From Bacteroidota bacterium (lineage in GTDB: Bacteria; Bacteroidota; Bacteroidia; Chitinophagales; Saprospiraceae), in NCBI GenBank assembly GCA_039028895.1, contig JBCCHF010000013.1, positions 4,360-68,359 of the forward strand: a stretch of DNA of 64,000 nt, written 5' to 3'. A program made the translations under genes and the position numbers. Shown here in pieces: positions 1 to 64,000 of the stretch. Within the stretch, counting starts at the first letter, position 1, and every line of letters starts with the position of its first letter. The notes beneath the pieces were generated by a model, which did not search any database, was not told where the DNA came from, and was given only the letters and a program-made list of their open reading frames with translations.

Positions 1-754
1 ACCCAACAGAGAACTCGATAGCAGCTTTGTCTGGCATGGCATTTTGCATACCTACAACGTATGGGATATGCTCTGCGATGGCCTTCGCCTGTACTTCCGA
101 GTAACAGGAATTGAGAATAACGCATTTGACCGAATCTTTGAATAACTCAAAAAGACTGTTTAAGACACCTGGATTGACAAAAACACCATGGCCTTCATTG
201 GATTCAAGGATAATGCCTTCTTTCAGGCCGTGTCCGGAAAAGTGAACTATTGTAGGTTCGTGGTCCAATAATGCTCTCCTAAGGTCTGAAGTTCTGGTAG
301 CGTGTCTTTGAATAAACTCAAACCGATTACGGTGTTTGCCCATCTTGATCCCGTCTTCAATTTCTCGGCTTTCTTCGCCAATTCTGATTCTGGAGGTATT
401 TTCAGGATTTGCTGCTGCAAATAGAATTTTTATGGTACCCTGATTGACAGGAGGTTGGGGATTATTATTGGTGGGGTTATCAGGTGTTTTTACAGAATCT
501 TCGATGTGAGCATCATCTTCAATTTCCTTGGACATTTCAATAATAGCAAACCGTATGCGGTTTAGGGTTTCAGGTTTGGCTCCCATCCCAAATCTTTCAT
601 CACGTTTATATTGTGCATATTGCCCCTGGAGCATGATGACCTGAGTTTCTTCATCTCCCCCTTTTGAAGAATAATACTGACTTAAAGCAGTCAGAGCTTC
701 ATCAATTCTTCCTGAAGCCATATGATTAGTAATTACATCTTTGAGCTTGGCCAT
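1..754 (-). CDS. Cytoplasmic caspase-like CHAT-type domain protein with N-terminal helical effector-associated-like domain (C-terminus lies beyond window edge)
   Basis: The ORF is open to the window edge, so it is absent from the ORF track. Hand translation of the minus strand from ATG (754..752) gives MAKLKDVITNHMASGRIDEALTALSQYY...TIKILFAAANPENTSRIRIGEESREIEDGI...EPTIVHFSGHGLKEG...VKCVILNSCYSEVQAKAI with no stop down to position 1. The His (FSGHG) and Cys (LNSCY) lie about 45 aa apart, as in the caspase/CHAT dyad. The first ~80 aa form a small all-helical module. No signal peptide. Confidence 0.6.
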   Translation of the reverse strand, partial: MAKLKDVITNHMASGRIDEALTALSQYYSSKGGDEETQVIMLQGQYAQYKRDERFGMGAKPETLNRIRFAIIEMSKEIEDDAHIEDSVKTPDNPTNNNPQPPVNQGTIKILFAAANPENTSRIRIGEESREIEDGIKMGKHRNRFEFIQRHATRTSDLRRALLDHEPTIVHFSGHGLKEGIILESNEGHGVFVNPGVLNSLFELFKDSVKCVILNSCYSEVQAKAIAEHIPYVVGMQNAMPDKAAIEFSVG

Positions 755-866
755 GCCTGTCGCAATTATATTTTCCGGTTAAGGGAATAATATACGAAAT
801 ATGGGTATTAACCAAGTAAATCAACAAATTTGTAATTTACAGGTCTATCCTCAAATCTACATCAAT

Positions 867-3152
867 ATGAATCCTATTCGAATTATCTTTTCCCTGGTCT
901 TGGTGGTCTCTTTTTCTATAAATCAATCAAATGCCCAGGTAGCATCATCTGACTCACTATTCCTGGTTGATTTTTACAATTCTACTAACGGTAGTGACTG
1001 GAATAATGACTTAAACTGGTTAACGGCCAATCCGGTAAGTACCTGGTTTGGTGTAAGTGTAGTGGACTGGAACGGCGTGTTCAGAGTGTCTGCAATTGAA
1101 TTGAATGGGAATAATGTAACAGGAACCATTCCGGCTGATATCAATGGTTTGGCCGCCTTGGAGCGGTTCGACATTTTTACAAATGGAGTAGGGGGCAGTT
1201 TCCCAAATATCACCTCACTTGATCGGTTGGAATACCTCGACCTAGGGCGGAACTTGTTTACCAGTATTGGTGCTATGCCAACTCCGATTAATGTATTGGA
1301 AACTTTCTATTGTGACCAAAACCAGTTAACAGATCTGCCCGACCTGAGTGGGTTAGATGACCTTAACCTTTTTTGGTGTAATGATAACCGATTAACCTTT
1401 GAAGATGTTGGACCTTATGTAGGTGACTTTATTGATTACAGTTACGCGCCGCAGGCCGACCTCGATCCTCAGACAATATATATTCCATTTGGATCATTTA
1501 TCAATCTTTTCATTTTTGTTGATAATTATCCCAATTTGGTTTATGACTGGTTTTTTGGTGGCGCGAATGTACATACCGGCACTTTTTATGGCTTGTCTAA
1601 TGTAAGCGAAATTGATGATGGAATTTATACCATTGAGGTAACCCACCCCAGTGTTCCGGGCCTTACGATAACCGGGTTTATCGATCTTGTTGTCCTTTTT
1701 CAGGATAATAACGGAGGACAGTTTAATCCTCAGCAATTTATGGTGCAGTTTGAAGATGGCGCTGATCCGGCCAATATTGCTGCGTTGGAAACCTTGCTCA
1801 TTTCAGAAGGTGCCTTCAAGATCAAAGACTGTATGTGCGGAGATAGACTACAGTTGTGGGGTGCGAGTACGGCTTTTGATGTTGAGGAACGCCGACAAAC
1901 TGCCGAAGACCAATTAGATGTTGACAGTACAGGCACCAACTACCTGGTAAATATCATGCCACTACAGGAAGGGGAAGGACCCGTTACCTCCTGGGCACCG
2001 CCCAATACACCGACAGGTGCAAATCCTGTCAAAATTGCAGTGATTGATACAGGTATTGATCCTGAAAACATCGATATCAAGGACTTTATCTGGACGAACG
2101 ACGATGAACAGGTAGCAATGACGGATGATGACCTTAACTGTTATATCGATGACGAAGTGGGCTACGATTTTTTCAATGAAAGAACAGACCCTATAGACCT
2201 TAACGGGCATGGTACACATGTTAGTGGTTTGATATTGAGAGATTATCCGGCTAATGTAGCCGCGGAGCTTATGAATCTCAAGGTACATACAGGTGAAATC
2301 GGATTCCTCTTTGACGCCGCCTGCGCGATGCGTTATGCTATTGACAAACAGGCCGATGTTATGAATCTCAGTTTCGGTTATTATGGCGACCGTTCCTATA
2401 TTCTTGAATCAGCAGTTACAGATGCTGAATCAGCAGATATTGTATTAGTAGCTTCTGCAGGTAATGGTATTGACGATTCTGGTGTTGATACGGATATCAA
2501 TTTCCACTGGCCAAGCAGTTTTGAAAACAATAACATGATCACAGTTGGAGCACTTAATCCTGATCTTAATGATCTGGCCACTTATTCTAATTTCGGTCCA
2601 AATAGTATCGATATTTGTGCGCCTGGCTCCTTGATTGAAAGTACGCATTTAAGCAATGGTTTCGTGATTTTAAGTGGCACCTCCATGGCAGCAGGATTAG
2701 TAACGAGAACCGCCTCCGTAATCAGAGGTTTATACCCGAGCCGAAATGCTTATGAAGTCATTAGTTGTATCTTGAATACCGCAGAATTTACTCCTAACCT
2801 TGATGGAAAAATTTTGACAAGTGGACAATTGAATCATGGTAATGCCATTAATGACTGCCTGGTGATCAGCACCGAAAATATTCCCGAAAGGGAAATGAAG
2901 ATATTCCCTCAGCCTTTTGCTGATATGGTAACTATCCAATTGGATAATGTCATTCCCGGAGCTGTAGAATTTGAGATATATGATACCTTCGGCCAATTAA
3001 TTTTCAGACAAAACCTTGAAAATATTGAGCGAATTGATTGGAATGGGACAACCTTGTCAGGAAATATCGCACCATCAGGGGCTTACCCGTTTCTGTTAAA
3101 AACGAAAGAAGGTCAACATAGCGGAATTCTGATTAAATTAGTGAATGATTAA
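867..3152 (+). CDS. Secreted leucine-rich-repeat + subtilisin-family (S8) serine peptidase with T9SS C-terminal sorting domain
   Basis: The ORF is 801..3152. The Met at 867 begins a signal peptide (MNPIRIIFSLVLVVSFSINQSNAQ), so 867 is preferred. LRR segment: NWLTANPVSTWFGVSV, LEYLDLGRNLF, LTDLPDLSGL. S8 triad motifs: AVIDTGID / HGTHVSG / SGTSMAAG. The last ~80 aa look like a T9SS type-A sorting domain (KIFPQPFADMVTIQL...GAYPFLLKT). Confidence 0.85.
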   Translation: MNPIRIIFSLVLVVSFSINQSNAQVASSDSLFLVDFYNSTNGSDWNNDLNWLTANPVSTWFGVSVVDWNGVFRVSAIELNGNNVTGTIPADINGLAALERFDIFTNGVGGSFPNITSLDRLEYLDLGRNLFTSIGAMPTPINVLETFYCDQNQLTDLPDLSGLDDLNLFWCNDNRLTFEDVGPYVGDFIDYSYAPQADLDPQTIYIPFGSFINLFIFVDNYPNLVYDWFFGGANVHTGTFYGLSNVSEIDDGIYTIEVTHPSVPGLTITGFIDLVVLFQDNNGGQFNPQQFMVQFEDGADPANIAALETLLISEGAFKIKDCMCGDRLQLWGASTAFDVEERRQTAEDQLDVDSTGTNYLVNIMPLQEGEGPVTSWAPPNTPTGANPVKIAVIDTGIDPENIDIKDFIWTNDDEQVAMTDDDLNCYIDDEVGYDFFNERTDPIDLNGHGTHVSGLILRDYPANVAAELMNLKVHTGEIGFLFDAACAMRYAIDKQADVMNLSFGYYGDRSYILESAVTDAESADIVLVASAGNGIDDSGVDTDINFHWPSSFENNNMITVGALNPDLNDLATYSNFGPNSIDICAPGSLIESTHLSNGFVILSGTSMAAGLVTRTASVIRGLYPSRNAYEVISCILNTAEFTPNLDGKILTSGQLNHGNAINDCLVISTENIPEREMKIFPQPFADMVTIQLDNVIPGAVEFEIYDTFGQLIFRQNLENIERIDWNGTTLSGNIAPSGAYPFLLKTKEGQHSGILIKLVND

Positions 3153-6036
3153 TCGGTTTTTAACCCTTTTCATTCTACTAATTTTATCGAGTATTTTATA
3201 TGGTCAGAGTTGGCCTGATTCCTTGCAGTCTGCCATTGACAAGGCATTCGATCTATACGACGATCAACGTGATGAAGAAGCCATTACTGCACTGCTCTCG
3301 TCTATTGAAGGAGCTGAAAACGCTTTAGGAACCCAAAATCTCGATGTTGCCAATGCCTGGCATAATCTCGGGGTTTTATTCTACAGACTATATCGCTATG
3401 ATGAGGCAATTGAAGCCTATGCTCAAGCACTCAAGGTTAGAGAAGACAATCCTGAAACCCAGCCTGTTGACCTGATCAAAAGTTATCATAACATAGGAGC
3501 AGCCTACCAGTATAAAGGCGATTATATCAATGCTGTTGAATACCTCGAAGGTGCCATTTCAAAAAACAGCGATCCCTTAGTTAGTGAACGCCGCCTGATT
3601 AGGAGTTATCGCGAAATAGCCCGGGCTTATTCCAAAATGGGTGAACATGCCAAAGCCTTGGGGTTTTACGACTCTATTTGCGCCTTTTATCTTGAATCTG
3701 AAAACTATTTGTCACTCGCCTCCACCTATAACGATATGGCCAGTCTTTACACAAGGAAAGACAACGGCGCAAAAGCTTTGGAGATGTCTGCTAAGGCAAT
3801 TGACTTTTTTGATAAAATAGAAGAGAAATCCGATCGTGCTTATCGCTCTCTGGCTAATATCTACCATAATTATGCACTTGGCTATGAAGTTGAGGAAAAT
3901 TTTCAGGAAGCCTTAAATGCTTATGAAAAATCGCTTGACCTTTATTTGAAATACGCTGGTTCGGGTAGTGATCTGGTGGCAATTAATCATAATAACCAGG
4001 GGAATGTGCACCGAAAAAATAACCAGTTCAAAAAAGCGCTTGAACACTATAGCCAGGCCATCGAATTGAATGAAGCTAACAATAATTCCGCTGCCCTGGC
4101 CGATAATTACCATAACCTTGGAGAACTAAATGTCAAACAAGGCAATTATGCCAATGCACTTGAGGCTTATGACAAAGCGCTGGCTCTCCTTACCGAAAAT
4201 GATAAGGCGAATAGTAAAAACACTGATGCCGCTCCGACAGGAGACAAACTAGGCCTGCTGACCAATTTGTCAGCAAAAGCCGTATGTCATTACCAACTTT
4301 TCCTTGCCGAAGGACATGTCGATGAACTTGAAACGGCATTAACCGTATTTGAAGAAACAGATAAGGTAATTGACCAACTAAGACAGAATTATCGTTTTGA
4401 TGTATCAAAAAGCCAGTTGACAGAAACCATGCTTCCGGTGTTTGAATCTTCAATTTCAGCTTGTATTGCTCAATACCAGGTTACCCGCTCGCCCGCCTAT
4501 CTCGAAACAGCATTCAGGTATGCAGAAAAAAGTAAGGCGGTTGCACTATTGGAAGCCATTACCGACTCAAAAGCCAAATCATTTGTCGGCCTCCCCGCAG
4601 AGCTAAAAGAACAGGAAAGACAACTTAAGGTAGACATCGCCTTCCAGGAAGAAGAATTGCGAATTGAAAAATCGTTTAGCTCCCCCAGCCCTTCAGCCAT
4701 AAAAAGGATTTCAGAAAAACTGATCGGTCTTCGTCAATCTTACGAAGCGCTCATTGCGCGGATTGAAAAGGAATACCCAGACTATCACCTCCTGAAATAC
4801 AATCTTGAAACCCGTTCAGTACCACAGATACAGAGTGGTTTGTTACAGTCCGGACAAGGTCTGATCGAATATTTCGTAGGGGCAGACAGCTTGTTTGTCT
4901 TTTATGTTAATGCAAAGTCTTTCAGAGTTTTGACCCTTGAAACACCCCCTTTTCTTGGCAAAATGGTAAAAGACATGAGAGAAGGTATTTCAGGCTTCCA
5001 TCTCTCTGCTACCCCTACAGATATTGAATACGAAAGATTGGCAAAGCTCTATACGGTTCGTGCCTCTCAACTTTATCAATTATTGATTGGAAAACTTGTT
5101 GATGAAGGCATTGATTTGCCCAATGATCTGGTCATCATCCCAGATGGAGTATTGAATTACCTGCCGTTTGAAGCATTACTAACCGAAACTGCGAAAGGTG
5201 CACTTTCTTTTAGCTCCATGCCGTATTTTATCAATAAGCATAATGTCAGTTACTGCTATTCCGCCACATTATTGGACGAAATGGTGTCAAAAAAAGTTAA
5301 GGGCAAAAGTGCTGGCCTCCTAGCGATGGCACCGATCTTTAAAGGTGGTAGTGACCTTTCTCCACTTGAAAGCAATACGTCGGAAGTAGAACAGATAATG
5401 ACTATCTGGAATGGTGACATGAGACTTGGAGATCAGGCTACCAAGTCTGCTTTTGTTGACCTTGCCGGAAATTATCGCCTGCTACATCTGGCCACTCACG
5501 CCGAAGCCTTATCTGAAGATGGCGACCGATCATATCTTGCATTTACGCAATCAGGTAGTGAGCCATTGGACGCCAGGTTACTGGTAAAAGAACTGTATAA
5601 TTTACCATTGAATGCAGACCTTGTAGTTTTGAGCGCATGCGAAACAGGCATAGGTGAATTCAGGAGGGGAGAAGGATTGATTAGCCTGGCCAGGGGTATG
5701 TCATATGCAGGTGCAACAGGGATTGTAACAACCTTGTGGAAAATTGACGATGCGAAAACCTCGGAATTGATGGCCAATTTTTATAAATACCTAAAGTCCG
5801 GGAAATCAAAGTCCATTGCTCTGACGGAAGCTAAGCGTAAGTATATTACTTCGAATAAAGACTATGATGCTCACCCCTTCTTTTGGGCAGCGCCAGTTGC
5901 AATTGGGGATATGGGATCAATTAGGCTCGACCTGTCTCCTGCAACAAACCTGGGCTGGTACCTTGGGATAGGGGTGTTGTTGGTTTTGGCGATTGGGTAT
6001 TTTTTCAGAAAAAAGCCTAAATCAAAATCAGTTTAA
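3145..6036 (+). CDS. TPR-repeat + CHAT (caspase-like peptidase) domain protein with signal peptide and C-terminal membrane anchor
   Basis: 963 aa. The ATG overlaps the upstream S8 stop by 8 nt (AATGATTAA). Signal-like N-terminus MINRFLTLFILLILSSILYGQ. Many TPR-like units (e.g. AWHNLGVLFYRLYRYDEAIEAYAQAL, SYHNIGAAYQYKGDYINAVEYLEGAI). The CHAT domain has His785 (LHLATHA, cac 5497..5499) and Cys832 (VVLSACETG, tgc 5638..5640). Terminal TM helix WYLGIGVLLVLAIGYFF is followed by RKKPKSKSV. Confidence 0.85.
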   Translation: MINRFLTLFILLILSSILYGQSWPDSLQSAIDKAFDLYDDQRDEEAITALLSSIEGAENALGTQNLDVANAWHNLGVLFYRLYRYDEAIEAYAQALKVREDNPETQPVDLIKSYHNIGAAYQYKGDYINAVEYLEGAISKNSDPLVSERRLIRSYREIARAYSKMGEHAKALGFYDSICAFYLESENYLSLASTYNDMASLYTRKDNGAKALEMSAKAIDFFDKIEEKSDRAYRSLANIYHNYALGYEVEENFQEALNAYEKSLDLYLKYAGSGSDLVAINHNNQGNVHRKNNQFKKALEHYSQAIELNEANNNSAALADNYHNLGELNVKQGNYANALEAYDKALALLTENDKANSKNTDAAPTGDKLGLLTNLSAKAVCHYQLFLAEGHVDELETALTVFEETDKVIDQLRQNYRFDVSKSQLTETMLPVFESSISACIAQYQVTRSPAYLETAFRYAEKSKAVALLEAITDSKAKSFVGLPAELKEQERQLKVDIAFQEEELRIEKSFSSPSPSAIKRISEKLIGLRQSYEALIARIEKEYPDYHLLKYNLETRSVPQIQSGLLQSGQGLIEYFVGADSLFVFYVNAKSFRVLTLETPPFLGKMVKDMREGISGFHLSATPTDIEYERLAKLYTVRASQLYQLLIGKLVDEGIDLPNDLVIIPDGVLNYLPFEALLTETAKGALSFSSMPYFINKHNVSYCYSATLLDEMVSKKVKGKSAGLLAMAPIFKGGSDLSPLESNTSEVEQIMTIWNGDMRLGDQATKSAFVDLAGNYRLLHLATHAEALSEDGDRSYLAFTQSGSEPLDARLLVKELYNLPLNADLVVLSACETGIGEFRRGEGLISLARGMSYAGATGIVTTLWKIDDAKTSELMANFYKYLKSGKSKSIALTEAKRKYITSNKDYDAHPFFWAAPVAIGDMGSIRLDLSPATNLGWYLGIGVLLVLAIGYFFRKKPKSKSV

Positions 6037-6047
6037 CTTGCTTTTTC

Positions 6048-6845
6048 TTATTTGCTCTTTTCCAGAATTTCCAAGGCTTCGGAGTTGTATTCATGACCCT
6101 GGTCATTAGCGATCCGCTGCAAATGCTCTTGCCACTCATTTTCTCTTTCGAGGGCCAGGTAACATAATGCAGCAAACCAATCAGCTTTTTCTTTAAACCT
6201 TGGACTATTTGTCGCGACGACTGTCTCGAATGCCTTTATTGCACTTCCGTAATTCTCATTTTCGAATTGGGCGTAGCCAAGATATATTTGAGCATCGGTG
6301 TACTGTGGATCGTCTGCAGGAATTGAAGCGAAGTAGTCCGCTGCGTCTCCAAATGCTTTATCGGTAAAGGCGATGATGCCTTCTTTCAATCGATGCTCAG
6401 TGCCGGAAGCATCCCTGACCAATGGCATTTTGTGTTCTGGAGTATAAGTCGCTAGAATCTCTTCTGTGCTCAAGACACCAGTAGGCCGCAATAGGAACCA
6501 GAAAATAAGAACAGTAACCACCAGGCTTGCGGCCATAGCAATTAGTGGCAAGATGCCGCGCTCGCGACGAGATTTCGACGGGTTGATATCACGGATATTG
6601 TCGTTATCTGATTGAGCACCTTTTTCTTGTTGGCTAATTGCCTTTTCCCAACTATCGAGATTGGTTTGAAAGTCTTCAGCATTCAAGGTGTCAAAACCAA
6701 GCTTTAATTGTCGGTAATGCTCAACTTCGGCTTTTAGAGATTCGTCCTTTGACATTTGGTCAATGAATTGTTGTTCCTCAGCTTTTTCCATATCGCCGTT
6801 GAGGAATCTTTGGATGATCTCTATATTTTGTAATTCCTGATCCAT
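6048..6845 (-). CDS. Single-pass anti-sigma-like membrane protein with periplasmic TPR-like domain
   Basis: 265 aa, starting 15 nt downstream of the ECF sigma gene on the same strand. N-terminal helical region (IEIIQRFLNGDMEKAEEQQFIDQM), one TM helix (ILPLIAMAASLVVTVLIFWFLL), and a C-terminal TPR-like region (AQIYLGYAQFENENYGSAIKAFETVV, ADWFAALCYLALERENEW). The anti-sigma role rests on position and architecture, not on a recognised family motif. Confidence 0.55.
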   Translation of the reverse strand: MDQELQNIEIIQRFLNGDMEKAEEQQFIDQMSKDESLKAEVEHYRQLKLGFDTLNAEDFQTNLDSWEKAISQQEKGAQSDNDNIRDINPSKSRRERGILPLIAMAASLVVTVLIFWFLLRPTGVLSTEEILATYTPEHKMPLVRDASGTEHRLKEGIIAFTDKAFGDAADYFASIPADDPQYTDAQIYLGYAQFENENYGSAIKAFETVVATNSPRFKEKADWFAALCYLALERENEWQEHLQRIANDQGHEYNSEALEILEKSK

Positions 6846-6860
6846 AGCCCTGGTTTTTAG

Positions 6861-7427
6861 TTAATTACCATCTGATTTGGCGATCAGGTCACGCATTTTC
6901 TTCAAACAGAGGAATTTACGCTTTCTAACTGCTTGTTCGTTCTTTAGTTCCATAGTATGCATTACGGCGTCTGTACTGTAAGCTTTGATAAAAAGCAATT
7001 CCAGCAATTGCCTGCAAGGCTCGCCGATCATATTAAGTAACCGTCGGACAAGGTCCGCCTGGTCGCGATGATTATACGAGTCCATGATTGAGTAGTCTAC
7101 CTGGCTTTTAATGACGGTGTCGTCCAGATCACTTACTTTCAAATGTTTGTCCCTGAACCGCTTCAGGAAAACATTCCTGCCGATAGAAAACAAGTAGGTT
7201 TTCAAACTGCTTGTAAGCTCGGTTAATTTACCCTCCTTGATATTAAAATAAAAGATGGTAAAGGCTTTCTGATAGACATCAACAGCATCTTCCCTGGGAC
7301 AACTGAATTTCTGTGCCCCCCAAGCCAGGAAATTTTCCCTGTATTCATGGTAAAGTTGTTGAAGCAGTCGCTGATCTCCCATTCTGATCTGCTCCAATCG
7401 CACTTTTTCTGTTGTGTTCTTATCCAT
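6861..7427 (-). CDS. ECF-type RNA polymerase sigma-70 family factor
   Basis: 188 aa. Region 2-like segment (LLQQLYHEYRENFLAWGAQKF...EDAVDVYQKAFTIFY) and region 4 HTH (CRQLLELLFIKAYSTDAVMHTMELKNEQAVRKRKFLCLKKMRDLI). Size and layout are typical of group IV sigma factors. Confidence 0.85.
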   Translation of the reverse strand: MDKNTTEKVRLEQIRMGDQRLLQQLYHEYRENFLAWGAQKFSCPREDAVDVYQKAFTIFYFNIKEGKLTELTSSLKTYLFSIGRNVFLKRFRDKHLKVSDLDDTVIKSQVDYSIMDSYNHRDQADLVRRLLNMIGEPCRQLLELLFIKAYSTDAVMHTMELKNEQAVRKRKFLCLKKMRDLIAKSDGN

Positions 7428-7572
7428 TTATACCACAAGGATTGAAAGTATTCCTTCGAATTTAGAAAAAAACTACAGCTTCAGGGAATACATTGGAATA
7501 CGAAGGGGATAAAAGGTTGAATTGAAGGGGCAAATGACTTTGCTCCGATTAATAAAACCTAAAAAAATAATT

Positions 7573-8853
7573 ATGAAAGCCCTAACAGTTGAATTAAGAC
7601 CATTAGACCTGAGTTCATACTTAATATTACTCTCAATGTTTTTGATGTTTGCTATTGCCAATACCGGTTGTGAGCATATCGAAATACCCGAAACTCCGGA
7701 AACACCAATCGTAGAGATGGATCCTACAGATAGTATTGCAGGCCAGTATGTGGTGATCATGAAAGAAGAATTCATGACCCCGTTTTACCATTTTACCTTT
7801 AATGGTAACCCCGAAAACAGAGGAGATCAAAAAGAAGAATACGAATCCTACCAGATCCAGGTTGAGGAAGAACTTGAAGCTTATCTCACCCAGATCGGCA
7901 TTGAGTGGGATTCCATCCACACCGTTTACGCTGCTTCTATGATCGGTTTTGCGGGAGGTATTTCTAATGAACAGGCCAATATGCTGAGCTTTGAACCAAT
8001 GGTTGATGTTGTTGAGCCGGATTTTGAAGATTTGGTAATAGAAACAAAAGGTAAAAGCCATGTAAAAGGCGGTGGCGATCCACAAACAGTAGATTGGGGA
8101 GTCAGCCAGATTGGATCAACAGATATGACCGGATCTCCCTGGTGGGCATTTGTGTTGGATACCGGAATCGACCTTGATCACCCTGATTTGAATGTCAGAA
8201 CAGACTATAGCAAGTCATATGTCTTTTTCCGCGGACCAAATGATGAAAACGGACATGGAACACATGTTGCAGGCACCATAGCAGCCATTGACAACTCCAT
8301 TGGTACCATGGGCGTGGCTGCTGGAGCCCCGGTAGTAGCCGTCAAAGTATTAAAAGAAAATGGTCGCGGACGAATGGCGCGGATTGTGAAAGGGATTGAT
8401 TATGCATGTGGCGTAAGTATCCCAGGGGACGTTGTAAATCTAAGCCTTGGCGGAAAAGATCGCCGCCGCAGGACCAGGGTTTACTCAAGGGCAATTCAGC
8501 CAGTAGCGGCCAAAGGTGTGTTTGTCGCAATCGCTGCTGGCAATAACGGCAGGAATGCTGATAGTCAGGTCCCCGCAAGAATAAATGGTGTAAATATCTA
8601 TACCGTTTCTGCCATGAATTCAGGAGGATCTTTTGCGGGTTTCTCAAACTTCGGAAGTGATGTGGATTTTTGTGCTCCAGGTGTAGGTATATTGTCTCTT
8701 GACAAAGATGGCGGTTGTACTACGATGAGTGGGACCTCCATGGCAACACCACATGTAGCAGGAATCTTGCTTGCGAATGGTGGCGTTGTTAATACGTCTG
8801 GTAATGTTGCTGGTGATCCTGATGGGGTTGCTGATCCGATTGCTGGAATGTAA
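7573..8853 (+). CDS. Subtilisin-family (S8) serine peptidase lipoprotein with N-terminal I9-like propeptide
   Basis: The ORF is 7522..8853. The Met at 7573 gives MKALTVEL...LSMFLMFAIANTGC, a lipoprotein-type signal ending in Cys. Propeptide-like region: YVVIMKEE...VDVVEPDFE. S8 triad motifs: FVLDTGIDLDHPDL / HGTHVAGT / SGTSMATPHVAG. Confidence 0.85.
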   Translation: MKALTVELRPLDLSSYLILLSMFLMFAIANTGCEHIEIPETPETPIVEMDPTDSIAGQYVVIMKEEFMTPFYHFTFNGNPENRGDQKEEYESYQIQVEEELEAYLTQIGIEWDSIHTVYAASMIGFAGGISNEQANMLSFEPMVDVVEPDFEDLVIETKGKSHVKGGGDPQTVDWGVSQIGSTDMTGSPWWAFVLDTGIDLDHPDLNVRTDYSKSYVFFRGPNDENGHGTHVAGTIAAIDNSIGTMGVAAGAPVVAVKVLKENGRGRMARIVKGIDYACGVSIPGDVVNLSLGGKDRRRRTRVYSRAIQPVAAKGVFVAIAAGNNGRNADSQVPARINGVNIYTVSAMNSGGSFAGFSNFGSDVDFCAPGVGILSLDKDGGCTTMSGTSMATPHVAGILLANGGVVNTSGNVAGDPDGVADPIAGM

Positions 8854-8888
8854 GCAGGCGTAAACTGCAAAAATTAAAAAGTAATACT

Positions 8889-8948
8889 GCAAAATGTAAA
8901 AGTGAGTCAGGCAGACTTTTGGTTTCTGAGTCCACTTTTACATTTTGC
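8889..8948. terminator. Strong hairpin between convergent genes (probable bidirectional terminator)
   Basis: Perfect 16-bp inverted repeat: GCAAAATGTAAAAGTG (8889..8904) and CACTTTTACATTTTGC (8933..8948). It sits between the 3' ends of the S8 gene (+) and the 8958..9791 gene (-). Confidence 0.6.
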
Positions 8949-8957
8949 GGTCAGAGG

Positions 8958-9791
8958 TTACTGCTCAAACTCAACACCAAAAACCTCAAACTCTTCATAG
9001 GTGAAATCTCCTGAGTCCAAATTCCACGTGTATTCAGCATTGGCTGGTGTTAAATAGCCATCCGTTTCTACATAATTTCTGAAAACGGCACTCCAGTCCT
9101 CAGTGGTATTGTCACGATAGAGATCTTTGGCGTACAAATGACTGATTGCACCTGATGGCTCGAAGAAGAACACTGCTGATACGGAGAGATCTCCTTCCGA
9201 AATAGTGGCTCTGGAGGCGATTTCGTCTATCGGCTCCCAATTGATATTGGGAGATAAAAAAGCTGATGGCAGCCATGGCAGGTCTGCAAGATACCTTAAT
9301 AACGAGGAGCGATCCACCACTTTGTTATTTTCATTCATTACCGTGAAAGCTCCAAACAGTTTTCCTAATACATTTGCTTTTCCGTCCATGTATTTTTCTC
9401 TTACGCAAAATGATACAAAACCAGCATCCATGGTGGCATCGCGAATGAAACCGGGCTTATTTGTTATATGATAAGTGTTGGCTCTTAATGACATCCAGGC
9501 TTTCCTTGGATTCATCCTGAATCGACCTTTCCGTTTTGTAAAAGCATATTGTACGGGTTTCTGATCAAACACGCCTGAAAATTGGAGATATCGGCTAACC
9601 GGAGCAGGTAGATCGTTGTTTGGCTCAGACATTTGAGGTAGGGACTGTATTTCCGATTTCATGGAGCGGATTTCCTTTTTTGTTTTCTTATTAAAAAGGA
9701 AAGCATTGAAACACATAACGCCAACAGCAAGTAGAAAAACACCTGCCAGAAAGACAAGAATGGTAAAAAAGCTGCGGACCATACTTTGCAA
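8958..9791 (-). CDS. Hypothetical N-terminally membrane-anchored protein (possibly DUF6544-like)
   Basis: 277-aa ORF. N-terminal TM helix FFTILVFLAGVFLLAVGVMCF. The LPAPVSRYL motif and the size are reminiscent of an uncharacterised family. No catalytic motif recognised. Confidence 0.5.
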   Translation of the reverse strand: MQSMVRSFFTILVFLAGVFLLAVGVMCFNAFLFNKKTKKEIRSMKSEIQSLPQMSEPNNDLPAPVSRYLQFSGVFDQKPVQYAFTKRKGRFRMNPRKAWMSLRANTYHITNKPGFIRDATMDAGFVSFCVREKYMDGKANVLGKLFGAFTVMNENNKVVDRSSLLRYLADLPWLPSAFLSPNINWEPIDEIASRATISEGDLSVSAVFFFEPSGAISHLYAKDLYRDNTTEDWSAVFRNYVETDGYLTPANAEYTWNLDSGDFTYEEFEVFGVEFEQ

Positions 9792-9845
9792 TTTAACAGA
9801 ATTTACCCACTTTTATCAAATCATTTGTCAAACTAAACCAGACGT

Positions 9846-12041
9846 TTGAGAACATTTTTAATCATCCTCCTCACTATGTTTTGCCTCGACCTTTCAGGTC
9901 AGGATGAACCCACAAGATCATTTATTGTAAAAAAGGGGAGCGGTAAGATTACCCTTGATGGTATCCTTGATGAGCCAGCCTGGGACACCGCTCAACCAGC
10001 AAATAACCTTTGGCAATATTTTCCTGTCGATACCATAAGAGCAGTTGAAGACACCGAAATTAAAATGCTCTATGATGATAACATGCTCTATGTCTCGGCG
10101 AAATGCTATGCTAAAAGCGACAAATTCGTAGTCCCTTCTCTTCGACGTGATTTCAGGGGTGGAGGCATCGATGGGGTCAGCCTGGTTTTTGACACCTTTA
10201 ATGACAGGACCAACGCTTTTATGTTCGGAATGAACCCTCTTGGGGTAAGACGTGAAGCCCTGATCTCTGGTGGCGGTTCAGAAAGAGAACAATTTTCATC
10301 GTCCTGGGATAACAAATGGGACGGAGAAGCCAAGATATATGATGGTTACTGGATCGTCGAGATGGCCATCCCATTTAAAACTCTTAGATATAAGGAGGGA
10401 AGCACTAAATGGCGATTCAATGTCTATAGAATTAACCCGGCTGAAAATGAGAGATCAACCTGGATGCGAATTCCCAGAAACCAGGTAATTTTCAATTTGG
10501 CCTTCATGGGTGATATGGTTTGGGAAGAACCGCTTAAAAAACCCGGGACTAATATTTCTCTTATTCCCTATGTCAGTGGTGGATATTCTAAAAATTATGA
10601 GGTTGAAAATAGCGAAGCGGAATTTGATTATGGTATTGGCGGAGATGCTAAAATAGCCGTCACGCCTGCATTGAACCTAGACTTAACCGTAAATCCCGAC
10701 TTTTCACAAGTTGAAGTCGATCAGCAAATTACCAACCTTTCAAGGTTTGAGGTCTTTTTTCCGGAAAAACGGCAATTCTTCCTTGAAAATGCTGATTTGT
10801 TTGGGGCTTTTGGTACCAGAAGGATCAACCCGTTTTTCTCTCGAAGAATTGGGATTGCGGAAGACACCCTCACTGAGGAGAACATTCAAAATACCATCAT
10901 TGCTGGTGCCCGTCTTAGCGGAAAACTGGATGAAAACTGGCGCATCGGTCTCTTGAATATGCAAACAGCTGCAGATGACCGGGCAGCTTTACCAACGCTT
11001 AACTACTCTGTGGCTGCCATTCAGCGAAAGCTGTTTAGCCGTTCTAATATCGGGATGATCTTTGTGAATAAACAGGCATTTGAGAATGGCGATTCATCTG
11101 ATGTCTTTGATTCTTATAACCGGGTAATTGGCGTCGATTATAACCACGCCACTGCAGATAATCGTATTACGGGGAAAATATTTTTACATCGGGCATTTAC
11201 GACTTCCGATCTTACTGAAAAGTGGGCGCATGGCGGCAAGTTTCGATATAATGTTCGCAAGTTCACCTTCGACTGGACCCATCAATGGGTAGGGGAGGGA
11301 TATGATGCTGAGGTAGGATTTGTGCCAAGACACGATTTTTTACGGTTTAATCCTGAAGTAACCTACAGAATTTATCCTGCAAAAGGTTTATTCAGTCGAC
11401 ATGGAATTGGCATTGACGCTGACCTTATCCTCCAACCTGGCTTTGGGCGAACAGATCACCAGGTAGAATTGTTTTGGGATGCAGAGTTCTTTAAAGGTTC
11501 AAGAGGAAGGGCAACTGTACAGCATGAGTATGTATTTCTTGACGAGCCCTTTGACCCAACCAGGACGGACTCAGAAGAACTACCGGCTAATTCAGAATAT
11601 AATAACATAACTTTCAGGGCCAGGTACAGTTCAGACAGGCGTAAAATATTTAATTTCAGAATAGAACCTTCAGTGGGTACCTACTTTAGTGGCTATCGCT
11701 ATCGACTTGGCGGTGATCTAAATTTCAGGATCCAACCTCATTTTACCCTTCGCATTAACTATAATTACAACTACATTACGCTTCCCGATCCTTATGCGAC
11801 AACCTCGTTATTTCTGATTGGGCCAAGGCTCGATATCACGTTTACAAGGAGCATATTTTTTACCACTTTCGTGCAATACAACAGCCAAGACGACAATTTC
11901 AATGTCAATGCACGATTCCAGTGGCGTTTTGCTCCAGTTTCCGATTTCTTCCTCGTTTACACGGATGATTATGACTCTACTGACTTTTCAACGAAAAGTC
12001 GGGCTGTCATTCTGAAACTGACTTATTGGTTTAATCTCTGA
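9846..12041 (+). CDS. Secreted CBM9-like / DUF5916-like protein (probable beta-rich outer-membrane-associated protein)
   Basis: 731 aa, TTG start, signal peptide MRTFLIILLTMFCLDLSGQ. The N-terminal motif KITLDGILDEPAWDTA is typical of CBM9/DOMON-like modules. The long C-terminal region has an alternating beta-strand pattern and ends in LTYWFNL. The family assignment is from memory of motif patterns only. Confidence 0.55.
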   Translation: MRTFLIILLTMFCLDLSGQDEPTRSFIVKKGSGKITLDGILDEPAWDTAQPANNLWQYFPVDTIRAVEDTEIKMLYDDNMLYVSAKCYAKSDKFVVPSLRRDFRGGGIDGVSLVFDTFNDRTNAFMFGMNPLGVRREALISGGGSEREQFSSSWDNKWDGEAKIYDGYWIVEMAIPFKTLRYKEGSTKWRFNVYRINPAENERSTWMRIPRNQVIFNLAFMGDMVWEEPLKKPGTNISLIPYVSGGYSKNYEVENSEAEFDYGIGGDAKIAVTPALNLDLTVNPDFSQVEVDQQITNLSRFEVFFPEKRQFFLENADLFGAFGTRRINPFFSRRIGIAEDTLTEENIQNTIIAGARLSGKLDENWRIGLLNMQTAADDRAALPTLNYSVAAIQRKLFSRSNIGMIFVNKQAFENGDSSDVFDSYNRVIGVDYNHATADNRITGKIFLHRAFTTSDLTEKWAHGGKFRYNVRKFTFDWTHQWVGEGYDAEVGFVPRHDFLRFNPEVTYRIYPAKGLFSRHGIGIDADLILQPGFGRTDHQVELFWDAEFFKGSRGRATVQHEYVFLDEPFDPTRTDSEELPANSEYNNITFRARYSSDRRKIFNFRIEPSVGTYFSGYRYRLGGDLNFRIQPHFTLRINYNYNYITLPDPYATTSLFLIGPRLDITFTRSIFFTTFVQYNSQDDNFNVNARFQWRFAPVSDFFLVYTDDYDSTDFSTKSRAVILKLTYWFNL

Positions 12042-12095
12042 TTTATTTCAGTACGGTACATTACCTAGCTTGAATTCTTATCAAAATGTTAAAAA

Positions 12096-12148
12096 ACGAC
12101 ATTTGTCGTAGAATTGTTTGTTATTACGACAATTGTCGTTTATGTTTG
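12096..12148 (+). promoter_or_regulatory. Putative Bacteroidota-type promoter (-33 TTTG, -7 TATGTTTG) bracketed by two 14-nt palindromic operators
   Basis: ACGACATTTGTCGT (12096..12109) is a near-palindrome and ACGACAATTGTCGT (12126..12139) is a perfect palindrome. Their centres are 30 bp apart. TTTG lies at 12117..12120 and TATGTTTG (TAnnTTTG) at 12141..12148, with a 20-nt spacer. The second palindrome fills that spacer. The site lies upstream of the BlaI-like repressor gene. Confidence 0.5.
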
Positions 12149-12431
12149 TTGCACAAGCATTCTCAAATTATATTATTGAAGAGGGGGTAAGTGTTTGTTT
12201 TGCCAGTGGCGCCTTCATTTTTTTTCATTCGATAAAAAAAACGAAGCAAAAAAAATCTTGTCAAAATAAACTCACTCCGTTCAAACAGTATTTTGACGGC
12301 CTCCCACTGCCATTTAGGCTAAAGTCAAATTCGGCCTTTTTCAACCCTTAAAAGCATTAAGATTTGGAAACAGCCTTCATTTTTTTGATTCTTTTTTCCT
12401 TGATGAAAAAGAAAATTGAATAAGAACTTCA

Positions 12432-12830
12432 ATGAATAATAAAATTCAACCATCAGAAGCAGAACTTGAGATTCTGCAAATTCTTTGGGAGTATCAGCCA
12501 TGCACAATTAAGCTTGTGCATGAACAGATCAGTAAAACCAAAGATGTAGGTTATACCACGACACAAAAACAGATCCAGAGGATGTTCGACAAAGGCCTTG
12601 TTGAACGTATTCCTGGTGAAGGAAAATCGCATCTCTATTCGGCGTTAGCCCAAAAAGAGGAAGTCAGAACCAGGCTTTTTGATCGGCTTGTTGAAAATGC
12701 ATTCGGCAACTCGGTTAGTAAGATGGTTATGCATGCTCTTGGCGGCGGAAAAGCCTCGAAAAAAGAAATTGAAGAGATAAGAAAGTATTTGGACGAACTC
12801 GATAAACGCTCCACAAATGACAATTCCTGA
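12432..12830 (+). CDS. BlaI/MecI/CopY-family winged-helix transcriptional repressor
   Basis: 132 aa. SEAELEILQILWEYQPCTIKLVHEQI...GYTTTQKQIQRMFDKGLVER matches the Penicillinase_R-type wHTH layout. It overlaps the downstream M56 gene by 14 nt. Confidence 0.85.
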   Translation: MNNKIQPSEAELEILQILWEYQPCTIKLVHEQISKTKDVGYTTTQKQIQRMFDKGLVERIPGEGKSHLYSALAQKEEVRTRLFDRLVENAFGNSVSKMVMHALGGGKASKKEIEEIRKYLDELDKRSTNDNS

Positions 12831-14883
12831 ATCCTTATCCGTTATTTTCCAAAGCATTGGCTGGACACTTATCCACAGTTTGTGGCAAGTTTCGCTAATT
12901 GTTGCTGTCACTGGTTTGATCTTAACCCAGGTCGACCGCCGAAGGGCTGATCTCAGGCATAATGTGCTGTCTGTAGCGCTTTTTGCTTGCGGCATTGCAG
13001 GGCTTGGAACTTTTGTGTATTTCTTTTCATCCTTTAATACTCATGGTCTTGAGTGGAGCGGTAAGCTTTTGCTCATTGCCGGAACTGAAGCCCCGGTACA
13101 ACTTTCCGGAACGGTATCCGAAGGCTTTAAATTCTGGTGGCCATTGGGCGTCAGCGGCTATGTCTGGATAGCCGGTGTGCTCTGGATCTCAGCTTTTACT
13201 CTACTCTGCCTCAAATATTTGGTGAGTTACAGAATGAGTGTCAGATTGAGGACCAAAGGCCTGACCAATATTCCATTTTTATGGGAATGCAAATTTCGTG
13301 AACTCGTGATTCAAGCGGGGATATCGAAAGACATCGTGATCCAGTTCTCACGCTTTGTCAACAACCCTGTTAGTCTGGGCTTTTTCAAACCGATAATTCT
13401 TTTGCCGCTGGGGTACTTCACGATGTTGTCGCCAGCACAGGCAGAGGCCGTTATTTTGCATGAGCTCGCCCATATTCGCAGGAATGATTATTTGTGGAAC
13501 CTGATGCAGACTGTGATAAGACTCGGTTTCTTTTTCCATCCTGCAGTCTGGTTTCTTTATAAGCAAATCGAAATCGAAAGGGAGAATGCTTGTGATGATT
13601 TCGCTTTGTCAATCTCAGGAATGCCCACCGAATATGCAAAGGCATTGGGTTACCTGAAGATCAACATTTTCAAATCTCAAAATCCCTTAGCCATGTATTT
13701 GATCAATAATGAAAACGAATTGCTTTCGAGGCTAAAAAGGCTCGTCGGCGATAACGGATATGTTAATCGCAACCAATGGAACAATAGCAAATTATTAGCT
13801 CCCATTTTACTTTTCGCGGCCTGTTTCTTCTTTATGGCTTTTGATGCCTTGAGGCCTGACAGCAAACTGCCCATTCCGGTAACGGAAAATAGTACTGAGT
13901 TTATGTTTGCACCGATGGTAGTCGATACCATTGTGCCCATCGAAGAAGCCACAGAATCGACACCTGCAGAACAAGAGTTAAAAGAACATCTCAAGCAAGT
14001 TGAAAAGGAGATGGCCATGGAGAAAAAGATGGCAGAAAAAGCTGCTAAAGCAGCCGCCAAGGAACTTGAAAAAGCAAAATTAGCCGAAAAAGCCGCCAAA
14101 GAAGAAAAGGCCAAAGCAGAAAAAGCCAAAACGAAGGCCGAAAAAGCCAAAGCGAAGGCAAAGGCCAAACGCTTAAGTGAATCAGAAGAAGGAGCCGTAC
14201 CCGCTCCACATCCTACTCCGCATCATTTATCGGAGCATGAACATCACCATGACCACCACCATGACCACGTAGATCATGGTGACCATGAAGACCATTCCGA
14301 TGCTTGGGAAGAGCACTACCGGGAGTCTCTGAAAAATCTTGAGCAGGAAAAGGCCCGGTACAGAAAACAAATAGAACGCGCGGAAAAGGAATACGAAATA
14401 GCTATGGAACAGCGCCGTATATCAAGCGATGAACATCGCTTTAGACTGGCCGAAGAACGCGAACGATTTGAGCGTCAAAACAAGGAGGCCCGCGCCGCTT
14501 ATAGAGAACAATTAGCCGCGATGCAGGAAAAAAGAAAACTGGAGATGGAACACGTTCAGGCGCAAAGAAAACACGAGCTGGCCCAGGTACAGCAAGAAAG
14601 AAAGCTGATGCTGGAAAGAATAAGACTGGCAGAACATTCGCAAATGCGCAACTTTAAGTCTACCATGCTCAATGCACTGGTCTCAGATAAACTGATCAGT
14701 TCTTCGAAAGACCGAGTTTTCCTGGAGTTTGATAATGATATACTAAAGGTAAATGGCAAACAACTTAACAATAGGCTGAAAGAAAAATATCTGGATCTAA
14801 TAGCAGAACACCAGTTGGATCTTGGCTCGGAGTGGAGCATTGAAATGACACCTACGAATTTTTCGAAGAATTCGAATAATTAG
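12817..14883 (+). CDS. BlaR1-like M56 zinc-metallopeptidase signal transducer with atypical coiled-coil / His-rich C-terminal domain
   Basis: 688 aa. N-terminal TM helices. HEXXH motif HELAHIRRNDY. A further TM helix (LLAPILLFAACFFFMAF). Then a K/A/E low-complexity stretch, the His cluster HHLSEHEHHHDHHHDHVDHGDHEDH, and a long charged coiled-coil-like region. No penicillin-binding (SxxK) sensor domain is seen. Confidence 0.8.
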   Translation: MTIPESLSVIFQSIGWTLIHSLWQVSLIVAVTGLILTQVDRRRADLRHNVLSVALFACGIAGLGTFVYFFSSFNTHGLEWSGKLLLIAGTEAPVQLSGTVSEGFKFWWPLGVSGYVWIAGVLWISAFTLLCLKYLVSYRMSVRLRTKGLTNIPFLWECKFRELVIQAGISKDIVIQFSRFVNNPVSLGFFKPIILLPLGYFTMLSPAQAEAVILHELAHIRRNDYLWNLMQTVIRLGFFFHPAVWFLYKQIEIERENACDDFALSISGMPTEYAKALGYLKINIFKSQNPLAMYLINNENELLSRLKRLVGDNGYVNRNQWNNSKLLAPILLFAACFFFMAFDALRPDSKLPIPVTENSTEFMFAPMVVDTIVPIEEATESTPAEQELKEHLKQVEKEMAMEKKMAEKAAKAAAKELEKAKLAEKAAKEEKAKAEKAKTKAEKAKAKAKAKRLSESEEGAVPAPHPTPHHLSEHEHHHDHHHDHVDHGDHEDHSDAWEEHYRESLKNLEQEKARYRKQIERAEKEYEIAMEQRRISSDEHRFRLAEERERFERQNKEARAAYREQLAAMQEKRKLEMEHVQAQRKHELAQVQQERKLMLERIRLAEHSQMRNFKSTMLNALVSDKLISSSKDRVFLEFDNDILKVNGKQLNNRLKEKYLDLIAEHQLDLGSEWSIEMTPTNFSKNSNN
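14005..14172 (+). repeat. Imperfect short tandem repeats (GAAAAAGCCAAA / GCGAAGGCA type) inside the BlaR1-like CDS, encoding (E/A)KAK low complexity
   Basis: The DNA reads ...gccaaagcagaaaaagccaaaacgaaggccgaaaaagccaaagcgaaggcaaaggccaaa..., translated KAKAEKAKTKAEKAKAKAKAK. This also explains the spurious antisense ORF 13677..14168. Confidence 0.6.
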
Positions 14884-14910
14884 GATATATAAACTTGAAA
14901 CTTTAGTGAG

Positions 14911-14950
14911 AGAGGACAGGTGACGGCTGACGGGCTGTCTCCTGTTTTTT
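14911..14950 (+). terminator. Possible rho-independent terminator after the BlaR1-like gene
   Basis: Imperfect stem GGACAG / CTGTCT(C) around a 15-nt loop, followed by TTTTTT (14945..14950). The stem is short, so this is tentative. Confidence 0.35.
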
Positions 14951-15698
14951 ATTGTAGCATCTTCAGTAAATGTTCCTTTTTACTTTTTGAAACTGGGATT
15001 TTCATCTGGTTTTTCATGACCAGGTAACCACCATCAGATCTTACAAATTCACGGATCATGGAAAGGTTGACAAGGTGAGAAAGATGAGGCCTGTAAAAAT
15101 GGAAGGGCGATAACATTTCCTCAAAATCCTTTAGCGTTCTTGAAATGAGTTTTCTGCGCCCATTAGAAAGATACACCATGGTATAGTTGCTTTCTGATGA
15201 GCAAAGTATAATGTCTTCCGGAGCTACAAACTCAATGCTTTCTCTTGTCGAGAGGGCTATCCTACCAGGAACGCCTTTTTCTTTTTCTTCACGGACATTA
15301 TTTAATAATCCTGAAACCTGTTCATTTGAAATGGAATGGTTGCTTTTCTGTTTAAACTTATTGACTGCTTCCTGTAATTCTGTGTTTCGTACGGGTTTAA
15401 GCAGGTAGTCCAGTGCGCTAAACTTAACGGCCTGAATGCCATAATTGTCATAGGCTGTGGTGAAAATAACTGAGAAATCAGCCGCTCCCAAGCCTTCCAG
15501 GATATCAAATCCGTTGAGCATTGGCATCTCAATGTCTAGAAAAAGGATCTCAGGTGGATTGTCTTTAAGGTATGCCAATCCTTTTACCGGATCGTCGAAG
15601 GTGGCTACTACTTCAACATCCTGGCAGTAAGTTTCAATTTTCCATTGAAGCGTTTCTATGCTGTACGATTCATCGTCGATGATTACTGCTTTTATCAT
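14949..15698 (-). CDS. LytR/AlgR-family response regulator (receiver + LytTR DNA-binding domain)
   Basis: 249 aa. Receiver motifs MIKAVIIDDE and ILFLDIEMPMLNGFD. C-terminal LytTR-like region: IALSTRESIEFVAPEDIILCSSESNYTMVYL...HRSHL-like YRPHLSHLVNL. Confidence 0.85.
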   Translation of the reverse strand: MIKAVIIDDESYSIETLQWKIETYCQDVEVVATFDDPVKGLAYLKDNPPEILFLDIEMPMLNGFDILEGLGAADFSVIFTTAYDNYGIQAVKFSALDYLLKPVRNTELQEAVNKFKQKSNHSISNEQVSGLLNNVREEKEKGVPGRIALSTRESIEFVAPEDIILCSSESNYTMVYLSNGRRKLISRTLKDFEEMLSPFHFYRPHLSHLVNLSMIREFVRSDGGYLVMKNQMKIPVSKSKKEHLLKMLQ

Positions 15699-15728
15699 AA
15701 GAGATAGCTTTTACAGTTTTTTTGCAGT

Positions 15729-18700
15729 TTAAATTGGAATGTTCAGTTCAACACGAGTGCCACTGGCAATACCTTTTTTATCTTTTTTATCAAAAATCTT
15801 GATGGACGTATTGGTGTCGTAAAGCTTATTGATCATGGCAATTCTGTTTTTTGTAATAGTCATGCCCATTGACTTTTTGTCTTTACGCTGGTTTTTTGAC
15901 TTGAGTTCCTGTGCTTTTTGACGGCCGATACCATTATCATCGATGATGCAATTGAGCATACCGTTTTTCCGACTCAGTTTCAATTCTACCTTACCTTTTT
16001 CTTTTTTAGCCATTAGTCCGTGCCAAATGGCGTTTTCCACGTAAGGCTGGAATAACATCGGTGGAATAGAAATACTATCTACATCAACCTCCTCATCAAT
16101 GATCACTTCATAATCGAATTTTTGCCCAAATCTGAGTGCTTCCATTTCCATATAGAGACCAAGTGCTTCAAGTTCATCTTTCAAAACGATATAATTGGAT
16201 CTCGAATTTTGGAGGATTAATCGGATCAGCCGTGCAAAATTATTGAGGTATTCTGAGGCTTTCTGAGTCTCATTTTTGATGACAAATCGCTCTATCGAAT
16301 TGAGGCAATTGAATAGGAAGTGCGGATTCATTTGAGCCCTGAGTGCACTCATCTCCACGCTGGCCAGCTGTTTTTCGAATTCAGTCTTCATTTTAGCCCG
16401 CTTCTTAATCTGTTCAACCCGACTGCGGTAAATGAAAAATACCAAGCCGGACAGTAAAAAGAAACCGATTAATTTTGCGGCAAGCGTATCCCACCAAGGT
16501 GTTTTTATATTCACATTTACTTCAAAAAGGGATTCATTCCAAACTCCTTCATTGTTGGCGGTTTGTAGCTGAAAGGTATAATCGCCAGATGGTACATTGG
16601 TATAATTCACAAAGCGGCGATCTTTGGCATCATTCCATTCTTCCTGGAACCCCTTTAATCGGTATCTGAACTTATTATATTGAGAAAGGGTAAAGCTTTT
16701 GGCAGAAAACCCAAACAGGAAGAAGTTTTCCTGGGGATTTAAGTCCAGGGTATAACCATTTTTTATAGCAGTTGGAGCAATTACGGGTTGATTATTAATT
16801 TCGATAGCCGTGACATAAGGTTCAGGTTTTTCTTGGTTGCGAACCAGGTCATCAGGGTGAGCCATCATCAATCCAAACCTGGTACCTAAAACCAATTCTC
16901 CGGTTGGCAGGATACTTAATGAGAAAAGGTCAATATTCTCTGCTCCATATTCCAGGCTAAACCTGGTTTGTTTTAATGTTTGAGCCTCAATTTTAATCAG
17001 TTCATTTGAGGCTAATATCCAGATATCTCCGTCTGGATCAGATTCCAGAACCATACTCGTAAACTCGGTTTCTGTCTTTGAGTACATGTACATTTTTTCT
17101 ATGATTCCGTCCTCTGGTCTTTCAGCATAGGCATATCCGACCCAGCCGCCATGCCCTGTCATCCATATTCTGCCAACACGGTCTTCTGCAAAATCTTGGA
17201 CAACAGGGAATGCTATTTTCGGGTTTTCAGAATTGATGAAGTTCAGGAAAGTATCCCTTTCCGGAAGGTAAACTGAAAACCCATTTCTTCGATTTAGCCA
17301 AACATGGCCTTTATTATCTTCAAGAAAACTGCTGACTCTTGTTGTTGGCAGTTTTGACTTTCCAGGAAATAAATCCCGGTGGATAATCTCAGGGTTATGG
17401 TTTTTACCTTTCCATTTGATAAAACCATCACCTTCTGTTCCCCACCAAAAGTGATCTTTCGAATCCTTGAAAATATTGCCGTAAGCATTGCGTTTGGTCT
17501 TTGGAGAAATAGGAGCGGATTTGAATGTTCTGGTTTTCGGATTGAAAGATATCATTCCACGGTAGTAAGGGATCAACCATTCATTTTCTGAATAATATTC
17601 CAGTCCGGTGATGTAAAAGTCTCCGTGTTGATTAAGTAATCCAGTTGGGAATTTGGTACCTGTGAACGTACGATTTTCAAGGTCAAACTGGTAGAACCCA
17701 TTACAATGCCTAGCGATGAGATTAATCGTTTTATTGTCAGGTGATGGGAGGACAGCAAACGTATAGCAATCTCCGACACCTTTCATTTCTTCAAAAGTGT
17801 AATGCGGAAATTGTTGAGTCACCGGATCAAACATATAAAGCCCCTTGTTAGATTTGGACCAGGCCCTGTTTTGTTCATCTATGCAATGCATGCCTATGGG
17901 CTCTTTCAGACTACCTGTAGCATAAAGGTATACTTCATAGGTATTGACATTGTAGACCATGATCCTGTGGCCCCATTTAATCCATAACTCATCTTTACTT
18001 TTTCTTTTTACCTCAGCAATATTGGCATCGATTGGTAATAGCGCTCTTGATTTTTCCGGTTTAACCGGAAGGGAGCTAAAGGTGTTGGTTTTTGGATCAA
18101 AGATATTGACGCCTGCCGACCAAGTACCGTAATACAATAAGCCATTGTCATGGACATTGAGATGTCGGATAGCATTTCTGGCAGATCTGCCCTGCATAGT
18201 AGGATGGTCAAAATAGAACCATTTGAGGGTTTCGGTGTATTTGTTGAATTTGTATAAACCAGCCCCACATCCAGCCCAAATGATGGAGTCGTTATTGATA
18301 TCTGCTTTCAGATTATAAATGTTTTTTGAGCGAGTAGCATCTCCGAAGACCTGTAGAGGTTCATTACCTTCATATGGGAAGACTTTGAAATCATCTTCTT
18401 CAGGAAGATATTTAGCAATGCCATAATATCTTGAACCAACCCACAAAGTACCATCACTATCACGCAGAAGGGCATGGGTGATCTGGGAATGTTCCATATA
18501 AGTGGAGTCGAGTTTCCCTTGTTCGGTAAACTGGTAGTTGGTAAATTTCTCCGTTTCAAGATTGAGTTTTGATAGACCGCCGTGGTGACCTATCCAAACC
18601 TCCTCCTCTTCTGGTAAGACACAAGTAATAGAATTGTTGAAGATGGCATTAGGGTCCTCGATATTCCTTTGGTAGTTTCTGAACTGTTGACCATCGAACC

Positions 18701-18881
18701 GACTAAGGCCCTCGTTGGTGCCAACCCACAAGAAACCATGTTTGCCTTTTTCAATTACAGTTACGCGATCTCCGGCCAGTCCGTCTTCAGTAGTATATAC
18801 CACGGGACGGTCAAACCTAAGCTGGGCAAATGTGCCTATAGCCAGGAAAGTACATATAGATGTTATCAGCCCTCGTCTCAT
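15729..18881 (-). CDS. Sensor histidine kinase with periplasmic two-component-regulator beta-propeller and Y_Y_Y region, LytS-type kinase core
   Basis: 1050 aa with a signal peptide. Repeated propeller units (LWVGTNEGLSRFDG, IWIGHHGGLSKLN, LWVGSRYYGIAKY). Y_Y_Y-like segment FRYRLKGFQEEWNDAKDRRFVNYTNVPSGDYTFQL. TM helix LIGFFLLSGLVFFIY. His_kinase motif MNPHFLFNCLNSI. ATPase motif IIDDNGIG. It lies directly upstream of the LytTR regulator. Confidence 0.85.
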   Translation of the reverse strand: MRRGLITSICTFLAIGTFAQLRFDRPVVYTTEDGLAGDRVTVIEKGKHGFLWVGTNEGLSRFDGQQFRNYQRNIEDPNAIFNNSITCVLPEEEEVWIGHHGGLSKLNLETEKFTNYQFTEQGKLDSTYMEHSQITHALLRDSDGTLWVGSRYYGIAKYLPEEDDFKVFPYEGNEPLQVFGDATRSKNIYNLKADINNDSIIWAGCGAGLYKFNKYTETLKWFYFDHPTMQGRSARNAIRHLNVHDNGLLYYGTWSAGVNIFDPKTNTFSSLPVKPEKSRALLPIDANIAEVKRKSKDELWIKWGHRIMVYNVNTYEVYLYATGSLKEPIGMHCIDEQNRAWSKSNKGLYMFDPVTQQFPHYTFEEMKGVGDCYTFAVLPSPDNKTINLIARHCNGFYQFDLENRTFTGTKFPTGLLNQHGDFYITGLEYYSENEWLIPYYRGMISFNPKTRTFKSAPISPKTKRNAYGNIFKDSKDHFWWGTEGDGFIKWKGKNHNPEIIHRDLFPGKSKLPTTRVSSFLEDNKGHVWLNRRNGFSVYLPERDTFLNFINSENPKIAFPVVQDFAEDRVGRIWMTGHGGWVGYAYAERPEDGIIEKMYMYSKTETEFTSMVLESDPDGDIWILASNELIKIEAQTLKQTRFSLEYGAENIDLFSLSILPTGELVLGTRFGLMMAHPDDLVRNQEKPEPYVTAIEINNQPVIAPTAIKNGYTLDLNPQENFFLFGFSAKSFTLSQYNKFRYRLKGFQEEWNDAKDRRFVNYTNVPSGDYTFQLQTANNEGVWNESLFEVNVNIKTPWWDTLAAKLIGFFLLSGLVFFIYRSRVEQIKKRAKMKTEFEKQLASVEMSALRAQMNPHFLFNCLNSIERFVIKNETQKASEYLNNFARLIRLILQNSRSNYIVLKDELEALGLYMEMEALRFGQKFDYEVIIDEEVDVDSISIPPMLFQPYVENAIWHGLMAKKEKGKVELKLSRKNGMLNCIIDDNGIGRQKAQELKSKNQRKDKKSMGMTITKNRIAMINKLYDTNTSIKIFDKKDKKGIASGTRVELNIPI

Positions 18882-19142
18882 TAGTCACTTCAAAATACCA
18901 ATTTTTAAATGGCTTTCTTAGCCCAATTGATTGAAATGGGCTGTTTCTTGAGTGGAAGTAGTGGTTTATTGAGTACGCGATTAAAAAATAATTCCTGGTA
19001 GCTGTAAATCAGTAAATTATCGTCAACTCATTCAAAATCCTTATTGGCACATTGAAAGGGTGATTGTGATAATATGCCCTGTTTTTACAAGTTGATTTCC
19101 CCTAAAATTGTGTCATCATTATTAACCAAAAAAACAATTTCT

Positions 19143-19928
19143 ATGAAACGGACGCTCTTTTTGATTTATGGTGCCGTAGTTTATCTTTTGTTCAATCTTG
19201 CATTCATATACTTAATAGGTTTTGTAGGCAATTTTTTCGTTCCTAATACAATTGATGGTGCGGTTACGATGGGTACACTACCTGCTTTGCTGATTAATAT
19301 CGGTCTCGTTTTGATTTTTGCTGTTCAGCATAGTGTGATGGCCCGATCGGCTTTCAAGGAAAAATGGACCAAGATTATTCCACAGGAAATTGAAAGAAGT
19401 ACTTATGTCTTATTTTCCACAGCTGCTTTATGTTTGTTGATGTGGTTTTGGCAGCCATTAGGCGGTGTAGTCTGGAGCACTGATGCCCCTGTTCTCAAAG
19501 CCATCCTATATGCATTATTTGGTTTGGGCTGGGCGATTCTTCTACTCAGTACATTCATGATCAATCACTTTGATCTATTTGGACTAAGACAGGTGTGGTT
19601 GGCTTATAACAAAAAGCCTTATATCCACTTATCGTTTAAGACGCCATTTTTCTACAAGTATGTTCGTCATCCGCTTTACCTGGGATTCATGATCGCTTTT
19701 TGGTCTACACCAACCATGACGGTTACCCATCTTTTGTTGGCTATTGGATTTACATTGTACATCCTAAAGGCTATTGACTGGGAAGAAGCTGACCTGATCA
19801 AGGAACTGGGACAACCTTATGTAGAATACCGTAAAAAAGTATCGAAAATAATACCTTTCCTTGGTGGCGGAAAGAAGACGGTAAATCCAGATTCTGAACC
19901 GGTTGTTGAAGTACTCAGCTCTAACTAA
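19143..19928 (+). CDS. ICMT/PEMT-type integral-membrane SAM methyltransferase (MddA-like)
   Basis: The ORF is 19074..19928. The Met at 19143 (MKRTLFLIYGAVVYLL) starts at the first TM helix. It is polytopic. Motifs HSVMAR, NHFDLFGLRQ and VRHPLYLGFMIAFW are typical of isoprenylcysteine carboxyl methyltransferase-fold enzymes, including methanethiol S-methyltransferases. Confidence 0.6.
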   Translation: MKRTLFLIYGAVVYLLFNLAFIYLIGFVGNFFVPNTIDGAVTMGTLPALLINIGLVLIFAVQHSVMARSAFKEKWTKIIPQEIERSTYVLFSTAALCLLMWFWQPLGGVVWSTDAPVLKAILYALFGLGWAILLLSTFMINHFDLFGLRQVWLAYNKKPYIHLSFKTPFFYKYVRHPLYLGFMIAFWSTPTMTVTHLLLAIGFTLYILKAIDWEEADLIKELGQPYVEYRKKVSKIIPFLGGGKKTVNPDSEPVVEVLSSN

Positions 19929-20072
19929 ACTGACTGAGTTAACCCTGTAACCCCATGAAAACACCAACCATTGATCTGATCCGGGAAAAACCCAAAAAAG
20001 TTGTCATTATTCCCGGGCCTATTTTGCCGAAAAAGCCTGTATTTCGAAGGCAGGCTGTCCGAAAACTAGTAA

Positions 20073-20104
20073 GGACCGGAATCAACTATAATTGATTCTG
20101 GTCC
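20073..20104. terminator. Hairpin between convergent genes (possible terminator)
   Basis: GGACCGGAATCAA (20073..20085) pairs with TTGATTCTGGTCC (20092..20104): 13 bp with one G-U pair and a 6-nt loop. There is no strong U tract, so this is tentative. Confidence 0.4.
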
Positions 20105-20138
20105 TTATAGGACATTTGAATTGTATACAATTCAAGTA

Positions 20139-20801
20139 TTAATAGTCTTCTTCTTCAAGTTCGAGGCTGGTTTCCCTTGGGTTGCCTCTATAGTCGACAT
20201 CTCCACCAAGTGAAGTTTTGGCTTCGATTCGTTTGTTGGCAACTACTTCGACTGAACCGCCTGTACCAGCCCGTGCGTAGGTGTAGTTACACTCCAGGTC
20301 ATAAGCTTCAATTTCGCCTCCGGTAACTGCTCGTGCATTTTGTGTGTCAGTTTGACCTGAAAGACTAATTACAGCACCTTCAGAAGCGGATGTATGAAGC
20401 GTGGTCAGGCTTACCTGTGCGGATATTTCTGCACCAGTTGAAGCATCTATATTAAAATGTTCTGCCATGATTACATTTTCTGAACGCAGAATAGCGCCAG
20501 AGCTTGCTTTTATTGCTCTTAGCGTCTTATAAGTTACCCTTACTTTTACGGTTTCATCAAGTTTTGTCAACTTAAGCCTTTTTATCTTGAGTATCCCATC
20601 TCTAAATTTCACATTCGTACCATGCATATCAGTCAGAAAATCGACCTCTTCATGAGTGCCTTGTTCGAGGATGACTTTGACGTTTCCTGCAACATGTATT
20701 GTGTGGAAAGGTGAAGTGTGTGCTGTACCGTTAGTATTGGCGAAAGCGGAATTCGCTACAAAACATAGCATAAGAATTAATACGGGCATTATCTTTTTCA
20801 T
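20139..20801 (-). CDS. Secreted DUF2807 / head-GIN-domain (beta-helical) protein
   Basis: 220 aa. Signal peptide MKKIMPVLILMLCFVANSAFA. Repetitive beta-strand units with G-x-x-x-I/V periodicity (GNVKVILEQG, SSGAILRSEN, STGAEISAQV, SEGAVISLSG, TGGEIEAYD, TGGSVEVVA, LGGDVDYRG). Confidence 0.6.
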   Translation of the reverse strand: MKKIMPVLILMLCFVANSAFANTNGTAHTSPFHTIHVAGNVKVILEQGTHEEVDFLTDMHGTNVKFRDGILKIKRLKLTKLDETVKVRVTYKTLRAIKASSGAILRSENVIMAEHFNIDASTGAEISAQVSLTTLHTSASEGAVISLSGQTDTQNARAVTGGEIEAYDLECNYTYARAGTGGSVEVVANKRIEAKTSLGGDVDYRGNPRETSLELEEEDY

Positions 20802-21045
20802 AGAAGAAATTTGAAGAATTATGATGTTGTTGGTCTATAATGCTAAATCGGGGCATTTTATTGTCAAAGGATCAGGTTTTTGATACTTAATTGACAATTC
20901 GACCGTAGAACGGTTGCATTGTAAAAAAAGTTACAATCTGGTAGATTAAGAAAATGATCTTTTTCTAAACATAGGTCTCTTTCAGGATAGCATGGCATTC
21001 TGAAAAGCAGAAGTCCAGCTATGACGTTTAGGTTTCATATCAGAC

Positions 21046-21079
21046 AAAAAAAACCCGGTGCAGAAAGGAGGACACCGGG
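21046..21079 (-). terminator. Rho-independent terminator for the minus-strand methyltransferase/LpxH-like genes
   Basis: 7-bp GC-rich stem CCCGGTG (21054..21060) / CACCGGG (21073..21079). On the minus strand it is followed by a U8 tract (A8 at 21046..21053 on the plus strand). It lies 43 nt downstream of the stop at 21123. Confidence 0.6.
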
Positions 21080-21122
21080 TTTGAACCATAATTCACCAAA
21101 GAACCAACGGTAGAGAACAAAG

Positions 21123-21782
21123 CTATAAGGAAGGAACGGTAGAGCCAATGAATATGAAAAATTGCCAAAATCCTACACAGGAACTTTTGACACGGCAGTA
21201 TTCTTCATCGAATCTGCTTGAAACATAGGGTAAAATATTCCTGGTTACATCAACATTCCTCAACTTCATGAAGGTGTTGAATTGATCGTAATTTGAGTAG
21301 TGAAAATCGATAATGCCTATCAGGCCACCCGGTTTAAGATCTTTTTTTGCTTTTTCAATAATCGACTTCCAATCCGTCTGAATTCCTGAAAGAAAATATG
21401 AGAACAGGATCAGATCGAACTGATTATCAAGATTTGTATCCTGGTTGTAATGAACAGGGTAGAGGTCTACTCTGTTGCCTACCAATAGGTTACGCTTATT
21501 TGCTTTTTCAAGTGCTCGTCTTGACGCATCAAGGCCAGTAATGATGGCTTTCGGAAAAGCGTTGGCCAACATTCCAATATTTTTCCCAGATCCGCATCCT
21601 ACTTCCAGAATCTGATAACTGCCATTCCGCATAAGCGGAATATTATTGATCAACCTTCTTCTTCCGAAAAGGAAAGCTGATTGAGGCAGATAGAGCAGGT
21701 TGTAGAACTGGTTGGTTTTTTTGAAGGTCGAATTCCTTATCATTGTACCTGAAAATTGTCCAGTTTCCATCTGTATATTCAA
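21123..21782 (-). CDS. Class I SAM-dependent methyltransferase (start codon ambiguous)
   Basis: Motif I is ILEVGCGSGKN and the post-I acidic residue sits in ITGLDAS. Candidate starts are 21782, 21770, 21743 (all inside the upstream gene) and 21632. The N-terminal segment FYNLLYLPQSAFLFGRRRL looks like a genuine MTase N-terminus, which implies a real overlap with the LpxH-like gene. Confidence 0.7.
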   Translation of the reverse strand: MNIQMETGQFSGTMIRNSTFKKTNQFYNLLYLPQSAFLFGRRRLINNIPLMRNGSYQILEVGCGSGKNIGMLANAFPKAIITGLDASRRALEKANKRNLLVGNRVDLYPVHYNQDTNLDNQFDLILFSYFLSGIQTDWKSIIEKAKKDLKPGGLIGIIDFHYSNYDQFNTFMKLRNVDVTRNILPYVSSRFDEEYCRVKSSCVGFWQFFIFIGSTVPSL

Positions 21783-22476
21783 GGGCAGTCATGTTTTCAA
21801 TCCAGTCTCCTGAATTCAAATAAGTTACTGAACCCTTCCTGTTTTCAACCTGCCTCATTTGTGCGTTATGTATATGTCCACATATCACATAGTCATATCC
21901 GTTTTCGATAGCGAGATTTGAAGCAGCTTCTTCAAATTCATTTATATGTTTTACAGCGCGCTTTACACTGTCTTTTATTTTTTTCGAAAAGGACATCCGG
22001 GGCCGATTGAATAGCCTGGGCAAGAAATTGATCAGGCTGTTCAGGAAGATCAGTAAATTATAACCTTTGCCACCCAGTTTAGCTAACCATTTAGATGTGG
22101 TAATAGAGACATCAAAAATGTCACCATGGAAGATCCACATCTTTTTTCCGTCAAGGTCCAGCAATAGTTTATCTTCCAATATAAAATTGCCCAAAGCAAA
22201 AGGGGAAAATCGTCTTAATACGTCATCATGATTGCCTGTCAAGTAGTATACTTGTTTACCTTTGGCTGCCATTTTAACGATGAGTTGAACAACTTCCATG
22301 TGAGCTTTTGGAAAGTAACGTTTGCTGAAATACCATCCGTCGATGATATCGCCATTGAGAATCAGTATTTCAGGATCGATACTTTTGAGATATCTTCTCA
22401 ATTCGCTTGCACGGCATCCGAAAGTGCCCAAGTGGACATCAGAAATCACAGCGACATCGATTTTTCTTTTACTCAT
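21643..22476 (-). CDS. LpxH-like calcineurin-type metallophosphoesterase (UDP-2,3-diacylglucosamine diphosphatase family)
   Basis: 277 aa. Metallophosphoesterase motifs VISDVHLG, LNGDIIDGW, LTGNHDD, ICGHIH. The final ~27 aa (DLQKNQPVLQPALSASISFPFRKKKVDQ) lie beyond the conserved fold and overlap the next gene. Confidence 0.7.
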   Translation of the reverse strand: MSKRKIDVAVISDVHLGTFGCRASELRRYLKSIDPEILILNGDIIDGWYFSKRYFPKAHMEVVQLIVKMAAKGKQVYYLTGNHDDVLRRFSPFALGNFILEDKLLLDLDGKKMWIFHGDIFDVSITTSKWLAKLGGKGYNLLIFLNSLINFLPRLFNRPRMSFSKKIKDSVKRAVKHINEFEEAASNLAIENGYDYVICGHIHNAQMRQVENRKGSVTYLNSGDWIENMTALEYTDGNWTIFRYNDKEFDLQKNQPVLQPALSASISFPFRKKKVDQ

Positions 22477-22655
22477 TTTTTACTTCTGATCCTTGGTTGC
22501 AAATTTATAGGCTGCATCTAAAGTCATCGTTAAGCGATGTTTAATTATGGTTTAGCTTTTTTGTCATAAATCGCCAATTGTCAATTGTGTATGAAGCAGG
22601 TATTAAGAAATGTTAATTTGGTTCTTTTTCCTATCTTCACCCTCAGGAGGAATTT

Positions 22656-23768
22656 ATGAGCATTTTTTCGTCAGACAAGACCCGATATAAAATGAACCAG
22701 GTGTTCTGGATCGCTCTGGCGTGGACACTAGTAGGGACACTTGACGCCTTGTTTATTCACTTTCTGCTCACCGATAATATCTTTATTTCTCCTACCGAGC
22801 TCTATCGATTTATTCCCAACCTGGTCGTTAATTCTGTTTCTGGTTTTATTGGTGGTTTCGCAGCTGGTTATATTCTTGTTTTTTACGTGCGAGATGCTTT
22901 CAGAGACAGGTCTTATGGTTGGTATTTATTATTGAATAGTGCCGTGATCTGCCTGCTGATCTTTTTATTCAGCTTCATTACCAATGATCTTTTTCAGTCT
23001 TACAGGCTTGGCCTAAATCCGTTTCACCCAGAAGTGCTTTCGGCAACAAAAGAGCGGATGTTCAACCTGATTTTCGTCAGGACGGTTATCCTTTGGTTTA
23101 TTGTTTTGAATGGTACATTGCTGGCTCTTAATATCAATGATAAATACGGACCGGGCATTTTCATGAAATTCCTGCTCGGCCGCTATCATCATCCTCGCGA
23201 AGAAGAAAGAATTTTTATGTTTCTTGACATGAACCATTCGACAACGATTGCAGAAGAAATTGGACATATTAAATATTACACCCTTCTCAACTCGGTTTTC
23301 GCTGATATTACCGACGCCATTCTCTCACATGCCGGAGAGATCTATCAATATGTAGGCGATGAAGTCGTTATTTCCTGGACCAGGAAAAACGGTTTGCGCA
23401 ATGCCAATTGTATCAATTGTTATTTCGGAATTCTGGAAGCTCTGGCTTCGAAAGCAGGTAAATACACCAAGCAGTTTGGGCTGGTCCCTGAATTCAAAGC
23501 AGGTCTGCATTACGGAGATGTTACAACTGGTGAAGTAGGGATCATCAAAAAAGACCTGGTTTTTACCGGTGATGTACTAAACACCACAGCCCGCATCAGA
23601 ACAAAGTGCACAGAATTCGGCGTAAACCTGTTGGTTTCAGACAAATTGCTGAATTCATTAAGATTACCACCTCATAGTTTTGTATCCAGGAAGATCGGCA
23701 CTTTCGAGTTGAAAGGGAAGTCGGAATTGGTGACGGTTCATACTATTGAAGGTGCTATGCGGTTTTAA
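22656..23768 (+). CDS. Membrane-anchored class III adenylate/guanylate cyclase
   Basis: 370 aa. About 5-6 N-terminal TM helices, then the cyclase homology domain: RIFMFLDMNHSTTIAE, QYVGDEVVISW, FTGDVLNTTARI. AGGAGG lies 5 nt upstream of the ATG. Confidence 0.8.
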   Translation: MSIFSSDKTRYKMNQVFWIALAWTLVGTLDALFIHFLLTDNIFISPTELYRFIPNLVVNSVSGFIGGFAAGYILVFYVRDAFRDRSYGWYLLLNSAVICLLIFLFSFITNDLFQSYRLGLNPFHPEVLSATKERMFNLIFVRTVILWFIVLNGTLLALNINDKYGPGIFMKFLLGRYHHPREEERIFMFLDMNHSTTIAEEIGHIKYYTLLNSVFADITDAILSHAGEIYQYVGDEVVISWTRKNGLRNANCINCYFGILEALASKAGKYTKQFGLVPEFKAGLHYGDVTTGEVGIIKKDLVFTGDVLNTTARIRTKCTEFGVNLLVSDKLLNSLRLPPHSFVSRKIGTFELKGKSELVTVHTIEGAMRF

Positions 23769-23867
23769 TTTTGCTCCTTTCAGTGGCATTGTTGTTGGAT
23801 TCGCCTTACTTGTTTTGCTTCCTTCGGCATTGTTTTATTGTTCGAAACTATTTTTCTTTCAATTCAA

Positions 23868-24674
23868 CTACTTAACCGTACTCCAATCTACAGGGTCTAG
23901 TGACCGAAATACTGCTTCGGGCAATTCATCGAAAACCTGGATGTCAGATAATAGTCGTCCCTTACCTCTCTCGTCTGAAAGCAAAATGTGACCGTGTTGC
24001 GTATAGTTGTTCCATGGTGTTTTGAAAATTGGTTTTTCTGCTTCGGCTTTATTGAAAAAAGCCCATTCGCTTACGAGGCGGGTTTCAGTATCCACATACA
24101 CATAGTATTTATGCTCTGGTGAAATACCGACGTTGTTAAATGTGAGTTGAAGGAGGTCGGCGGCTTTACCGGCCTCAGTGGTATCAATGCCAATGTATTT
24201 CAGGGTTACCCCTGAATCTTTTAATTTAAATGGCATAAACAGCCAATAGGAGTCATTGATCCACTTGGTACGACCAGCTTCAATGTATTTGGCAATTGAA
24301 TCTATAGATTCATGAATGACGTCTCCAACCTTGACCTGGCCCTTTTTATTTTTGATATTGACCAGGGTCGTTGAATTTTCTTTAGGATCTTCTATTCTCA
24401 CATCTCCTGACCACTTATCCCATACCAACAATCTGCTTCCAAAGAAATTCCATTTGATGATTCGGGTTTGGTCCCAATTGGTTCGGCCTCCCATTGCTAG
24501 CATTACTTCGTCTGCAATCTCAATTGCTTTAGTGTCTGAACCTTCGAGGTCAAAGCCATTGGCAGGAGGGTTGGGGTCACTTGATTGTGTTGTATTCTCC
24601 ACATTATTACAAGAGAAAAATAAAAACATCGCTAGTAAAGCGCTTAACGTAAAGATGAATTTAATTTGATGCAT
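23868..24674 (-). CDS. Hypothetical lipoprotein
   Basis: The ORF is 23868..24713. The Met at 24674 gives MHQIKFIFTLSALLAMFLFFSC, a lipobox-like signal ending in Cys. No recognisable catalytic motif. It overlaps the CotH gene stop by 14 nt. Confidence 0.5.
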   Translation of the reverse strand: MHQIKFIFTLSALLAMFLFFSCNNVENTTQSSDPNPPANGFDLEGSDTKAIEIADEVMLAMGGRTNWDQTRIIKWNFFGSRLLVWDKWSGDVRIEDPKENSTTLVNIKNKKGQVKVGDVIHESIDSIAKYIEAGRTKWINDSYWLFMPFKLKDSGVTLKYIGIDTTEAGKAADLLQLTFNNVGISPEHKYYVYVDTETRLVSEWAFFNKAEAEKPIFKTPWNNYTQHGHILLSDERGKGRLLSDIQVFDELPEAVFRSLDPVDWSTVK

Positions 24675-27189
24675 TTTGAATTGGATTTGGGTAAAAAAGG
24701 CCATCAATATCATGCTTTTTTGAACCTTTAATAGTTTCTTGATTGACCTTGATGGTTATGGATGAATCAACGAGGTGATGTTGCTTTGTATTTTCAATTA
24801 AAATATCATCTATTTCAAAGGAAATAGGCGTTTCATCGTATTCTGCTTTTTTAAAATACGCTGCCAAACCGAAATCTCCGTTGGTAAGTTTTATGGTATT
24901 TCCTTTTACGGATGAACCATCTTTTACGGCAATGCCAGTGCTTTGTTCTGTGAATGTGAGTTGCTCCAAATCCACAATCCCTCCTTCACCAATGGTAATG
25001 GCTTTGTCTGTTATTTTTCGGCCTTCAGCACCGACAATCTTAATATGGCCTGAAGAGACATCGATCCCGTCATTGCCTATGTTTTCAAGACTAATATTAC
25101 TTATCGTACCAATCCCGAAATCAATGTCCACAGCATCACCGGAAGTATTGGAAAACCTGAGACCATCAAGATTAAACCAGTTAGCTCCAAACACATTCAA
25201 AGCATCTTCAGCATTGATGTTTGTAAACTCACAATCTATGAGTTCTGCTTGTGATTGGTAAATTGTTACACTACCAGTCATAAATCGTTTAGGCCCTTCA
25301 AGTGTCGTGAATCCTGAAAAAATAGCATTGGAGATTTTGGTCCTCTCTGGAGCATTAATGATGTGGATTCCCCTGCCGGTCCCATCGCTGGAGGTAAAAA
25401 TAACCTTGTTTTCGACTTCACCTTTGACATTCATTGGAGCGTAAGAAATTAAATAACTTGATTTGATGAAGTCCATGCTTGCTCCTGCCTCTACGATTAC
25501 CATTTTCCCTTGCGGAATAATAATGGGAGTAGTTAAGGTATGAACTCCGGTTTTTATAGTCCAGGTATCCTTGTCTATGCTAAACAGATTTCGATCTTCA
25601 GAGACGGTAGTTTCCGGAGCCCGGTTTCGATTAGGGGCAGGCCATCTCGATATTTTCTTAATAAAAATCTCATTATCTGAAACGGCTTTGTATTGTAAGT
25701 ATCTGTGGTCAGCAGGAATTGAAACTTTAGTGCTTGGAGGATCAAATCTCCTGTCATATACATTAAGTTTTACCGGGGGAGATAATTCCCGGAAGGACAA
25801 TTCTTTCGAAGGAGCACTTCCCAATACTTCTATTGGAGTGCCATGGTAATTTCTTAAGGTGACCACCCTGCCCGTATCGTTAACAACAGCAGTATTAGCT
25901 CTAAGTGCCATTGTTTTATAAAGTGTTTTCTTTGGGTTACCAAAATATGGATCTTCGACTGGCAAAATAGCATATTCGAATTCAGTGGTCAAGCGGTTTT
26001 TAATTTCATTATTGATGGATTTGGCCCTTTCGAAAAGGCTATTTCCATCAAATTGGTAAGCGTGAAATTCACCATCAATTAAATTTGACAAGAATAACAT
26101 TTCCTGTTGAAAATCTGAGAGCATTGTACGTATGTATACTTCAGAACTATATTTTTCGAGATAACTGAAATACAAATCCTTGAAAGTCTGGTCTTTGAAT
26201 AGGTGGAAGATGGCGACCTGATCTCTAAACGGATAAATTTCGTCTTTTCGGTTGTCTCCCAGGTGATGTTTTTTTACCCAATAAAAGTTTTTGTTTTCGG
26301 TGAAGTTGTCAAACGCAATAGGCTCAAGAAGGCCGGTAAAGGGGTTGAAATAGAACCTGACATTATGCCAGCGAATAGCATGATAGGTTTGGCAGACATC
26401 CATAATCGCAAAAAAGCGGGCGGTGACATCTATATCGACGATTTCACTGGCCGGAGCAGAGGCATAGCGAAAATGATCCATCAAAGTTTGCGCAGCGATG
26501 AATTGATTTCGCAGATTAGGATTGTTCCACGTTCTGTCCTTTTTAAATGGCCTGATGTCGGCTGCTTCAAACTCAGGTAAAACAGGATGGGGGAATTCTG
26601 ACTTTTTTGGCCGCCTTAGTTGGATCTCCCAAAATGAATCTTCTTCGAATTTTACTATAGGTGCTTCTCGACGGTTCATTGACTCTGGCAACTGTTTGTC
26701 GAAGTGTTCTTCAATGGCATATAGTCCCCAGGATTCGCCATTGACTTTGAGGTTTCTAAAAAAATACCTTAACGATGGCACGTTTTCCCGGCGCATCCAT
26801 TTATGGATAAACCATTCATCCAGATAGTGTCTTCGCTGGGGACTTTGGAGGGAAAAAGTGCGTAAGCCTGAAATGGCATTTCCTTTTTTTACCTTGACCC
26901 TGAATGACCATTTCTTTTTTTCAAGATGGTCAAGCCAATCACCTTTTAACCTGATGTCAACTGGAATCGCCTTATTGCGATAATGTATGGTCGCATCGAC
27001 ATATTGTTTTTCCTCATCCGTAATAATCCCTTTTTCCAATGCCATGAGACGATAAGCCTGTAATAGCATGAAAGATGCTTCCGGGATTTCCATGCGCAAC
27101 TGTTCCACTTTTGTTTCCTGAAAGCAACAGACAAAAGTGATTACCGTAGTGAGCAGAATCGCGGTTAGAAAATATTTCCACTTCTTCAT
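24661..27189 (-). CDS. CotH-family (atypical kinase fold) protein fused to a C-terminal parallel beta-helix domain
   Basis: 842 aa with an N-terminal signal/anchor. CotH-like core: IRLKGDWLDHLEKKKWSFRVKVKKGNAISGLRTFSLQSP...YFFRNLKVNGESWGLYAIEEHFDK. The C-terminal ~300 aa carry repeated beta-helix rungs (NISLENIGNDGIDVSSG, ITIGEGGIVDLEQ, IAVKDGSSVKGN). Confidence 0.7.
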   Translation of the reverse strand: MKKWKYFLTAILLTTVITFVCCFQETKVEQLRMEIPEASFMLLQAYRLMALEKGIITDEEKQYVDATIHYRNKAIPVDIRLKGDWLDHLEKKKWSFRVKVKKGNAISGLRTFSLQSPQRRHYLDEWFIHKWMRRENVPSLRYFFRNLKVNGESWGLYAIEEHFDKQLPESMNRREAPIVKFEEDSFWEIQLRRPKKSEFPHPVLPEFEAADIRPFKKDRTWNNPNLRNQFIAAQTLMDHFRYASAPASEIVDIDVTARFFAIMDVCQTYHAIRWHNVRFYFNPFTGLLEPIAFDNFTENKNFYWVKKHHLGDNRKDEIYPFRDQVAIFHLFKDQTFKDLYFSYLEKYSSEVYIRTMLSDFQQEMLFLSNLIDGEFHAYQFDGNSLFERAKSINNEIKNRLTTEFEYAILPVEDPYFGNPKKTLYKTMALRANTAVVNDTGRVVTLRNYHGTPIEVLGSAPSKELSFRELSPPVKLNVYDRRFDPPSTKVSIPADHRYLQYKAVSDNEIFIKKISRWPAPNRNRAPETTVSEDRNLFSIDKDTWTIKTGVHTLTTPIIIPQGKMVIVEAGASMDFIKSSYLISYAPMNVKGEVENKVIFTSSDGTGRGIHIINAPERTKISNAIFSGFTTLEGPKRFMTGSVTIYQSQAELIDCEFTNINAEDALNVFGANWFNLDGLRFSNTSGDAVDIDFGIGTISNISLENIGNDGIDVSSGHIKIVGAEGRKITDKAITIGEGGIVDLEQLTFTEQSTGIAVKDGSSVKGNTIKLTNGDFGLAAYFKKAEYDETPISFEIDDILIENTKQHHLVDSSITIKVNQETIKGSKKHDIDGLFYPNPIQNASN

Positions 27190-27251
27190 GGGAGGAACTC
27201 TAATAAATCCTAATTTAGGAATAATTAAGCTTTTATTCAGTAGTAGATTAC

Positions 27252-28208
27252 ATGACGATTTTCGAGAATGACATGGTAGATGCGGCCAAATTTTTGCAGT
27301 TAATTAACAATAGGCGAAAGTTTATTTTAATTTCTGGAGTATTGGGTTTTGTCATAGCACTTTTGGCCAGCCTGGCTATTCCTGTAAAGTATAAAGCCTC
27401 TGGAACCTTGTACCCCGGCAATGTGGAACGGTGGGATGAACTGTTGAAAAAACCGCAATTCGGTACCGAACTTGATGCCCGGCATCTGCTCGAGATTTTC
27501 GATTCGGATCGACTCAGGGAAGCCATTTTCCAAAAGCATGATTTAATTGCCTATTATGCCTTGGATACTACCATTGCTGGCTGGCCCCACCAATTACATC
27601 AATCCTTCCGGAAGGATATCACCTATTCCCGCTCTGTCAATAGGGCCATCATCATAACGGCAACAATGAAAGACCCTGAACTTGCGGCAGGGGTAGTTAA
27701 TTCCATGATCTCGTTAAGTGATGAAGTCAGAGATACAATTTTTCGGGATAATATGGAGGCGGAGTTAAAATCATTAGAGTTGATTTACACAGCACAGGAG
27801 GCTCTTACAAAAAAAGTCCTTGATAGTATTTATCTCCTCAAACCACCTTCTGGAGCCGATGAAATTCTGTTCAACCAGGTGTTCACTACTGATTCATCCT
27901 TAGTTTTGGTCGGTGAGTCAGGCTATATTAACAGTCCACAACTGGAGCGACTTGCCAACCAGTATTTTCTGGAAAAAGCGACGCTTTCCAAATGGAAGGG
28001 TAGGGTAGACTCAGCCCAAACAAATTTCCAAAGGCCTTTGCCAAAAACTTATGTGCTAAGCTCAGCGAAACCTGCCTACGATAAGTCTTACGATTACTTG
28101 TGGAGAAATGCATTTGCAGGTGGACTGGCAGCCTTGTTTTTTGCCATTATCATTATTGCTTTTGACGATCGGTTTCAGATTTTCAGGACTCAAAAAGCGC
28201 AGGCATGA
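27252..28208 (+). CDS. Wzz-like polysaccharide chain-length determinant family protein
   Basis: 318 aa. N-terminal TM helix (ILISGVLGFVIALLASLAI) is followed by VKYKASGTLYP. The long periplasmic region is helical. C-terminal TM helix (FAGGLAALFFAIIIIAF). ATGA start/stop overlap with the next gene. Confidence 0.6.
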   Translation: MTIFENDMVDAAKFLQLINNRRKFILISGVLGFVIALLASLAIPVKYKASGTLYPGNVERWDELLKKPQFGTELDARHLLEIFDSDRLREAIFQKHDLIAYYALDTTIAGWPHQLHQSFRKDITYSRSVNRAIIITATMKDPELAAGVVNSMISLSDEVRDTIFRDNMEAELKSLELIYTAQEALTKKVLDSIYLLKPPSGADEILFNQVFTTDSSLVLVGESGYINSPQLERLANQYFLEKATLSKWKGRVDSAQTNFQRPLPKTYVLSSAKPAYDKSYDYLWRNAFAGGLAALFFAIIIIAFDDRFQIFRTQKAQA

Positions 28209-29668
28209 AAACGGCAGAGCGGATGCCTGTGGTGATGTGGCAATATATTTTGCTATTGTGTTTCATGATAATTGGTGGATGCTTATTATTCTCCGAATCA
28301 AAATGGGCTATTCCTTTTTTGTTTGGTCTTCCAGCAATAGGAGCTACAATTTACCTTTTGTTGTTCAATAAGGAATTGCTGATTATACTCTGTTTCTTCC
28401 TGGTTCCTTTGTCGATGGGTGTAAACATCGGTTGGGGAATTCAGGTGGGCTTTCCTGCTGAATTGATCGTAGTTGTGATGGCAGGACTTTTCTTCCTTTT
28501 GTATTTGAAGAAATGGCCTGTTATAGACGTAAATGTGCTGTTGCACCCACTAACGATTTTGATTTTGACAGATCTTCTTTGGTTGTACATTGCGACGATA
28601 TTCAGTGCGATACCGGAGGTTTCCTTTAAACGTATTTTGCTTAAAACAGCTTTTGTGTTGTTCTTTTATTTTTTCATTATACATTGGTTTCGCTTCCGCA
28701 ATAAACTGGCTTATCCACTCATTTTTTATGGCATCGGTCTGGTGCCTGTTATTTTATTAACCCTGAATAAGCATGCGAGCTATGACTTCACACACAAGGT
28801 TGCATTTAATATTCCTCAACCTTTTTATGTTGATCATACTATTTATGGGGCGTGTCTTGCCTTTATTTTGCCAATTCTCGTAATTCTGTTTTTCCGTTAC
28901 CGGAAATTCGGGTTGAATAAGATCAATCGGCTATTGGCCGGAGGGGGTATGCTTTTATTTGCAGGGGCAACGTTTTATTCCTTTTCCCGGGCGTCACTTT
29001 TGAGTCTGGTAGTTGTCGCAGGTTTTTTTATCCTTTTAAAACTCGGGTTAAGAATGCGTGGACTACTCATCTTAATGGCTGTTACTTTGGTTTTAGCTAT
29101 TTCAGCAGTTTATTTCTTGCCAGGGGTCATCTTTCAAGGTGAGGCTGTAAGTAACAGAGGTAGTATCAAACAGCACTTTCAGTCAATGACTAACCTCCAA
29201 ACTGATGCCTCGAACCTGGAAAGAATAAATAGATGGGTTTGTGCAATTGATATGTTTAAGGACCGTCCAATAACAGGATTCGGACCCGGAACTTATCAAT
29301 TTGAATATGGAAATTACCAAACGTATGAAAGGCTGACATACATCAGCACATTTGCAGGTGACAGGGGTAATGCACATTCAGAATACCTCACCTATTTGGC
29401 GGAAGCCGGCTTACCAGGGTTTATTATTTTCTTGCTTTTGGTATGTATTACGATAAGTACAGGTATCAAAGTTACATTTGGTAATCATAAAGAACCGCTA
29501 AGACTGATTGGTTTGGGGGTATTATTGGGGTTAACCACTTTCTTCTTTCACGGGCTATTAAATGCATTTTGGGAACAAGAAAAAATGGCTGCCCTGGTTT
29601 ATCCCGCAATGGCCTGTTTGGTAGCAATTGATGTCTTTAACAGAGGAGAAAAACCTACTGCCCATTAA
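28205..29668 (+). CDS. O-antigen ligase/polymerase-like (Wzy_C family) polytopic membrane protein
   Basis: 487 aa with more than 10 TM helices. Wzy_C-type segment FYSFSRASLLSLVVVAGFF and periplasmic loop GFGPGTYQFEY...NAHSEYLTYLAEAGLPGF. Confidence 0.75.
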   Translation: MKTAERMPVVMWQYILLLCFMIIGGCLLFSESKWAIPFLFGLPAIGATIYLLLFNKELLIILCFFLVPLSMGVNIGWGIQVGFPAELIVVVMAGLFFLLYLKKWPVIDVNVLLHPLTILILTDLLWLYIATIFSAIPEVSFKRILLKTAFVLFFYFFIIHWFRFRNKLAYPLIFYGIGLVPVILLTLNKHASYDFTHKVAFNIPQPFYVDHTIYGACLAFILPILVILFFRYRKFGLNKINRLLAGGGMLLFAGATFYSFSRASLLSLVVVAGFFILLKLGLRMRGLLILMAVTLVLAISAVYFLPGVIFQGEAVSNRGSIKQHFQSMTNLQTDASNLERINRWVCAIDMFKDRPITGFGPGTYQFEYGNYQTYERLTYISTFAGDRGNAHSEYLTYLAEAGLPGFIIFLLLVCITISTGIKVTFGNHKEPLRLIGLGVLLGLTTFFFHGLLNAFWEQEKMAALVYPAMACLVAIDVFNRGEKPTAH

Positions 29669-31529
29669 TGGCCTGGTTAATAGTGTTGATGAAAAGGTCT
29701 CTTTTTTCAGATTGGGCTGTTTTGCTGGTCCAGCGAAGAGCGTTCTCATAATCCTTTAACTGGTAAAGGGAAAAAGCAAGATTAAACTTACAGTCATCAA
29801 AGGAAGGGTTAATCCTTAAGGCTTCTTCAAAATAAGGGATGGCTTGCTGGTATCGCTCCATTTTTGCAAGTGTTGTCCCATAATTGTTGAGCACATGATA
29901 ATTATATGGATTGACTTTAAGCGCTTTTTCAAAACAGGTGAAGGCATTGGAAATATCATTTTGATTAAAATAGCCGATGCCTTCAATCCAGGGGACTGGT
30001 ACGGTAGTAGGATCCATTGTGTAGAGCTTCGAAAAGGACTTTTGAGCTTCGGCAATCGCTAGGGGCCAGTTTTGATTGACTTTTGCCGTCAATGCTTTCC
30101 TCACATGTACCTCTCCAATAAAGCGCATGGCTCCGGAGTGAAGATTTGTGGCTAAAAGGAACATTAAACTCCCAAAAAACCAAGGGAACCAGTTACCTGG
30201 TAACTTTGGTTTTCCAATCTTTAGATAATCTTTTCCCCAATGCGCAGTGAGCGCCAGTAAAATGGCGAACACAGCTTGATGCTCCAGGCGTTCTTTAGGA
30301 AAGTCAATAAATGAGATAATTGAAAACCCAAATAATCCGATCAGTGTGAGTACCAAAAATTCTTTCTGTTTGAATGATTTGGTTCTGAGGGTTTTGATGC
30401 CTGCATAAAATGCAAAACCAAAGATGGCCAAAAAGGAAAGGATTCCGAAAAAGCCTGTTTCGGCGAAAACCTCAAGGTAATCGTTATGAACTCTTGTAGC
30501 AAAAGTATCAAGAGTTTCAAATCGCCAGCCTCCTTGAATGCTATTACTCGGGAAATAGATCTTCCAACTTCCACTGCCCAACCCGAATAACCAATTTTCT
30601 GCGATAAGAGAAGTGGTTTTATGCCAAATGAAAAGACGTTCTGCCGCTGTTCCCGATTCTAGCCAGGTGGTAATATTGAGCCGCTTCCCAAGATCAGGGA
30701 ATGCCCCACTGAAGCGGATAATCGCAAATAAGAGCAAAGTAGCTCCTGCACCTATTGGTAACAACCTTGTCAGGAAAATCTTTCTGAATTTTGGAAGGTC
30801 AGTAGCGAGCCAAAAAATATAAAGTGTTCCGCAAAGCAAAAATACGAGGTAGACAACACGTACTTGTAAAAATAGAATTAGGAGGACTTGTGCGAACAAC
30901 AAAAGGGTATACCACATCTTCTGTTTGGCCTTAATAAAACCGATCAGATTAAATGGCAATAATAAAAACAGAAATTCTGAAAGTAAACTTTTGTTACCCA
31001 TAAAGCCACTTACATTATAGAGTGCCTGATTTGAAAAGCTTTCACTCTCAGTAAGTGATAACATTTCAAACGGAACGTACAATAACAATACGGCCGTAAG
31101 CCCAAAAGAGGATTGCACTATTCTTTCAAGAATGGGAAGCTTGGACTTTTCCATTAATAGCCTCATGAAATAATAAATACAGAAGCCAATTAGGATTTTT
31201 TGCGTCGTAAAGACTGCCTCACCAAGATCATAGGCCCATGTAATTGAAATGAGATGAATAAGGTAATAAACCAGGAAAGCAACATCAATTAGATTCAGGC
31301 TGGCCGACTTTTGCTTGCTAAATTGTTCGTAAAAAAAATACCCACCAACCAATAAAATCAATGACTGCAGCAAATATCTGGATACCAGGTATTTATCCAT
31401 TAAAGAGGGCCAAAAAAATATTGAGCTGAAAAATAGAATAAATACTACGAATCCAGTGGCCTTTTTTGCCATTATTAGGGTCTTATAAGAAGTTAAGGAG
31501 TCAAAAAATCCAGATATGATTTTGTCCAA
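29655..31529 (-). CDS. O-antigen ligase-like (Wzy_C family) membrane protein fused to C-terminal TPR repeats
   Basis: 624 aa, polytopic. Loop LFGLGSGSWKIYFP...RVHNDYLEVFAETGFFG. C-terminal TPR units (NAFTCFEKALKVNPYNYHVLNNYGTTLAKMERYQQAIPYFEEALRINP). Its 3' end overlaps the convergent ligase-like gene by 14 nt. Confidence 0.75.
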   Translation of the reverse strand: MDKIISGFFDSLTSYKTLIMAKKATGFVVFILFFSSIFFWPSLMDKYLVSRYLLQSLILLVGGYFFYEQFSKQKSASLNLIDVAFLVYYLIHLISITWAYDLGEAVFTTQKILIGFCIYYFMRLLMEKSKLPILERIVQSSFGLTAVLLLYVPFEMLSLTESESFSNQALYNVSGFMGNKSLLSEFLFLLLPFNLIGFIKAKQKMWYTLLLFAQVLLILFLQVRVVYLVFLLCGTLYIFWLATDLPKFRKIFLTRLLPIGAGATLLLFAIIRFSGAFPDLGKRLNITTWLESGTAAERLFIWHKTTSLIAENWLFGLGSGSWKIYFPSNSIQGGWRFETLDTFATRVHNDYLEVFAETGFFGILSFLAIFGFAFYAGIKTLRTKSFKQKEFLVLTLIGLFGFSIISFIDFPKERLEHQAVFAILLALTAHWGKDYLKIGKPKLPGNWFPWFFGSLMFLLATNLHSGAMRFIGEVHVRKALTAKVNQNWPLAIAEAQKSFSKLYTMDPTTVPVPWIEGIGYFNQNDISNAFTCFEKALKVNPYNYHVLNNYGTTLAKMERYQQAIPYFEEALRINPSFDDCKFNLAFSLYQLKDYENALRWTSKTAQSEKRDLFINTINQAINGQ

Positions 31530-31556
31530 TTTAATGTTTATCGATCAAAAAAGAAA

Positions 31557-31585
31557 GGGTAAACTGTGCATTTTACAGTTTACCC
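31557..31585 (-). terminator. Rho-independent terminator downstream of the T9SS adhesin genes
   Basis: 11-bp perfect stem GGGTAAACTGT (31557..31567) / ACAGTTTACCC (31575..31585) with a 7-nt loop. A U-rich tract follows on the minus strand (plus-strand aaaaaagaaa at 31547..31556). Confidence 0.55.
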
Positions 31586-31680
31586 TTTCAATTCGATTGT
31601 AACATGATCGAAGACCAAAAACAGAAATGGTCATAGTTTGGGCCGGCGGGATCCGGCTGCTTCGCACCCGTAAAATCTTT

Positions 31681-34305
31681 TTATATTTTAATTAACCTGG
31701 CGGAATTCCAGGTTTGAAATCCTTTTATTTCGATAAAGTACATACCATTCATCCATTCTTTGATATCGAGGTCAATACTATTAACACCTGGTTGTAACTC
31801 AACCACGATTTCATCCATTATCTTTCCGGTAAGAGAAGTAATTACGATAGTAGCATGTTCTATCCCATCACTTACGATCATTACTGAAGCATCGTGATTG
31901 GCAGGATTAGGATGAACTTCAACCAATCCTTCATGTACTTCGATTTTAACAGCTTCAACAGGGCTGTAGGTGTAAGTGTCATCAAGATCTACTTGTTTTA
32001 GCCTGTAGTAACTGGTGCCTGAAAATGGCGAACGATCAGTGGCGCTGTAGTAGATCACATCAGTTGAGTTGCCAGCGGCATATACGATTTCCAATAAATC
32101 CCAATCAATCCCGTTCTTACTTTTTTGCACTTCGTAATGGCTGGAATTAATTTCTGTTGCGGTAGCCCAGGTAACCAGCACTTCCGTCTTTTTGGCTTCA
32201 GCCTGGAAGTAAATAAACTCTACAGGGAAATTGGTTCCCAAAACCTGGAAACAATCGGTGCAGGTCCATGAATTGCTTTGAAAGCCAGGTCCACAACCGG
32301 GGCCTGCAAAAACAGTCACATCATAGAGGCCTGAAGGCGCATTTATAGGGAGGTCAAGAGAGAAGTCAAAATTCGTCTCGTCAGCAGCATCACCGAATGC
32401 GGTGAAAACAAAACCATCTTTGGAGAATTCTGCACAAGTGGTGATTCCTGGGGTGAAAGTTGTTCCAACACCGTTAATGGTCGAAGTTACTGTTGTGCCA
32501 GGGTCAGCTGTTGGTTGCATAACCTCCAGCCTTGGACTACACTCAATAGATGCATTCCAGCCTTCGCGCGTATTGGCACCATCAGCATAAAACGCAAATG
32601 TCAAACATCCGCTTATATCTTTTGCTGAAATCTGCATGCCCTGGAGATCTCCAGATCCATTTGGGATAGGATCATCTCTGTCCCAGCACCAGCCGACTGT
32701 AGCTCCTCCTGGTGAAGGGATCACCGGCGAGAATTCATCTGGCCCATCATAGACCAATAACTGATCGTAACAGTTGGTGCCGTTGTTTTCCATACTAAAT
32801 GTATTGAATGTAATAGTAACAACGTTTCCAGGAACATCAGGACATATAGTTTGTGTTAAATTGGTTGAATTAGGATAGTCTCCAAGCGGGCCTCCGATAT
32901 CATAATAGTTTCCACCACAGATGAAAGGATTGAGGACCGTAAAACAATCGTTACAGGTCCATGCAGTCCCTTCGCAATTAAATCCTCGATAGATGGTTAC
33001 ATCATAGTCGCCGGGAGTCGCATCAAACGGGATAACAAAACTACCGTTGAAAACAAAATTGCTTGAAGCTGATCCTGTTATCTGATAAACCTCGTTACCC
33101 AGATTAAATTCTACACAGGTTGTCATTCCCGGAACAAAGTCGGTCCCCGCTCCAATAATAGCAAAGTTCGCTGTTGTGCCTGGATTGGCATTTTCTGGTG
33201 TAATTGAAATCGGGTCCGGCTCATCCACAGAAAAAGATGCAATTTCAGTGCATCCTGCAAGGTCAGTAACTGTGACAGAATATGAACCGACTATCAGAAC
33301 TGTAGGATCTTCAAAACTTGAACCGTTGCTCCATGCAAAATCGTAAGGTGGCGTACCGCCAGTCACTGTTAAATCTATTGAACCATTAGGGCATCCAGTG
33401 CAGGTGGCATCAGATACTATTCCATTGACATTCATTGGAATACATATGGTAAAACAATTAGTGCAACCCCAAGCATCTCCACTACAACCGGGCCCTTGGT
33501 AAAGTGATACGTCATATTGTCCTGGGGGAGCATTCGGAGGTATGGGCCAATCACCTGAAAAATTGGTGTTATCAAATGATTCTCCTGAAAAACTATAAGT
33601 TTGATTACCATTAGTTACTTCTACACAAGTTGTAACACCGGGAATGAAGTTTGTTTGAGCACCAAAAAGAACCATGCCAACTGTCGACCCCTGATTGCCA
33701 TGAGTTGGTAAAACGGTAAGCGGTTCTGGTTGAGTAACGGTATAACTTTCAAATGACGGACAACCAGCTGCATCAGTAATGGTCACATCATATTGACCTG
33801 CGCCTATATTGGCTAAAGATTGGGTGTTTGCTCCATTGCTCCAATTGAAATTATACGGTGGTGTTCCGCCGAATACATTGAGATTTACAGCACCATCGGT
33901 ACAGCCAAAACAAGTAGCGGGAACCGGGGCACCCAGGATATTTTTAGGCGCACAAATGGAAACACAATCCTCGCAACTCCATGAAGGACCACTACAACCA
34001 GGCCCCTGGTAAATGGTCAGGTCATACGGGCCGGTAGATGCAAAAATTGGAATTGTAACAAATCCGTTATACTCAGTACTACTTGTGGCAGAACCAGTTA
34101 CGGTGAATACAGCGAAATTATTACTGATCTCCACACAAGCTGTAGTACCGGGGATAAATGTTGTTCCAGTGCCCGTGATAGTTATCAGGTTGTTGACTAC
34201 TCCAGCATCCAAATATTGAGGGGCAACAGAAATCGATTGTCCCTGGATCTGGCTAGTAAGGCAGCAGGTCAGTAATATAGATAAGATTAGGTAAAGATGT
34301 CTCAA
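31681..34305 (-). CDS. Large T9SS-secreted cell-surface protein (Cys-knot Ig-like modules, SprB repeats, CUB-like domain, type-A sorting domain)
   Basis: 874 aa, TTG start, signal peptide MRHLYLILSILLTCCLTSQIQGQ. Four modules end in the pattern GPGCSG..W.C..CF. Two SprB-type repeats (CFGCTDGAVNLNVFGGTPPYNFNWSNG, CTGCPNGSIDLTVTGGTPPYDFAWSNG). CUB-like segment (GGNYYDIGGPLGDYPNS...CYDQLLVYDG). C-terminal T9SS sorting domain (VEVHPNPANHDASVMIV...GMYFIEIKG). Confidence 0.8.
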   Translation of the reverse strand: MRHLYLILSILLTCCLTSQIQGQSISVAPQYLDAGVVNNLITITGTGTTFIPGTTACVEISNNFAVFTVTGSATSSTEYNGFVTIPIFASTGPYDLTIYQGPGCSGPSWSCEDCVSICAPKNILGAPVPATCFGCTDGAVNLNVFGGTPPYNFNWSNGANTQSLANIGAGQYDVTITDAAGCPSFESYTVTQPEPLTVLPTHGNQGSTVGMVLFGAQTNFIPGVTTCVEVTNGNQTYSFSGESFDNTNFSGDWPIPPNAPPGQYDVSLYQGPGCSGDAWGCTNCFTICIPMNVNGIVSDATCTGCPNGSIDLTVTGGTPPYDFAWSNGSSFEDPTVLIVGSYSVTVTDLAGCTEIASFSVDEPDPISITPENANPGTTANFAIIGAGTDFVPGMTTCVEFNLGNEVYQITGSASSNFVFNGSFVIPFDATPGDYDVTIYRGFNCEGTAWTCNDCFTVLNPFICGGNYYDIGGPLGDYPNSTNLTQTICPDVPGNVVTITFNTFSMENNGTNCYDQLLVYDGPDEFSPVIPSPGGATVGWCWDRDDPIPNGSGDLQGMQISAKDISGCLTFAFYADGANTREGWNASIECSPRLEVMQPTADPGTTVTSTINGVGTTFTPGITTCAEFSKDGFVFTAFGDAADETNFDFSLDLPINAPSGLYDVTVFAGPGCGPGFQSNSWTCTDCFQVLGTNFPVEFIYFQAEAKKTEVLVTWATATEINSSHYEVQKSKNGIDWDLLEIVYAAGNSTDVIYYSATDRSPFSGTSYYRLKQVDLDDTYTYSPVEAVKIEVHEGLVEVHPNPANHDASVMIVSDGIEHATIVITSLTGKIMDEIVVELQPGVNSIDLDIKEWMNGMYFIEIKGFQTWNSARLIKI

Positions 34306-34609
34306 AGCCTGGGTTTTTAAAAGCTAGGGTTAACAAATATGTTCAATTCAGGTATTGGCAACGAAAAACATACTATTCCTGCGCCAAATCCTGCCCGCGG
34401 AAATCACCATTTATCAATTAAGGGTCAATGGAGACATCCGTTACGTTGCCTTTTAAAGAGTGAATTTTAATATTACCTGGTGGGGAATATTTTCCAGGGC
34501 CTCCGAATTATTAGTTAAGATATACCTTACACCATACAACTGTTCCTCAAGAAATCAGCTTTTTGTGACATGAAAGTAAAGGACGATGTTGGTTGAAAAG
34601 GACCGTTGT

Positions 34610-37237
34610 TTATCTGATTTTGGTAAATCTCAAAGGTTGCCAGTTTTGTTCTCCTTCAATCGAAATGAAGTAGACGCCATTTGGCCATCCGTGAATATCA
34701 AGATCAAAAACCTGTGTACCAATGGTTACGGATTGCTCCCAGGTTTGCAAGGTTTTACCACTTATGTCGGTCAACTTGATTTTGATATCCTCACTCCATA
34801 GACTTGAGATAACAAGAGATGCCCCTTGCCTAACCGGATTCGGATAAATCTCAATCACAGAAGCTTCTTGGCCAAATTTAACCACTTCTACTTCACTGTA
34901 AGAAAAATCGCCATCAATGTCGACTTGCCTAATGCGGTAGTAGTTGTTTTGCTTTAATGGCTCTTCGTCAGTCAGGTGGTACTCAGAAATTGATGTGGTG
35001 TTTCCGGCAGCGGAAACCCGGCCTATCTCTTCCCAGCTATGACCATCCTGGCTTCTTTCCACTCCAAAATAGTCGCTGTCGACTTCAGTGGCAGTCGACC
35101 AAAGCAACTGGATGTCAGTTGCTCGTGGAACAGCCTTGAAACTCAGCCATTCGACCGAGAGTAACGGAGGAAGTACCTGGAAACAGTTAACACAGTTCCA
35201 TGCAGCCATCTGGAAGGTACCATCCGTACAGCCCGGACCTTCATAAATAGTGGCATTATACAGGCCTTGTGAAGCACCAAGTGGGATATTAAGTGTAGCT
35301 GTAAATGAAGTTGCACTACTCGCCGCACCTGTCATTTGATAAGTTTCTCCACCCATAGTAATCTCTGCACAAGTCGTGAAACCGGGGTTGAAGTTAGTGC
35401 CGAATCCGGTAATTTCTACCATAACATTCGAACCACGTGTACCGGAAGAAGGATTAAAAACGATATCCTGGTTGCATTGGACAACAAATGCCCAACCACC
35501 TCTTGTGCCAGCGCCATCAGAGCTAAAGTTGAAAGTCAGACAGCCGGAAGGATCGGATGATGTAATACTTACCCCTTCCAGATTACCTGAACCGTTCATA
35601 GATGCATCATCCTGGTCCCAGCACCAACCGTCTGTTGTGCCATTCGGAGATGAGATAACAGGGGCTCCGGTATTATCACCGTCCCAAATCGTTAATTCGT
35701 CAAGACAGTTGTCTCCGTCATTCTCGATGTCAAAAGAAGTGAATAATACGGATACGATCTCTCCAACATTCTGTGGACAAATGGTCCAGGTATCATTGGT
35801 GTTGTCAAGATAGTCGCCAAATTGACCGCCATTGTCATAAATGGTAGCCCCACAATTCAGAATATCGTTTACAGTAAAACAATCTGTACACGCCCAATTT
35901 GTACCCATACAACCAGACTCGTAAATCGTGGCATCGTATGATCCTGGGGTTGCGCCCAATGGTAAATTAAAATCCGCAGTGAACAAGATGGCATTATCTG
36001 CACTACCGGTTATTGAATAAGTATCAGTGCCATTGGTTAATTCCAGACAAGTTGTTGAGACTGGATCAAAAGTGGTTCCAACTCCAGTGAGAATAAGATT
36101 TATGGTTGTTCCGGGGTCTCCGTTATCCGGATTGATAGAAATCGGGTCTGGTTCAGTTATCATGAATGAAGCCGTAGCGGTACACTCACCTGCATCGGTA
36201 ACTGTCACACTATAAGAGCCAGACTCCAATCCGTTAGGGTCTTGTAACATTGCCCCATTACTCCAGTTGTAGGTGAATGGAGGTAGCCCTCCGCTAACGG
36301 TCAAATCTATGGAACCATCTGCACAAACAGCACAACTTGCATCTGTAACTACCCCACTTAAGGTCATTGGATCGCAGATAACAAAACAATCAACGCAAGA
36401 CCATTCCTCACCAGAACATCCTGGTCCAGAGAAAATACTGACATCATAAGCACCTGGGGTTGCACCCATCGGGATATCAAGGTCAGCGTTAAAATCAATG
36501 GCTGAACTGGCTGTTCCGGTAAATGAATAGGTATCAGTGCCATTGGAAAGCTGGACACAATCGGTCATACCTGGATTAAACAACGGGATATCTGCTGTAG
36601 CAGCTAATCCAACCGTACTGCCTGGGTCACCATTTATCGGGGTGACGGAAATAGCTTCCGGTTCGTTAATCGTATAATCTCTGACAGCTTCACAACCATT
36701 GGCATCTGCAATGGTTACAGCGTAGTTTCCTGCACCTACACCGGTCAGATTTTGATCTGTAGAGCCGTTGCTCCAATCAAATGTATATGGGAAAGCGCCA
36801 CCAAAAACACCGAGAGTAACACCACCGTCAGTACATTGGTAACATGAAGCATCCGTAGGATTTCCAAAAATGTTGAAAGGTGCGCAAATGGAGAAACACC
36901 CTACACAACTCCACGAGGTTCCAGAGCATCCAGGGCCTTCATAAACAATTACATCATACGATCCTGGAAGAGAAAATGGCGGGATAGTCAGTAAACCTGA
37001 AAATTCTGTTGCAGACGATGCTGTACCACTAATAGTCAAACTGGTAAAACCACCCGAAATCTCAGCGCATACTGTTGTCCCGGGAATAAAATTGGTGCCA
37101 ACCCCGGTAATATTGATGACCATGTTTGATGCACCCTGTTGACCATTATCAGGAGAAACATTTGAGATAATTTGGGAAATTCCCAGAAAAGGAATCAGCA
37201 GAATTACTGCTGCGAGGAGTAAAATTCTTGGTTTCAA
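34610..37237 (-). CDS. Paralogous large T9SS-secreted cell-surface protein (same architecture as 31681..34305)
   Basis: 875 aa, TTG start, signal peptide MKPRILLLAAVILLIPFLGISQ. Collinear with the neighbour at roughly half identical residues by eye (e.g. GTNFIPGTTVCAEISGG..., CYQCTDGGVTLGVFGGAFPYTFDWSNG, CUB-like GATIYDNGGQFGDY...CLDELTIWDG). T9SS sorting domain IEIYPNPVRQGASLVIS...GVYFISIEG. Confidence 0.8.
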   Translation of the reverse strand: MKPRILLLAAVILLIPFLGISQIISNVSPDNGQQGASNMVINITGVGTNFIPGTTVCAEISGGFTSLTISGTASSATEFSGLLTIPPFSLPGSYDVIVYEGPGCSGTSWSCVGCFSICAPFNIFGNPTDASCYQCTDGGVTLGVFGGAFPYTFDWSNGSTDQNLTGVGAGNYAVTIADANGCEAVRDYTINEPEAISVTPINGDPGSTVGLAATADIPLFNPGMTDCVQLSNGTDTYSFTGTASSAIDFNADLDIPMGATPGAYDVSIFSGPGCSGEEWSCVDCFVICDPMTLSGVVTDASCAVCADGSIDLTVSGGLPPFTYNWSNGAMLQDPNGLESGSYSVTVTDAGECTATASFMITEPDPISINPDNGDPGTTINLILTGVGTTFDPVSTTCLELTNGTDTYSITGSADNAILFTADFNLPLGATPGSYDATIYESGCMGTNWACTDCFTVNDILNCGATIYDNGGQFGDYLDNTNDTWTICPQNVGEIVSVLFTSFDIENDGDNCLDELTIWDGDNTGAPVISSPNGTTDGWCWDQDDASMNGSGNLEGVSITSSDPSGCLTFNFSSDGAGTRGGWAFVVQCNQDIVFNPSSGTRGSNVMVEITGFGTNFNPGFTTCAEITMGGETYQMTGAASSATSFTATLNIPLGASQGLYNATIYEGPGCTDGTFQMAAWNCVNCFQVLPPLLSVEWLSFKAVPRATDIQLLWSTATEVDSDYFGVERSQDGHSWEEIGRVSAAGNTTSISEYHLTDEEPLKQNNYYRIRQVDIDGDFSYSEVEVVKFGQEASVIEIYPNPVRQGASLVISSLWSEDIKIKLTDISGKTLQTWEQSVTIGTQVFDLDIHGWPNGVYFISIEGEQNWQPLRFTKIR

Positions 37238-37517
37238 AGTGTAAACGTTTTAAATAGTTTGGAATATTTTGGGTTACCTCCTTTCTTGGCTACTATATTT
37301 GATAAGAGGGTAAAAGTAGACATTGCGTTGCACTAAAATAAATGATTTTTATGTTTAAACGGGTAATTATCATATTAGAATTGTCAGCTTTAATCATTCA
37401 TAGCTGTTAGTTATGAAAATCTTGTTATTGCCTGTTTTTTTTAATACTTTAACAATTCGATTCGAAAAATTACGCTTTTCCCCCCTTCAAAATTAGGTTC
37501 AGTATTTTCTGAGTAGT

Positions 37518-38468
37518 ATGAAAAATTTTCTTAATCACCTTTATTTCAATGAATTGAAAAGGGGCATCATAGAGGTGATGCTTTATTTCGAGGTGTTTTC
37601 ATATCCAATGAGCCGTGAAGAAGTTTTTCGTACGGTTAATCAAATTAACACTAATCAGGATCAGGTCAATGCAGAAATTGATGAATTGATCAATGAATCC
37701 ATTATTTATGAAAATGGTGGTTTTCTCATGACCAGACCAAAACCTGAGTGGGCTGAAGAGCGAAAAATCAAGAATCGAATGGCAGATCAGTATATTGAAA
37801 AAGCATATCGCATGGGCCGCCTGATTGGGTACTTCCCCTTTGTGCGGGCTGTAATGATATCCGGTTCGCTGTCAAAACATTGGATGACAGAGGATGGTGA
37901 CGTTGATTTTTTTATCGTTACCGAAAAGAGAAGACTCTGGATCGCGCGCACCCTGCTCGTATTATTCAAAAAAATATTCCTGCTAAATTCACATAAGTAC
38001 TTCTGCGTGAACTATTTTGTGGATGTTGATCACCTGGAAATAGAAGAAAAGAACAGGTTCACAGCCTCAGAGATCGTTACGTTACTTCCAGTAGTCAACA
38101 AGCCATTGTATTTGGAATTTTTGAAAGCAAATCAATGGATCAGGGGTATTTACCCAAATTTCCCCGTAAGGGATACTAGTAATACTACACCACTTAAAGC
38201 TTCGCTGCCCAAACTGATTATAGAAAAAATGCTGTCAACCCGCTTTGGCGACTGGCTTGATCGCTCATTTCTAAAGATGACTCTGAAACACTGGAATAAA
38301 AAGTTTGGTCATATGGATAAGGAGGAATTTGAAGTAGCGATGAAATCAAGAACATATGTTTCAAAACATCATCCTAACGCATTTCAAGCCAGAGTGCTTG
38401 AGGCAATGGCTAATAACCAGGTTCAATTTGAAGCATCCATTCTAAAAAAGATGCCAATGAGAAGCTAA
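37518..38468 (+). CDS. Hypothetical protein with wHTH-like N-terminus and polymerase-beta-type nucleotidyltransferase-like motif
   Basis: 316 aa. MISGSLSKHWMTEDGDVDFFIVT fits the G-S...D-x-D nucleotidyltransferase signature. The N-terminal ~70 aa (YPMSREEVFRTV...IDELINESIIYENGGFL) look wHTH-like. It is the first gene of the rSAM operon. The assignment is weak. Confidence 0.4.
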   Translation: MKNFLNHLYFNELKRGIIEVMLYFEVFSYPMSREEVFRTVNQINTNQDQVNAEIDELINESIIYENGGFLMTRPKPEWAEERKIKNRMADQYIEKAYRMGRLIGYFPFVRAVMISGSLSKHWMTEDGDVDFFIVTEKRRLWIARTLLVLFKKIFLLNSHKYFCVNYFVDVDHLEIEEKNRFTASEIVTLLPVVNKPLYLEFLKANQWIRGIYPNFPVRDTSNTTPLKASLPKLIIEKMLSTRFGDWLDRSFLKMTLKHWNKKFGHMDKEEFEVAMKSRTYVSKHHPNAFQARVLEAMANNQVQFEASILKKMPMRS

Positions 38469-38501
38469 CCGCTTATCTTTGCAATAAAGGTTCCCTGTTC
38501 A

Positions 38502-39968
38502 ATGGCAAATATTCTTTTTACCCACTCATATTTTTATCGATTTGACGAGAAGCAATGGGCTATGAAACAGCCATATCCGCCATATGGTACACTCTATGCT
38601 GCCGCAAAAATGCGGGAGGAGGGTCACCATGTAGCACTTTTTGACACTAACCTTGTGGTTTCTCCTGTTGAGATAAAGCCCATTCTGAAAAGTGAGCAAC
38701 CCGACTATCTGGTAATCTATGATGACGGGTTTAACTACCTGACTAAGATGTGCCTGACCAATATGCGGGAAGCTGCTTTTGAGTTGATCAAATTTGGTAA
38801 AGAAAACGCTTGTAAGGTAATTGTCTCGAGCTCTGATTCGACAGATCACCCTGATTTTTATCTTGAAAAAGGGGCTGATTTTATTCTTTTAGGAGAAGGA
38901 GAAGAAACGCTCAGTGAACTGGTCACAGCCATTGAGTCCGGCCAGCAGGATATGAGTTCTATTCTGGGTATTTGTTACCATTCCGAAACATTCGTTAAAA
39001 ATCCGAGAAGGCCCGTTATTCGCAATCTCGACAGCTTGCCTGACCCAGCATGGGATCTGGTAGATATCGATATGTATCGCAAGGTCTGGATGGAAGGAAA
39101 TGGATATTTTTCTTTAAATATTGCGACAACCAGGGGGTGCCCCTTTAAGTGTAATTGGTGTGCAAAACCCATTTATGGCAATCGATATAATTCCCGTTCA
39201 CCGGAAAGGGTAGCTAACGAAATCGAAATGCTGGTGTCAAAATTTGGTGCCCGCCATTTTTGGTTTAGTGATGATATATTCGGTTTAAAACCCGGATGGG
39301 TGCAATCGTTCAGAGATATTGTAAAGGCCAAAAATCTGCAGTTTAGCTATAAGATTCAGTCCAGGGTAGATTTGCTGCTTCAGGAAGATACGATCGCAGC
39401 ACTTGCTCAATCGGGTTTGAAAACCGTGTGGGTAGGTGCCGAATCAGGATCGCAGAAAATCCTCGATGCCATGGACAAAGGCACCAAGATCGAACAGATT
39501 TATGAAGCGACAGAATTACTGAAGCGCAAAGGTGTCGAGGTAGGATTTTTCCTTCAGTTTGGCTATCTCGGTGAAACAAGAGAAGATATTTCCAGTACTA
39601 TACAGATGGTGCTCGACTGCATGCCTGATGATATCGGGATATCTGTTTCTTACCCCTTGCCCGGCACCAAATTTTTCGAAATGGTGAAGGCCCAATTGGA
39701 TGACAAGCAAAACTGGTCGCACTCAGATGATCTGGCGATGATGTATAAAGGCACCTTCAGCCCTGATTTCTATCGACGTCTCCATCGGTTTGTCCATAAA
39801 ACATTCAGAAAACACCAGGGATTCGCAAATTTGAAAGGCATTTTAATGAACCCTACGGCAGTTAACCGATCTAAACTCAGGTCAGCGTTGGCTACAGTAT
39901 ATTATATCCCGGCAGCTGCCATCGACAATTACAAACTCAGACTTCTCGAAAAGCAAAGTGTTTCCTGA
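38502..39968 (+). CDS. B12-binding-domain radical SAM enzyme (rSAM-1)
   Basis: 488 aa. N-terminal cobalamin-binding-type Rossmann segment (ILFTHSYFYRFDEKQWAMKQPYPPYGTLYAAAKMREEGHHVALFD). CxxxCxxC cluster at C213/C217/C220 (TTRGCPFKCNWCAKP; tgc 39138..39140). Confidence 0.85.
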   Translation: MANILFTHSYFYRFDEKQWAMKQPYPPYGTLYAAAKMREEGHHVALFDTNLVVSPVEIKPILKSEQPDYLVIYDDGFNYLTKMCLTNMREAAFELIKFGKENACKVIVSSSDSTDHPDFYLEKGADFILLGEGEETLSELVTAIESGQQDMSSILGICYHSETFVKNPRRPVIRNLDSLPDPAWDLVDIDMYRKVWMEGNGYFSLNIATTRGCPFKCNWCAKPIYGNRYNSRSPERVANEIEMLVSKFGARHFWFSDDIFGLKPGWVQSFRDIVKAKNLQFSYKIQSRVDLLLQEDTIAALAQSGLKTVWVGAESGSQKILDAMDKGTKIEQIYEATELLKRKGVEVGFFLQFGYLGETREDISSTIQMVLDCMPDDIGISVSYPLPGTKFFEMVKAQLDDKQNWSHSDDLAMMYKGTFSPDFYRRLHRFVHKTFRKHQGFANLKGILMNPTAVNRSKLRSALATVYYIPAAAIDNYKLRLLEKQSVS

Positions 39969-40768
39969 TTATCAAAGCTGCTTTTGACCATATTGCCAAA
40001 GATTACGACCAGTCATTTTCCGATACTATAACGGGAAAACGACAGCGAGCACTTGTTCATGCCTACCTGGCAGAGTATTTTGTTGACATTCCCGGCCAAA
40101 AAGTGCTGGAGCTAAATTGCGGTACGGGTATAGATGCCTGCTGGATAGCGGCAAGAGGGCATACGGTTCTCGCAACTGATGTTTCAAAGGAAATGGTCAA
40201 TTTGACAGATATAAGAGTGGACCGCTTAGGGTTTGAAAAATATATTGATACCAGTGTTTGTGGGTTTTCCGAGATTCATACTTTGAATGACAAGGGCCCA
40301 TTCAATCTCATATTCTCTAATTTTGGAGGCTTGAATTGCATTGATTCGAATAGTATGGCTATGCTATCTATGGCATTACGAAAAATGCTTAAGCCTGGCG
40401 GCAGTCTCATCATAGTTTTGATGGGGCGTAAGTGTTGGTGGGAAAGCCTCTATTTTTTGTTAAAAGGCAACCCAAAAGAAGCATTTCGAAGGAAGAATGG
40501 AGGACCGGTTGAAGCAAATGTTGGAGACAAAAAGATCCTTACATGGTATTATGATCCGCAAGAATATTCAAACCTTTTTTCAAACCAATTCAAGACAAAA
40601 GTTATTAAACCTGTAGGCATTGCTTTACCGCCTTCCTACATGGATAGCATTTTTTCAAAAAGGAAATGGTTGATGAATTGGTTGACAAAATGTGAAAATA
40701 GGTTCCACAACAAATCTTACCTGGCCAAATGGTCGGACCATTACTTAATTCACCTTGAAGCGATCTGA
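39968..40768 (+). CDS. Class I SAM-dependent methyltransferase (MT-1; true start unclear, no ATG upstream of motif I)
   Basis: The ORF track starts at GTG 40103 (M/VLELNCGTG), which is motif I itself. The same frame is open back to 39965 and encodes IIKAAFDHIAKDYDQSFSDTITGKRQRALVHAYLAEYFVDIPGQK, a typical MTase N-terminus. The only candidate starts there are CTG 39965 and ATT 39968, which overlap the rSAM-1 TGA. Confidence 0.7.
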   Translation: MIKAAFDHIAKDYDQSFSDTITGKRQRALVHAYLAEYFVDIPGQKVLELNCGTGIDACWIAARGHTVLATDVSKEMVNLTDIRVDRLGFEKYIDTSVCGFSEIHTLNDKGPFNLIFSNFGGLNCIDSNSMAMLSMALRKMLKPGGSLIIVLMGRKCWWESLYFLLKGNPKEAFRRKNGGPVEANVGDKKILTWYYDPQEYSNLFSNQFKTKVIKPVGIALPPSYMDSIFSKRKWLMNWLTKCENRFHNKSYLAKWSDHYLIHLEAI

Positions 40769-42174
40769 TGGAGGTGTTGTTTACACATGGTTATTATATT
40801 GAGGAAGATCCGAAGGAGCAGGAGATCATGCGCCCTTACCCGCCTTTGGGTATTCTTTACCTGTCAGCGTGGCTGGAAAAGCATGGCGTTGATAATGAAG
40901 TGTACGACACTACATTTTCCAATAAAAAAGCGCATAAGGCATTTCTTGTCAAAAATAAACCCGGAATCCTCGCCATCTATACCAATCTGATGACCAAAGT
41001 CAATGTCATCGAATTGGTCAAATACATCAGGGCCGAACCTGATTTGAACGAAACCTTTATTGTCATAGGTGGACCTGACGTTACTTATAATATCGAAAAT
41101 TACCTGGGTTCAGGAGCGAATGTCATCGTTTTTGGAGAGGGTGAACAGACCATGCTCGAGATTGTAAACTCTGTCAAAAATGGGGTGCGGTCAGCGTTAT
41201 TCCACATTCCCGGGGTGGCATTCTTCGATGAAGGAGGTGATGTTGTAAAAACGGAAGCCAGGAAACGCATCCGCCCGGTAGACGGTCTGCCTATCCCTAA
41301 CAGGAAGAAGATTGACCTTAACAAATACCTGGAAGTCTGGAAAACACATCACGGTAAGAGTACTGTTTCAATCAGCACCCAAAGAGGATGTCCGTATACC
41401 TGCAGATGGTGTAGTACTGCTGTTTATGGACAGAGTTACAGACGTCGTTCCCCTGAAGTGGTCGTCTCTGAAATGAAATACCTGAAGGAAAACTATAACC
41501 CTGATAGCCTTTGGTTTGTGGATGATGTATTTACGGTCAGTCATAAATGGCTGAAAACTTTCAGAGATGCCTTGGAAAAAGCCAATATCAATATTCCTTT
41601 TGAATGTATAACCCGCGCAGATCGCCTTGACCCAGAAGTCATCAGCGTATTGAAAGCAAGTGGCTGTTTTCGGGTCTGGATTGGTGCTGAAAGTGGCTCA
41701 CAAAAAATCATAGATGCCATGGACAGGCGGGTAGATGTTAACCATGTCCGCAATATGATAATCGAAGCCAGGCAACAAGGACTTGAAGCCGGTACGTTCA
41801 TCATGTTAGGCTATCCCGGGGAAACCGAAACGGATATTTATGAAACGGTCAATCACCTAAAAATATCCAATCCCGATCTGTTCACAATAACAGTGGCTTA
41901 CCCGATTAAAGGAACAGGTCTTTACGAGGAAATTGAAGCCCAGCGCCTTAATAACCTGGATTGGCAAACCAGCACTGATCGCCAGATCGACTTTAAGCGG
42001 ACTTATCCAAGAAAGTATTATGATTACGCGGTACGGTGGGTGGTCAATTCGGTAAACTACAATAAACAGAAGTTGAATGGCAGACAATTGACTCCCCATG
42101 CATTGAAAATGCTTGCCAAAAGTTCCCTGGCCAGGGCAGGTATGATCTTTCATCGACAATTTGGCAAAGGATAG
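40768..42174 (+). CDS. B12-binding-domain radical SAM enzyme (rSAM-2, paralogue of rSAM-1)
   Basis: 468 aa. TGATG stop/start overlap at 40766..40770. N-terminus VLFTHGYYIEEDPKEQEIMRPYPPLGILYLSAWLEKHG parallels rSAM-1. Cluster C208/C212/C215 (STQRGCPYTCRWCST; tgt 41389..41391). Confidence 0.85.
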   Translation: MEVLFTHGYYIEEDPKEQEIMRPYPPLGILYLSAWLEKHGVDNEVYDTTFSNKKAHKAFLVKNKPGILAIYTNLMTKVNVIELVKYIRAEPDLNETFIVIGGPDVTYNIENYLGSGANVIVFGEGEQTMLEIVNSVKNGVRSALFHIPGVAFFDEGGDVVKTEARKRIRPVDGLPIPNRKKIDLNKYLEVWKTHHGKSTVSISTQRGCPYTCRWCSTAVYGQSYRRRSPEVVVSEMKYLKENYNPDSLWFVDDVFTVSHKWLKTFRDALEKANINIPFECITRADRLDPEVISVLKASGCFRVWIGAESGSQKIIDAMDRRVDVNHVRNMIIEARQQGLEAGTFIMLGYPGETETDIYETVNHLKISNPDLFTITVAYPIKGTGLYEEIEAQRLNNLDWQTSTDRQIDFKRTYPRKYYDYAVRWVVNSVNYNKQKLNGRQLTPHALKMLAKSSLARAGMIFHRQFGKG

Positions 42175-42177
42175 ATT

Positions 42178-42957
42178 ATGAAGGCTTTTCTTGAGAAATT
42201 TCCTGGAAATGGCGGTGTCTATTGCCTTTCAAAACCTGACAACAGTTTCGAAGACAGCTACATTGCTATTCGCAAAAAAGAGCAACGCGTCCTGTCTGAC
42301 GAGCAAGTCAGTCAATTACCCCGAGTGGATAGGTCTAATCCTCATTTTGACGAATGGCAAATCAGAAATCGTTCATTCGAGCGTGTCATCAATTATCTGA
42401 TGGATGATCCCAAAAGCCAACTACGGATTCTAGACCTGGGGTGCGGTAATGGCTGGTTTACCCACCGACTAGCTGCATTAGGCCATTTGGAAGTATTGGG
42501 CCTGGATATCAATATGATTGAATTGAAACAGGCTGCCAGGATCTTCACCACTGAGAAATGCCGTTTTGCCTACGGAGATATCGCTGTTTTGGACTTTGAT
42601 AACCTAAAGTTTGATCGCATTTTTCTGAATGCTTCAGTTCAATATTTCTCAAATCTTACCAGACTCCTCAAAAGGTTGTTAAACCTGCTCAACAAAGGAG
42701 GGGAGATTCATATTATCGATTCGCCATTTTATAAGTCTGTTGATATCCCCGCTGCAAAGGCACGTTCTTTTTCCTATTACAAAACCATGGGTTTTGAGAC
42801 TATGAGTACCAGCTATTTTCATCATAGTTTGGAAGAAATTAGCCAGTTTGATCCTTTCTATCTGTACCAACCATCCACTGGATTCAAGAAATTTTTGGAT
42901 AGATTTGGGAAAAAAGACACCCCGTTTCCATGGATCAGGATCTCAAAGGAAAATTAG
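42178..42957 (+). CDS. Class I SAM-dependent methyltransferase (MT-2)
   Basis: 259 aa, starting 3 nt after the rSAM-2 stop. Motif I is ILDLGCGNGWFTHRLA and the post-I acidic residue sits in VLGLDIN. Confidence 0.8.
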   Translation: MKAFLEKFPGNGGVYCLSKPDNSFEDSYIAIRKKEQRVLSDEQVSQLPRVDRSNPHFDEWQIRNRSFERVINYLMDDPKSQLRILDLGCGNGWFTHRLAALGHLEVLGLDINMIELKQAARIFTTEKCRFAYGDIAVLDFDNLKFDRIFLNASVQYFSNLTRLLKRLLNLLNKGGEIHIIDSPFYKSVDIPAAKARSFSYYKTMGFETMSTSYFHHSLEEISQFDPFYLYQPSTGFKKFLDRFGKKDTPFPWIRISKEN

Positions 42958-44462
42958 ACTTCACACTGCCGAATAGGGTGTTCATCACATTGGTTGTAAT
43001 GATTTTGGGTGTCAGGTTCTTACATTTTGGCGAATTGATTGATAATCCCCACGCCTGGAGGCAATGTGATACGGCAAACTATATTTTCGATTTTTTTAAA
43101 AATGGCATCGATATCTTTGAGCCTGCTGTATGCTGGATGGGGGCTCATAAGACCGTAATCCTTGAGTTCCCGTTACCGGAAGCTATGGTAGCTGTTTTCT
43201 ACCACGTTTTTGGAGAACATCATTGGGTCGCCCGGATGTTTTTCCTGCTGTGCTTTTGCGGAGCAGCCTATTATTTTTTTCTAATTATACTAGAACTTTT
43301 CGGTAAAACCAGGGCCAGGGTCGCTACTTTGATTTACCTTTCCCTACCATTGTCCATGTTTTATTCCAGAGCGATCCATATCGACTTCTTTGCTGTTTTT
43401 ATGGCGCATGGAATGTTTTTTCATTGGATGAAAGCCGTAAAAAATCAGGAGGCCAAGCATTGGATAGCAGGGGGTCTGTTTACTACTCTAGCATTTTTAG
43501 TAAAAGCACCTTATGCCTTTTTTCTCGCCTTGCCCCTTTTGATGATGGCAATACAGGAAAAACAGTTTGTTAAAAGTTTGAAGTGGACTTTTCTTTTAAT
43601 GTTGCCGATCATTCTATTTGTGCTTTGGCGTAGTTATGCTACCGGGGTAAACAGCTTGGCACCTGACTGGCATTACCTTGAAGCTTACCGCAAATTTGAT
43701 GAGAATACGTTCTGGTTTTTCGGCACTCTCGAACAACGACTTTCTTTATGGAATTGGCTAAGACTGGGTGAACGGCTGGCATTTGATGTCGTTGGTCATG
43801 CTGGGGTCTTGTTTGTCATTATTGGGTTTTTCCAGATGTGGTGGCTGAAACAGTACCCTTTTCTACTCGCATGGATGCTCGGGTTGTTGGTCTACTTATG
43901 TACCTTTTTTAACCTCAATCTGGTTCATGATTATTACCAAATCCCATTTTTACCAATTGCTTCTACCCTGATTACAATAGGCATTTTCTCCCTTTCGGGA
44001 AATGCAATGGTAGTCAGAATGAACATAAGTCGTTTTGCTTTTTTCGGGGGATTAGGCATCGTAATACTTGGCAATATCACTAATGCAGAACTGCGCTATT
44101 ATAAAACCGAAGATCAAAGGGTGCTTCAAGAAATAGGGGAGATCATAGAAGGGACAACCCCAACATCAGCGTTACCAGTAATCACCTATAATGATTTTGA
44201 TGTGCGTAATCCGCAAATCCTTTACCGAGCCAGAAGAAATGGTTGGTCAGTACCACTTCGAAACTGGAATGCAGAAGCCATAAACTTATTGACAGAAAAT
44301 GAAGGGGCTACACATTTTGTTTTTGTCGGTCCTGGTCCACCGGACGGGGCAATTGGGAAATTTACTCGGCGATTGAATTTGATTAATTCAACGAAACTGA
44401 ACAACACATATCTGAAAGTCTTTATTTGGACCCTATCGTATCAGGATGAAATTGAAAATTGA
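42930..44462 (+). CDS. Polytopic GT-C-fold glycosyltransferase, PMT_2/ArnT-like (polyprenyl-phosphate-sugar dependent)
   Basis: 510 aa with about 11-12 TM helices. The first periplasmic loop motif AWRQCDTANYIFDFF resembles the WRQxDTA motif of ArnT/PMT_2-type enzymes. A C-terminal soluble domain is present. It overlaps MT-2 by 28 nt. Confidence 0.6.
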   Translation: MDQDLKGKLDFTLPNRVFITLVVMILGVRFLHFGELIDNPHAWRQCDTANYIFDFFKNGIDIFEPAVCWMGAHKTVILEFPLPEAMVAVFYHVFGEHHWVARMFFLLCFCGAAYYFFLIILELFGKTRARVATLIYLSLPLSMFYSRAIHIDFFAVFMAHGMFFHWMKAVKNQEAKHWIAGGLFTTLAFLVKAPYAFFLALPLLMMAIQEKQFVKSLKWTFLLMLPIILFVLWRSYATGVNSLAPDWHYLEAYRKFDENTFWFFGTLEQRLSLWNWLRLGERLAFDVVGHAGVLFVIIGFFQMWWLKQYPFLLAWMLGLLVYLCTFFNLNLVHDYYQIPFLPIASTLITIGIFSLSGNAMVVRMNISRFAFFGGLGIVILGNITNAELRYYKTEDQRVLQEIGEIIEGTTPTSALPVITYNDFDVRNPQILYRARRNGWSVPLRNWNAEAINLLTENEGATHFVFVGPGPPDGAIGKFTRRLNLINSTKLNNTYLKVFIWTLSYQDEIEN

Positions 44463-44510
44463 CGATTTCAAATTAAAGATATTAAATATCTGATGTTAGA
44501 CGAGGTACCG

Positions 44511-45665
44511 TCAACGAAGCTTAAAATGAATCACTTTACGATCTTCCTTGCCAACGGTGATCGTCTGAGGATAAGGATCGGCATTAACAACACCATCTGC
44601 TTTGCCTGCAAAATCGAGGATTACCCTGTAAGTTCCTGGAGGTAGGTTTTTTACGACATAACCACAATTAGCATCAAAGCGTGCTGATTTTGAAATACCT
44701 GTATTGGGGTTATAGAAACTCACCTGATAAATTGTACAGCTCCGGGTATTTGAAAGGGTTCCTGAGACCTGATTGTTGATCGGTTGTTCCTTGTGTTTGA
44801 TAGTGAAATCGAATTTCGTAGTTTGTCCTGCTTTTACATGAACCACGTTGTCAATCTGACCTGGAAGGATTTGGTAATTATCCTTGTGTGGGTAATTAAT
44901 TAAAACACTGACGAGGTATTTCCCGGGTTCGAGGTTGTTCAAGGTGTAGGCACAAGATTCAGGGGCAGGGTCGAGGAACTGGCTTTTTCGTTCTCCTTCT
45001 TTTAAAATGATAACCGCATATTTGGTACAATGCTGAGTCAGGCCTTTGGCTCTTCCGGTGATCGCGCCTTTGGTAAGGTGGTTTGGTGCATTCATTTCTA
45101 CCTTAGACTGAAGTTTTAGGTTAGGATTAACCTTGGCTTTTTCGATAGCCAGGTTATTATTACTGATTACCTTATCCTTGGGTTTTTCTATTTTTTCGAC
45201 AGAAGGCTTAGTTGGCTTTTTGCTAAAACTATAGATCTTTCTGTCCACTCCTGATTTGGATTTGGACGTCATGTCAAGTCGTAATATCCCTTTGCCAGGC
45301 ATTGATATGGTAAACGAAACTTTTTCAGGGTAGTTTGAAAAGACGCCGGTTACTTCATCCGTATTTTGTACCGGATCAGCCTGTGGATTTTGGATCGAGT
45401 GAGGTACTCCTTTAGATTCTCCCCAAAAGCATTTGCCGGAAGCTTCTGATTCGCATTGCCTAAAAAAATAAACCATGAGCAAGTCAGCATCCACTTGCTT
45501 TATGACCAGTTCTGGAACCAAAGCATCTTTGTTGACAGGCCACCATACCCCAGTATAATCAAGCATACCCTGCGCATGAGTTGAGGATATTAAAGTAAGA
45601 TTCAAAAAGCAAACGGTAAACAAAATGGATAAGACTGAACGAAGTCCGTTGATTACATAGTTCAT
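44511..45665 (-). CDS. Secreted hypothetical protein with two C-terminal carboxypeptidase-regulatory-like beta-sandwich repeats
   Basis: The ORF is 44511..45713. The Met at 45665 gives the signal peptide MNYVINGLRSVLSILFTVCFLNLTLISSTHAQ. Two related modules: CAYTLNNLEPGKYLVSVL...VKAGQTTKFDFTI and CGYVVKNLPPGTYRVILD...VGKEDRKVIHFKL. Confidence 0.5.
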   Translation of the reverse strand: MNYVINGLRSVLSILFTVCFLNLTLISSTHAQGMLDYTGVWWPVNKDALVPELVIKQVDADLLMVYFFRQCESEASGKCFWGESKGVPHSIQNPQADPVQNTDEVTGVFSNYPEKVSFTISMPGKGILRLDMTSKSKSGVDRKIYSFSKKPTKPSVEKIEKPKDKVISNNNLAIEKAKVNPNLKLQSKVEMNAPNHLTKGAITGRAKGLTQHCTKYAVIILKEGERKSQFLDPAPESCAYTLNNLEPGKYLVSVLINYPHKDNYQILPGQIDNVVHVKAGQTTKFDFTIKHKEQPINNQVSGTLSNTRSCTIYQVSFYNPNTGISKSARFDANCGYVVKNLPPGTYRVILDFAGKADGVVNADPYPQTITVGKEDRKVIHFKLR

Positions 45666-45735
45666 GGTTAGTTGGTTATAGGTTTTACAAATTTGAATAA
45701 GGGCTAACACCAAAGTTATCAGTAATTTAAGGACA

Positions 45736-47073
45736 TTATAACTCCAAACGTTGTGCCAAAGCAGAATAAAGCTTATTCTCTTTCGTCATAAACCTGTTTC
45801 TGAAGCTACTGCTTTGTGTATACGTCTGTTTGAAAACGGTTGAGGCCATGCGCGCATCTTTGGCGAGGTAAAGCCGTCCGCCATACTCAAGCACTATCCT
45901 GTCGAGTGCATCTAACATCGCAAAAAGTCCTTTTGTGATCTTGAAGTCAAGTGCCAATGTGTATCCTTGCATCGGAAAAGCGAGCGGACTTTGGTTGTGG
46001 CCGGGGCCCATGAGTTTCAAAACAGTCAGGAAAGATCCGAAACCAGAATCCCTGATTTTTGAAAGTAGTTCACTGATGCCTTTTTTTCCTTCTGATTGTG
46101 GTAACACGCATTGATATTGAGTAAAACCCTTCTTCCCATAGATCCTATTCCAGTGTAATAGACTGTCCAGTGGATAAAAATATGGTTCATAATGCACAAA
46201 GGATTGCTGGATATCTGCCCGTTGTCGTTGATAATAAAGAAAGTTAAAAGTCTTAATGCTAAATGAGTTTAAAAGCATTCCAGGAAGGAAAAAAGGAACA
46301 GAAATGGCCTTTTTTTTTCGAAACAAAAGGGGAGAAGCGGTATACTGCTCTGGGAGTTCCTCTACAGATGCATGTTCGCCATTGAGTAATAAGCCGCGGC
46401 CCAGTTTTTCGCCTTTGGCCATGCAGTCTATCCATGCCACCGAATAGGTGTCATCAACAGCATTATCGATTTTTTCCAGTGTTTCAGATAGCGTTTTTGT
46501 TTTATAACTGGTTTGCTTGATAAAGGCTGTTTGAACCTTTCGTAGCCTGAACGTAGCCGTTATGATGATGCCGGTCAATCCCATTCCACCACAAGTGGCC
46601 CAAAATAAAGCCGGGTTTTTAACTTTGCTGCATTCCACTACTTTCTCGTCTGCCTGGATTAACCGGAAGCTTTCGAGGAAATCGGAAAAACTGCCTTCCT
46701 TGTGATGGTTCTTCCCATGAATGTCTGCAGCAATGGCTCCCCCAACTGTAATGAACTTGGTGCCAGGAGACACACTTAGAAAAAATCCTTTTGGAACTAC
46801 CAGTTGTAAAATGTCAGCTAATAAAACTCCTGCCTGGCAGGTAATGATGCCGTTTTCTATATCAAAATCCAGAATCTGGTTCAGACTTAGCGTGCTAACC
46901 GTATTGTGAGCTAAAGCTGCATCGCCATAACACCTACCATTGCCGCGGGCGATCAAATTTCCTTTCTGGTTTAACCAGGTTTGTAGTTCATTAAGATGTC
47001 CAGGGTAATATAGGTTGGACTCCATTTTGGGATAATTGCCCCAATTGGCGATATGTTTCTTTTCAGAATGCAT
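45736..47073 (-). CDS. FAD-binding (PCMH-type) oxidoreductase, DprE1-like
   Basis: The ORF is 45736..47112. The Met at 47073 forms a TAATG overlap with the UbiA-like stop. NWGNYP...ARGNGRCYGDAAL parallels the GLGRSYGD segment of decaprenylphosphoryl-ribose oxidases. FAD_binding_4-like N-terminal half. Confidence 0.7.
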   Translation of the reverse strand: MHSEKKHIANWGNYPKMESNLYYPGHLNELQTWLNQKGNLIARGNGRCYGDAALAHNTVSTLSLNQILDFDIENGIITCQAGVLLADILQLVVPKGFFLSVSPGTKFITVGGAIAADIHGKNHHKEGSFSDFLESFRLIQADEKVVECSKVKNPALFWATCGGMGLTGIIITATFRLRKVQTAFIKQTSYKTKTLSETLEKIDNAVDDTYSVAWIDCMAKGEKLGRGLLLNGEHASVEELPEQYTASPLLFRKKKAISVPFFLPGMLLNSFSIKTFNFLYYQRQRADIQQSFVHYEPYFYPLDSLLHWNRIYGKKGFTQYQCVLPQSEGKKGISELLSKIRDSGFGSFLTVLKLMGPGHNQSPLAFPMQGYTLALDFKITKGLFAMLDALDRIVLEYGGRLYLAKDARMASTVFKQTYTQSSSFRNRFMTKENKLYSALAQRLEL

Positions 47074-47963
47074 TAAAAGACATACAATAAAAGTGCAAAG
47101 GTGATGATCCAAAGGAGCAGGATAAATCGCAAAACCGGATTTTGTAAAAATAGGCGAGTAGGTTGTCCACTTTCGCCATGAACAAAGGTTAATTGGAGGT
47201 ATTTCAGCATTCCGAAGATGACAAAGAAACTAGTGAAGTAGACATAGTTGTTGCCAATACGATCGGTAACTTCCGGTGATAAAGTATACATGAGATAAGC
47301 CACAGTAGTCACAGCTGACACAAAGACAATTGCAATATCGATGAATTGAAGATTATAGCCATTAAGCGCTGGACGAATATCAGTAGTGGTTTTTTCAGAA
47401 AGGATAAATTCATCGCGCCGCTTGCCTAGTCCGATCATCATCGCGCCGAGGAATGTCATGATGACAAGCCATTCCGAAATCGGAACATCCGCTAACTCAC
47501 CACCAGCGAAGATCCTTAACAGGAAACCCATCGCTAAGACGAAAAGGTCCACAAACGCAATTTTTTTCAAAAACAGGGTGTAAGAAATAGTCAGAACAAG
47601 ATAACTGCCAAGCAATATGCTGAATGTCGTTATTCCAATAGAGATCATCAAAACAAGCGCAATGACAAGGCACACCATTCCTGCGAAAATAGCCTCCTTG
47701 GAAGTAACCAGTCCGGCAGCTAATGGCCTCAATTTCTTTTTTGGATGTAGTCGATCAGCCTCAATGTCATAGTAGTCATTAAAAATATAGATGCTACTGG
47801 CCACTAGGCAAAAAGCGAAGAATCCAGCTAATAAAATAAGGACAAGAGACTGGTCAGTTATCACCTGGGCAAAGAATGCCGGCATAAAGATCAACAGGTT
47901 TTTGATCCATTGTTCCGGCCTGAGTAGGCGGATAATTGGCGGGATGGAAGCTTGCTGAGCCAT
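47073..47963 (-). CDS. UbiA-family prenyltransferase, decaprenyl-phosphate phosphoribosyltransferase-like
   Basis: 296 aa with about 8-9 TM helices. Asp-rich motif IFNDYYDIEADRLHPKKKLRPLAAG. Size and motif context resemble the DPPR-synthase branch of UbiA enzymes. Confidence 0.75.
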   Translation of the reverse strand: MAQQASIPPIIRLLRPEQWIKNLLIFMPAFFAQVITDQSLVLILLAGFFAFCLVASSIYIFNDYYDIEADRLHPKKKLRPLAAGLVTSKEAIFAGMVCLVIALVLMISIGITTFSILLGSYLVLTISYTLFLKKIAFVDLFVLAMGFLLRIFAGGELADVPISEWLVIMTFLGAMMIGLGKRRDEFILSEKTTTDIRPALNGYNLQFIDIAIVFVSAVTTVAYLMYTLSPEVTDRIGNNYVYFTSFFVIFGMLKYLQLTFVHGESGQPTRLFLQNPVLRFILLLWIITFALLLYVF

Positions 47964-47969
47964 GGAGGG

Positions 47970-48731
47970 TCAAAGATAAGATTTAAAAACCACCGGATCT
48001 CTGAAGGCTATTGTGTTAAACCTCATCGGGTAAAGTGTGTAGTTGTTTTTTTCCAGATGAGCTGAAACATCACTCAGTTCAGTTGAAGCCAAATGACAAT
48101 GTTCAAAAACAATTAATGATGGTTGGAATGTTTCAAATTCAATGCTTTTCAAAATGATACCGTCATATCCTTCAGCGTCAATGATCAGGAGGTTGAAGTC
48201 TTCATTTTTATAGGGGGCCATCAAACTTTTTATGGTTTTGCACGCTACTTCGTATGATTCCAGCCTTAAGTGAGGGTGGTCATCCAATAGTGCAGCAGGA
48301 ATTGAAGGGTTAAGGCTGGCAAGTTGATTCACCCATTCCGGCGTTTGTTCTGGAGGGCCGGTAAGTATGTGAAATTTTTGTTTACCGTCTGTTTTTGAAA
48401 TAGCTACATTTTCAAATTCGAGACCACTAACTCCCTTGAATTTTCTTATTAGTTTTTTGAAAAGATCGGGCTGCGGTTCTACCATTATGCCCTTCCAGCC
48501 TTGATTGAAAATGTAATAAAACAAAGGGTCTGAGGTCTGTCCTTCGTGGGCGCCTATCATTAGAAAGTACACATTTTCATGATGCCTGGAAAAAATGTTT
48601 ATTGCATGATGAACGGAAGGAAATGCAGGAGGCCTTAAAAACATCCTTAGCCTGTTAAATGGTCTAGGATACCTCGAATCAAGGAATGACGTTAATTGTT
48701 TTATTATTCTTTTCATTAAACTTGTAAGCAC
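47970..48731 (-). CDS. FkbM-family SAM-dependent methyltransferase
   Basis: 253 aa (GTG at 48731; first ATG at 48716). FLMIGAHEGQTSDPL and LLIIDAEGYDGIILKSI are typical FkbM-family segments. Confidence 0.65.
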   Translation of the reverse strand: MLTSLMKRIIKQLTSFLDSRYPRPFNRLRMFLRPPAFPSVHHAINIFSRHHENVYFLMIGAHEGQTSDPLFYYIFNQGWKGIMVEPQPDLFKKLIRKFKGVSGLEFENVAISKTDGKQKFHILTGPPEQTPEWVNQLASLNPSIPAALLDDHPHLRLESYEVACKTIKSLMAPYKNEDFNLLIIDAEGYDGIILKSIEFETFQPSLIVFEHCHLASTELSDVSAHLEKNNYTLYPMRFNTIAFRDPVVFKSYL

Positions 48732-48747
48732 AAACGAAAGGTAAAAT

Positions 48748-49536
48748 ATGGAAAATACGGTACTCAGTCATTATGCCTCTATCAACGCAGAATTTTTGCA
48801 TGGTGCCGGTATGGCTGGAACCGAACAGTTATTCTCATACCTTCCTATTCATGATCATCAAAATGTTCTTGAAATTGGATTTGGAACCGGGGCTAGTCTG
48901 GTACGCCTAAAAGGGCGATTCCCGGATTTGGAAGTCTGTGGCATTGAGGCTTCAGAATTAATGCTCCAAAAAGCTAAAAAACGGTTTCGCTGGAGTGGTT
49001 TAAGTCCAACTCACCTAAAGGTTAAAGGTGTTCCGCCTTATCCTTTTGAGCATGACTCCTTTGATATCATTTATATCGAATCTGTCTTGGCGATACTTTC
49101 TCTTGAAAAGATTGATGCTATCCTGACTGAAATTTTCAGGCTACTTAAGCCTGGAGGCCATTTTGGACTTAACGAAACCATTTGGCTTCCAGAGATATCA
49201 TCTGCGGAAATTTCAAGAATCAACGATGCCTGCTTCAGGAAATATGGAATTATTCAATCTAACGAAGAACTAGAAGACGCCAATTCATGGGCAAGTACAA
49301 TTGAAAGCAAAGGCTTTAAACAACTGATTACTGAACCTGTTGTACCCAAAGCTTGGAACAAGAAGACAAGCTGGGTTGAAAAGCGATCAAGACTTTTTAC
49401 CCTTTTCGGAAAAATCAATGGTAAAATATCAGCAAAACATAGAAAAGTAGAACAAGAAATTATGGACTTCCAGAACAGCCTGTTTGAACCAGGAAAGGCC
49501 TACATGACGGGTCATATTTTTGTTTACACAAAATAA
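48748..49536 (+). CDS. Class I SAM-dependent methyltransferase (MT-3)
   Basis: 262 aa. Motif I is VLEIGFGTGASLVRL, post-I is VCGIEASE, motif II region is FDIIYIESVL, and LLKPGGHFGLNE follows. Confidence 0.8.
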   Translation: MENTVLSHYASINAEFLHGAGMAGTEQLFSYLPIHDHQNVLEIGFGTGASLVRLKGRFPDLEVCGIEASELMLQKAKKRFRWSGLSPTHLKVKGVPPYPFEHDSFDIIYIESVLAILSLEKIDAILTEIFRLLKPGGHFGLNETIWLPEISSAEISRINDACFRKYGIIQSNEELEDANSWASTIESKGFKQLITEPVVPKAWNKKTSWVEKRSRLFTLFGKINGKISAKHRKVEQEIMDFQNSLFEPGKAYMTGHIFVYTK

Positions 49537-49548
49537 CCAGCCTTAAGC

Positions 49549-50994
49549 ATGCATAAACGGCAGAAATTTAGAAGACTGATATTATGGGGAGAAATGCTCT
49601 TAATTTTTGGCTGTATAAGTATCTATTTGGTAGATATCATAATGGGGGATGGTGATGGTGTCATTGATCAATTTCATCTGAACCCTTTTTCCATATTTAT
49701 TTGCCTCCAGGTCTTGATTTTGTTGTTATTGGGGATGAGCAGTAAAATTAGTTGGCTGGTCAATAGTTGCCTGACTTTATTTTCTCTGCTGGTCATTACC
49801 ATTCTCGTTGATATCGGCATTTCAATGATCCATGATAAAGAGAAACCAGGCATCAAACCCATAACGGGTCATTATCCCTACAATTGGCACGATCCAATTT
49901 ACTTTAAGAACTATAACCCTGAATGTACATTTAAGTTAAAACTTCCTAAAAAAGATGGTGGAGGCGAGATTTTTTCCAATATCAACAAACAGGGTATTCG
50001 TGGTCCGGAAATTCCAATCAAAGATTCTTCAAGAAATCGGGTTTTGTTGATAGGAGACTCCTTCATTCAGGCACTTCAGGTGCCTTTTGAGGCTAGTATA
50101 GGAAATAGACTGAATGACTTACTTCCTGACTCCATTGAGGTATTTCAGCATGGCTTTGCAAGTTGGTCACCGCTTTTAGAGTTGAATTGGTTGTTACGTA
50201 AGGGGATAGCGTTTGATCCTGACCATGTTGTGTTTTTTCTTTTCGCTAATGATCTTTATTCTGGAGACAAAGTCGGGGATTCAGGATATATGCCTTACAC
50301 AAAATTTAATGATTTGGGTCTGCCAGCTGGATTTGATTTTGACCTGGTAAAAAATGAAACAAGACGAGATCCTATCCACCTTTTTACTATTAAAATGAAA
50401 CAACGGCCTCTTCCTAAAATGCTCAATCTGAAGTTGCGAAAATTGAAGTATGACATTATGTTCCCTTCATCGAAGGTGGATAAGTTATTACAATTACCTG
50501 CAGAAGAATTTGAAGGACTTTATACCGAAGCTGATTTCGGTAACGATCCCATGCTTTCAGTAGGATGGGACTTAATTGCAAGTTGCCGTGATACCGCCAT
50601 TTGGGATAAAAAAATGAGAAAAAGAGCAGCTACTACAGAGAATATACTAAGAAGAACCAATGAATTCCTGAAGGCTAAAAATATCGAATTTTCAATCGTC
50701 TTAATTGCTTCACCCTGGATGTTTCCTGACGAGGGAGTGAGTGGAAGGTTGGCTTATGGGCTAAAAAAGGAACTTCCACACAACACAGGTCTCCCTCAAT
50801 GGATCAGCCACTTTTGTGCTAATGCAAACACCTCTTTTCTCAACCTGTATCACAGATTTGATAAGTATAAAGAAGACAACCCAGGCAGTCAATTGTTTTG
50901 GGATTTTGATGGACATTGGACTGAAGAAGGACACAGGGTGGCAGCGGAGGCTGTAGGTAAGCTGATCGAAAATCATCTTCAGTCGGATCAATAG
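49549..50994 (+). CDS. Membrane-anchored SGNH/GDSL-family hydrolase or acyltransferase-like protein
   Basis: 481 aa with 3 N-terminal TM helices. Block I is RVLLIGDSFIQAL and block V-like is FDGHWTEEGH (D-x-x-H). Confidence 0.6.
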   Translation: MHKRQKFRRLILWGEMLLIFGCISIYLVDIIMGDGDGVIDQFHLNPFSIFICLQVLILLLLGMSSKISWLVNSCLTLFSLLVITILVDIGISMIHDKEKPGIKPITGHYPYNWHDPIYFKNYNPECTFKLKLPKKDGGGEIFSNINKQGIRGPEIPIKDSSRNRVLLIGDSFIQALQVPFEASIGNRLNDLLPDSIEVFQHGFASWSPLLELNWLLRKGIAFDPDHVVFFLFANDLYSGDKVGDSGYMPYTKFNDLGLPAGFDFDLVKNETRRDPIHLFTIKMKQRPLPKMLNLKLRKLKYDIMFPSSKVDKLLQLPAEEFEGLYTEADFGNDPMLSVGWDLIASCRDTAIWDKKMRKRAATTENILRRTNEFLKAKNIEFSIVLIASPWMFPDEGVSGRLAYGLKKELPHNTGLPQWISHFCANANTSFLNLYHRFDKYKEDNPGSQLFWDFDGHWTEEGHRVAAEAVGKLIENHLQSDQ

Positions 50995-51008
50995 ATGCTT
51001 CATGTTTT

Positions 51009-52130
51009 TTATAACAGAGACCTATAGTATTCGACCATTTGTTTTGCAATAACCTCGTAGCTCAAATGCTTTTTGAAAAAGTTTAAACAGCTTTCCGAAG
51101 CCTGTTTCTGATCTTGATTTAAAGTTGTTCTTAATGCAATTTCAAAAGCATCGACATCTCCTGGAGGCCATAGTTTGCCAACTGTTCCGTCTCCAGTCAT
51201 CTTGATAAACGAAGGAATTTTAGTGATCACCGGAATGCACCCACAGGCTAAAGCCTCAAGGACAGCATAACCCGAACCTTCTTTGTGACTACCGAGTAAA
51301 AAGTAATCAGCACTATTATAATATTCGGGTAAGTCATTTCGTTTTTTCGGACCAAGTAGAAATACAGATTTTACAATTTCAGGATTATTGCCGAGATAGG
51401 TTTCGACTTCATTGATCATATTATCGAATTTGTAGATCATGTAAAGCTTGGCTCCAGGGTAGTCTGGTAAAACACGATTAAAGCCTTCCAGAATAGTTAG
51501 TGGGTCTTTATTAGCATTGAGATTACCGACCCAAAGACAAACAGGTTGGCCATTCATTCCTGATTCTTGCCTGGCAATATCTCGGTCGGTTCTTTTAAAC
51601 TTCACAGATGCTTCCATCACAAATCGGACTTGATCAGGCTTAAATATTCCCTTGTGAAGCCACACTTTTTCCTGACCTTCTGCAGAAAAAAATGCCAAAG
51701 CCACATTGCGAAATACACGTTTTTGGATATAATTCCTGACTGAGTATTTCGGCGTTTCAGCATGATTTTGAATAACAACTGGAACTTTGGTAAGGCTAAA
51801 CAGATGACGATGTTGTAATACCTTATTGAAATTATGACAATGGATAATGTCAGGTTGCAGTCCGGCAACTTGTTTATGGAGTTGCCTGGGAATCTGCCAG
51901 AATTTTAATGCCGGACCAAATTCATCGGCATAAAAGTAATAATCCACCCCATTTCTGTTGACCCTCGCTGCTTTGGTAAACCGGAGGATAGCACTTATTT
52001 TACATCCTTGTTGCACTAGTGCTTCAGCCCAATCTGTTAAGCTATACAAAGCATTGAGCAAATTATCAGGATCGCTTATTTCTTCCAGGTACTCATGTAC
52101 AATAAAGCAGATATGAGGGTGTGGTTTCAT
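51009..52130 (-). CDS. GT4-family (GT-B fold) glycosyltransferase
   Basis: 373 aa. C-terminal E-x7-E region HKEGSGYAVLEALACGCIPV. Typical GT4 size. Confidence 0.8.
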   Translation of the reverse strand: MKPHPHICFIVHEYLEEISDPDNLLNALYSLTDWAEALVQQGCKISAILRFTKAARVNRNGVDYYFYADEFGPALKFWQIPRQLHKQVAGLQPDIIHCHNFNKVLQHRHLFSLTKVPVVIQNHAETPKYSVRNYIQKRVFRNVALAFFSAEGQEKVWLHKGIFKPDQVRFVMEASVKFKRTDRDIARQESGMNGQPVCLWVGNLNANKDPLTILEGFNRVLPDYPGAKLYMIYKFDNMINEVETYLGNNPEIVKSVFLLGPKKRNDLPEYYNSADYFLLGSHKEGSGYAVLEALACGCIPVITKIPSFIKMTGDGTVGKLWPPGDVDAFEIALRTTLNQDQKQASESCLNFFKKHLSYEVIAKQMVEYYRSLL

Positions 52131-52142
52131 CTAATTTGAAAA

Positions 52143-52961
52143 ATGGATCTTTTTTCTGTCAAGGTTGGCTGGTATGATGCAAAATGTCGTTTGTTTAAAT
52201 GGTATCGAACGGTGAAAAACCGCTTTTCGCCTCCCAAATTATCCAAATTTTTATTCATTTTATGCCCACCGTATAGCGGATCAACCCTTTTACACGAAAT
52301 CATCTGCACTTCTCCTGTTGTCAGTCCCAACAATGTCTTTGGAACAAGAGAAGGACAGAGTCTTCCCGAAGTTCGCCGATTAATTGAATATACGAAAAGG
52401 TGGGAGCCAGAATATCCATACCCCTGGGAAGCCATAAAAGCTGCCTGGATGCCCTATTGGGAACACAGCAAATTGCTATTGCTTGATAAAAGTCCACCTA
52501 ATACATTTCGCGCGAAAGCTATTCAACATCATTTTGATCCTTCTGTTTTTATTGTGTTGACTCGTAATCCTTACGTATTATGCGAGTCGCTGATGCGTAA
52601 GAACAAATTATCCGCTGGCGAATCGGCAGGTATTGTCGTTCGTTTTCTGACGTATCAAAAAATGAATCTTGAACAATTGTCAGAAACCTTACTGATCAGG
52701 TATGAAGATCTGGTCGCCCACCCTGATTCTATTAAAGAGAACCTACTCGGTTTCCTGCCAGAATTATCGGCGATAAGTGTTCATAAAAAATTTAAAGGCC
52801 ACAACAAGGACAAGCAAAAGATACCAGTTACGGATTTAAATATTGGAAAAATTGAAAAGATCAAGGACCAGGAAATGGAGGAGATAAACGCAGTTTTTTC
52901 GCTTTACGGGGCATTGTTTTCCTATTTCAGTTATACCCTAATTCACGAAGCCGATCGATAA
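52143..52961 (+). CDS. Sulfotransferase-family protein
   Basis: 272 aa. The 5'-PSB-like loop FILCPPYSGSTLLHEI (P-x-x-G-S-T) and 3'-PB-like VLTRNPY fit PAPS-dependent sulfotransferases. Confidence 0.6.
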   Translation: MDLFSVKVGWYDAKCRLFKWYRTVKNRFSPPKLSKFLFILCPPYSGSTLLHEIICTSPVVSPNNVFGTREGQSLPEVRRLIEYTKRWEPEYPYPWEAIKAAWMPYWEHSKLLLLDKSPPNTFRAKAIQHHFDPSVFIVLTRNPYVLCESLMRKNKLSAGESAGIVVRFLTYQKMNLEQLSETLLIRYEDLVAHPDSIKENLLGFLPELSAISVHKKFKGHNKDKQKIPVTDLNIGKIEKIKDQEMEEINAVFSLYGALFSYFSYTLIHEADR

Positions 52962-53976
52962 CCTCATTGCCTATGATTGTCTGGCCAAAAGAATTTAGGT
53001 GAGGGTCATTTCCATAAAAGACCGGTGAGATTCTTTCTGCTTTTTGGAGTACAGGAAGTGTATTGATCATACTCAACCCTGGTCTTTCAAGTTTTGCTGA
53101 GAGCCTTTCCAGAAAAGGATAAATGATTTGCTGGTGATTTAGTTGTTCTTCAAATTTTGCCCCGATCTTCTCCATATTTGATTGGTACTGTGCACTAACT
53201 TGCGCACAATGCGGAATGACAACTATCAGAATGTTCTTCCCTGTGTCTACTTTATCTGTCAGGTCTTTTACTTTTTTAGCGTAAGCTTCAAAATCCTTTT
53301 CTCTCTTTCCGGACAGAAATACAGAATTACTGATTAATCGGGGTTCAGTCTGAAACTGTAACTTCACGCGTCTTGAATAAGTTGCAGGGTCATAATCAGC
53401 TAATGTTTTTGGATCAAATTCGACAGGAGAAGTATTTGCTACAGTTTGTCTGATGGCTGGCATCTTGGCGTTGATATATCCGATGACCCAGAGTCGATCG
53501 CTCAGCCACCAGTATACTTTTCGAATAGTAGAAATTGAGCTGCCTTTTGTCCTGTGTTTATATTCAAACAAGTCGTTGCCTACGTAAACCTGGTAGATAA
53601 CAACTCCAGGATCTACCTTTCGGAACCTTTTTCTGGCCATTAAACCCGATTGCTTAATCGTTGTTCCAGGCACAGCAGCATTAAAAACCCGGGTGTTTAA
53701 CAAACTGTCACGCAGGTGGCCCACATACCCAAGCGGATCGGCTGTAAACGAATCACCCAAGGCCAGCACTTTTGGATCTGAATCTTTCGAATAGGTTAGT
53801 TCATTTGGGTTCAACCCTTTAAAATTACCACCATAAAAATCGAAAATGTAAAGTCGGTAACAAGCTTCCAGCAAAAGGAGGACGGTAACACACAAAAAAC
53901 CGAAGTAAAGTATTACCCGAAAAAGCTTTTTAGCGCCTTTTTTTAAAAATGATGCCGGAAAATCCTGATTTTGCAT
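52927..53976 (-). CDS. Membrane-anchored SGNH/GDSL-family hydrolase-like protein
   Basis: 349 aa with an N-terminal TM helix. Block I is KVLALGDSFTADP and block V-like is GNDPHLNSFG. Its 3' end overlaps the sulfotransferase 3' end by 35 nt. Confidence 0.6.
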   Translation of the reverse strand: MQNQDFPASFLKKGAKKLFRVILYFGFLCVTVLLLLEACYRLYIFDFYGGNFKGLNPNELTYSKDSDPKVLALGDSFTADPLGYVGHLRDSLLNTRVFNAAVPGTTIKQSGLMARKRFRKVDPGVVIYQVYVGNDLFEYKHRTKGSSISTIRKVYWWLSDRLWVIGYINAKMPAIRQTVANTSPVEFDPKTLADYDPATYSRRVKLQFQTEPRLISNSVFLSGKREKDFEAYAKKVKDLTDKVDTGKNILIVVIPHCAQVSAQYQSNMEKIGAKFEEQLNHQQIIYPFLERLSAKLERPGLSMINTLPVLQKAERISPVFYGNDPHLNSFGQTIIGNEVIDRLRELGYN

Positions 53977-54008
53977 GCCTGAAATTAAGGAATTACCCTA
54001 ATCGGTTG

Positions 54009-55067
54009 ATGAAAAAACAGGATGAAAGACATATCCTTTGGCTGACGCCAGGTTTCCCGGTTGATGAATCAGATACAAGATGTATACCGCCACTTCAATC
54101 TTTGGCTATTGGTTTGCGTGATTGTTCTGGGGTGCGGCTGACTATCATTTCTTTACACTATCCATTTGAAAAAAAACGGTATTTGTGGAATGATATCCCC
54201 GTGCATGCATGCGGGGCAAGTAATCGACCACTTGTCCTTCGATTGCCGATCTGGAAAAAAGTGATAGACATCGCAAAGGCTATAAACAAGGAACATCCAA
54301 TTGATCAAATCCATTCATTCTGGCTGTCGGAATGTGCGTGGCTGGGTCAAAAACTCCATCACCGATTTTCAAAACCCCATTTGGTCACCCTAATGGGGCA
54401 GGAAGGGCTAAAAGGAAATGTTTACGAGCCCTGGATACATCTTGAAAAATTAAAAATTGCGGCCATCTCGCCATACCAGTTTGCATTATTCGAGAAAAGA
54501 AAAAAAAGAAAACCTGACCATATCATCCCATGGGGAATAGACCGGGAAAACTTACCCCTTTTGGGGAATGCTGAACGTGAAATAGACATTTTAGGGGTTG
54601 GTTCGTTGATAGCGCTTAAAGACTTTAAGACTTTTATTCGGATTGTGGCAAACATGAAAAAAGAAAAGCCAGATCTCAAATGTGCTTTGGTTGGTGATGG
54701 GGTGGAAAAAAAAGAATTGGAAAAAATGGCTAATGATCTTGGACTTGCAGATTGCCTGAAATTTCACGGCTTGGTTTCCAGGGAAATGGTTTTTCGGTTA
54801 ATGGCAAAAAGTCGTTGCTTGTTGCATCCGTCTCAATATGAGTCATTTGGAATGGTTTTTTTGGAAGCGTTGGCCTCTGGAATGCATATTGTCTCTCGAG
54901 AAATTGGCATTGCCCGTAAAATGGACCAATGGACAATTGGTGACAACTTGGAAGAATTAGAAGCAGGAGTCAAGAAAATTTTGGGAAAAACTAACCAATC
55001 TTCCGTAATTTTATTCGATCAGGAATCAACGGTAAAAACCTATGTCGATCTTTACCGTATAATGTAA
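54009..55067 (+). CDS. GT4-family (GT-B fold) glycosyltransferase
   Basis: The ORF is 53949..55067. The Met at 54009 (MKKQDERHILWLTPGFP) is preferred. E-x7-E region: QYESFGMVFLEALASGMHIV. Confidence 0.8.
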   Translation: MKKQDERHILWLTPGFPVDESDTRCIPPLQSLAIGLRDCSGVRLTIISLHYPFEKKRYLWNDIPVHACGASNRPLVLRLPIWKKVIDIAKAINKEHPIDQIHSFWLSECAWLGQKLHHRFSKPHLVTLMGQEGLKGNVYEPWIHLEKLKIAAISPYQFALFEKRKKRKPDHIIPWGIDRENLPLLGNAEREIDILGVGSLIALKDFKTFIRIVANMKKEKPDLKCALVGDGVEKKELEKMANDLGLADCLKFHGLVSREMVFRLMAKSRCLLHPSQYESFGMVFLEALASGMHIVSREIGIARKMDQWTIGDNLEELEAGVKKILGKTNQSSVILFDQESTVKTYVDLYRIM

Positions 55068-56617
55068 TGAAACATAGCCGGGCCATTAATCCGGTGCCTC
55101 ATTTTATGAAAGTCATTCTCTTCAACCCCAGGTCTGCGTACGCCAAGCACCGGATACCGAACAGTATTCTACAGGTTGGAGCGTCTATTCATGATAAATA
55201 TGATTATGTTTTCGTAGACGGTAACCGTGAAGAAGATCCCTGGGTGAAGATTAAAAGTTATCTTGATACTGGAGAATATAAGGTTTTCGGAACCACAGTA
55301 ATGCCTGGGCCTCAATTGTCGCAAGCTATTCCATACGCAAAAAAGGTAAGAGAGCAATACCCAGGTGTGTTCAATATCTGGGGTGGTTATTTTGCTGCCA
55401 ATCAACATAAGGTTGTGCTTAACTCAGGGTTTGTTGATTTTGTAGTTAATGGCCCTGGCGACAAGGCATTCCCTGAATTGCTGGATGCCATAAATGACAA
55501 TAAACCTTATGAGTTTATCTCCAATCTGATTTATAAGACCGCGGAAGGTGCTATCGTCAAAACTAATAAAAACGCATTGCTTGACCAGGATGCTTTACCA
55601 AGATTGCCCTACACTTACCTTGAGCAATTCTACCCAATCAAGGATTACCTGGGGAAGACGTTTATGGGCTCAAAAACCATTTCTTATCATTCCAGCATTG
55701 GTTGTCCGTTCAAGTGCTCATTTTGTGCTGTAGTACCGATTTACGAAGCACGCTGGCGCGGCAAATCAGCTCAGAATATCTACGCTGATATCTCAATGCT
55801 GCGCGAAAAGTATGGTGCCAATGCTATTGAGTTTCATGACAATAATTTTTTCGTTTCCGAAAAACGGGTAGCAGAATTCTCCAGACTGATCATGAATGAT
55901 AATATGCAATGGTGGGGAGAGGGCAGAATAGATACGATCGACAGATACAGTGATGAGTCACTTGAACTCATGCGAAAAGCAGGATGTCGAATGATCTTTT
56001 TTGGAGCGGAAAGCGGTAACGACGAGATATTAAAGCAAATGGACAAAGGCGGAAAACAGACTGCCGCCCAGATCAAAGCATTTGCCGCAAGGCTGAAAAA
56101 GTTTGATATCGTTCCTGAATACTCCTTTGTACTGGGAATGCCAGCCAAAACTCCAGAAAAAGTAATGGCCCAGATCGATGCCGATATCAATTTTATTAAA
56201 CAGATCAAGGCAATCAATCCAAATACGGAAATTATCATTTACGTTTACAGTCCGGTACCTACAGAGGGTTCCGAGCTTTACAAAAGGATAACAGAAGCAG
56301 GTTTCAGTTTTCCAGTCAAACTTGAAGACTGGCTTGAACCGGCATGGGCAAATTTCGACCTACGAAAAAATCCATTAACACCATGGCTTACCCCGGAAAT
56401 GGTAGATAAGATCAAAGATTTTGAGACCGTTCTCAATGCATTTTACCCAACGGCATCCGATTTTAAATTAAGCGGTTTCCAAAAGAAAGTCATGAAGACC
56501 TTGTCTGGTTTCCGTTACCGGAATAATATCTTCAAATACCCTTACGAACTCAAAGCACTTCAAAAATACTGGTTAAAGTATCGTCAACCCGAAATCGAAG
56601 GCTTCTATGCTGAGTAG
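55067..56617 (+). CDS. B12-binding-domain radical SAM enzyme (rSAM-3)
   Basis: 516 aa. TAATG overlap with the GT4 stop (alternative Met at 55106, MKVILFNPRS). Cluster C213/C217/C220 (SSIGCPFKCSFCAV; tgt 55703..55705). Confidence 0.85.
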   Translation: MKHSRAINPVPHFMKVILFNPRSAYAKHRIPNSILQVGASIHDKYDYVFVDGNREEDPWVKIKSYLDTGEYKVFGTTVMPGPQLSQAIPYAKKVREQYPGVFNIWGGYFAANQHKVVLNSGFVDFVVNGPGDKAFPELLDAINDNKPYEFISNLIYKTAEGAIVKTNKNALLDQDALPRLPYTYLEQFYPIKDYLGKTFMGSKTISYHSSIGCPFKCSFCAVVPIYEARWRGKSAQNIYADISMLREKYGANAIEFHDNNFFVSEKRVAEFSRLIMNDNMQWWGEGRIDTIDRYSDESLELMRKAGCRMIFFGAESGNDEILKQMDKGGKQTAAQIKAFAARLKKFDIVPEYSFVLGMPAKTPEKVMAQIDADINFIKQIKAINPNTEIIIYVYSPVPTEGSELYKRITEAGFSFPVKLEDWLEPAWANFDLRKNPLTPWLTPEMVDKIKDFETVLNAFYPTASDFKLSGFQKKVMKTLSGFRYRNNIFKYPYELKALQKYWLKYRQPEIEGFYAE

Positions 56618-57296
56618 CAAAACAAGGACTACCTGGCGAAACAGGCTAAAAAGAATTGTTTTCCCCATCCTCGAAAAATGGTATCAAGGCTATAGTCAGA
56701 AAGAACGCACCTACAAATTCAAAGGATTGCGGGTAACCGTTCCGCCGACGGTGTTCCATCCGGGAGTATTTTTAAGTACGAAGATCTTTGCCAATTTCCT
56801 TGATAAGCTCGAGCTTCATGGTGCGAAGTTACTTGAACTGGGCTGTGGCAGTGGGCTATTGTCATTATATGCCTCCAAACGAGGCGCTGAAGTTACGGCA
56901 ACCGACATTAATCCGATCGCCATTAACGGATTAATCCACAGTAGTATCCAGAATGGTTTGAACATAGCGGCTCTTGAATCCGACTTGTTTGCGGACATTC
57001 CTGTTCAAATATTTGATTACATCCTGATCAATCCACCATACTACCCCAAAACACCAACCAGTTATAAGGAGCGTGCTTTTTATTGTGGGGTAGATTTCGA
57101 ATATTTCCACGCCCTCTTCCTTCAAATGCCTGCTTATATAAAAGAAGATTCAGAGGTGTACATGATCTTGTCAGAAGATTGTGATATTGAAAAAATTCTT
57201 CATATCGCTAAGGACAATAAATTCGAATTCAAGGAGGTACATCGCCAATCCAGGCGATGGGAAATGAATTATGTTTTTCAGCTGAGCTTCTGTTGA
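56607..57296 (+). CDS. NPPY-motif SAM methyltransferase (HemK/PrmC / RsmC-like small-domain type)
   Basis: 229 aa, with an 11-nt overlap with rSAM-3. Motif I is LLELGCGSGLLSLYASKRGAEVTATDIN. Motif IV is ILINPPYYP. Confidence 0.75.
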   Translation: MLSSKTRTTWRNRLKRIVFPILEKWYQGYSQKERTYKFKGLRVTVPPTVFHPGVFLSTKIFANFLDKLELHGAKLLELGCGSGLLSLYASKRGAEVTATDINPIAINGLIHSSIQNGLNIAALESDLFADIPVQIFDYILINPPYYPKTPTSYKERAFYCGVDFEYFHALFLQMPAYIKEDSEVYMILSEDCDIEKILHIAKDNKFEFKEVHRQSRRWEMNYVFQLSFC

Positions 57297-58696
57297 GGCA
57301 CCAGTTTTTCGTAAACCAGTTTTTCAATCGGCATAGCAAAGAAATTCATCTTGCATCTCAGTTGTGCTATGGCTTGTAATGGCTTGGTTAGAATATTCTG
57401 TCTTCTGCCTGCTACCTTGTTGTAAAACTTGAAGCGCTCAATCAACTCAAACTTGGCTTTACTGACCCACGGACCAGAGGACCCGATGTAATCGAAATCG
57501 GACCATTCACTAAGCGTTTGTGGTAGTTGATAACCTTTAGCGACAACATCCTGAGTGATCTTTGAGCCGGGATAAGGCTTAAAGTAGAAAATAGGTGTAG
57601 TAAAGAGCGGATGCATGGAGTTAAGCTCCAGCGCAGTTTTTAAGGTCGACCGGACACTATCTTCCGATTCACCAGGAAATCCAACAATAAAAGGGAAAAT
57701 AACGGCAATATCTCTTTCAGCACACCGTCGTGCCGTATCGTAGACCTGTTCAATCTTGATATCTTTCATGAGCCAGTCCATCATCTCCTGTGAGCCAGAC
57801 TCCACGCCTACCAACACTCTGCGTAGTCCTGACTTTTTACATAAGTCAAATTCTTCCTCCTTGAGGCGGAACCCCTGGTCGGCACGCATGGTCCCTGCCC
57901 AGGTAGTTTGGAGGTTTCGATTAATGAATTCTTCGGAAATGGCGACTACACGTTTTCTTTTGGTAAAGAAAGTCTCATCCTGAAAATTGATATCTGTGAA
58001 GTTGAATTTTTTCTTCCAGAACTCAAGTTCTTCACCCATCCTTTCCGGTTGGAGAGCCGTCCAGCCTCTTTTATACACAAAAGGGTCAGCACAAAATGTA
58101 CATCTGAATCGGCAACCGGCAGATGAGATATAATCGAATTGCCGGTTTTTCTTGAATTTGAAATAATTCTCAACTTTTATCAGGTCATAATTTACCGTAG
58201 GGAAAAAGTTAACATCTTGTAGGGGTCTTCCCAGGTTTTTAACGATCCCACCATCTGCATTGCGATAAGTAATACCTTTTACATCATCAAATTCACCACC
58301 TTCAGCGACTCGATTTACGATTTCAACAAAAGTCTCTTCTCCCTGGGCTTGCACGCTAATGTCGATAGCGGGTTCATCCCTTAGTGTTTCTGTCGGGAAA
58401 AGGGATGGATGCCATCCGCCCCATACGATTGTTAAACTTGGGAATTTGGCTTTTACTGCCCGGGTAACTTTTACAGCATCTTTTAAAGGAGCACCTGTAA
58501 GTGCTGTTACACCGAAACAAATAGCATCATCACAGGCTTCCAGCACTTTTTTCAACGGTGATTTGTCGACGCGGCCGTCTACTATTATGACTTCATACCG
58601 TTTTGGGTCAAGGCAAGACCCAATTGCCAGTAAAGCCAACGGCATATCATAAAATACCGAAACTGGATTATAGAGGACTACTTTCTTTTTCGTCAT
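57278..58696 (-). CDS. B12-binding-domain radical SAM enzyme (rSAM-4, paralogue of rSAM-3)
   Basis: 472 aa. N-terminus KKVVLYNPVSVFYDMPLALLAIG...VIIVDGR parallels rSAM-3. Cluster SSAGCRFRCTFCADP. Its 3' end overlaps the NPPY methyltransferase by 19 nt. Confidence 0.85.
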   Translation of the reverse strand: MTKKKVVLYNPVSVFYDMPLALLAIGSCLDPKRYEVIIVDGRVDKSPLKKVLEACDDAICFGVTALTGAPLKDAVKVTRAVKAKFPSLTIVWGGWHPSLFPTETLRDEPAIDISVQAQGEETFVEIVNRVAEGGEFDDVKGITYRNADGGIVKNLGRPLQDVNFFPTVNYDLIKVENYFKFKKNRQFDYISSAGCRFRCTFCADPFVYKRGWTALQPERMGEELEFWKKKFNFTDINFQDETFFTKRKRVVAISEEFINRNLQTTWAGTMRADQGFRLKEEEFDLCKKSGLRRVLVGVESGSQEMMDWLMKDIKIEQVYDTARRCAERDIAVIFPFIVGFPGESEDSVRSTLKTALELNSMHPLFTTPIFYFKPYPGSKITQDVVAKGYQLPQTLSEWSDFDYIGSSGPWVSKAKFELIERFKFYNKVAGRRQNILTKPLQAIAQLRCKMNFFAMPIEKLVYEKLVPQQKLS

Positions 58697-58823
58697 GGAA
58701 GGCGCTTAAAGATGAAAGGTACGAACTTTAGAGGAATAAGGGTAAATCCCAGTTTCAAAATGGCCGAAATAGTTATTAGATTTTAAACAATAAACAGCAT
58801 GCTGGAACATTTGTTTTTGAAAT

Positions 58824-59663
58824 TTAAAATTCCCAGCTTAACCTGGTCAGGCCTAGTCCAGTATCAAGTTTAACATTTGCTTTTTTGCGATGTTTCTGGG
58901 CTACTTTTTTGTGAATGGTAGGAATGAAATATCCAACTGCTCCGCCAATAAGGTAACCTGCAATGACATCAGTGTAGAAGTGTTTTCCGGCAGCAACGCG
59001 CATTCCGGCAACAGTGGCAGGTACTGCAGCAGCGAGTCCCCAAACTACATAACGCCATTTGGAGTCTGGGTGATAATCGGCAAAAAGTCTGGCCGAAAAA
59101 AACGACATGGACGACACCATGGCCGTATGCCCTGAAAAGAAGGATACTTTTGCGCCTTTACCATCTTTGAAAGGACTATACGGTACATCAGGATTATAAA
59201 CCAGGGGTCGGGTTCGTTTGAAAGCGCCTTTTGAGAACCTGACCAGGGCTTCTGTCATAAATAGAGTTTCCGCAGTCAATGCACCAAGAACCAGAAAATC
59301 CTTTCTCATTTTATTGTCAGCCAAAACAAATATGACAGGGTAAAGTGGTGCAGTATTCAAAAACCAATCGCTGACATCAGCAATGCTTTCATTGAAAAAA
59401 CCAGTTACACCCCGATCAAAAGGATTGATATCCATAGGGTCGAGGTCGGCAATATCCATCTCTGTCAGTGGCATTATCTTTTGGGTGAGACTAATCCCCC
59501 CTAATTCGAAAGCAAGGCTTGTAAAGACAATCGGGATGTCAGCCTGGTAACTTAAACGATATGGAGATTGCTCTTTCTGGGCTGCTGAAATCTGTGGAAT
59601 TAGCCAGATAAACAAAACAAAGAGCAAACTGTATAAGATTGATTTAGACGATAAAAAAGACAT
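58824..59663 (-). CDS. PAP2-family (type 2 phosphatidic acid phosphatase) membrane phosphatase
   Basis: The ORF is 58824..59720. The Met at 59663 begins the signal/TM MSFLSSKSILYSLLFVLFIWLI. PAP2 motifs: KRTRP, FFSGHT, RVAAGKHFYTDV. Confidence 0.8.
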   Translation of the reverse strand: MSFLSSKSILYSLLFVLFIWLIPQISAAQKEQSPYRLSYQADIPIVFTSLAFELGGISLTQKIMPLTEMDIADLDPMDINPFDRGVTGFFNESIADVSDWFLNTAPLYPVIFVLADNKMRKDFLVLGALTAETLFMTEALVRFSKGAFKRTRPLVYNPDVPYSPFKDGKGAKVSFFSGHTAMVSSMSFFSARLFADYHPDSKWRYVVWGLAAAVPATVAGMRVAAGKHFYTDVIAGYLIGGAVGYFIPTIHKKVAQKHRKKANVKLDTGLGLTRLSWEF

Positions 59664-59913
59664 TTTAAATAAATATAATTTGAGTTCATCCTGAATGTAC
59701 AACATATTTTTTTCTTCCATTCAAAAATCGAAAGTTGCCTGATTTTTGCCGGAGTGATAAGTAATTACCTTTTGCCTTAAACAAGGGCATGAAATTCCCA
59801 CTCATATTTTTGACTTGGTAAACCTGAATAACCAGATTTTATTTTCGAAATTAATTGATTTTTAAAAATAAAATTTCGAATCGAAAAATAATTGACATTT
59901 GTACAAAATTTTA

Positions 59914-59945
59914 TTTGCGCTTGAACTTATTAAGTCGTACCTTTG
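59914..59945 (+). promoter_or_regulatory. Possible Bacteroidota-type promoter for the esterase/ATP-grasp operon
   Basis: TTTG at 59914..59917 and TACCTTTG (TAnnTTTG) at 59938..59945, separated by 20 nt. This is the same geometry as the BlaI-upstream promoter. It lies about 55 nt upstream of the GTG start at 60001. Motif match only. Confidence 0.35.
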
Positions 59946-60000
59946 CGGTCTCAAAGCAATGAGCATAGTGTAAATATTACAATTACCTAAAAAAATAACC

Positions 60001-60708
60001 GTGAAAGAGACACATCACAAATGGTATTCACCAACATTGAGCATGGATTTCGAGATGCTTACGTTTGGTCACGCTGGTTACCCTGTAGTTGTTTTCCCAA
60101 CTACAATGGGACGTTATTTTGAGTCGAAGGATTTTAAGTTAATTGATTCTGCAAAATGGTTTTTAGATAATGGCCTGGTGCAAATCTTTTGTCCTGACAG
60201 CATTGACAAACATAGTTGGTACAATAAAGATATCCATCCTGCTGACAGGGTGAAGAATCACATCGTTTACGATCAGATGATCTATAATGAAGTTGTTAAT
60301 AATATCCGTTGGAATACTGGAGCAGGAAAAATAGCTGTTGCAGGTGCCAGTTTCGGCGGTTTTCATGCTGCAAATTTTGCTTTCCGTCATCCTGAAGTTG
60401 TAAGTCATCTGTTTTGTATGAGTGGGGCATTTGATGTCAAATCATTCATGGATGGATACTATGATGACAACGTATATTTTAATAATCCTAACGACTACCT
60501 TACAGGTTTGAATCACCCTGAGTTATGGAATATGAATATTGTCTTGGGAACATCAGACTGGGATATTTGCCTTGATGCAAATCTGCATATGTCTCATCTG
60601 TTAAACCAGAAAAATATCAACCATTGGTTGGATAAGCGTGGATGGAAGCAACACGATTGGCCATTATGGCGTGAAATGTTTCCACATTATTTGTCTTTGA
60701 TTAAATAG
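60001..60708 (+). CDS. Alpha/beta-hydrolase 'putative esterase' family protein
   Basis: 235 aa, GTG start. Nucleophile elbow AVAGASFGG (G-x-S-x-G). HKWYSPTLSMDFEMLTFGHAGYPVVVFP is typical of the esterase-D/enterochelin-esterase-like family. Confidence 0.65.
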   Translation: MKETHHKWYSPTLSMDFEMLTFGHAGYPVVVFPTTMGRYFESKDFKLIDSAKWFLDNGLVQIFCPDSIDKHSWYNKDIHPADRVKNHIVYDQMIYNEVVNNIRWNTGAGKIAVAGASFGGFHAANFAFRHPEVVSHLFCMSGAFDVKSFMDGYYDDNVYFNNPNDYLTGLNHPELWNMNIVLGTSDWDICLDANLHMSHLLNQKNINHWLDKRGWKQHDWPLWREMFPHYLSLIK

Positions 60709-60783
60709 TATTCTGGGTTAGTTATTCAGTGTTCTTTATAGAGTAATTCTGGTAGCTGACAACGAACCACAAAAAAATACAAC

Positions 60784-61818
60784 ATGAAAAAGATCGGTAT
60801 TTTATTCGGAAAGGAAAGGAGCTTCCCTGAGGCTTTTATCCAGCGTGTCAATGAAAAGAATATTGATGGTGTTATGGCAGAAGCTGTAACTATCGATAAA
60901 GTAATGCAGGCAGAACCTTCTGAGTATGCAGTTATCATTGATCGTATTTCACAAGATGTCCCTTTTTACAGGGCTTTTCTTAAGAATGCAGCAATTTGCG
61001 GAACGGCAGTTATCAACAACCCGTTCTGGTGGAGTGCTGATGAGAAATTTTTCAACAACGCACTTGCAGTTAAAGTTGGTGTGCCAGTTCCTAAGACAGT
61101 TTTACTGCCTTCAAACCAGCATCCTGATGATACTAATGGCGATTCATTCACCAACCTTGCTTTCCCATTGGATTGGGAGGGTATTTTCGAATACCTTGGA
61201 GGTTTCCCGGCATATATGAAGCCGTTTGCAGGAGGTGGTTGGAAGAATGTTTACCGCCTGGACAATATGAATGAATTCTTTGCCAGGTACAACGAAACAG
61301 GCCAGTTGGTTATGATGTTGCAGGAGGAGATCAAGTTTGATGCTTACTTCCGCTGCTACTGTATTGGTGGTGACAGGGTGAAGATCATGCATTACGAGCC
61401 ACGTAACCCACACCACTTACGCTATGATGCACACCATGATGTATCTGATGAAATGTTGAAAACGATTGAGTCATATGTTATCCGCCTATGCCAGGCATTG
61501 GGCTATGACTTCAATACAGTAGAATTTGCGATTCGCGATGGTATTCCTTATGCCATTGATTTCTGTAACCCTGCACCGGATGCAGATATCAATTCTGTAG
61601 GACAAGAGAATTTTGACTGGGTGGTTGAGGAAGCTGCTAATTTCGCTATCGAAAAAGCACTTACTCACAAAGAGGGAGAAGACAATCTCACATGGGGCGA
61701 CTTCATAAAAGAATCTGTAGGTAGCAAGCTGAATGTAAAGGCAACTGCCAAGAAAACAACTACAAAGTCAAAAGCGAAAAGTAACGGCAGGAAGCGTAAA
61801 ACCGCTGCGGTTAAGTAA
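60784..61818 (+). CDS. ATP-grasp-fold amidoligase (glutathione-synthetase/RimK-like) with Lys-rich C-terminal tail
   Basis: 344 aa. Pre-ATP-grasp region MKKIGILFGKE. AYMKPFAGGGWKNVYRL is a glycine-rich ATP-grasp loop. EFAIRDGIPYAIDFCNPAPD is a Mg/ATP-site-like segment. Tail: KATAKKTTTKSKAKSNGRKRKTAAVK. Confidence 0.7.
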   Translation: MKKIGILFGKERSFPEAFIQRVNEKNIDGVMAEAVTIDKVMQAEPSEYAVIIDRISQDVPFYRAFLKNAAICGTAVINNPFWWSADEKFFNNALAVKVGVPVPKTVLLPSNQHPDDTNGDSFTNLAFPLDWEGIFEYLGGFPAYMKPFAGGGWKNVYRLDNMNEFFARYNETGQLVMMLQEEIKFDAYFRCYCIGGDRVKIMHYEPRNPHHLRYDAHHDVSDEMLKTIESYVIRLCQALGYDFNTVEFAIRDGIPYAIDFCNPAPDADINSVGQENFDWVVEEAANFAIEKALTHKEGEDNLTWGDFIKESVGSKLNVKATAKKTTTKSKAKSNGRKRKTAAVK

Positions 61819-61832
61819 GAACAATTGTAAAG

Positions 61833-62654
61833 ATGGAAGAACGTCGAATTCGCCTTGCAATACTGGATATGTACGATGGTACACCAAACCAGGGTATGCG
61901 GGCAATACATGAACTTGTTGAGCGGTTCTCCGATCAGTTGGAATGGCAAACATTTGACGTTAGAGGAAAAGCCGAAGTCCCTGACACAGGGTTCGATATA
62001 TACATCAGTAGTGGCGGACCGGGAGATCCGCTGGAAGGCGATGGCGTTTGGGATACAAAGTTTTTTAACCTCCTTGATCGATTATGGGCAATTAACAGAT
62101 CAGGGGAAGGTCCTAAGAAATTTGTATTCTTCATCTGTCATTCCTTCCAGATGGCCTGCCATCATTTTGGGTTAGCGGAAATTAAGCCGAGAAAATCGCG
62201 TTCCTTCGGCACCTTCCCGGTTCATAAGACTGAAGAAGGTTTGTCAGACCCCTATTTTGAAAACCTGCCGAATCCTTTCTGTGTGGCTGATTTTCGCAAT
62301 TACCAGGTGGTTCAGCCTAAGCAAGAAGTGTTAGCCTCTTTAGGAGCAAAAGTCCTTGCATTAGAAAAGATCAGACCACATGTTCCTTTAGAACGTGCCA
62401 TGATGGCCGTCCGGTTTTCACGGGAATTTTTTGGCACTCAATTTCACCCTGAAGCAGATCCGGAAGGTATGATCCTCCATTTTGAAAAACAGGAGATGAA
62501 AGAACTGGTCGCCAAAAACCACGGAATGGCTAAGTTTTACCAGATGATCAAGGACCTAAACGATCCTGATATGATTGAATTGACGCATAATACGCTAATA
62601 CCAGCCTTTTTACAGGATGCCATTCATGAATTAAGTCTTCAAACTATCTCATAA
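61833..62654 (+). CDS. Class I glutamine amidotransferase-like protein
   Basis: 273 aa. Nucleophile elbow FFICHSFQM (Cys) and the His/Glu region GTQFHPEADPE are typical of GATase1. Confidence 0.75.
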   Translation: MEERRIRLAILDMYDGTPNQGMRAIHELVERFSDQLEWQTFDVRGKAEVPDTGFDIYISSGGPGDPLEGDGVWDTKFFNLLDRLWAINRSGEGPKKFVFFICHSFQMACHHFGLAEIKPRKSRSFGTFPVHKTEEGLSDPYFENLPNPFCVADFRNYQVVQPKQEVLASLGAKVLALEKIRPHVPLERAMMAVRFSREFFGTQFHPEADPEGMILHFEKQEMKELVAKNHGMAKFYQMIKDLNDPDMIELTHNTLIPAFLQDAIHELSLQTIS

Positions 62655-62665
62655 TCCCCAATCCA

Positions 62666-63859
62666 ATGATCTCGGAAGTCCGGAAAGCTTATAACGCCGC
62701 TTTCACACAGGAAAGATACGAGGCTTTTCTCAACACCATTAACACCACCTACAAACACAGGCCGCCATTCAGAATTGGAGAAACCCCTGTTTTTGTGCCT
62801 GCAGATTTCAAAAAGAAGTTATTCCAGGCTTGTGAGGAGATTACTGATGTTATTTGCCAGCCTGATTTTAAAGACTTGTCGCAAGGGGCTATTCTGGCAG
62901 GGCAGGAAGTGCCGGGCGAAGATGACCACACCTTATTCCTTCAAATGGATTTTGGAGTTTGCCGAGAAGAAAATGGTGAATTATCTCCTCAATTAATAGA
63001 AGTGCAGGGTTTTCCCTCTTTATATTTCTTCCAGGATTTGCTTGCTAATGCTTACCGCAAACATTTTGAATATCCTGAGAATTTTACCCATCTCTTCGGC
63101 GGTTTAACTTCTGAGGAATATATGGAGCTGCTACGGAAAAATATTGTCGGGACTTCAAAAGCCGAGAATGTTATCCTTCTTGAAATCGAGCCAGAGAAAC
63201 AAGTAACAAGGATTGACTTTCTGGGTGCAACCCATCACCTTGGTATTCCAACGCTTTGTGTTTCGGATCTCCAAATGAGTGGTAATGATGTCTTTTACAG
63301 GAATGCCAATGGTCAAATGATCCAGGTTGAGAAAATCCTTAACCGGGTAATTTTTGATGAACTGATCAACCGTAGTGACCTGAAACGTGATTTCCTTTTC
63401 ACAAAAGGTCCAAATGTGGATTGGATTGGTCATCCAAACTGGTTTTTCCGAATTAGTAAACATACCCTGCCATTGCTGAAAAGCCAGTATGTACCTGATA
63501 GCCGATTGTTAAGTGATGTGGATGAAATTCCAAAAGACCTTCAGAACTACGTATTGAAACCGCTTTATTCTTTCGCAGGCTCAGGGGTGTTGATCAATAT
63601 TAATGAACACGACCTGACGGGCATTAAGAATAAAGAGAACTACATTCTGCAAAGAAAAGTAGCTTATGCTCCTGTGGTGGAAACACATGACCAACCTGCT
63701 AAATGCGAGATCAGGATGTTGATGTTGTGGGAAAAAGGTGAAGCAAGACCAAGAATTGTGAATAACTTGGCGAGATTGAGTAAAGGGGAAATGATCGGTG
63801 TTAGATACAATAAGAATAAAGAATGGGTAGGCGCTAGTGTCGCCTTGTTTGAAAGCTAA
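62666..63859 (+). CDS. Hypothetical protein, possibly a glutathionylspermidine-synthase-like / permuted ATP-grasp amidoligase
   Basis: 397 aa. The segments MDFGVCREENGELSPQLIEVQGFPS and YVLKPLYSFAGSGVLIN are reminiscent of ATP-grasp-type ligases. No firm family recognition. Confidence 0.4.
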   Translation: MISEVRKAYNAAFTQERYEAFLNTINTTYKHRPPFRIGETPVFVPADFKKKLFQACEEITDVICQPDFKDLSQGAILAGQEVPGEDDHTLFLQMDFGVCREENGELSPQLIEVQGFPSLYFFQDLLANAYRKHFEYPENFTHLFGGLTSEEYMELLRKNIVGTSKAENVILLEIEPEKQVTRIDFLGATHHLGIPTLCVSDLQMSGNDVFYRNANGQMIQVEKILNRVIFDELINRSDLKRDFLFTKGPNVDWIGHPNWFFRISKHTLPLLKSQYVPDSRLLSDVDEIPKDLQNYVLKPLYSFAGSGVLININEHDLTGIKNKENYILQRKVAYAPVVETHDQPAKCEIRMLMLWEKGEARPRIVNNLARLSKGEMIGVRYNKNKEWVGASVALFES

Positions 63860-63896
63860 CAAAAACTTGTCCCTTCCGGGAAAAACCAATTAAAAA

Positions 63897-64000
63897 ATGA
63901 ACTTCCTCTGTATATCCAACGAATTCAAAGGACAAGATTTCCTGACCTTTTGCAAGAAAGAAGGCAACAACGTTTTCCTTGTGACATCAAAAGAACATGA
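63897..64000 (+). CDS. 5' end of a further gene (pre-ATP-grasp-like N-terminus), truncated by window
   Basis: ATG at 63897. Hand translation gives MNFLCISNEFKGQDFLTFCKKEGNNVFLVTSKEH, open to the window end. It resembles the N-terminal Rossmann-like strand-helix-strand of ATP-grasp enzymes. Confidence 0.4.
   Translation, partial: MNFLCISNEFKGQDFLTFCKKEGNNVFLVTSKEH

Follow-up and report, generated by a model that had tools for sequence, protein, structure and literature searches.

Lipid-linked pentofuranose donors were long seen as peculiar to mycobacteria and as a drug target. The mycobacterial decaprenyl-phospho-arabinose pathway comprises Rv3806c, Rv3807c, DprE1 (Rv3790), DprE2 (Rv3791), and GT-C arabinosyltransferases; Cys387 of DprE1, the covalent site of benzothiazinones, sets drug sensitivity, not catalysis. 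Acting alone, DprE1 of M. tuberculosis halts at the keto intermediate DPX, detectable in vitro, and an NAD(P)H reductase is needed; the intermediate was described as unstable, and its possible channelling in a DprE1–DprE2 complex was suggested (PMC9993113). Three-component extracytoplasmic pentofuranose glycosylation with auxiliary epimerases was described for Citrobacter youngae O1/O2 by Kelly et al. in 2024 (PMC11127046). DprE1/E2 homologues were reported in Araf-containing three-component systems, epimerase loss switches the pentose in Citrobacter O1/O2, and a related GT-C system tolerates differing pentose donors (PMC11127046). In the genomes that we compared, the usual arrangement was a UbiA–DprE1–DprE2(–HAD) operon with a PRK07102-type SDR as DprE2, common in Bacteroidota, Cyanobacteriota, Acidobacteriota, Nitrospirota, and Pseudomonadota. 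The module as such is therefore ordinary: pentofuranose-donor systems of this kind have been on record since 2024.

We analyzed the window, i.e., the whole stretch of DNA under study, 64,000 nt in length. Its interval 42930–47963 consists of four genes (UbiA, a DprE1-type FAD oxidase, a secreted beta-sandwich protein, and a convergent GT-C), which ORF reading and profile searches placed and identified as in the initial annotation. The features considered below are as follows:

47073..47963, minus strand: UbiA-family polyprenyl-phosphate phosphoribosyltransferase (PPPRS/DPPR-synthase type), 296 aa (NCBIfam and PDB matches)
45736..47073, minus strand: DprE1-type FAD-dependent polyprenyl-phospho-ribose 2'-oxidase, 445 aa (NF053785, 4aut)
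44511..45665, minus strand: orphan secreted protein, 384 aa from ATG 45665 (400 aa from TTG 45713) (PF13620, internal repeat)
42930..44462, plus strand: GT-C glycosyltransferase (PMT_2; ArnT-like fold), 510 aa (PF13231, fold search)
37518..42957, plus strand: co-directional genes in the order unknown, B12-radical SAM, methyltransferase, B12-radical SAM, methyltransferase (Pfam and NCBIfam matches)
58824..59720, minus strand: PAP2 phosphatase ORF (PF01569, 65.8 bits)

The UbiA stop codon TAA (47075–47073) shares a nucleotide with the FAD-enzyme start codon ATG (47073–47071) in '...gtc ttt TAATG cat tct...'; the coupling of the two genes, claimed previously, was read directly in the sequence. 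The GT-C gene converges on the UbiA, DprE1, and secreted-protein genes with stop codons 48 nt apart, and its start is overlapped by 28 nt by the last gene of the 37518..42957 block. The rest of the glycan locus includes Wzy-like genes, GT4s, SGNH enzymes, a sulfotransferase, and B12-radical-SAM/methyltransferase pairs. The gene order of the radical-SAM/methyltransferase block was matched in L148, L149, L150, and G006 (radical-SAM identities of 53–73%). The locus is a conserved Bacteroidota surface-glycan tailoring cluster, and this block forms the core conserved in the cluster family. Scanning for sigma-70 promoters and terminators was uninformative in this phylum.

As in the C. youngae system, a UbiA-type polyprenyl phosphoribose synthase would supply a pentofuranose donor to a glycan-decorating GT-C. 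In both cases auxiliary epimerase genes would choose the pentose, their gain and loss diversifying related loci, as across this cluster family. Unlike the C. youngae system, the HAD phosphoribose phosphatase, fused or separate, is missing here, the cluster has no MATE flippase, and the DprE1/E2 epimerase is represented by its oxidase half alone; the GT-C is PMT_2/ArnT-like. With the mycobacterial pathway the locus shares Rv3806c-type and DprE1-type enzymes with catalytic residues kept, a GT-C being the likely user. It differs in the absence of DprE2, in alanine at the benzothiazinone-target cysteine, in UbiA and DprE1 scores just below equivalog cut-offs, and in setting: surface-glycan tailoring in a Gram-negative bacterium versus essential cell-wall arabinan. 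With the UbiA–DprE1–DprE2–HAD operon it shares orthologous UbiA and DprE1 (45–57% identity), their order, and their tight packing, whereas the SDR and HAD are gone from both locus and genome and an orphan secreted gene follows DprE1. Judging by gene content, a donor system that is otherwise common occurs here in a rare variant without the reductase.

The UbiA protein carries NDYYDIEADRLHPKKKLRPLAAG. It scored 208.7 bits with NF008977 (cut-off 234) and 204.9 bits with NF008978 (cut-off 207), under both equivalog thresholds, and 47 and 43 bits with the haem O synthase and UbiA models, respectively. Because its scores are narrowly under the cut-offs yet about 150 bits over any other UbiA subfamily, we place it, as a diverged protein, in the wider phosphoribosyltransferase clade. 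The phosphoribosyltransferase type proposed initially thus holds against a quinone or haem O grouping (about 205–209 versus at most 47 bits). Its only PDB sequence matches were two Rv3806c-type synthase entries (best, 8j8j, 127 bits). The alignment with 8j8j spans residues 8–290, and the NDxxDxxxD motif is intact (NDYYDIEAD versus NDVRDVEAD). The protein keeps 42 of 46 near-invariant family columns; four changes place it near the top of the family range.

The FAD enzyme, bearing ARGNGRCYGD, reached 406.9 bits with NF053785 (below the cut-off of 500) and 56 bits with the lactone oxidase model; at 407 versus 56 bits it belongs, as suggested earlier, to the DprE1 type and not to a lactone-oxidase-like group. 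No Bacteroidota relative of the enzyme reaches the NF053785 cut-off either, a consequence of the model's tuning to Actinobacteria. The match to M. smegmatis DprE1 (PDB 4aut) was 278 bits, and the PCMH-type FAD domain, the catalytic lysine (AKD; K418 in M. tuberculosis), and the HGKNHH segment are kept in this alignment. The lysine is conserved in 80/80 DprE1 relatives, and the window enzyme retains 86 of 87 near-invariant columns, all catalytic residues included. The Cys387 position is occupied by alanine (GYTLALDF), as in 75 of the 80 non-actinobacterial relatives. No other DprE1-type gene was encoded in the genome.

The GT-C matched Pfam PF13231 with 56 bits. Sequence and profile searches against PDB gave no match, and a fold search was therefore needed: the AlphaFold model (pLDDT 92.5) was closest to ArnT (5ezm, TM 0.64), with AftA, AftB, and Emb proteins also among the matches, well under ArnT. 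At least 345 homologues were found, and 37 residues are invariant in a 43-sequence alignment. Relatives of this GT-C occur in DprE1–HAD–GT-C and UbiA–DprE1–SDR–GT-C operons, and one is a natural HAD::GT-C fusion; the link of the GT-C to the lipid-pentose pathway drawn in the initial annotation is thereby independently backed. From fold and gene linkage, the ArnT-like GT-C is presumed to use a lipid-linked pentose. Some sister clusters, however, have GT-C homologues (42–46% identity) in the same radical-SAM/methyltransferase cluster with no UbiA within 9 kb, so the GT-C may not strictly depend on this donor, and in L157 a UbiA gene lies between two other Alg9-like GT-C genes. These cases would fit an incidental adjacency in a mosaic glycan locus, with UbiA–DprE1 serving another acceptor pathway and the GT-C using another lipid-linked sugar. 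We consider this highly unlikely: UbiA–DprE1 recurs in four clusters of the family (the window, L148, G006, and G056), and the operons and the fusion involve the same GT-C family as in the window.

We failed to find an SDR gene in the window or on the whole 131-kb contig, and no DprE2-type SDR was detected in the 99.8%-complete genome by six-frame searches with NF053786, NF005489, and a custom profile; the absence of DprE2, first remarked for the window, thus extends to the whole genome with three profiles. The best own-genome scores were 81.3, 103.6 (cut-off 267), and 110 bits, respectively, and true DprE2 partners score 163–178, 286–298, and 162–332 bits. Searching the genome by tblastn with DprE2 proteins of relatives revealed no pseudogene remnant, and the gaps flanking the orphan secreted gene (70 and 48 nt) are too short for one. 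As the draft assembly is fragmented (102 contigs), DprE2 and the HAD phosphatase might be hidden in its gaps. This is extremely improbable, given the estimated completeness of 99.79%, a canonical slot right after DprE1 that is fully sequenced and occupied by another gene, the same lack of DprE2 and HAD at that position in syntenic L148, and six-frame searches that would catch fragments at contig ends.

The genome encodes roughly 30 other SDRs; by family and context, none of the best-scoring ones is a credible dedicated DprE1 partner. On C6 the SDR is fused to a long stretch preceding it, and long-ORF SDR hits of this kind also occur in DprE2-bearing relatives; one of the two C1 matches is FabG-like by eye; those of C2, C65, and C7, from PRK06181-like and other families, stand beside helicase, protease, and sulfotransferase genes. 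A scan for N-terminal Rossmann motifs across all ORFs of the 131-kb contig left a single nucleotide-binding ORF, resembling by eye a sugar-phosphate nucleotidyltransferase, and thus no local reductase. In L075, a Saprospiraceae MAG with no DprE2-type SDR, the neighbours of UbiA–DprE1 are polytopic membrane proteins and not reductases.

DprE2-type SDRs are retained in 78 of the 80 genomes encoding a relative of the window DprE1. Of 15 genomes with no SDR next to DprE1, 13 carry the reductase gene at another site; unlinked reductases are therefore normal. L148, the closest syntenic contig, also has no DprE2 beside UbiA–DprE1 (as far as its 20.8 kb extend). Its UbiA and DprE1 overlap by TGATG, and the retention of a stop/start overlap both here (TAATG) and in this diverged locus speaks for maintenance of the pair without an adjacent DprE2. 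The four genomes with no DprE2-type SDR (the present one, G009, G041, and G045) do not share a DprE1 clade, occupying four separate tree positions.

Tentatively, and at somewhat less than an even chance, we favour UbiA–DprE1 as a working truncated form of the UbiA–DprE1–DprE2–HAD cassette, making a polyprenyl-phosphate pentofuranose donor within the surface-glycan tailoring locus. By family, the UbiA enzyme would transfer phosphoribose from PRPP to polyprenyl phosphate; the 5-phosphate would be removed by a phosphatase other than the usual HAD; the DprE1-type flavoenzyme, with its conserved catalytic residues, would oxidise C2' and so yield the 2-keto intermediate; its reduction to the arabino form would fall to a non-orthologous NAD(P)H reductase encoded away from the locus, most likely one of the roughly 30 other SDRs; and, after flipping, the ArnT-fold GT-C would place the pentofuranose on a periplasmic-side surface glycan or protein. 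The family assignments of UbiA and DprE1 with their retained near-invariant residues, the overlap kept in the window and L148, the fold and operon associations of the GT-C family, and the frequency of unlinked reductases argue for this reading. So does the stop of M. tuberculosis DprE1 at the keto stage and its dependence on a separate NAD(P)H reductase (PMC9993113). By extension, a lipid-linked product with no further use should be selected against here. Against it, no reductase stands out (the best SDRs, at 81–110 bits, are of other families in unrelated contexts), the unlinked reductases of the 13 genomes are all orthologous DprE2-type SDRs and never of a different family, and the GT-C occurs without a nearby UbiA in some sister clusters.

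The phosphatase and flippase steps also speak against a working truncated cassette: the usual HAD is absent and the cluster has no flippase. A profile built from 26 operon-linked HAD proteins found no operon-type HAD phosphatase in the genome, its sole match, at 63 bits, being a HAD domain fused to a PlsB-like acyltransferase on C27. The initial annotation had overlooked both the missing HAD phosphatase and the published systems outside Actinobacteria (PMC11127046). It had proposed the PAP2 ORF, carrying KRTRP, SGHT, and RVAAGKHFYTD, as the Rv3807c analogue. This was not borne out: the ORF lies 11 kb from the UbiA–DprE1 locus, is one of four paralogues (36–40% identity to the other three), matches no dedicated NCBIfam family, and was not seen among 42 related cluster loci. 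Judged by family models, paralogues, and loci, PAP2 is only a candidate for 5-phosphate removal. No Pfam match to a flippase of the MATE or GtrA/SMR type was found among the window genes; one GtrA-family gene is located on another contig of the genome.

In relatives, the slot after DprE1 is held by DprE2, and in the window it is held by the orphan secreted gene. Its product consists of a signal-peptide-like N-terminus, an N-terminal domain, a Lys-rich linker, and two C-terminal CarboxypepD_reg-like repeats. The last beta-sandwich repeat scored 31 bits with PF13620, just under the cut-off of 32.3, and the internal repeat scored 62 versus 25 ± 5.6 for shuffles (z about 6.6); the secreted double beta-sandwich protein annotated after DprE1 on the same strand was hence confirmed. 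No homologue except itself was found among 5.8 billion proteins; one weak paralogue is encoded on C20.

The module may, alternatively, be a relic or a reduced form in which the arabinose branch ceased to work after loss of DprE2 and HAD. UbiA and the GT-C might then deliver ribofuranose, DprE1 being no longer needed, or the UbiA–DprE1 pair may contribute nothing. One deletion directly behind DprE1 would account for the joint loss: the DprE1 and GT-C stops are 7 nt apart in L148, and in the window the orphan gene fills the slot. Across the cluster family the donor cassette varies from none seen through UbiA only and UbiA–DprE1 to UbiA–DprE1–DprE2, and epimerase loss changes the pentose in Citrobacter O1/O2 (PMC11127046). 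The DprE1 enzymes of L148 (20.8-kb contig only) and G009, both with no DprE2 found, have 7–8 changes at near-invariant positions, G009 being on a long branch, and the four changes in the window UbiA point the same way. We nevertheless consider decay unlikely in the window, where UbiA and DprE1 are intact, still coupled ORFs, and DprE1 retains 86 of 87 near-invariant and all catalytic residues; an active DprE1 with no consumer would divert the ribose donor to a dead-end lipid, for which counter-selection is expected (PMC3937683).

The real donor might, alternatively, be the DprE1-made 2-keto-pentofuranose itself, or a C-methylated or otherwise modified derivative formed by cluster enzymes, giving a glycan with a pentos-2-ulose-derived residue. 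The lack of a DprE2-type reductase in a nearly complete genome, the maintenance of a translationally coupled UbiA–DprE1 in two diverged clusters, and the wealth of B12-radical-SAM enzymes and SAM methyltransferases in the locus are consistent with this, as are the acceptance of different pentose donors by a related GT-C system (PMC11127046) and the detectable DPX produced by DprE1 alone in vitro (PMC9993113). However, DprE2 is retained in two sister clusters (G006 and G056) whose set of radical-SAM, methyltransferase, and GT-C genes is the same; the radical-SAM and methyltransferase genes are thus not specific to the reductase-less state, and the earlier suggestion that one of them replaces DprE2 is weakened. 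No gene common to the window and L148 yet missing from G006 and G056 was found. The intermediate is, moreover, described as unstable and perhaps channelled (PMC9993113), and a lipid donor carrying a keto-pentofuranose was without precedent in the literature searched. A keto donor therefore seems rather doubtful. Distinctly improbable is the stronger proposal that the DprE1-type oxidase works without any DprE2 here, and perhaps in L148, G009, and two MAG lineages, the lipid-linked 2-keto-pentofuranose being a branch point to a new surface sugar, either moved as the ulose by the GT-C or trapped by SAM or B12-radical-SAM methyltransferases as a branched or methylated pentofuranose.

Since 2024, lipid-linked pentofuranose donors represent a general bacterial route to surface-glycan decoration, to which the window adds nothing. 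It is, in turn, a clean genome-level case of a kept oxidase and an absent reductase, among related clusters with 0, 1, 2, or 3 donor genes. If the pair is a relic, the locus captures the decay of a donor cassette, one mechanism by which glycans diversify. Should the pair be functional without the reductase, either a keto-pentose-derived sugar would occur on Bacteroidota surfaces or an unrelated reductase can partner DprE1; the latter would bear on how DprE2 essentiality and inhibition are read.

The ORF map placed the genes of the 42930–47963 island at the same coordinates as the initial annotation. The genes concerned are as follows:

42930–44462, plus strand: PMT_2-type membrane glycosyltransferase (GT-C), converging on the orphan-protein gene
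44511–45665, minus strand: orphan secreted protein of 384 aa, with its ATG at 45665, 70 nt downstream of the FAD enzyme
45736–47073, minus strand: FAD enzyme of the DprE1 type
47073–47963, minus strand: UbiA-family gene, with the stop codon TAA at 47075–47073
58824–59720: PAP2 ORF, containing all three motifs reported initially

Direct reading of the sequence confirmed the TAATG overlap: the final A of the UbiA stop codon is the first base of the FAD-enzyme ATG. The stop codons of the convergent GT-C and orphan-protein genes are 48 nt apart. Inside this gap lies an AT-rich perfect palindrome, AGATATTAAATATCT (44476–44490), which may act as a terminator for both genes or as a binding site. The window is Bacteroidota-like in character, containing SprB repeats as well as sorting domains for type IX secretion.

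The UbiA protein scored 208.7 bits (cut-off 234) and 204.9 bits (cut-off 207) on decaprenyl-phosphate phosphoribosyltransferase models, both just below cut-off, and at most 47 bits on prenyltransferase models for haem O, ubiquinone or chlorophyll. Its only matches among PDB sequences were two Rv3806c-type synthase entries, the best being 8j8j (127 bits), in which the NDxxDxxxD motif was aligned. On the DprE1 model, with its cut-off of 500, the FAD enzyme reached 406.9 bits versus 56 bits for sugar-lactone oxidases. It matched Mycobacterium smegmatis DprE1 with 278 bits, retaining the HGKNHH segment and the catalytic lysine, and kept 86 of the 87 near-invariant columns in an alignment of 80 relatives. 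The initial annotation could have failed if these proteins were a quinone or haem prenyltransferase and an unrelated PCMH oxidase; the profile scores therefore favour the lipid-pentose reading on both points. The cysteine targeted by benzothiazinones is alanine in the window DprE1, and the 80 non-actinobacterial DprE1 relatives carried Ala (75), Thr (4) or Ser (1) at this position and never Cys; therefore, covalent DprE1 inhibitors should not act on these enzymes.

We failed to find the reductase partner, DprE2, not only in the window, as initially reported, but also in the genome. The M. tuberculosis DprE2 sequence scored 427 bits on NF053786, so this model was chosen; its top match in the genome was 81 bits, with generic SDRs only. 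The SDRs adjoining DprE1 in relatives belonged to NCBIfam NF005489 (PRK07102; 286–298 bits, cut-off 267), for which the top score in our genome was 103.6 bits, below the cut-off. A custom DprE2 profile, built from 61 operon-linked SDRs, gave 317, 301 and 162 bits for held-out partners from the relatives' genomes G019, G006 and G004, and 182 bits for that of M. tuberculosis, whose sequence also served as a tblastn query and as one of the four seed queries for the 61-SDR set. The partner from genome G056 scored 332 bits and the best SDR of our genome 110 bits. No classical SDR was encoded on the whole 131-kb contig, and no DprE2 remnant was detected in the genome by tblastn. The genome searched is a draft assembly of 6.6 Mb in 102 contigs, with the window on contig C13; its estimated completeness is 99.79%, and an assembly gap hiding the missing genes is very improbable.

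Several SDRs were rejected as DprE2: a match resembling FabG by eye, a long-ORF SDR fusion, since similar ORFs also occur in relatives possessing DprE2, and the other top matches, which belong to different SDR families in unrelated gene contexts. The SDR encoded at C6:78111–79979 was the best, though non-specific, match of every DprE2 profile and is like the long-ORF SDRs in relatives; in this 622-aa ORF (636-aa open frame), a long acidic linker joins an N-terminal region that looks TIR-like by eye to a classical SDR domain at the C-terminus.

The operon-type HAD phosphatase, usually encoded after DprE2, was also absent from the genome: the sole match to a profile of 26 such proteins was the HAD domain in a fusion with a PlsB-like acyltransferase. 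This 1084-aa protein (C27:34616–45300), which by eye has a PlsB-like acyltransferase and a second acyltransferase region around the HAD domain, is encoded close to a PAP2 paralogue and a PCMH-type FAD protein of 527 aa; this may be an ether-lipid or unusual phospholipid locus. The proposal that the window PAP2 protein is the pathway phosphatase was not borne out: the genome encodes three paralogues, no dedicated family was matched and the gene is not recurrent in related clusters, leaving the assignment weak. No flippase gene was found in the cluster; one GtrA-family gene was located on another contig.

The slot held elsewhere by DprE2 is filled by the orphan-protein gene. Its product has an N-terminus resembling a signal peptide and, at the C-terminal end, two repeats of the CarboxypepD_reg-like kind (internal repeat score 62 versus 25 ± 5.6 in shuffles), and no homologue was found in a collection of 5.8 billion proteins. 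We can only guess that it is a glycan-binding or acceptor protein.

DprE1-type proteins are very common (at least 5852 at E ≤ 1e-100), and the phyla with relatives at 45–57% identity include Bacteroidota, Cyanobacteriota, Acidobacteriota, Nitrospirota and Pseudomonadota, among others. The usual order in the best 80 genomic loci was UbiA-DprE1-SDR, often with HAD next. No SDR was within reach in 15 of the 80; a DprE2-type SDR was encoded elsewhere in the genome for 13 of them (116–220 bits) and was not found for two MAGs, which may simply be incomplete. Within the taxonomic family of our genome, DprE1 is patchy: of 24 other genera, 5 have it, and the congener does not. An SDR adjoins DprE1 in G004, G006 and G019, and no DprE2-type SDR was found in G009 (99% complete) or G020 (79% complete). 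Four DprE2-less genomes (our own, G009, G041 and G045) took four separate positions in the DprE1 tree, which indicates independent losses of DprE2 in these lineages.

Among other DprE1 forms, those of G009 and of the metagenomic contig L148, lineages in which no DprE2 was found, had identical substitutions in several near-invariant columns (T to I, H to L or P within HGKNHH, E to D, F to Y); shared ancestry, or convergence once the partner had been lost, may account for these. P0156 (688 aa), a DprE1 homologue (52% identity) with the SDR-family Pfam domains adh_short, adh_short_C2 and KR in one polypeptide, is an apparent single-chain DprE1-SDR fusion. A divergent DprE1-like/SDR pair between GT2 and PMT_2-like genes (L044, G004:C39, 8336–12480) may form a branch of its own with another lipid-linked sugar as substrate: its DprE1-like protein is 27% identical to the window DprE1, its SDR scored 83 bits on the DprE2 model, and a HAD-UbiA fusion is encoded on another contig of G004.

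The GT-C family comprises at least 345 homologues, mostly from Bacteroidota and usually annotated as GT39. The AlphaFold model of the window protein (pLDDT 92.5) superposed best on ArnT (5ezm, TM 0.64), followed by ALG12, oligosaccharyltransferases and AftA. The UbiA-DprE1 pair might adjoin this gene only incidentally. Homologues with 38–42% identity to the GT-C are, however, encoded in DprE1-HAD-GT-C (L052) and UbiA-DprE1-SDR-GT-C (L116) operons, and in P0015 (696 aa, Bacteroidota MAG) a HAD phosphatase of the operon type, with 51% identity to the L052 protein, is naturally fused to a GT-C with 42% identity to that of the window. This fusion is Rosetta-stone evidence that the lipid-linked phosphoribose pathway and the GT-C family are connected, and we consider incidental adjacency improbable.

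The closest GT-C homologues share the gene order of the window: Wzy-like, Wzy-TPR, unknown gene, B12-radical-SAM enzyme (rSAM), methyltransferase (MT), rSAM, MT, GT-C. L148 is the closest match (rSAMs 72–83%, UbiA 55%, GT-C 48% identity); its GT-C converges on DprE1 and UbiA as in the window, with a TGATG overlap, and neither an SDR nor the orphan gene is present at its cluster. The reductase-less form is common to two diverged members. More distant versions in G006 and G056 (a Saprospiraceae MAG) have UbiA-DprE1-SDR inside the cluster, L157 has UbiA with DprE1 and SDR absent from the contig, and no UbiA lies within 9 kb in L149 or L151. Thus, the donor cassette varies within a tailoring locus that is itself conserved.

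According to published data, DprE1 alone ends at a 2-keto intermediate, which DprE2 reduces with NAD(P)H; the intermediate is described as unstable, and channelling within a complex was suggested (PMC9993113). The suggestion that an rSAM or MT takes over from DprE2 is unlikely because sister clusters hold these genes together with DprE2. Use of the keto sugar as such, or after additional modification, is quite unlikely, and a relic or ribofuranose-only state following deletion of a DprE2-HAD segment is unlikely, if less so. Since the UbiA-DprE1 pair is intact, coupled and conserved, we tentatively favour, short of even confidence, a working pathway: an unlinked, non-orthologous reductase would reduce the keto product of DprE1, giving an arabinofuranose donor that the GT-C would use. 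All pathway chemistry is inferred from sequence, which alone decides among none of the five readings.

Lipid-linked pentofuranose systems of Gram-negative O antigens, described in 2024, combine a GT-C with a synthase of the UbiA type and with auxiliary epimerases, among them, for Araf, homologues of DprE1/E2 (PMC11127046). The window module likewise pairs a UbiA-type synthase with a GT-C and is therefore itself of an already known kind. Unlike the usual module, DprE1 is kept in a genome with neither DprE2 nor the HAD phosphatase. No description of this state was found in a literature search of incomplete coverage, which is weak evidence that it is new. More broadly, window positions 27252–58696 belong with L148, L149, L150/L153 (G056), L043 (G006), L151 and L157 to a conserved Bacteroidota cluster family, with two Wzy-like genes, an unknown 316-aa gene, B12-rSAM/MT pairs, GT-C, SGNH, GT4 and sulfotransferase. 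The donor cassette in this family is UbiA-DprE1-DprE2, UbiA-DprE1, UbiA only or none within reach, a pattern that looks like swapping of the cassette to diversify one surface glycan.

Follow-up and report, generated by a model that had tools for sequence, protein, structure and literature searches.

We analyzed a window of 64,000 nucleotides, i.e., the whole stretch of DNA considered here, from a member of the Saprospiraceae. The first gene of the set under study, GT4b (54009..55067, plus strand), encodes a GT4-family glycosyltransferase; the mechanical ORF begins at 53949, and the probable start at 54009, with MKKQDERHILWLTPGF, is favored by the first residues of GT4 homologues, MRVLWITPGF. 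The stop codon of GT4b and the start codon of rSAM3 have one base in common (TAATG). The rSAM3 gene (55067..56617, plus strand; 516 aa) encodes a radical SAM enzyme of the B12-binding type (class B-like), with the cluster motif CPFKCSFC, SSIGCPFKCSFC. It overlaps by 11 nt the gene of the NPPY methyltransferase (56607..57296, plus strand; 229 aa), a HemK2/MTQ2-like class I SAM enzyme that has DYILINPPYYPK with the invariant NPPY and is the only ORF over 100 aa in the window in which [NDS]PP[YFW] was found. Another B12-binding radical SAM enzyme, rSAM4 (57278..58696, minus strand; 472 aa; CRFRCTFC, SSAGCRFRCTFC), is encoded convergently, and its 3' end overlaps that of the methyltransferase by 19 nt. 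The coordinates, overlaps and motifs of the original prediction all agree with our recheck of the window sequence. The four genes are real and more than a chance assemblage, because the ORFs are long, the family E-values are strong and synteny is kept across phyla. The 19-nt convergent overlap is not kept among relatives: a gap of 30 nt is found in locus L124 and an overlap of 9 nt in locus L126.

The window holds another cassette, which starts with hyp316 (37518..38468, plus strand), a protein with a winged helix and a minimal nucleotidyltransferase fold that has 4897 homologues and no Pfam match at E<0.001. In its AF2 model (pLDDT 90.9), the nucleotidyltransferase core alone resembles MNT/ANT structures, with no match at E<1e-3. 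It is followed, on the same strand, by the B12-binding radical SAM gene rSAM1 (38502..39968; best match BchE, 159.6 versus a cut-off of 481), the class I methyltransferase gene MT221 (39971..40768; Methyltransf_25), a second B12-binding radical SAM gene, rSAM2 (40768..42174; best match PhpK family, 157.4 versus a cut-off of 600), the class I methyltransferase gene MT259 (42178..42957) and a gene for a PMT_2/ArnT-like GT-C glycosyltransferase (42930..44462; PF13231, 56.1 bits). The start of MT221 probably lies upstream of its first canonical start codon at 40103: the Pfam alignment opens at residue 2, and homologues align from 39971-39983, where ATG, GTG and TTG are all absent. Immediately before GT4b are genes for a sulfotransferase, a presumed accessory tailoring enzyme (52143..52961, plus strand; PF13469, 47.1 bits), and for hyp349 (52927..53976, minus strand), a conserved accessory membrane-anchored protein that is SGNH-like by motif and has no Pfam match. 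The glycan genes of the window comprise the PMT_2 GT-C, two GT4, the sulfotransferase, SGNH/AlgX-like proteins and Wzy_C proteins; a DprE1-like and phosphoribosyltransferase-like pair and T9SS cargo are also encoded. The family matches of these neighbors bear out the envelope-glycan surroundings proposed earlier.

Two pairs of radical SAM enzymes and a HemK2-like methyltransferase

GT4b matches Glycos_transf_1 (PF00534, 84.8 bits) and is below every NCBIfam cut-off; indeed, no gene of the system reaches the cut-off of any curated family. For the Radical_SAM domain (PF04055), rSAM3 scores 54.6 bits and rSAM4 71.3 bits; the B12-binding domain (PF02310) scores 46.1 bits in rSAM4 and 25.3 bits in rSAM3, below the gathering score of 32.1. 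Pairwise BLASTP gives full-length matches within pairs (266 bits for rSAM1 and rSAM2; 180 bits for rSAM3 and rSAM4) and matches of 85-116 bits, restricted to the core, between pairs. In a neighbor-joining tree, 123 B12-type radical SAM enzymes from related loci form four orthogroups, with groups 1 and 2 (45 sequences) and groups 3 and 4 (78 sequences) each monophyletic. Both analyses confirm that the island holds two paralogous pairs, as had been proposed, and the predicted N-terminal pattern common to rSAM3 (KVILFNPRS...VFVDG) and rSAM4 (KVVLYNPVS...IIVDG) is visible in the translations. Judged by sequence, rSAM4 is an orthogroup of its own, sister to rSAM3; the best 120 clusters listed among its matches are 58-71% identical.

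The best NCBIfam match of both enzymes is HpnJ (125.2 bits for rSAM3 and 159.6 bits for rSAM4), the cut-off of which, 577.6, is 3.6 to 4.6 times these scores, so that neither enzyme reaches the cut-off of a characterized family; membership in one unrelated to envelope biosynthesis would have spoken against the original prediction. In a PDB sequence search, AprD4 was the best match of both, and OxsB was second for rSAM4. It should be noted that HpnJ and AprD4 are non-methylases, which speaks against methylation, and that all of these matches are remote. The methylase models PhpK, ApyD and HpnR score rSAM3 and rSAM4 about as well as HpnJ does; therefore, the sequences cannot tell a methylase from a non-methylase. 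Cobalamin-dependent radical SAM enzymes are mostly C-methylases, including the sugar-modifying GenK, GenD1, Fms7 and MoeK5, whereas for HpnJ, BchE and OxsB a function other than methylation is established (PMC9204698).

The NPPY methyltransferase matches MTS (PF05175, 50.3 bits) and lies below the NCBIfam cut-offs for TIGR00537 (72.2 versus 87 bits) and for PrmC, TIGR03534 (48.7 versus 199.1 bits). The best structures found by Foldseek with its AF2 model (pLDDT 88.9) are N6AMT1/HemK2 (TMt 0.80), GenN and 9l4q (TMq 0.73); the family profile also matches an apramycin N-methyltransferase, and it aligns with HemK structures over the methyltransferase core only. The NPPY motif is kept in 77 of the 78 family members. 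Taken together, these results corroborate the proposed amino-methyltransferase (HemK-type) fold, and the protein is HemK2/N6AMT1-like, not PrmC. As side observations, GenN is a sugar N-methyltransferase and 9l4q a carbamoyl N-methyltransferase; NCBI names the family simply "methyltransferase", and some JGI records carry the automatic name "release factor glutamine methyltransferase". N-methylation had been called odd for a glycan locus; however, the HemK-family N-methyltransferases AprI and GenN act on amino sugars (PMC9338882), and 9l4q is among the best structures.

A modular system in the FCB group

An NPPY-anchored survey of 185,579 species representatives gave at least 401 species matches, in FCB lineages (Flavobacteriales, Saprospiraceae, other Bacteroidota, Ignavibacteriales and Calditrichaceae). 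A B12-type radical SAM ORF is the immediate same-strand upstream neighbor of NPPY in 66 of 78 loci, with a gap of at most 30 nt in 53 of these and an overlap in 35. In about 70 of 80 genome loci, the gene directly 5' of NPPY is an orthologue of rSAM3 (58-74% identity), and NPPY comes next in 25 of the 34 rSAM3-anchored metagenome loci with room downstream. The co-occurrence analysis suggested earlier thus finds the pair preserved in both surveys, in line with the predicted functional link: rSAM3 and NPPY are the core of the system and are mostly translationally coupled. Against a single module, rSAM3 lacks an adjacent NPPY in the remaining 9 of 34 metagenome loci, and NPPY occurs without rSAM3 in four loci (L002, L003, L070 and L075). 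Where it occurs, rSAM4 usually adjoins the pair, as in nine loci (L018, L028, L038, L055, L071, L073, L074, L103 and L124); in one genome (L126), it converges on NPPY with no rSAM3 nearby, and in L125 it is joined to the rSAM1/2 cassette.

In other genomes, rSAM3, NPPY and often GT4 share one operon with the cassette hyp316-rSAM1-MT-rSAM2-MT and a GT-C glycosyltransferase. The ignavibacterial order is hyp316-rSAM1-MT221-rSAM2-MT259-GT4b-SPASM rSAM-rSAM3-NPPY-GT87 (L007, L008, L010, L011 and L019), with a SPASM radical SAM gene between the GT4b orthologue and rSAM3. The set had been called a second one; it is not independent, as this single operon shows: the four genes are one module of a widespread modular system that also holds the first cassette. 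Identities in related loci are 50-64% for rSAM1, with which hyp316 is co-located, 52-64% for rSAM2 and 35-48% for MT259. About 27 of 80 loci have a GT4b orthologue (31-43% identity) no more than 10 kb from NPPY; in L067, L082, L083, L108 and L111 it is located immediately 5' of rSAM3. Orthologues of hyp349 (28-47% identity) are present in about 23 of 80 loci as well as in L124 and L126. GT-C proteins (PMT_2-like or GT87) are present in most related loci. L124 has the layout of the window, including the convergent rSAM4, and a sulfotransferase copy (45% identical) adjoining rSAM3; in many Flavobacteriaceae loci, the sulfotransferase family is found immediately 5' of rSAM3. The Flavobacteriaceae loci further contain GT2, GT87, a Wzx-like protein, a carbamoyltransferase, a sulfotransferase and FkbM, and lie beside rplM-rpsI-rpsB-tsf, a stable chromosomal place across many genera. 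The SPASM radical SAM, GT2 and Wzx-like genes of related loci are absent from the window. Our literature search found no paper describing this system.

Proposed function and alternatives

Somewhat better than even, in our judgment, are the chances that GT4b, rSAM3, NPPY and rSAM4 form a module of an envelope-glycoconjugate tailoring system conserved in FCB-group lineages. Such a system most likely decorates a cell-surface sugar or glycolipid by means of B12-dependent radical enzymes and a HemK2-like N-methyltransferase. Going by its family, GT4b would act on the cytoplasmic side and transfer sugar from a nucleotide-sugar donor to a carrier- or lipid-bound intermediate. The cobalamin-type rSAM3 would abstract hydrogen at an unactivated carbon of this sugar, or of the aglycone, and most probably add a methyl group there, a C-methylation of the kind that GenK, GenD1 and MoeK5 carry out on sugars. 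The fold and the invariant NPPY suggest that the methyltransferase acts on a nitrogen of the same intermediate; this could belong to the amine of an amino sugar or to a primary amide (a uronamide or an O-carbamoyl group, for example). Paralogy and context are consistent with rSAM4 catalyzing a reaction of the same type, either at another position or on a variant of the substrate. Further steps on the same molecule may fall to the first cassette (nucleotidyltransferase-like protein, rSAM1, MT, rSAM2, MT). GT-C enzymes (PMT_2 or GT87) would install the finished unit after its outward movement, and sulfation, carbamoylation, O-methylation and acylation would be lineage-specific additions. We infer the C- and N-methylation of a sugar from folds and neighbors. 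Of the N-methylation in concert with radical chemistry, as originally predicted, the link between rSAM3 and NPPY stands, while the N-methylation itself still belongs to what we infer. Against it, the compact ignavibacterial operon has no obvious aminotransferase, amidotransferase, deacetylase or carbamoyltransferase as a source of the nitrogen substituent.

A fairly unlikely alternative in the same envelope-glycoconjugate setting is that rSAM3 and rSAM4 are non-methylating enzymes that catalyze a sugar rearrangement or dehydration, and that NPPY N-methylates the resulting amino(cyc)litol. The models are HpnJ, which turns a glucosamine head group into an aminocyclitol by ring contraction, OxsB, and AprD4, a diol dehydratase. 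These non-methylases are the best or second-best matches given above, the substrate of HpnJ is a glucosamine installed by a glycosyltransferase, GT4 lies near in related loci, and a polysaccharide deacetylase is also nearby in some lineages. However, the HpnJ cut-off is far off, methylase models score alike, the class consists mostly of methylases, and hopanoid genes are absent.

The target could also be a protein or peptide, in which case a proteusin-like hypermodification toolkit would act on a surface or secreted protein that carries glycans as well. The B12-type enzymes would then be C-methyltransferases comparable to PoyB/C, the SPASM enzyme would be akin to PoyD, and NPPY would N-methylate Gln or Asn side-chain amides in the manner of PoyE. 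In structure, NPPY comes closest to methyltransferases that act on protein Gln or Lys (HemK2/KMT9, PrmC and PrmA), and HemK2 itself acts on protein Gln or Lys, not on sugars, which speaks against a sugar substrate. The NCBIfam RiPP models ApyD and rSAM_ocin_1 and the model for the MCR glutamine C-methyltransferase match about as strongly as the others, and T9SS cargo and PMT_2-type GT-C enzymes, able to glycosylate proteins, are nearby. Conversely, across 80 loci the core is joined by no conserved small ORF or precursor; the sole small ORF that recurs encodes a membrane peptide, DUF5989/SxtK-like, which goes with the carbamoyltransferase. A protease, a RiPP recognition protein and a leader-peptide transporter are all absent, and the neighbors are mainly glycan genes (GT4, GT2, GT87, Wzx-like, sulfo- and carbamoyltransferases); we consider a protein target improbable.

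The toolkit resembles the pathways that make gentamicin and apramycin, which likewise combine GT4 glycosyltransferases, B12-type radical C-methylases and HemK-family N-methyltransferases (GenN and AprI; PMC9338882). Together with AprD4 as the closest PDB match and the ANT-like core of hyp316, this might indicate that the product is not part of the envelope but a diffusible secondary metabolite, either aminoglycoside-like or a pseudo-oligosaccharide. We regard this as very doubtful: GT-C, Wzx-like, O-antigen-ligase-like and SGNH/AlgX-type acyltransferase proteins suggest lipid-linked periplasmic assembly, neither a 2-deoxy-scyllo-inosose synthase nor an aminotransferase nor an exporter was seen, and the stable place in Flavobacteriaceae is unlike that of a mobile biosynthetic gene cluster. 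Finally, that NPPY is the release-factor glutamine methyltransferase (PrmC/HemK) of the genome, placed here by chance, is extremely improbable despite its motif and the automatic JGI names: it scores far below the PrmC cut-off, lacks the PrmC N-terminal domain at 229 aa, has a patchy distribution and a noncommittal NCBI name, and is linked with rSAM3 within glycan loci, with one ignavibacterial MAG carrying two copies, each within a full operon (L007 and L008).

Gene organisation and conservation of the module

The module comprises four genes, and our ORF calls agreed with the original prediction on the coordinates of all of them. The glycosyltransferase gene GT4b, which a mechanical ORF call places at 53949-55067 (+), encodes a PF00534 (Glycos_transf_1) domain with 84.8 bits against a gathering score of 26.4, and missed the cut-offs of the NCBIfam equivalogs (best, 55.6 vs. 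409). It should be noted that the start proposed earlier for this gene, 54009, which carries MKKQDERHILWLTPGF, is likelier because the homologues begin at 'MRVLWITPGF'; this start also does away with the overlap with the gene at 52927-53976 (-) that encodes hyp349, a membrane-anchored SGNH-like protein. The radical SAM gene rSAM3 (55067-56617, +), carrying SSIGCPFKCSFC, starts within a TAATG junction with the GT4 stop. It overlaps by 11 nt the gene of the NPPY methyltransferase (56607-57296, +; 229 aa), which carries DYILINPPYYPK, scores 50.3 bits for MTS and is the sole carrier of the [NDS]PP[YFW] motif among the window ORFs longer than 100 aa. The 3' end of rSAM4 (57278-58696, -), carrying SSAGCRFRCTFC, overlaps the 3' end of the methyltransferase gene by 19 nt. 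The NPPY methyltransferase, rSAM4 and hyp316 each match, at 100% identity, proteins encoded on a 130.9-kb contig of a Bacteroidota MAG, and a Logan contig also contains an identical stretch. A promoter and terminator scan of 52.8-60.1 kb gave counts of 23 and 9, close to the 15.1±4.3 and 6.9±3.1 of shuffled sequence, the scan not being built for Bacteroidota promoters.

Using one genome per GTDB species, we found a relative of the NPPY methyltransferase in at least 401 species among 185,579 representatives. The family occurs in FCB lineages and in glycan loci, and this FCB-only spread, together with the glycan loci, argues against a housekeeping role. The best 80 loci came from Flavobacteriales, Saprospiraceae and Lewinellaceae, other Bacteroidota, Ignavibacteriales and Calditrichaceae, and public data hold roughly 1,900 to 4,900 clusters of proteins for each component. 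This typically Bacteroidota locus also occurs in L016 and L071, two MAG records under the title 'uncultured Bifidobacterium sp.', of which the taxonomic labels or the bins are probably wrong.

The co-occurrence of rSAM3 and the NPPY methyltransferase, which had been suggested as a check, was found to be tight and conserved. An rSAM3 orthologue (58-74% identity) lies directly upstream of NPPY in about 70 of the 80 best loci, and in our own ORF calls a B12-type radical SAM ORF was the adjacent same-strand upstream gene in 66 of 78 loci; the gap was 30 nt or less in 53 of these 66, and the genes overlapped in 35. The reverse test on metagenome contigs, anchored on rSAM3, placed NPPY directly downstream in 25 of the 34 loci with room for it.

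The original prediction described these genes as a second set. However, the neighbouring genes in related loci show that this set and the first set of the window (37.5-44.5 kb) belong together. For example, a single compact operon of Ignavibacterial genomes (L007, L008, L010, L011, L019) contains hyp316, rSAM1, the methyltransferase MT221, rSAM2 and MT259, and then GT4b, a SPASM radical SAM gene, rSAM3, NPPY and GT87, so that rSAM3 and NPPY share an operon with a GT4, a GT-C and the rSAM1/2 cassette. MAG JADJIH01 (Ignavibacteriales) has all ten genes of this operon twice, in near-identical form, on separate contigs (L007 and L008), as a result of either duplication or strain heterogeneity in the bin. 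In Flavobacteriaceae, rSAM3-NPPY stands at the end of the cluster, usually beside rplM-rpsI-rpsB-tsf, and the additional genes encode a DPM1-like GT2, a GT87 GT-C, a Wzx-like membrane protein, FkbM, a NodU/CmcH carbamoyltransferase with SxtJ- and SxtK-like partners, sulfotransferases and SGNH proteins.

The rSAM4 gene is normally found beside rSAM3-NPPY (L018, L028, L038, L055, L071, L073, L074, L103), and L124 repeats the layout of the window, convergent rSAM4 included. In L126, rSAM4 is convergent with NPPY and rSAM3 is absent within 10 kb; in L125 (Aquimarina sp. M1), rSAM4 is joined to the rSAM1/2 cassette, without NPPY or rSAM3. Thus, the system is modular. The convergent overlap of 19 nt is not a conserved feature: at the same junction, L124 has a gap of 30 nt and L126 an overlap of 9 nt.

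The neighbourhood of the module is that of envelope glycan genes. The window contains a PMT_2 GT-C (42930-44462, +; PF13231, 56.1 bits), two GT4 enzymes, a sulfotransferase, SGNH/AlgX-like proteins and FkbM, and has no SPASM radical SAM, GT2, Wzx-like or carbamoyltransferase genes. GT-C enzymes (PMT_2 or GT87) were found in most loci, a DPM1-like GT2 with a multi-TM Wzx-like protein in many Flavobacteriaceae loci, a polysaccharide deacetylase in some related loci, and a NodU/CmcH-type carbamoyltransferase in related FCB loci.

Radical SAM enzymes and the NPPY methyltransferase

The enzymes of the module are identified at the superfamily level, every family-specific cut-off tested having been missed. 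For PF04055 (Radical_SAM), rSAM3 scored 54.6 bits and rSAM4 71.3 bits, and the cluster motif CxxxCxxC (CPFKCSFC in rSAM3, CRFRCTFC in rSAM4) was kept in 127 of 130 related ORFs. The B12-binding domain PF02310 exceeded the gathering score of 32.1 in rSAM4 (46.1 bits) and fell below it in rSAM3 (25.3 bits), in which a reading of the sequence revealed no DxHxxG motif; rSAM3 aligns with rSAM4 over its full length, and with the B12-type radical SAM models of NCBIfam from about residue 26-90.

Two paralogous pairs, as proposed earlier, were recovered by both comparisons that we performed. BLASTP gave 266 bits for rSAM1/2 and 180 bits for rSAM3/4 over the full length, versus only 85-116 bits, in the core only, for the cross-pairs. 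A neighbour-joining tree of 123 B12-type radical SAM enzymes from related loci contained four orthogroups, with 1+2 and 3+4 each monophyletic. The orthogroup of rSAM4 is separate and well conserved (58-71% identity in the best 120 clusters among the matches listed).

Membership of rSAM3 and rSAM4 in a characterised family had also been considered; the NCBIfam cut-offs were all missed. The top model for both enzymes was HpnJ (TIGR03471), with 125.2 and 159.6 bits, respectively, against a cut-off of 577.6. The closest solved structures by sequence were AprD4, OxsB, TokK and TsrM, every match being remote, and AprD4, a non-methylase, was the nearest solved relative of both. The missed curated cut-offs and the remote structure matches suggest that rSAM3 and rSAM4 are uncharacterised branches of the B12-type radical SAM class.

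In the NPPY methyltransferase, INPPYYPK occupies residues 141-148 and is invariant in A1, our alignment of NPPY homologues; LSEDC and Cys160 are also invariant in A1, and the NPPY motif is present in 77 of 78 family members. The single member with APPY instead, from a Bacteroidales MAG (L013, 10001-10642), adjoins the most divergent rSAM3 orthologue (49% identity), and because of these two features the L013 module may be diverging or decaying. Of the family models, HemK2/MTQ2 (TIGR00537) came closest but narrowly missed its cut-off (72.2 vs. 87 bits), and the related model PRK14968.1-3 gave 99.1 vs. 162.

The AF2 model (mean pLDDT, 88.9) has a single N-terminal helix plus hairpin ahead of the Rossmann fold. 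The best fold matches in Foldseek were N6AMT1/HemK2/KMT9 (6k0x, 6ped), with E ~1e-13, TMt of 0.79-0.80 and rmsd of 2.8 Å; the carbamoyl N-methyltransferase Asc-Orf2 (9l4q) had the highest TMq (0.73), and GenN, the gentamicin 3''-N-methyltransferase, was matched as well. PrmC ranked only 25th. The family profile matches an apramycin-biosynthesis N-methyltransferase. With HemK chains, it aligns only from about residue 88-107 on, i.e., in the methyltransferase core, and its alignment with solved HemK2 spans NPPY and the downstream E..AW.(C/G)G segment.

HemK2/MTQ2/N6AMT1 is the archaeal and eukaryotic release-factor glutamine methyltransferase, also known as KMT9. The NPPY methyltransferase resembles it in fold (TMt 0.80), in NPPY with the E..AW.(C/G)G segment, and in the compact size of ~200-230 aa without the N-terminal domain of PrmC. 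However, the NPPY methyltransferase is bacterial, has the extra helix plus hairpin, the invariant LSEDC and Cys160, and its gene is coupled to that of a radical SAM enzyme within glycan loci and does not lie with translation factors. The original prediction regarded such an enzyme as odd in a glycan locus, but AprI, a 7'-N-methyltransferase of the HemK family, has an amino sugar as its substrate, and GenN, which has NSPT in place of NPPY, has been placed in the same family (PMC9338882). Therefore, a HemK-type enzyme in sugar chemistry has precedent.

Proposed function and alternatives

We favour, with modest confidence, a picture in which rSAM3, rSAM4 and the HemK2-like enzyme modify a sugar or glycolipid intermediate and a GT-C transfers the product. 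GT4b would build the intermediate, and rSAM3 would modify an unactivated carbon of it, with rSAM4 as a paralogous second activity; the HemK2-like enzyme would N-methylate this same molecule at an amine or primary amide, and the product would be exported and then transferred by GT-C enzymes. By analogy, C-methylation would be the most probable reaction of rSAM3 and rSAM4, because most cobalamin-dependent radical SAM enzymes (Cbl-rSAMs) methylate, several of them (GenK, GenD1, Fms7, MoeK5) acting on sugars (PMC9204698). Full-text literature searches yielded no description of this gene system, only background on AprI/GenN and on Cbl-rSAM classes (PMC9204698, PMC13459092).

Much more tentatively, the product could be a novel, B12-dependent envelope component shared by Flavobacteriia, Saprospiria, Ignavibacteria and Calditrichia. 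Three to four cobalamin radical SAM enzymes would then remodel its core unit, the head group of a sugar or glycolipid, through multiple C-methylations and possibly a rearrangement that forms a carbocycle. The HemK2-like enzyme, recruited in evolution from the methylation of protein glutamine, would cap the unit by methylating an amide or amine borne by a sugar. In these largely B12-auxotrophic marine and soil bacteria, surface chemistry would accordingly rely on cobalamin from outside.

The main alternative for the chemistry, which we consider rather unlikely, is a rearrangement or dehydration similar to those of HpnJ, OxsB or AprD4. The methylase models PhpK, ApyD and HpnR score just behind HpnJ on rSAM3 and rSAM4, and sequence does not tell whether the chemistry is that of a methylase or of a non-methylase. 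The HpnI-HpnK-HpnJ pathway is similar to the present system in having a glycosyltransferase beside a B12-type radical SAM enzyme whose top curated model is HpnJ, and a deacetylase, as found in some related loci; this parallel would imply a lipid-linked amino sugar as the substrate (PMC9204698). However, we observe a GT4 and three to four radical SAM enzymes with three methyltransferases, whereas the known pathway has one radical SAM enzyme; rSAM3 and rSAM4 are far below the HpnJ cut-off, and there are no hopanoid genes among the scanned window ORFs or in related loci.

A protein or RiPP as the target is improbable, given that the core has glycan genes as neighbours and lacks an accompanying precursor-like ORF; a test for a proteusin-type RiPP pathway yielded no precursor gene, and no conserved small ORF is linked to the core in 80 loci.

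We consider a diffusible, aminoglycoside-like product still more doubtful. Aminoglycoside tailoring (GenK/GenD1, GenN, AprI, AprD4) also combines a B12-type radical SAM enzyme, a HemK-family N-methyltransferase and a GT4 acting on sugars. However, the matches are remote (E of 1e-6 to 1e-11, 19-20% identity), cyclitol and aminotransferase genes are absent, and the context, unlike that of an actinomycete antibiotic cluster, is envelope assembly (GT-C, Wzy_C, SGNH, sulfotransferase). Both the stable chromosomal location and the presence of GT-C, Wzy_C and SGNH genes are against such a product.

A housekeeping PrmC, the reading against which the original prediction had warned, is rejected as very improbable: TIGR03534 gave 48.7 bits against a cut-off of 199.1, the N-terminal helical substrate-binding domain of PrmC (total, ~280 aa) is absent from the 229-aa protein, the spread is patchy, the context is glycan genes, and the gene is duplicated within one MAG (L007, L008). 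No PrmC-like ORF happens to be present in the scanned genome loci L002-L081 or in the window.

Modification of a sugar or glycolipid intermediate, the reading that we favour, has further partial parallels. MoeK5 is listed as a Cbl-rSAM that C-methylates a lipid-linked sugar (PMC9204698). Moenomycin unit-F formation would be similar in Cbl-rSAM C-methylation, and related FCB loci carry a NodU/CmcH-type carbamoyltransferase; however, the window itself has no carbamoyltransferase. MoeM5 is a carbamoyltransferase and MoeF5 an amidotransferase, and unit F carries carbamoyl and carboxamide nitrogen. A carbamoyl N-methyltransferase is among the top structural matches of the NPPY methyltransferase, whereas we know of no N-methylation step in moenomycin.

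The three-component glycosylation of the Gtr/Arn type has a GT-C in common with the window, which, however, lacks the GT2 and Wzx-like genes and has in their place a pair of genes for a DprE1-like FAD oxidase and a UbiA protein (45736-47963, -; NF053785, 406.9 vs. 500; UbiA, 204.9 vs. 207 and 208.7 vs. 234). We know of no radical SAM enzymes in Gtr/Arn systems. The UbiA protein is decaprenyl-phosphate phosphoribosyltransferase-like. The pair, which recurs in L076 and L083, resembles a pathway to a polyprenyl-phospho-pentose (arabinose-type) donor, here in a Bacteroidota genome, and presumably supplies the PMT_2 GT-C; we noticed no DprE2-like reductase.

Judged by its gene content, the system appears to be a mixture of aminoglycoside, Hpn, moenomycin and Gtr/Arn features and a member of none. 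The proposed tailoring of sugars by radical SAM enzymes and methyltransferases would here be embedded in the envelope assembly of FCB-group bacteria. If our reading holds, a biosynthetic system of at least 401 species employs three or four cobalamin radical SAM enzymes in envelope glycan or glycolipid assembly, a setting in which, to our knowledge, hopanoid and archaeal lipid head groups are almost the sole known cases of such enzymes. The components open to enzymological study include four new orthogroups of Cbl-rSAMs in a defined genetic context, a HemK2-like methyltransferase of bacteria, probably with a small molecule as its substrate, and a novel nucleotidyltransferase-fold protein (hyp316) without a Pfam family. 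B12 availability would be linked to the surface structure of abundant marine Flavobacteriia, and this could bear on phage and grazer recognition, T9SS cargo anchoring and the search for methylated-sugar biomarkers. The function that we infer opens a testable question on B12-dependent surface chemistry.

Other genes of the window and of related loci

Two Wzy_C (O-antigen-ligase/PglL-like) proteins, one of them fused to TPR repeats, are encoded at 28205-29668 (+) and 29655-31529 (-). The former has orthologues (family f40, 40-44% identity) in Crocinitomicaceae-type loci, where they adjoin hyp349 and a polysaccharide deacetylase. A CotH kinase-like protein of 842 aa (24661-27189, -) lies between regulatory genes and the Wzy_C genes. 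Two tandem T9SS paralogues of ~875 aa (31681-34305 and 34610-37237, -), immediately upstream of the rSAM1/2 cassette, have a C-terminal T9SS sorting domain as well as SprB repeats and may be acceptors or neighbours of the glycan system.

The cassette is headed by hyp316 (37518-38468, +), which has 4,897 homologues and a confident AF2 model (pLDDT, 90.9). Pfam, NCBIfam, PHROGs, a PDB profile search and Foldseek yielded no functional assignment; the recognisable parts are a minimal nucleotidyltransferase core, resembling MNT, ANT and AadA, and a winged helix ahead of it at the N-terminus. The protein hyp316 may represent a new family of nucleotidyltransferases for small molecules. A homologue in a 'Phycisphaerae' MAG is solitary, with no radical SAM genes.

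For MT221, the methyltransferase between rSAM1 and rSAM2, homologues align from ~39971, whereas the first in-frame ATG/GTG/TTG is at 40103 (region 39968-40103, +); either the true start is non-canonical (CTG, ATT or ATC just after the rSAM1 stop) or there is a sequence error.

In related loci (L004, L015, L018, L124 and ~17 others), the carbamoyltransferase is in every case joined by a conserved 49-aa membrane ORF (DUF5989, SxtK-like) and an SxtJ-like protein; this set corresponds to the SxtI/J/K trio of saxitoxin, put to new use in a glycan locus. A conserved lipoprotein-like protein of ~372 aa (family p372; L039, L024, L030 and others), absent from the window, is encoded behind rSAM2 in Flavobacteriaceae; it has no Pfam family, and the representative examined carries CxxCH (KCMWCHES).
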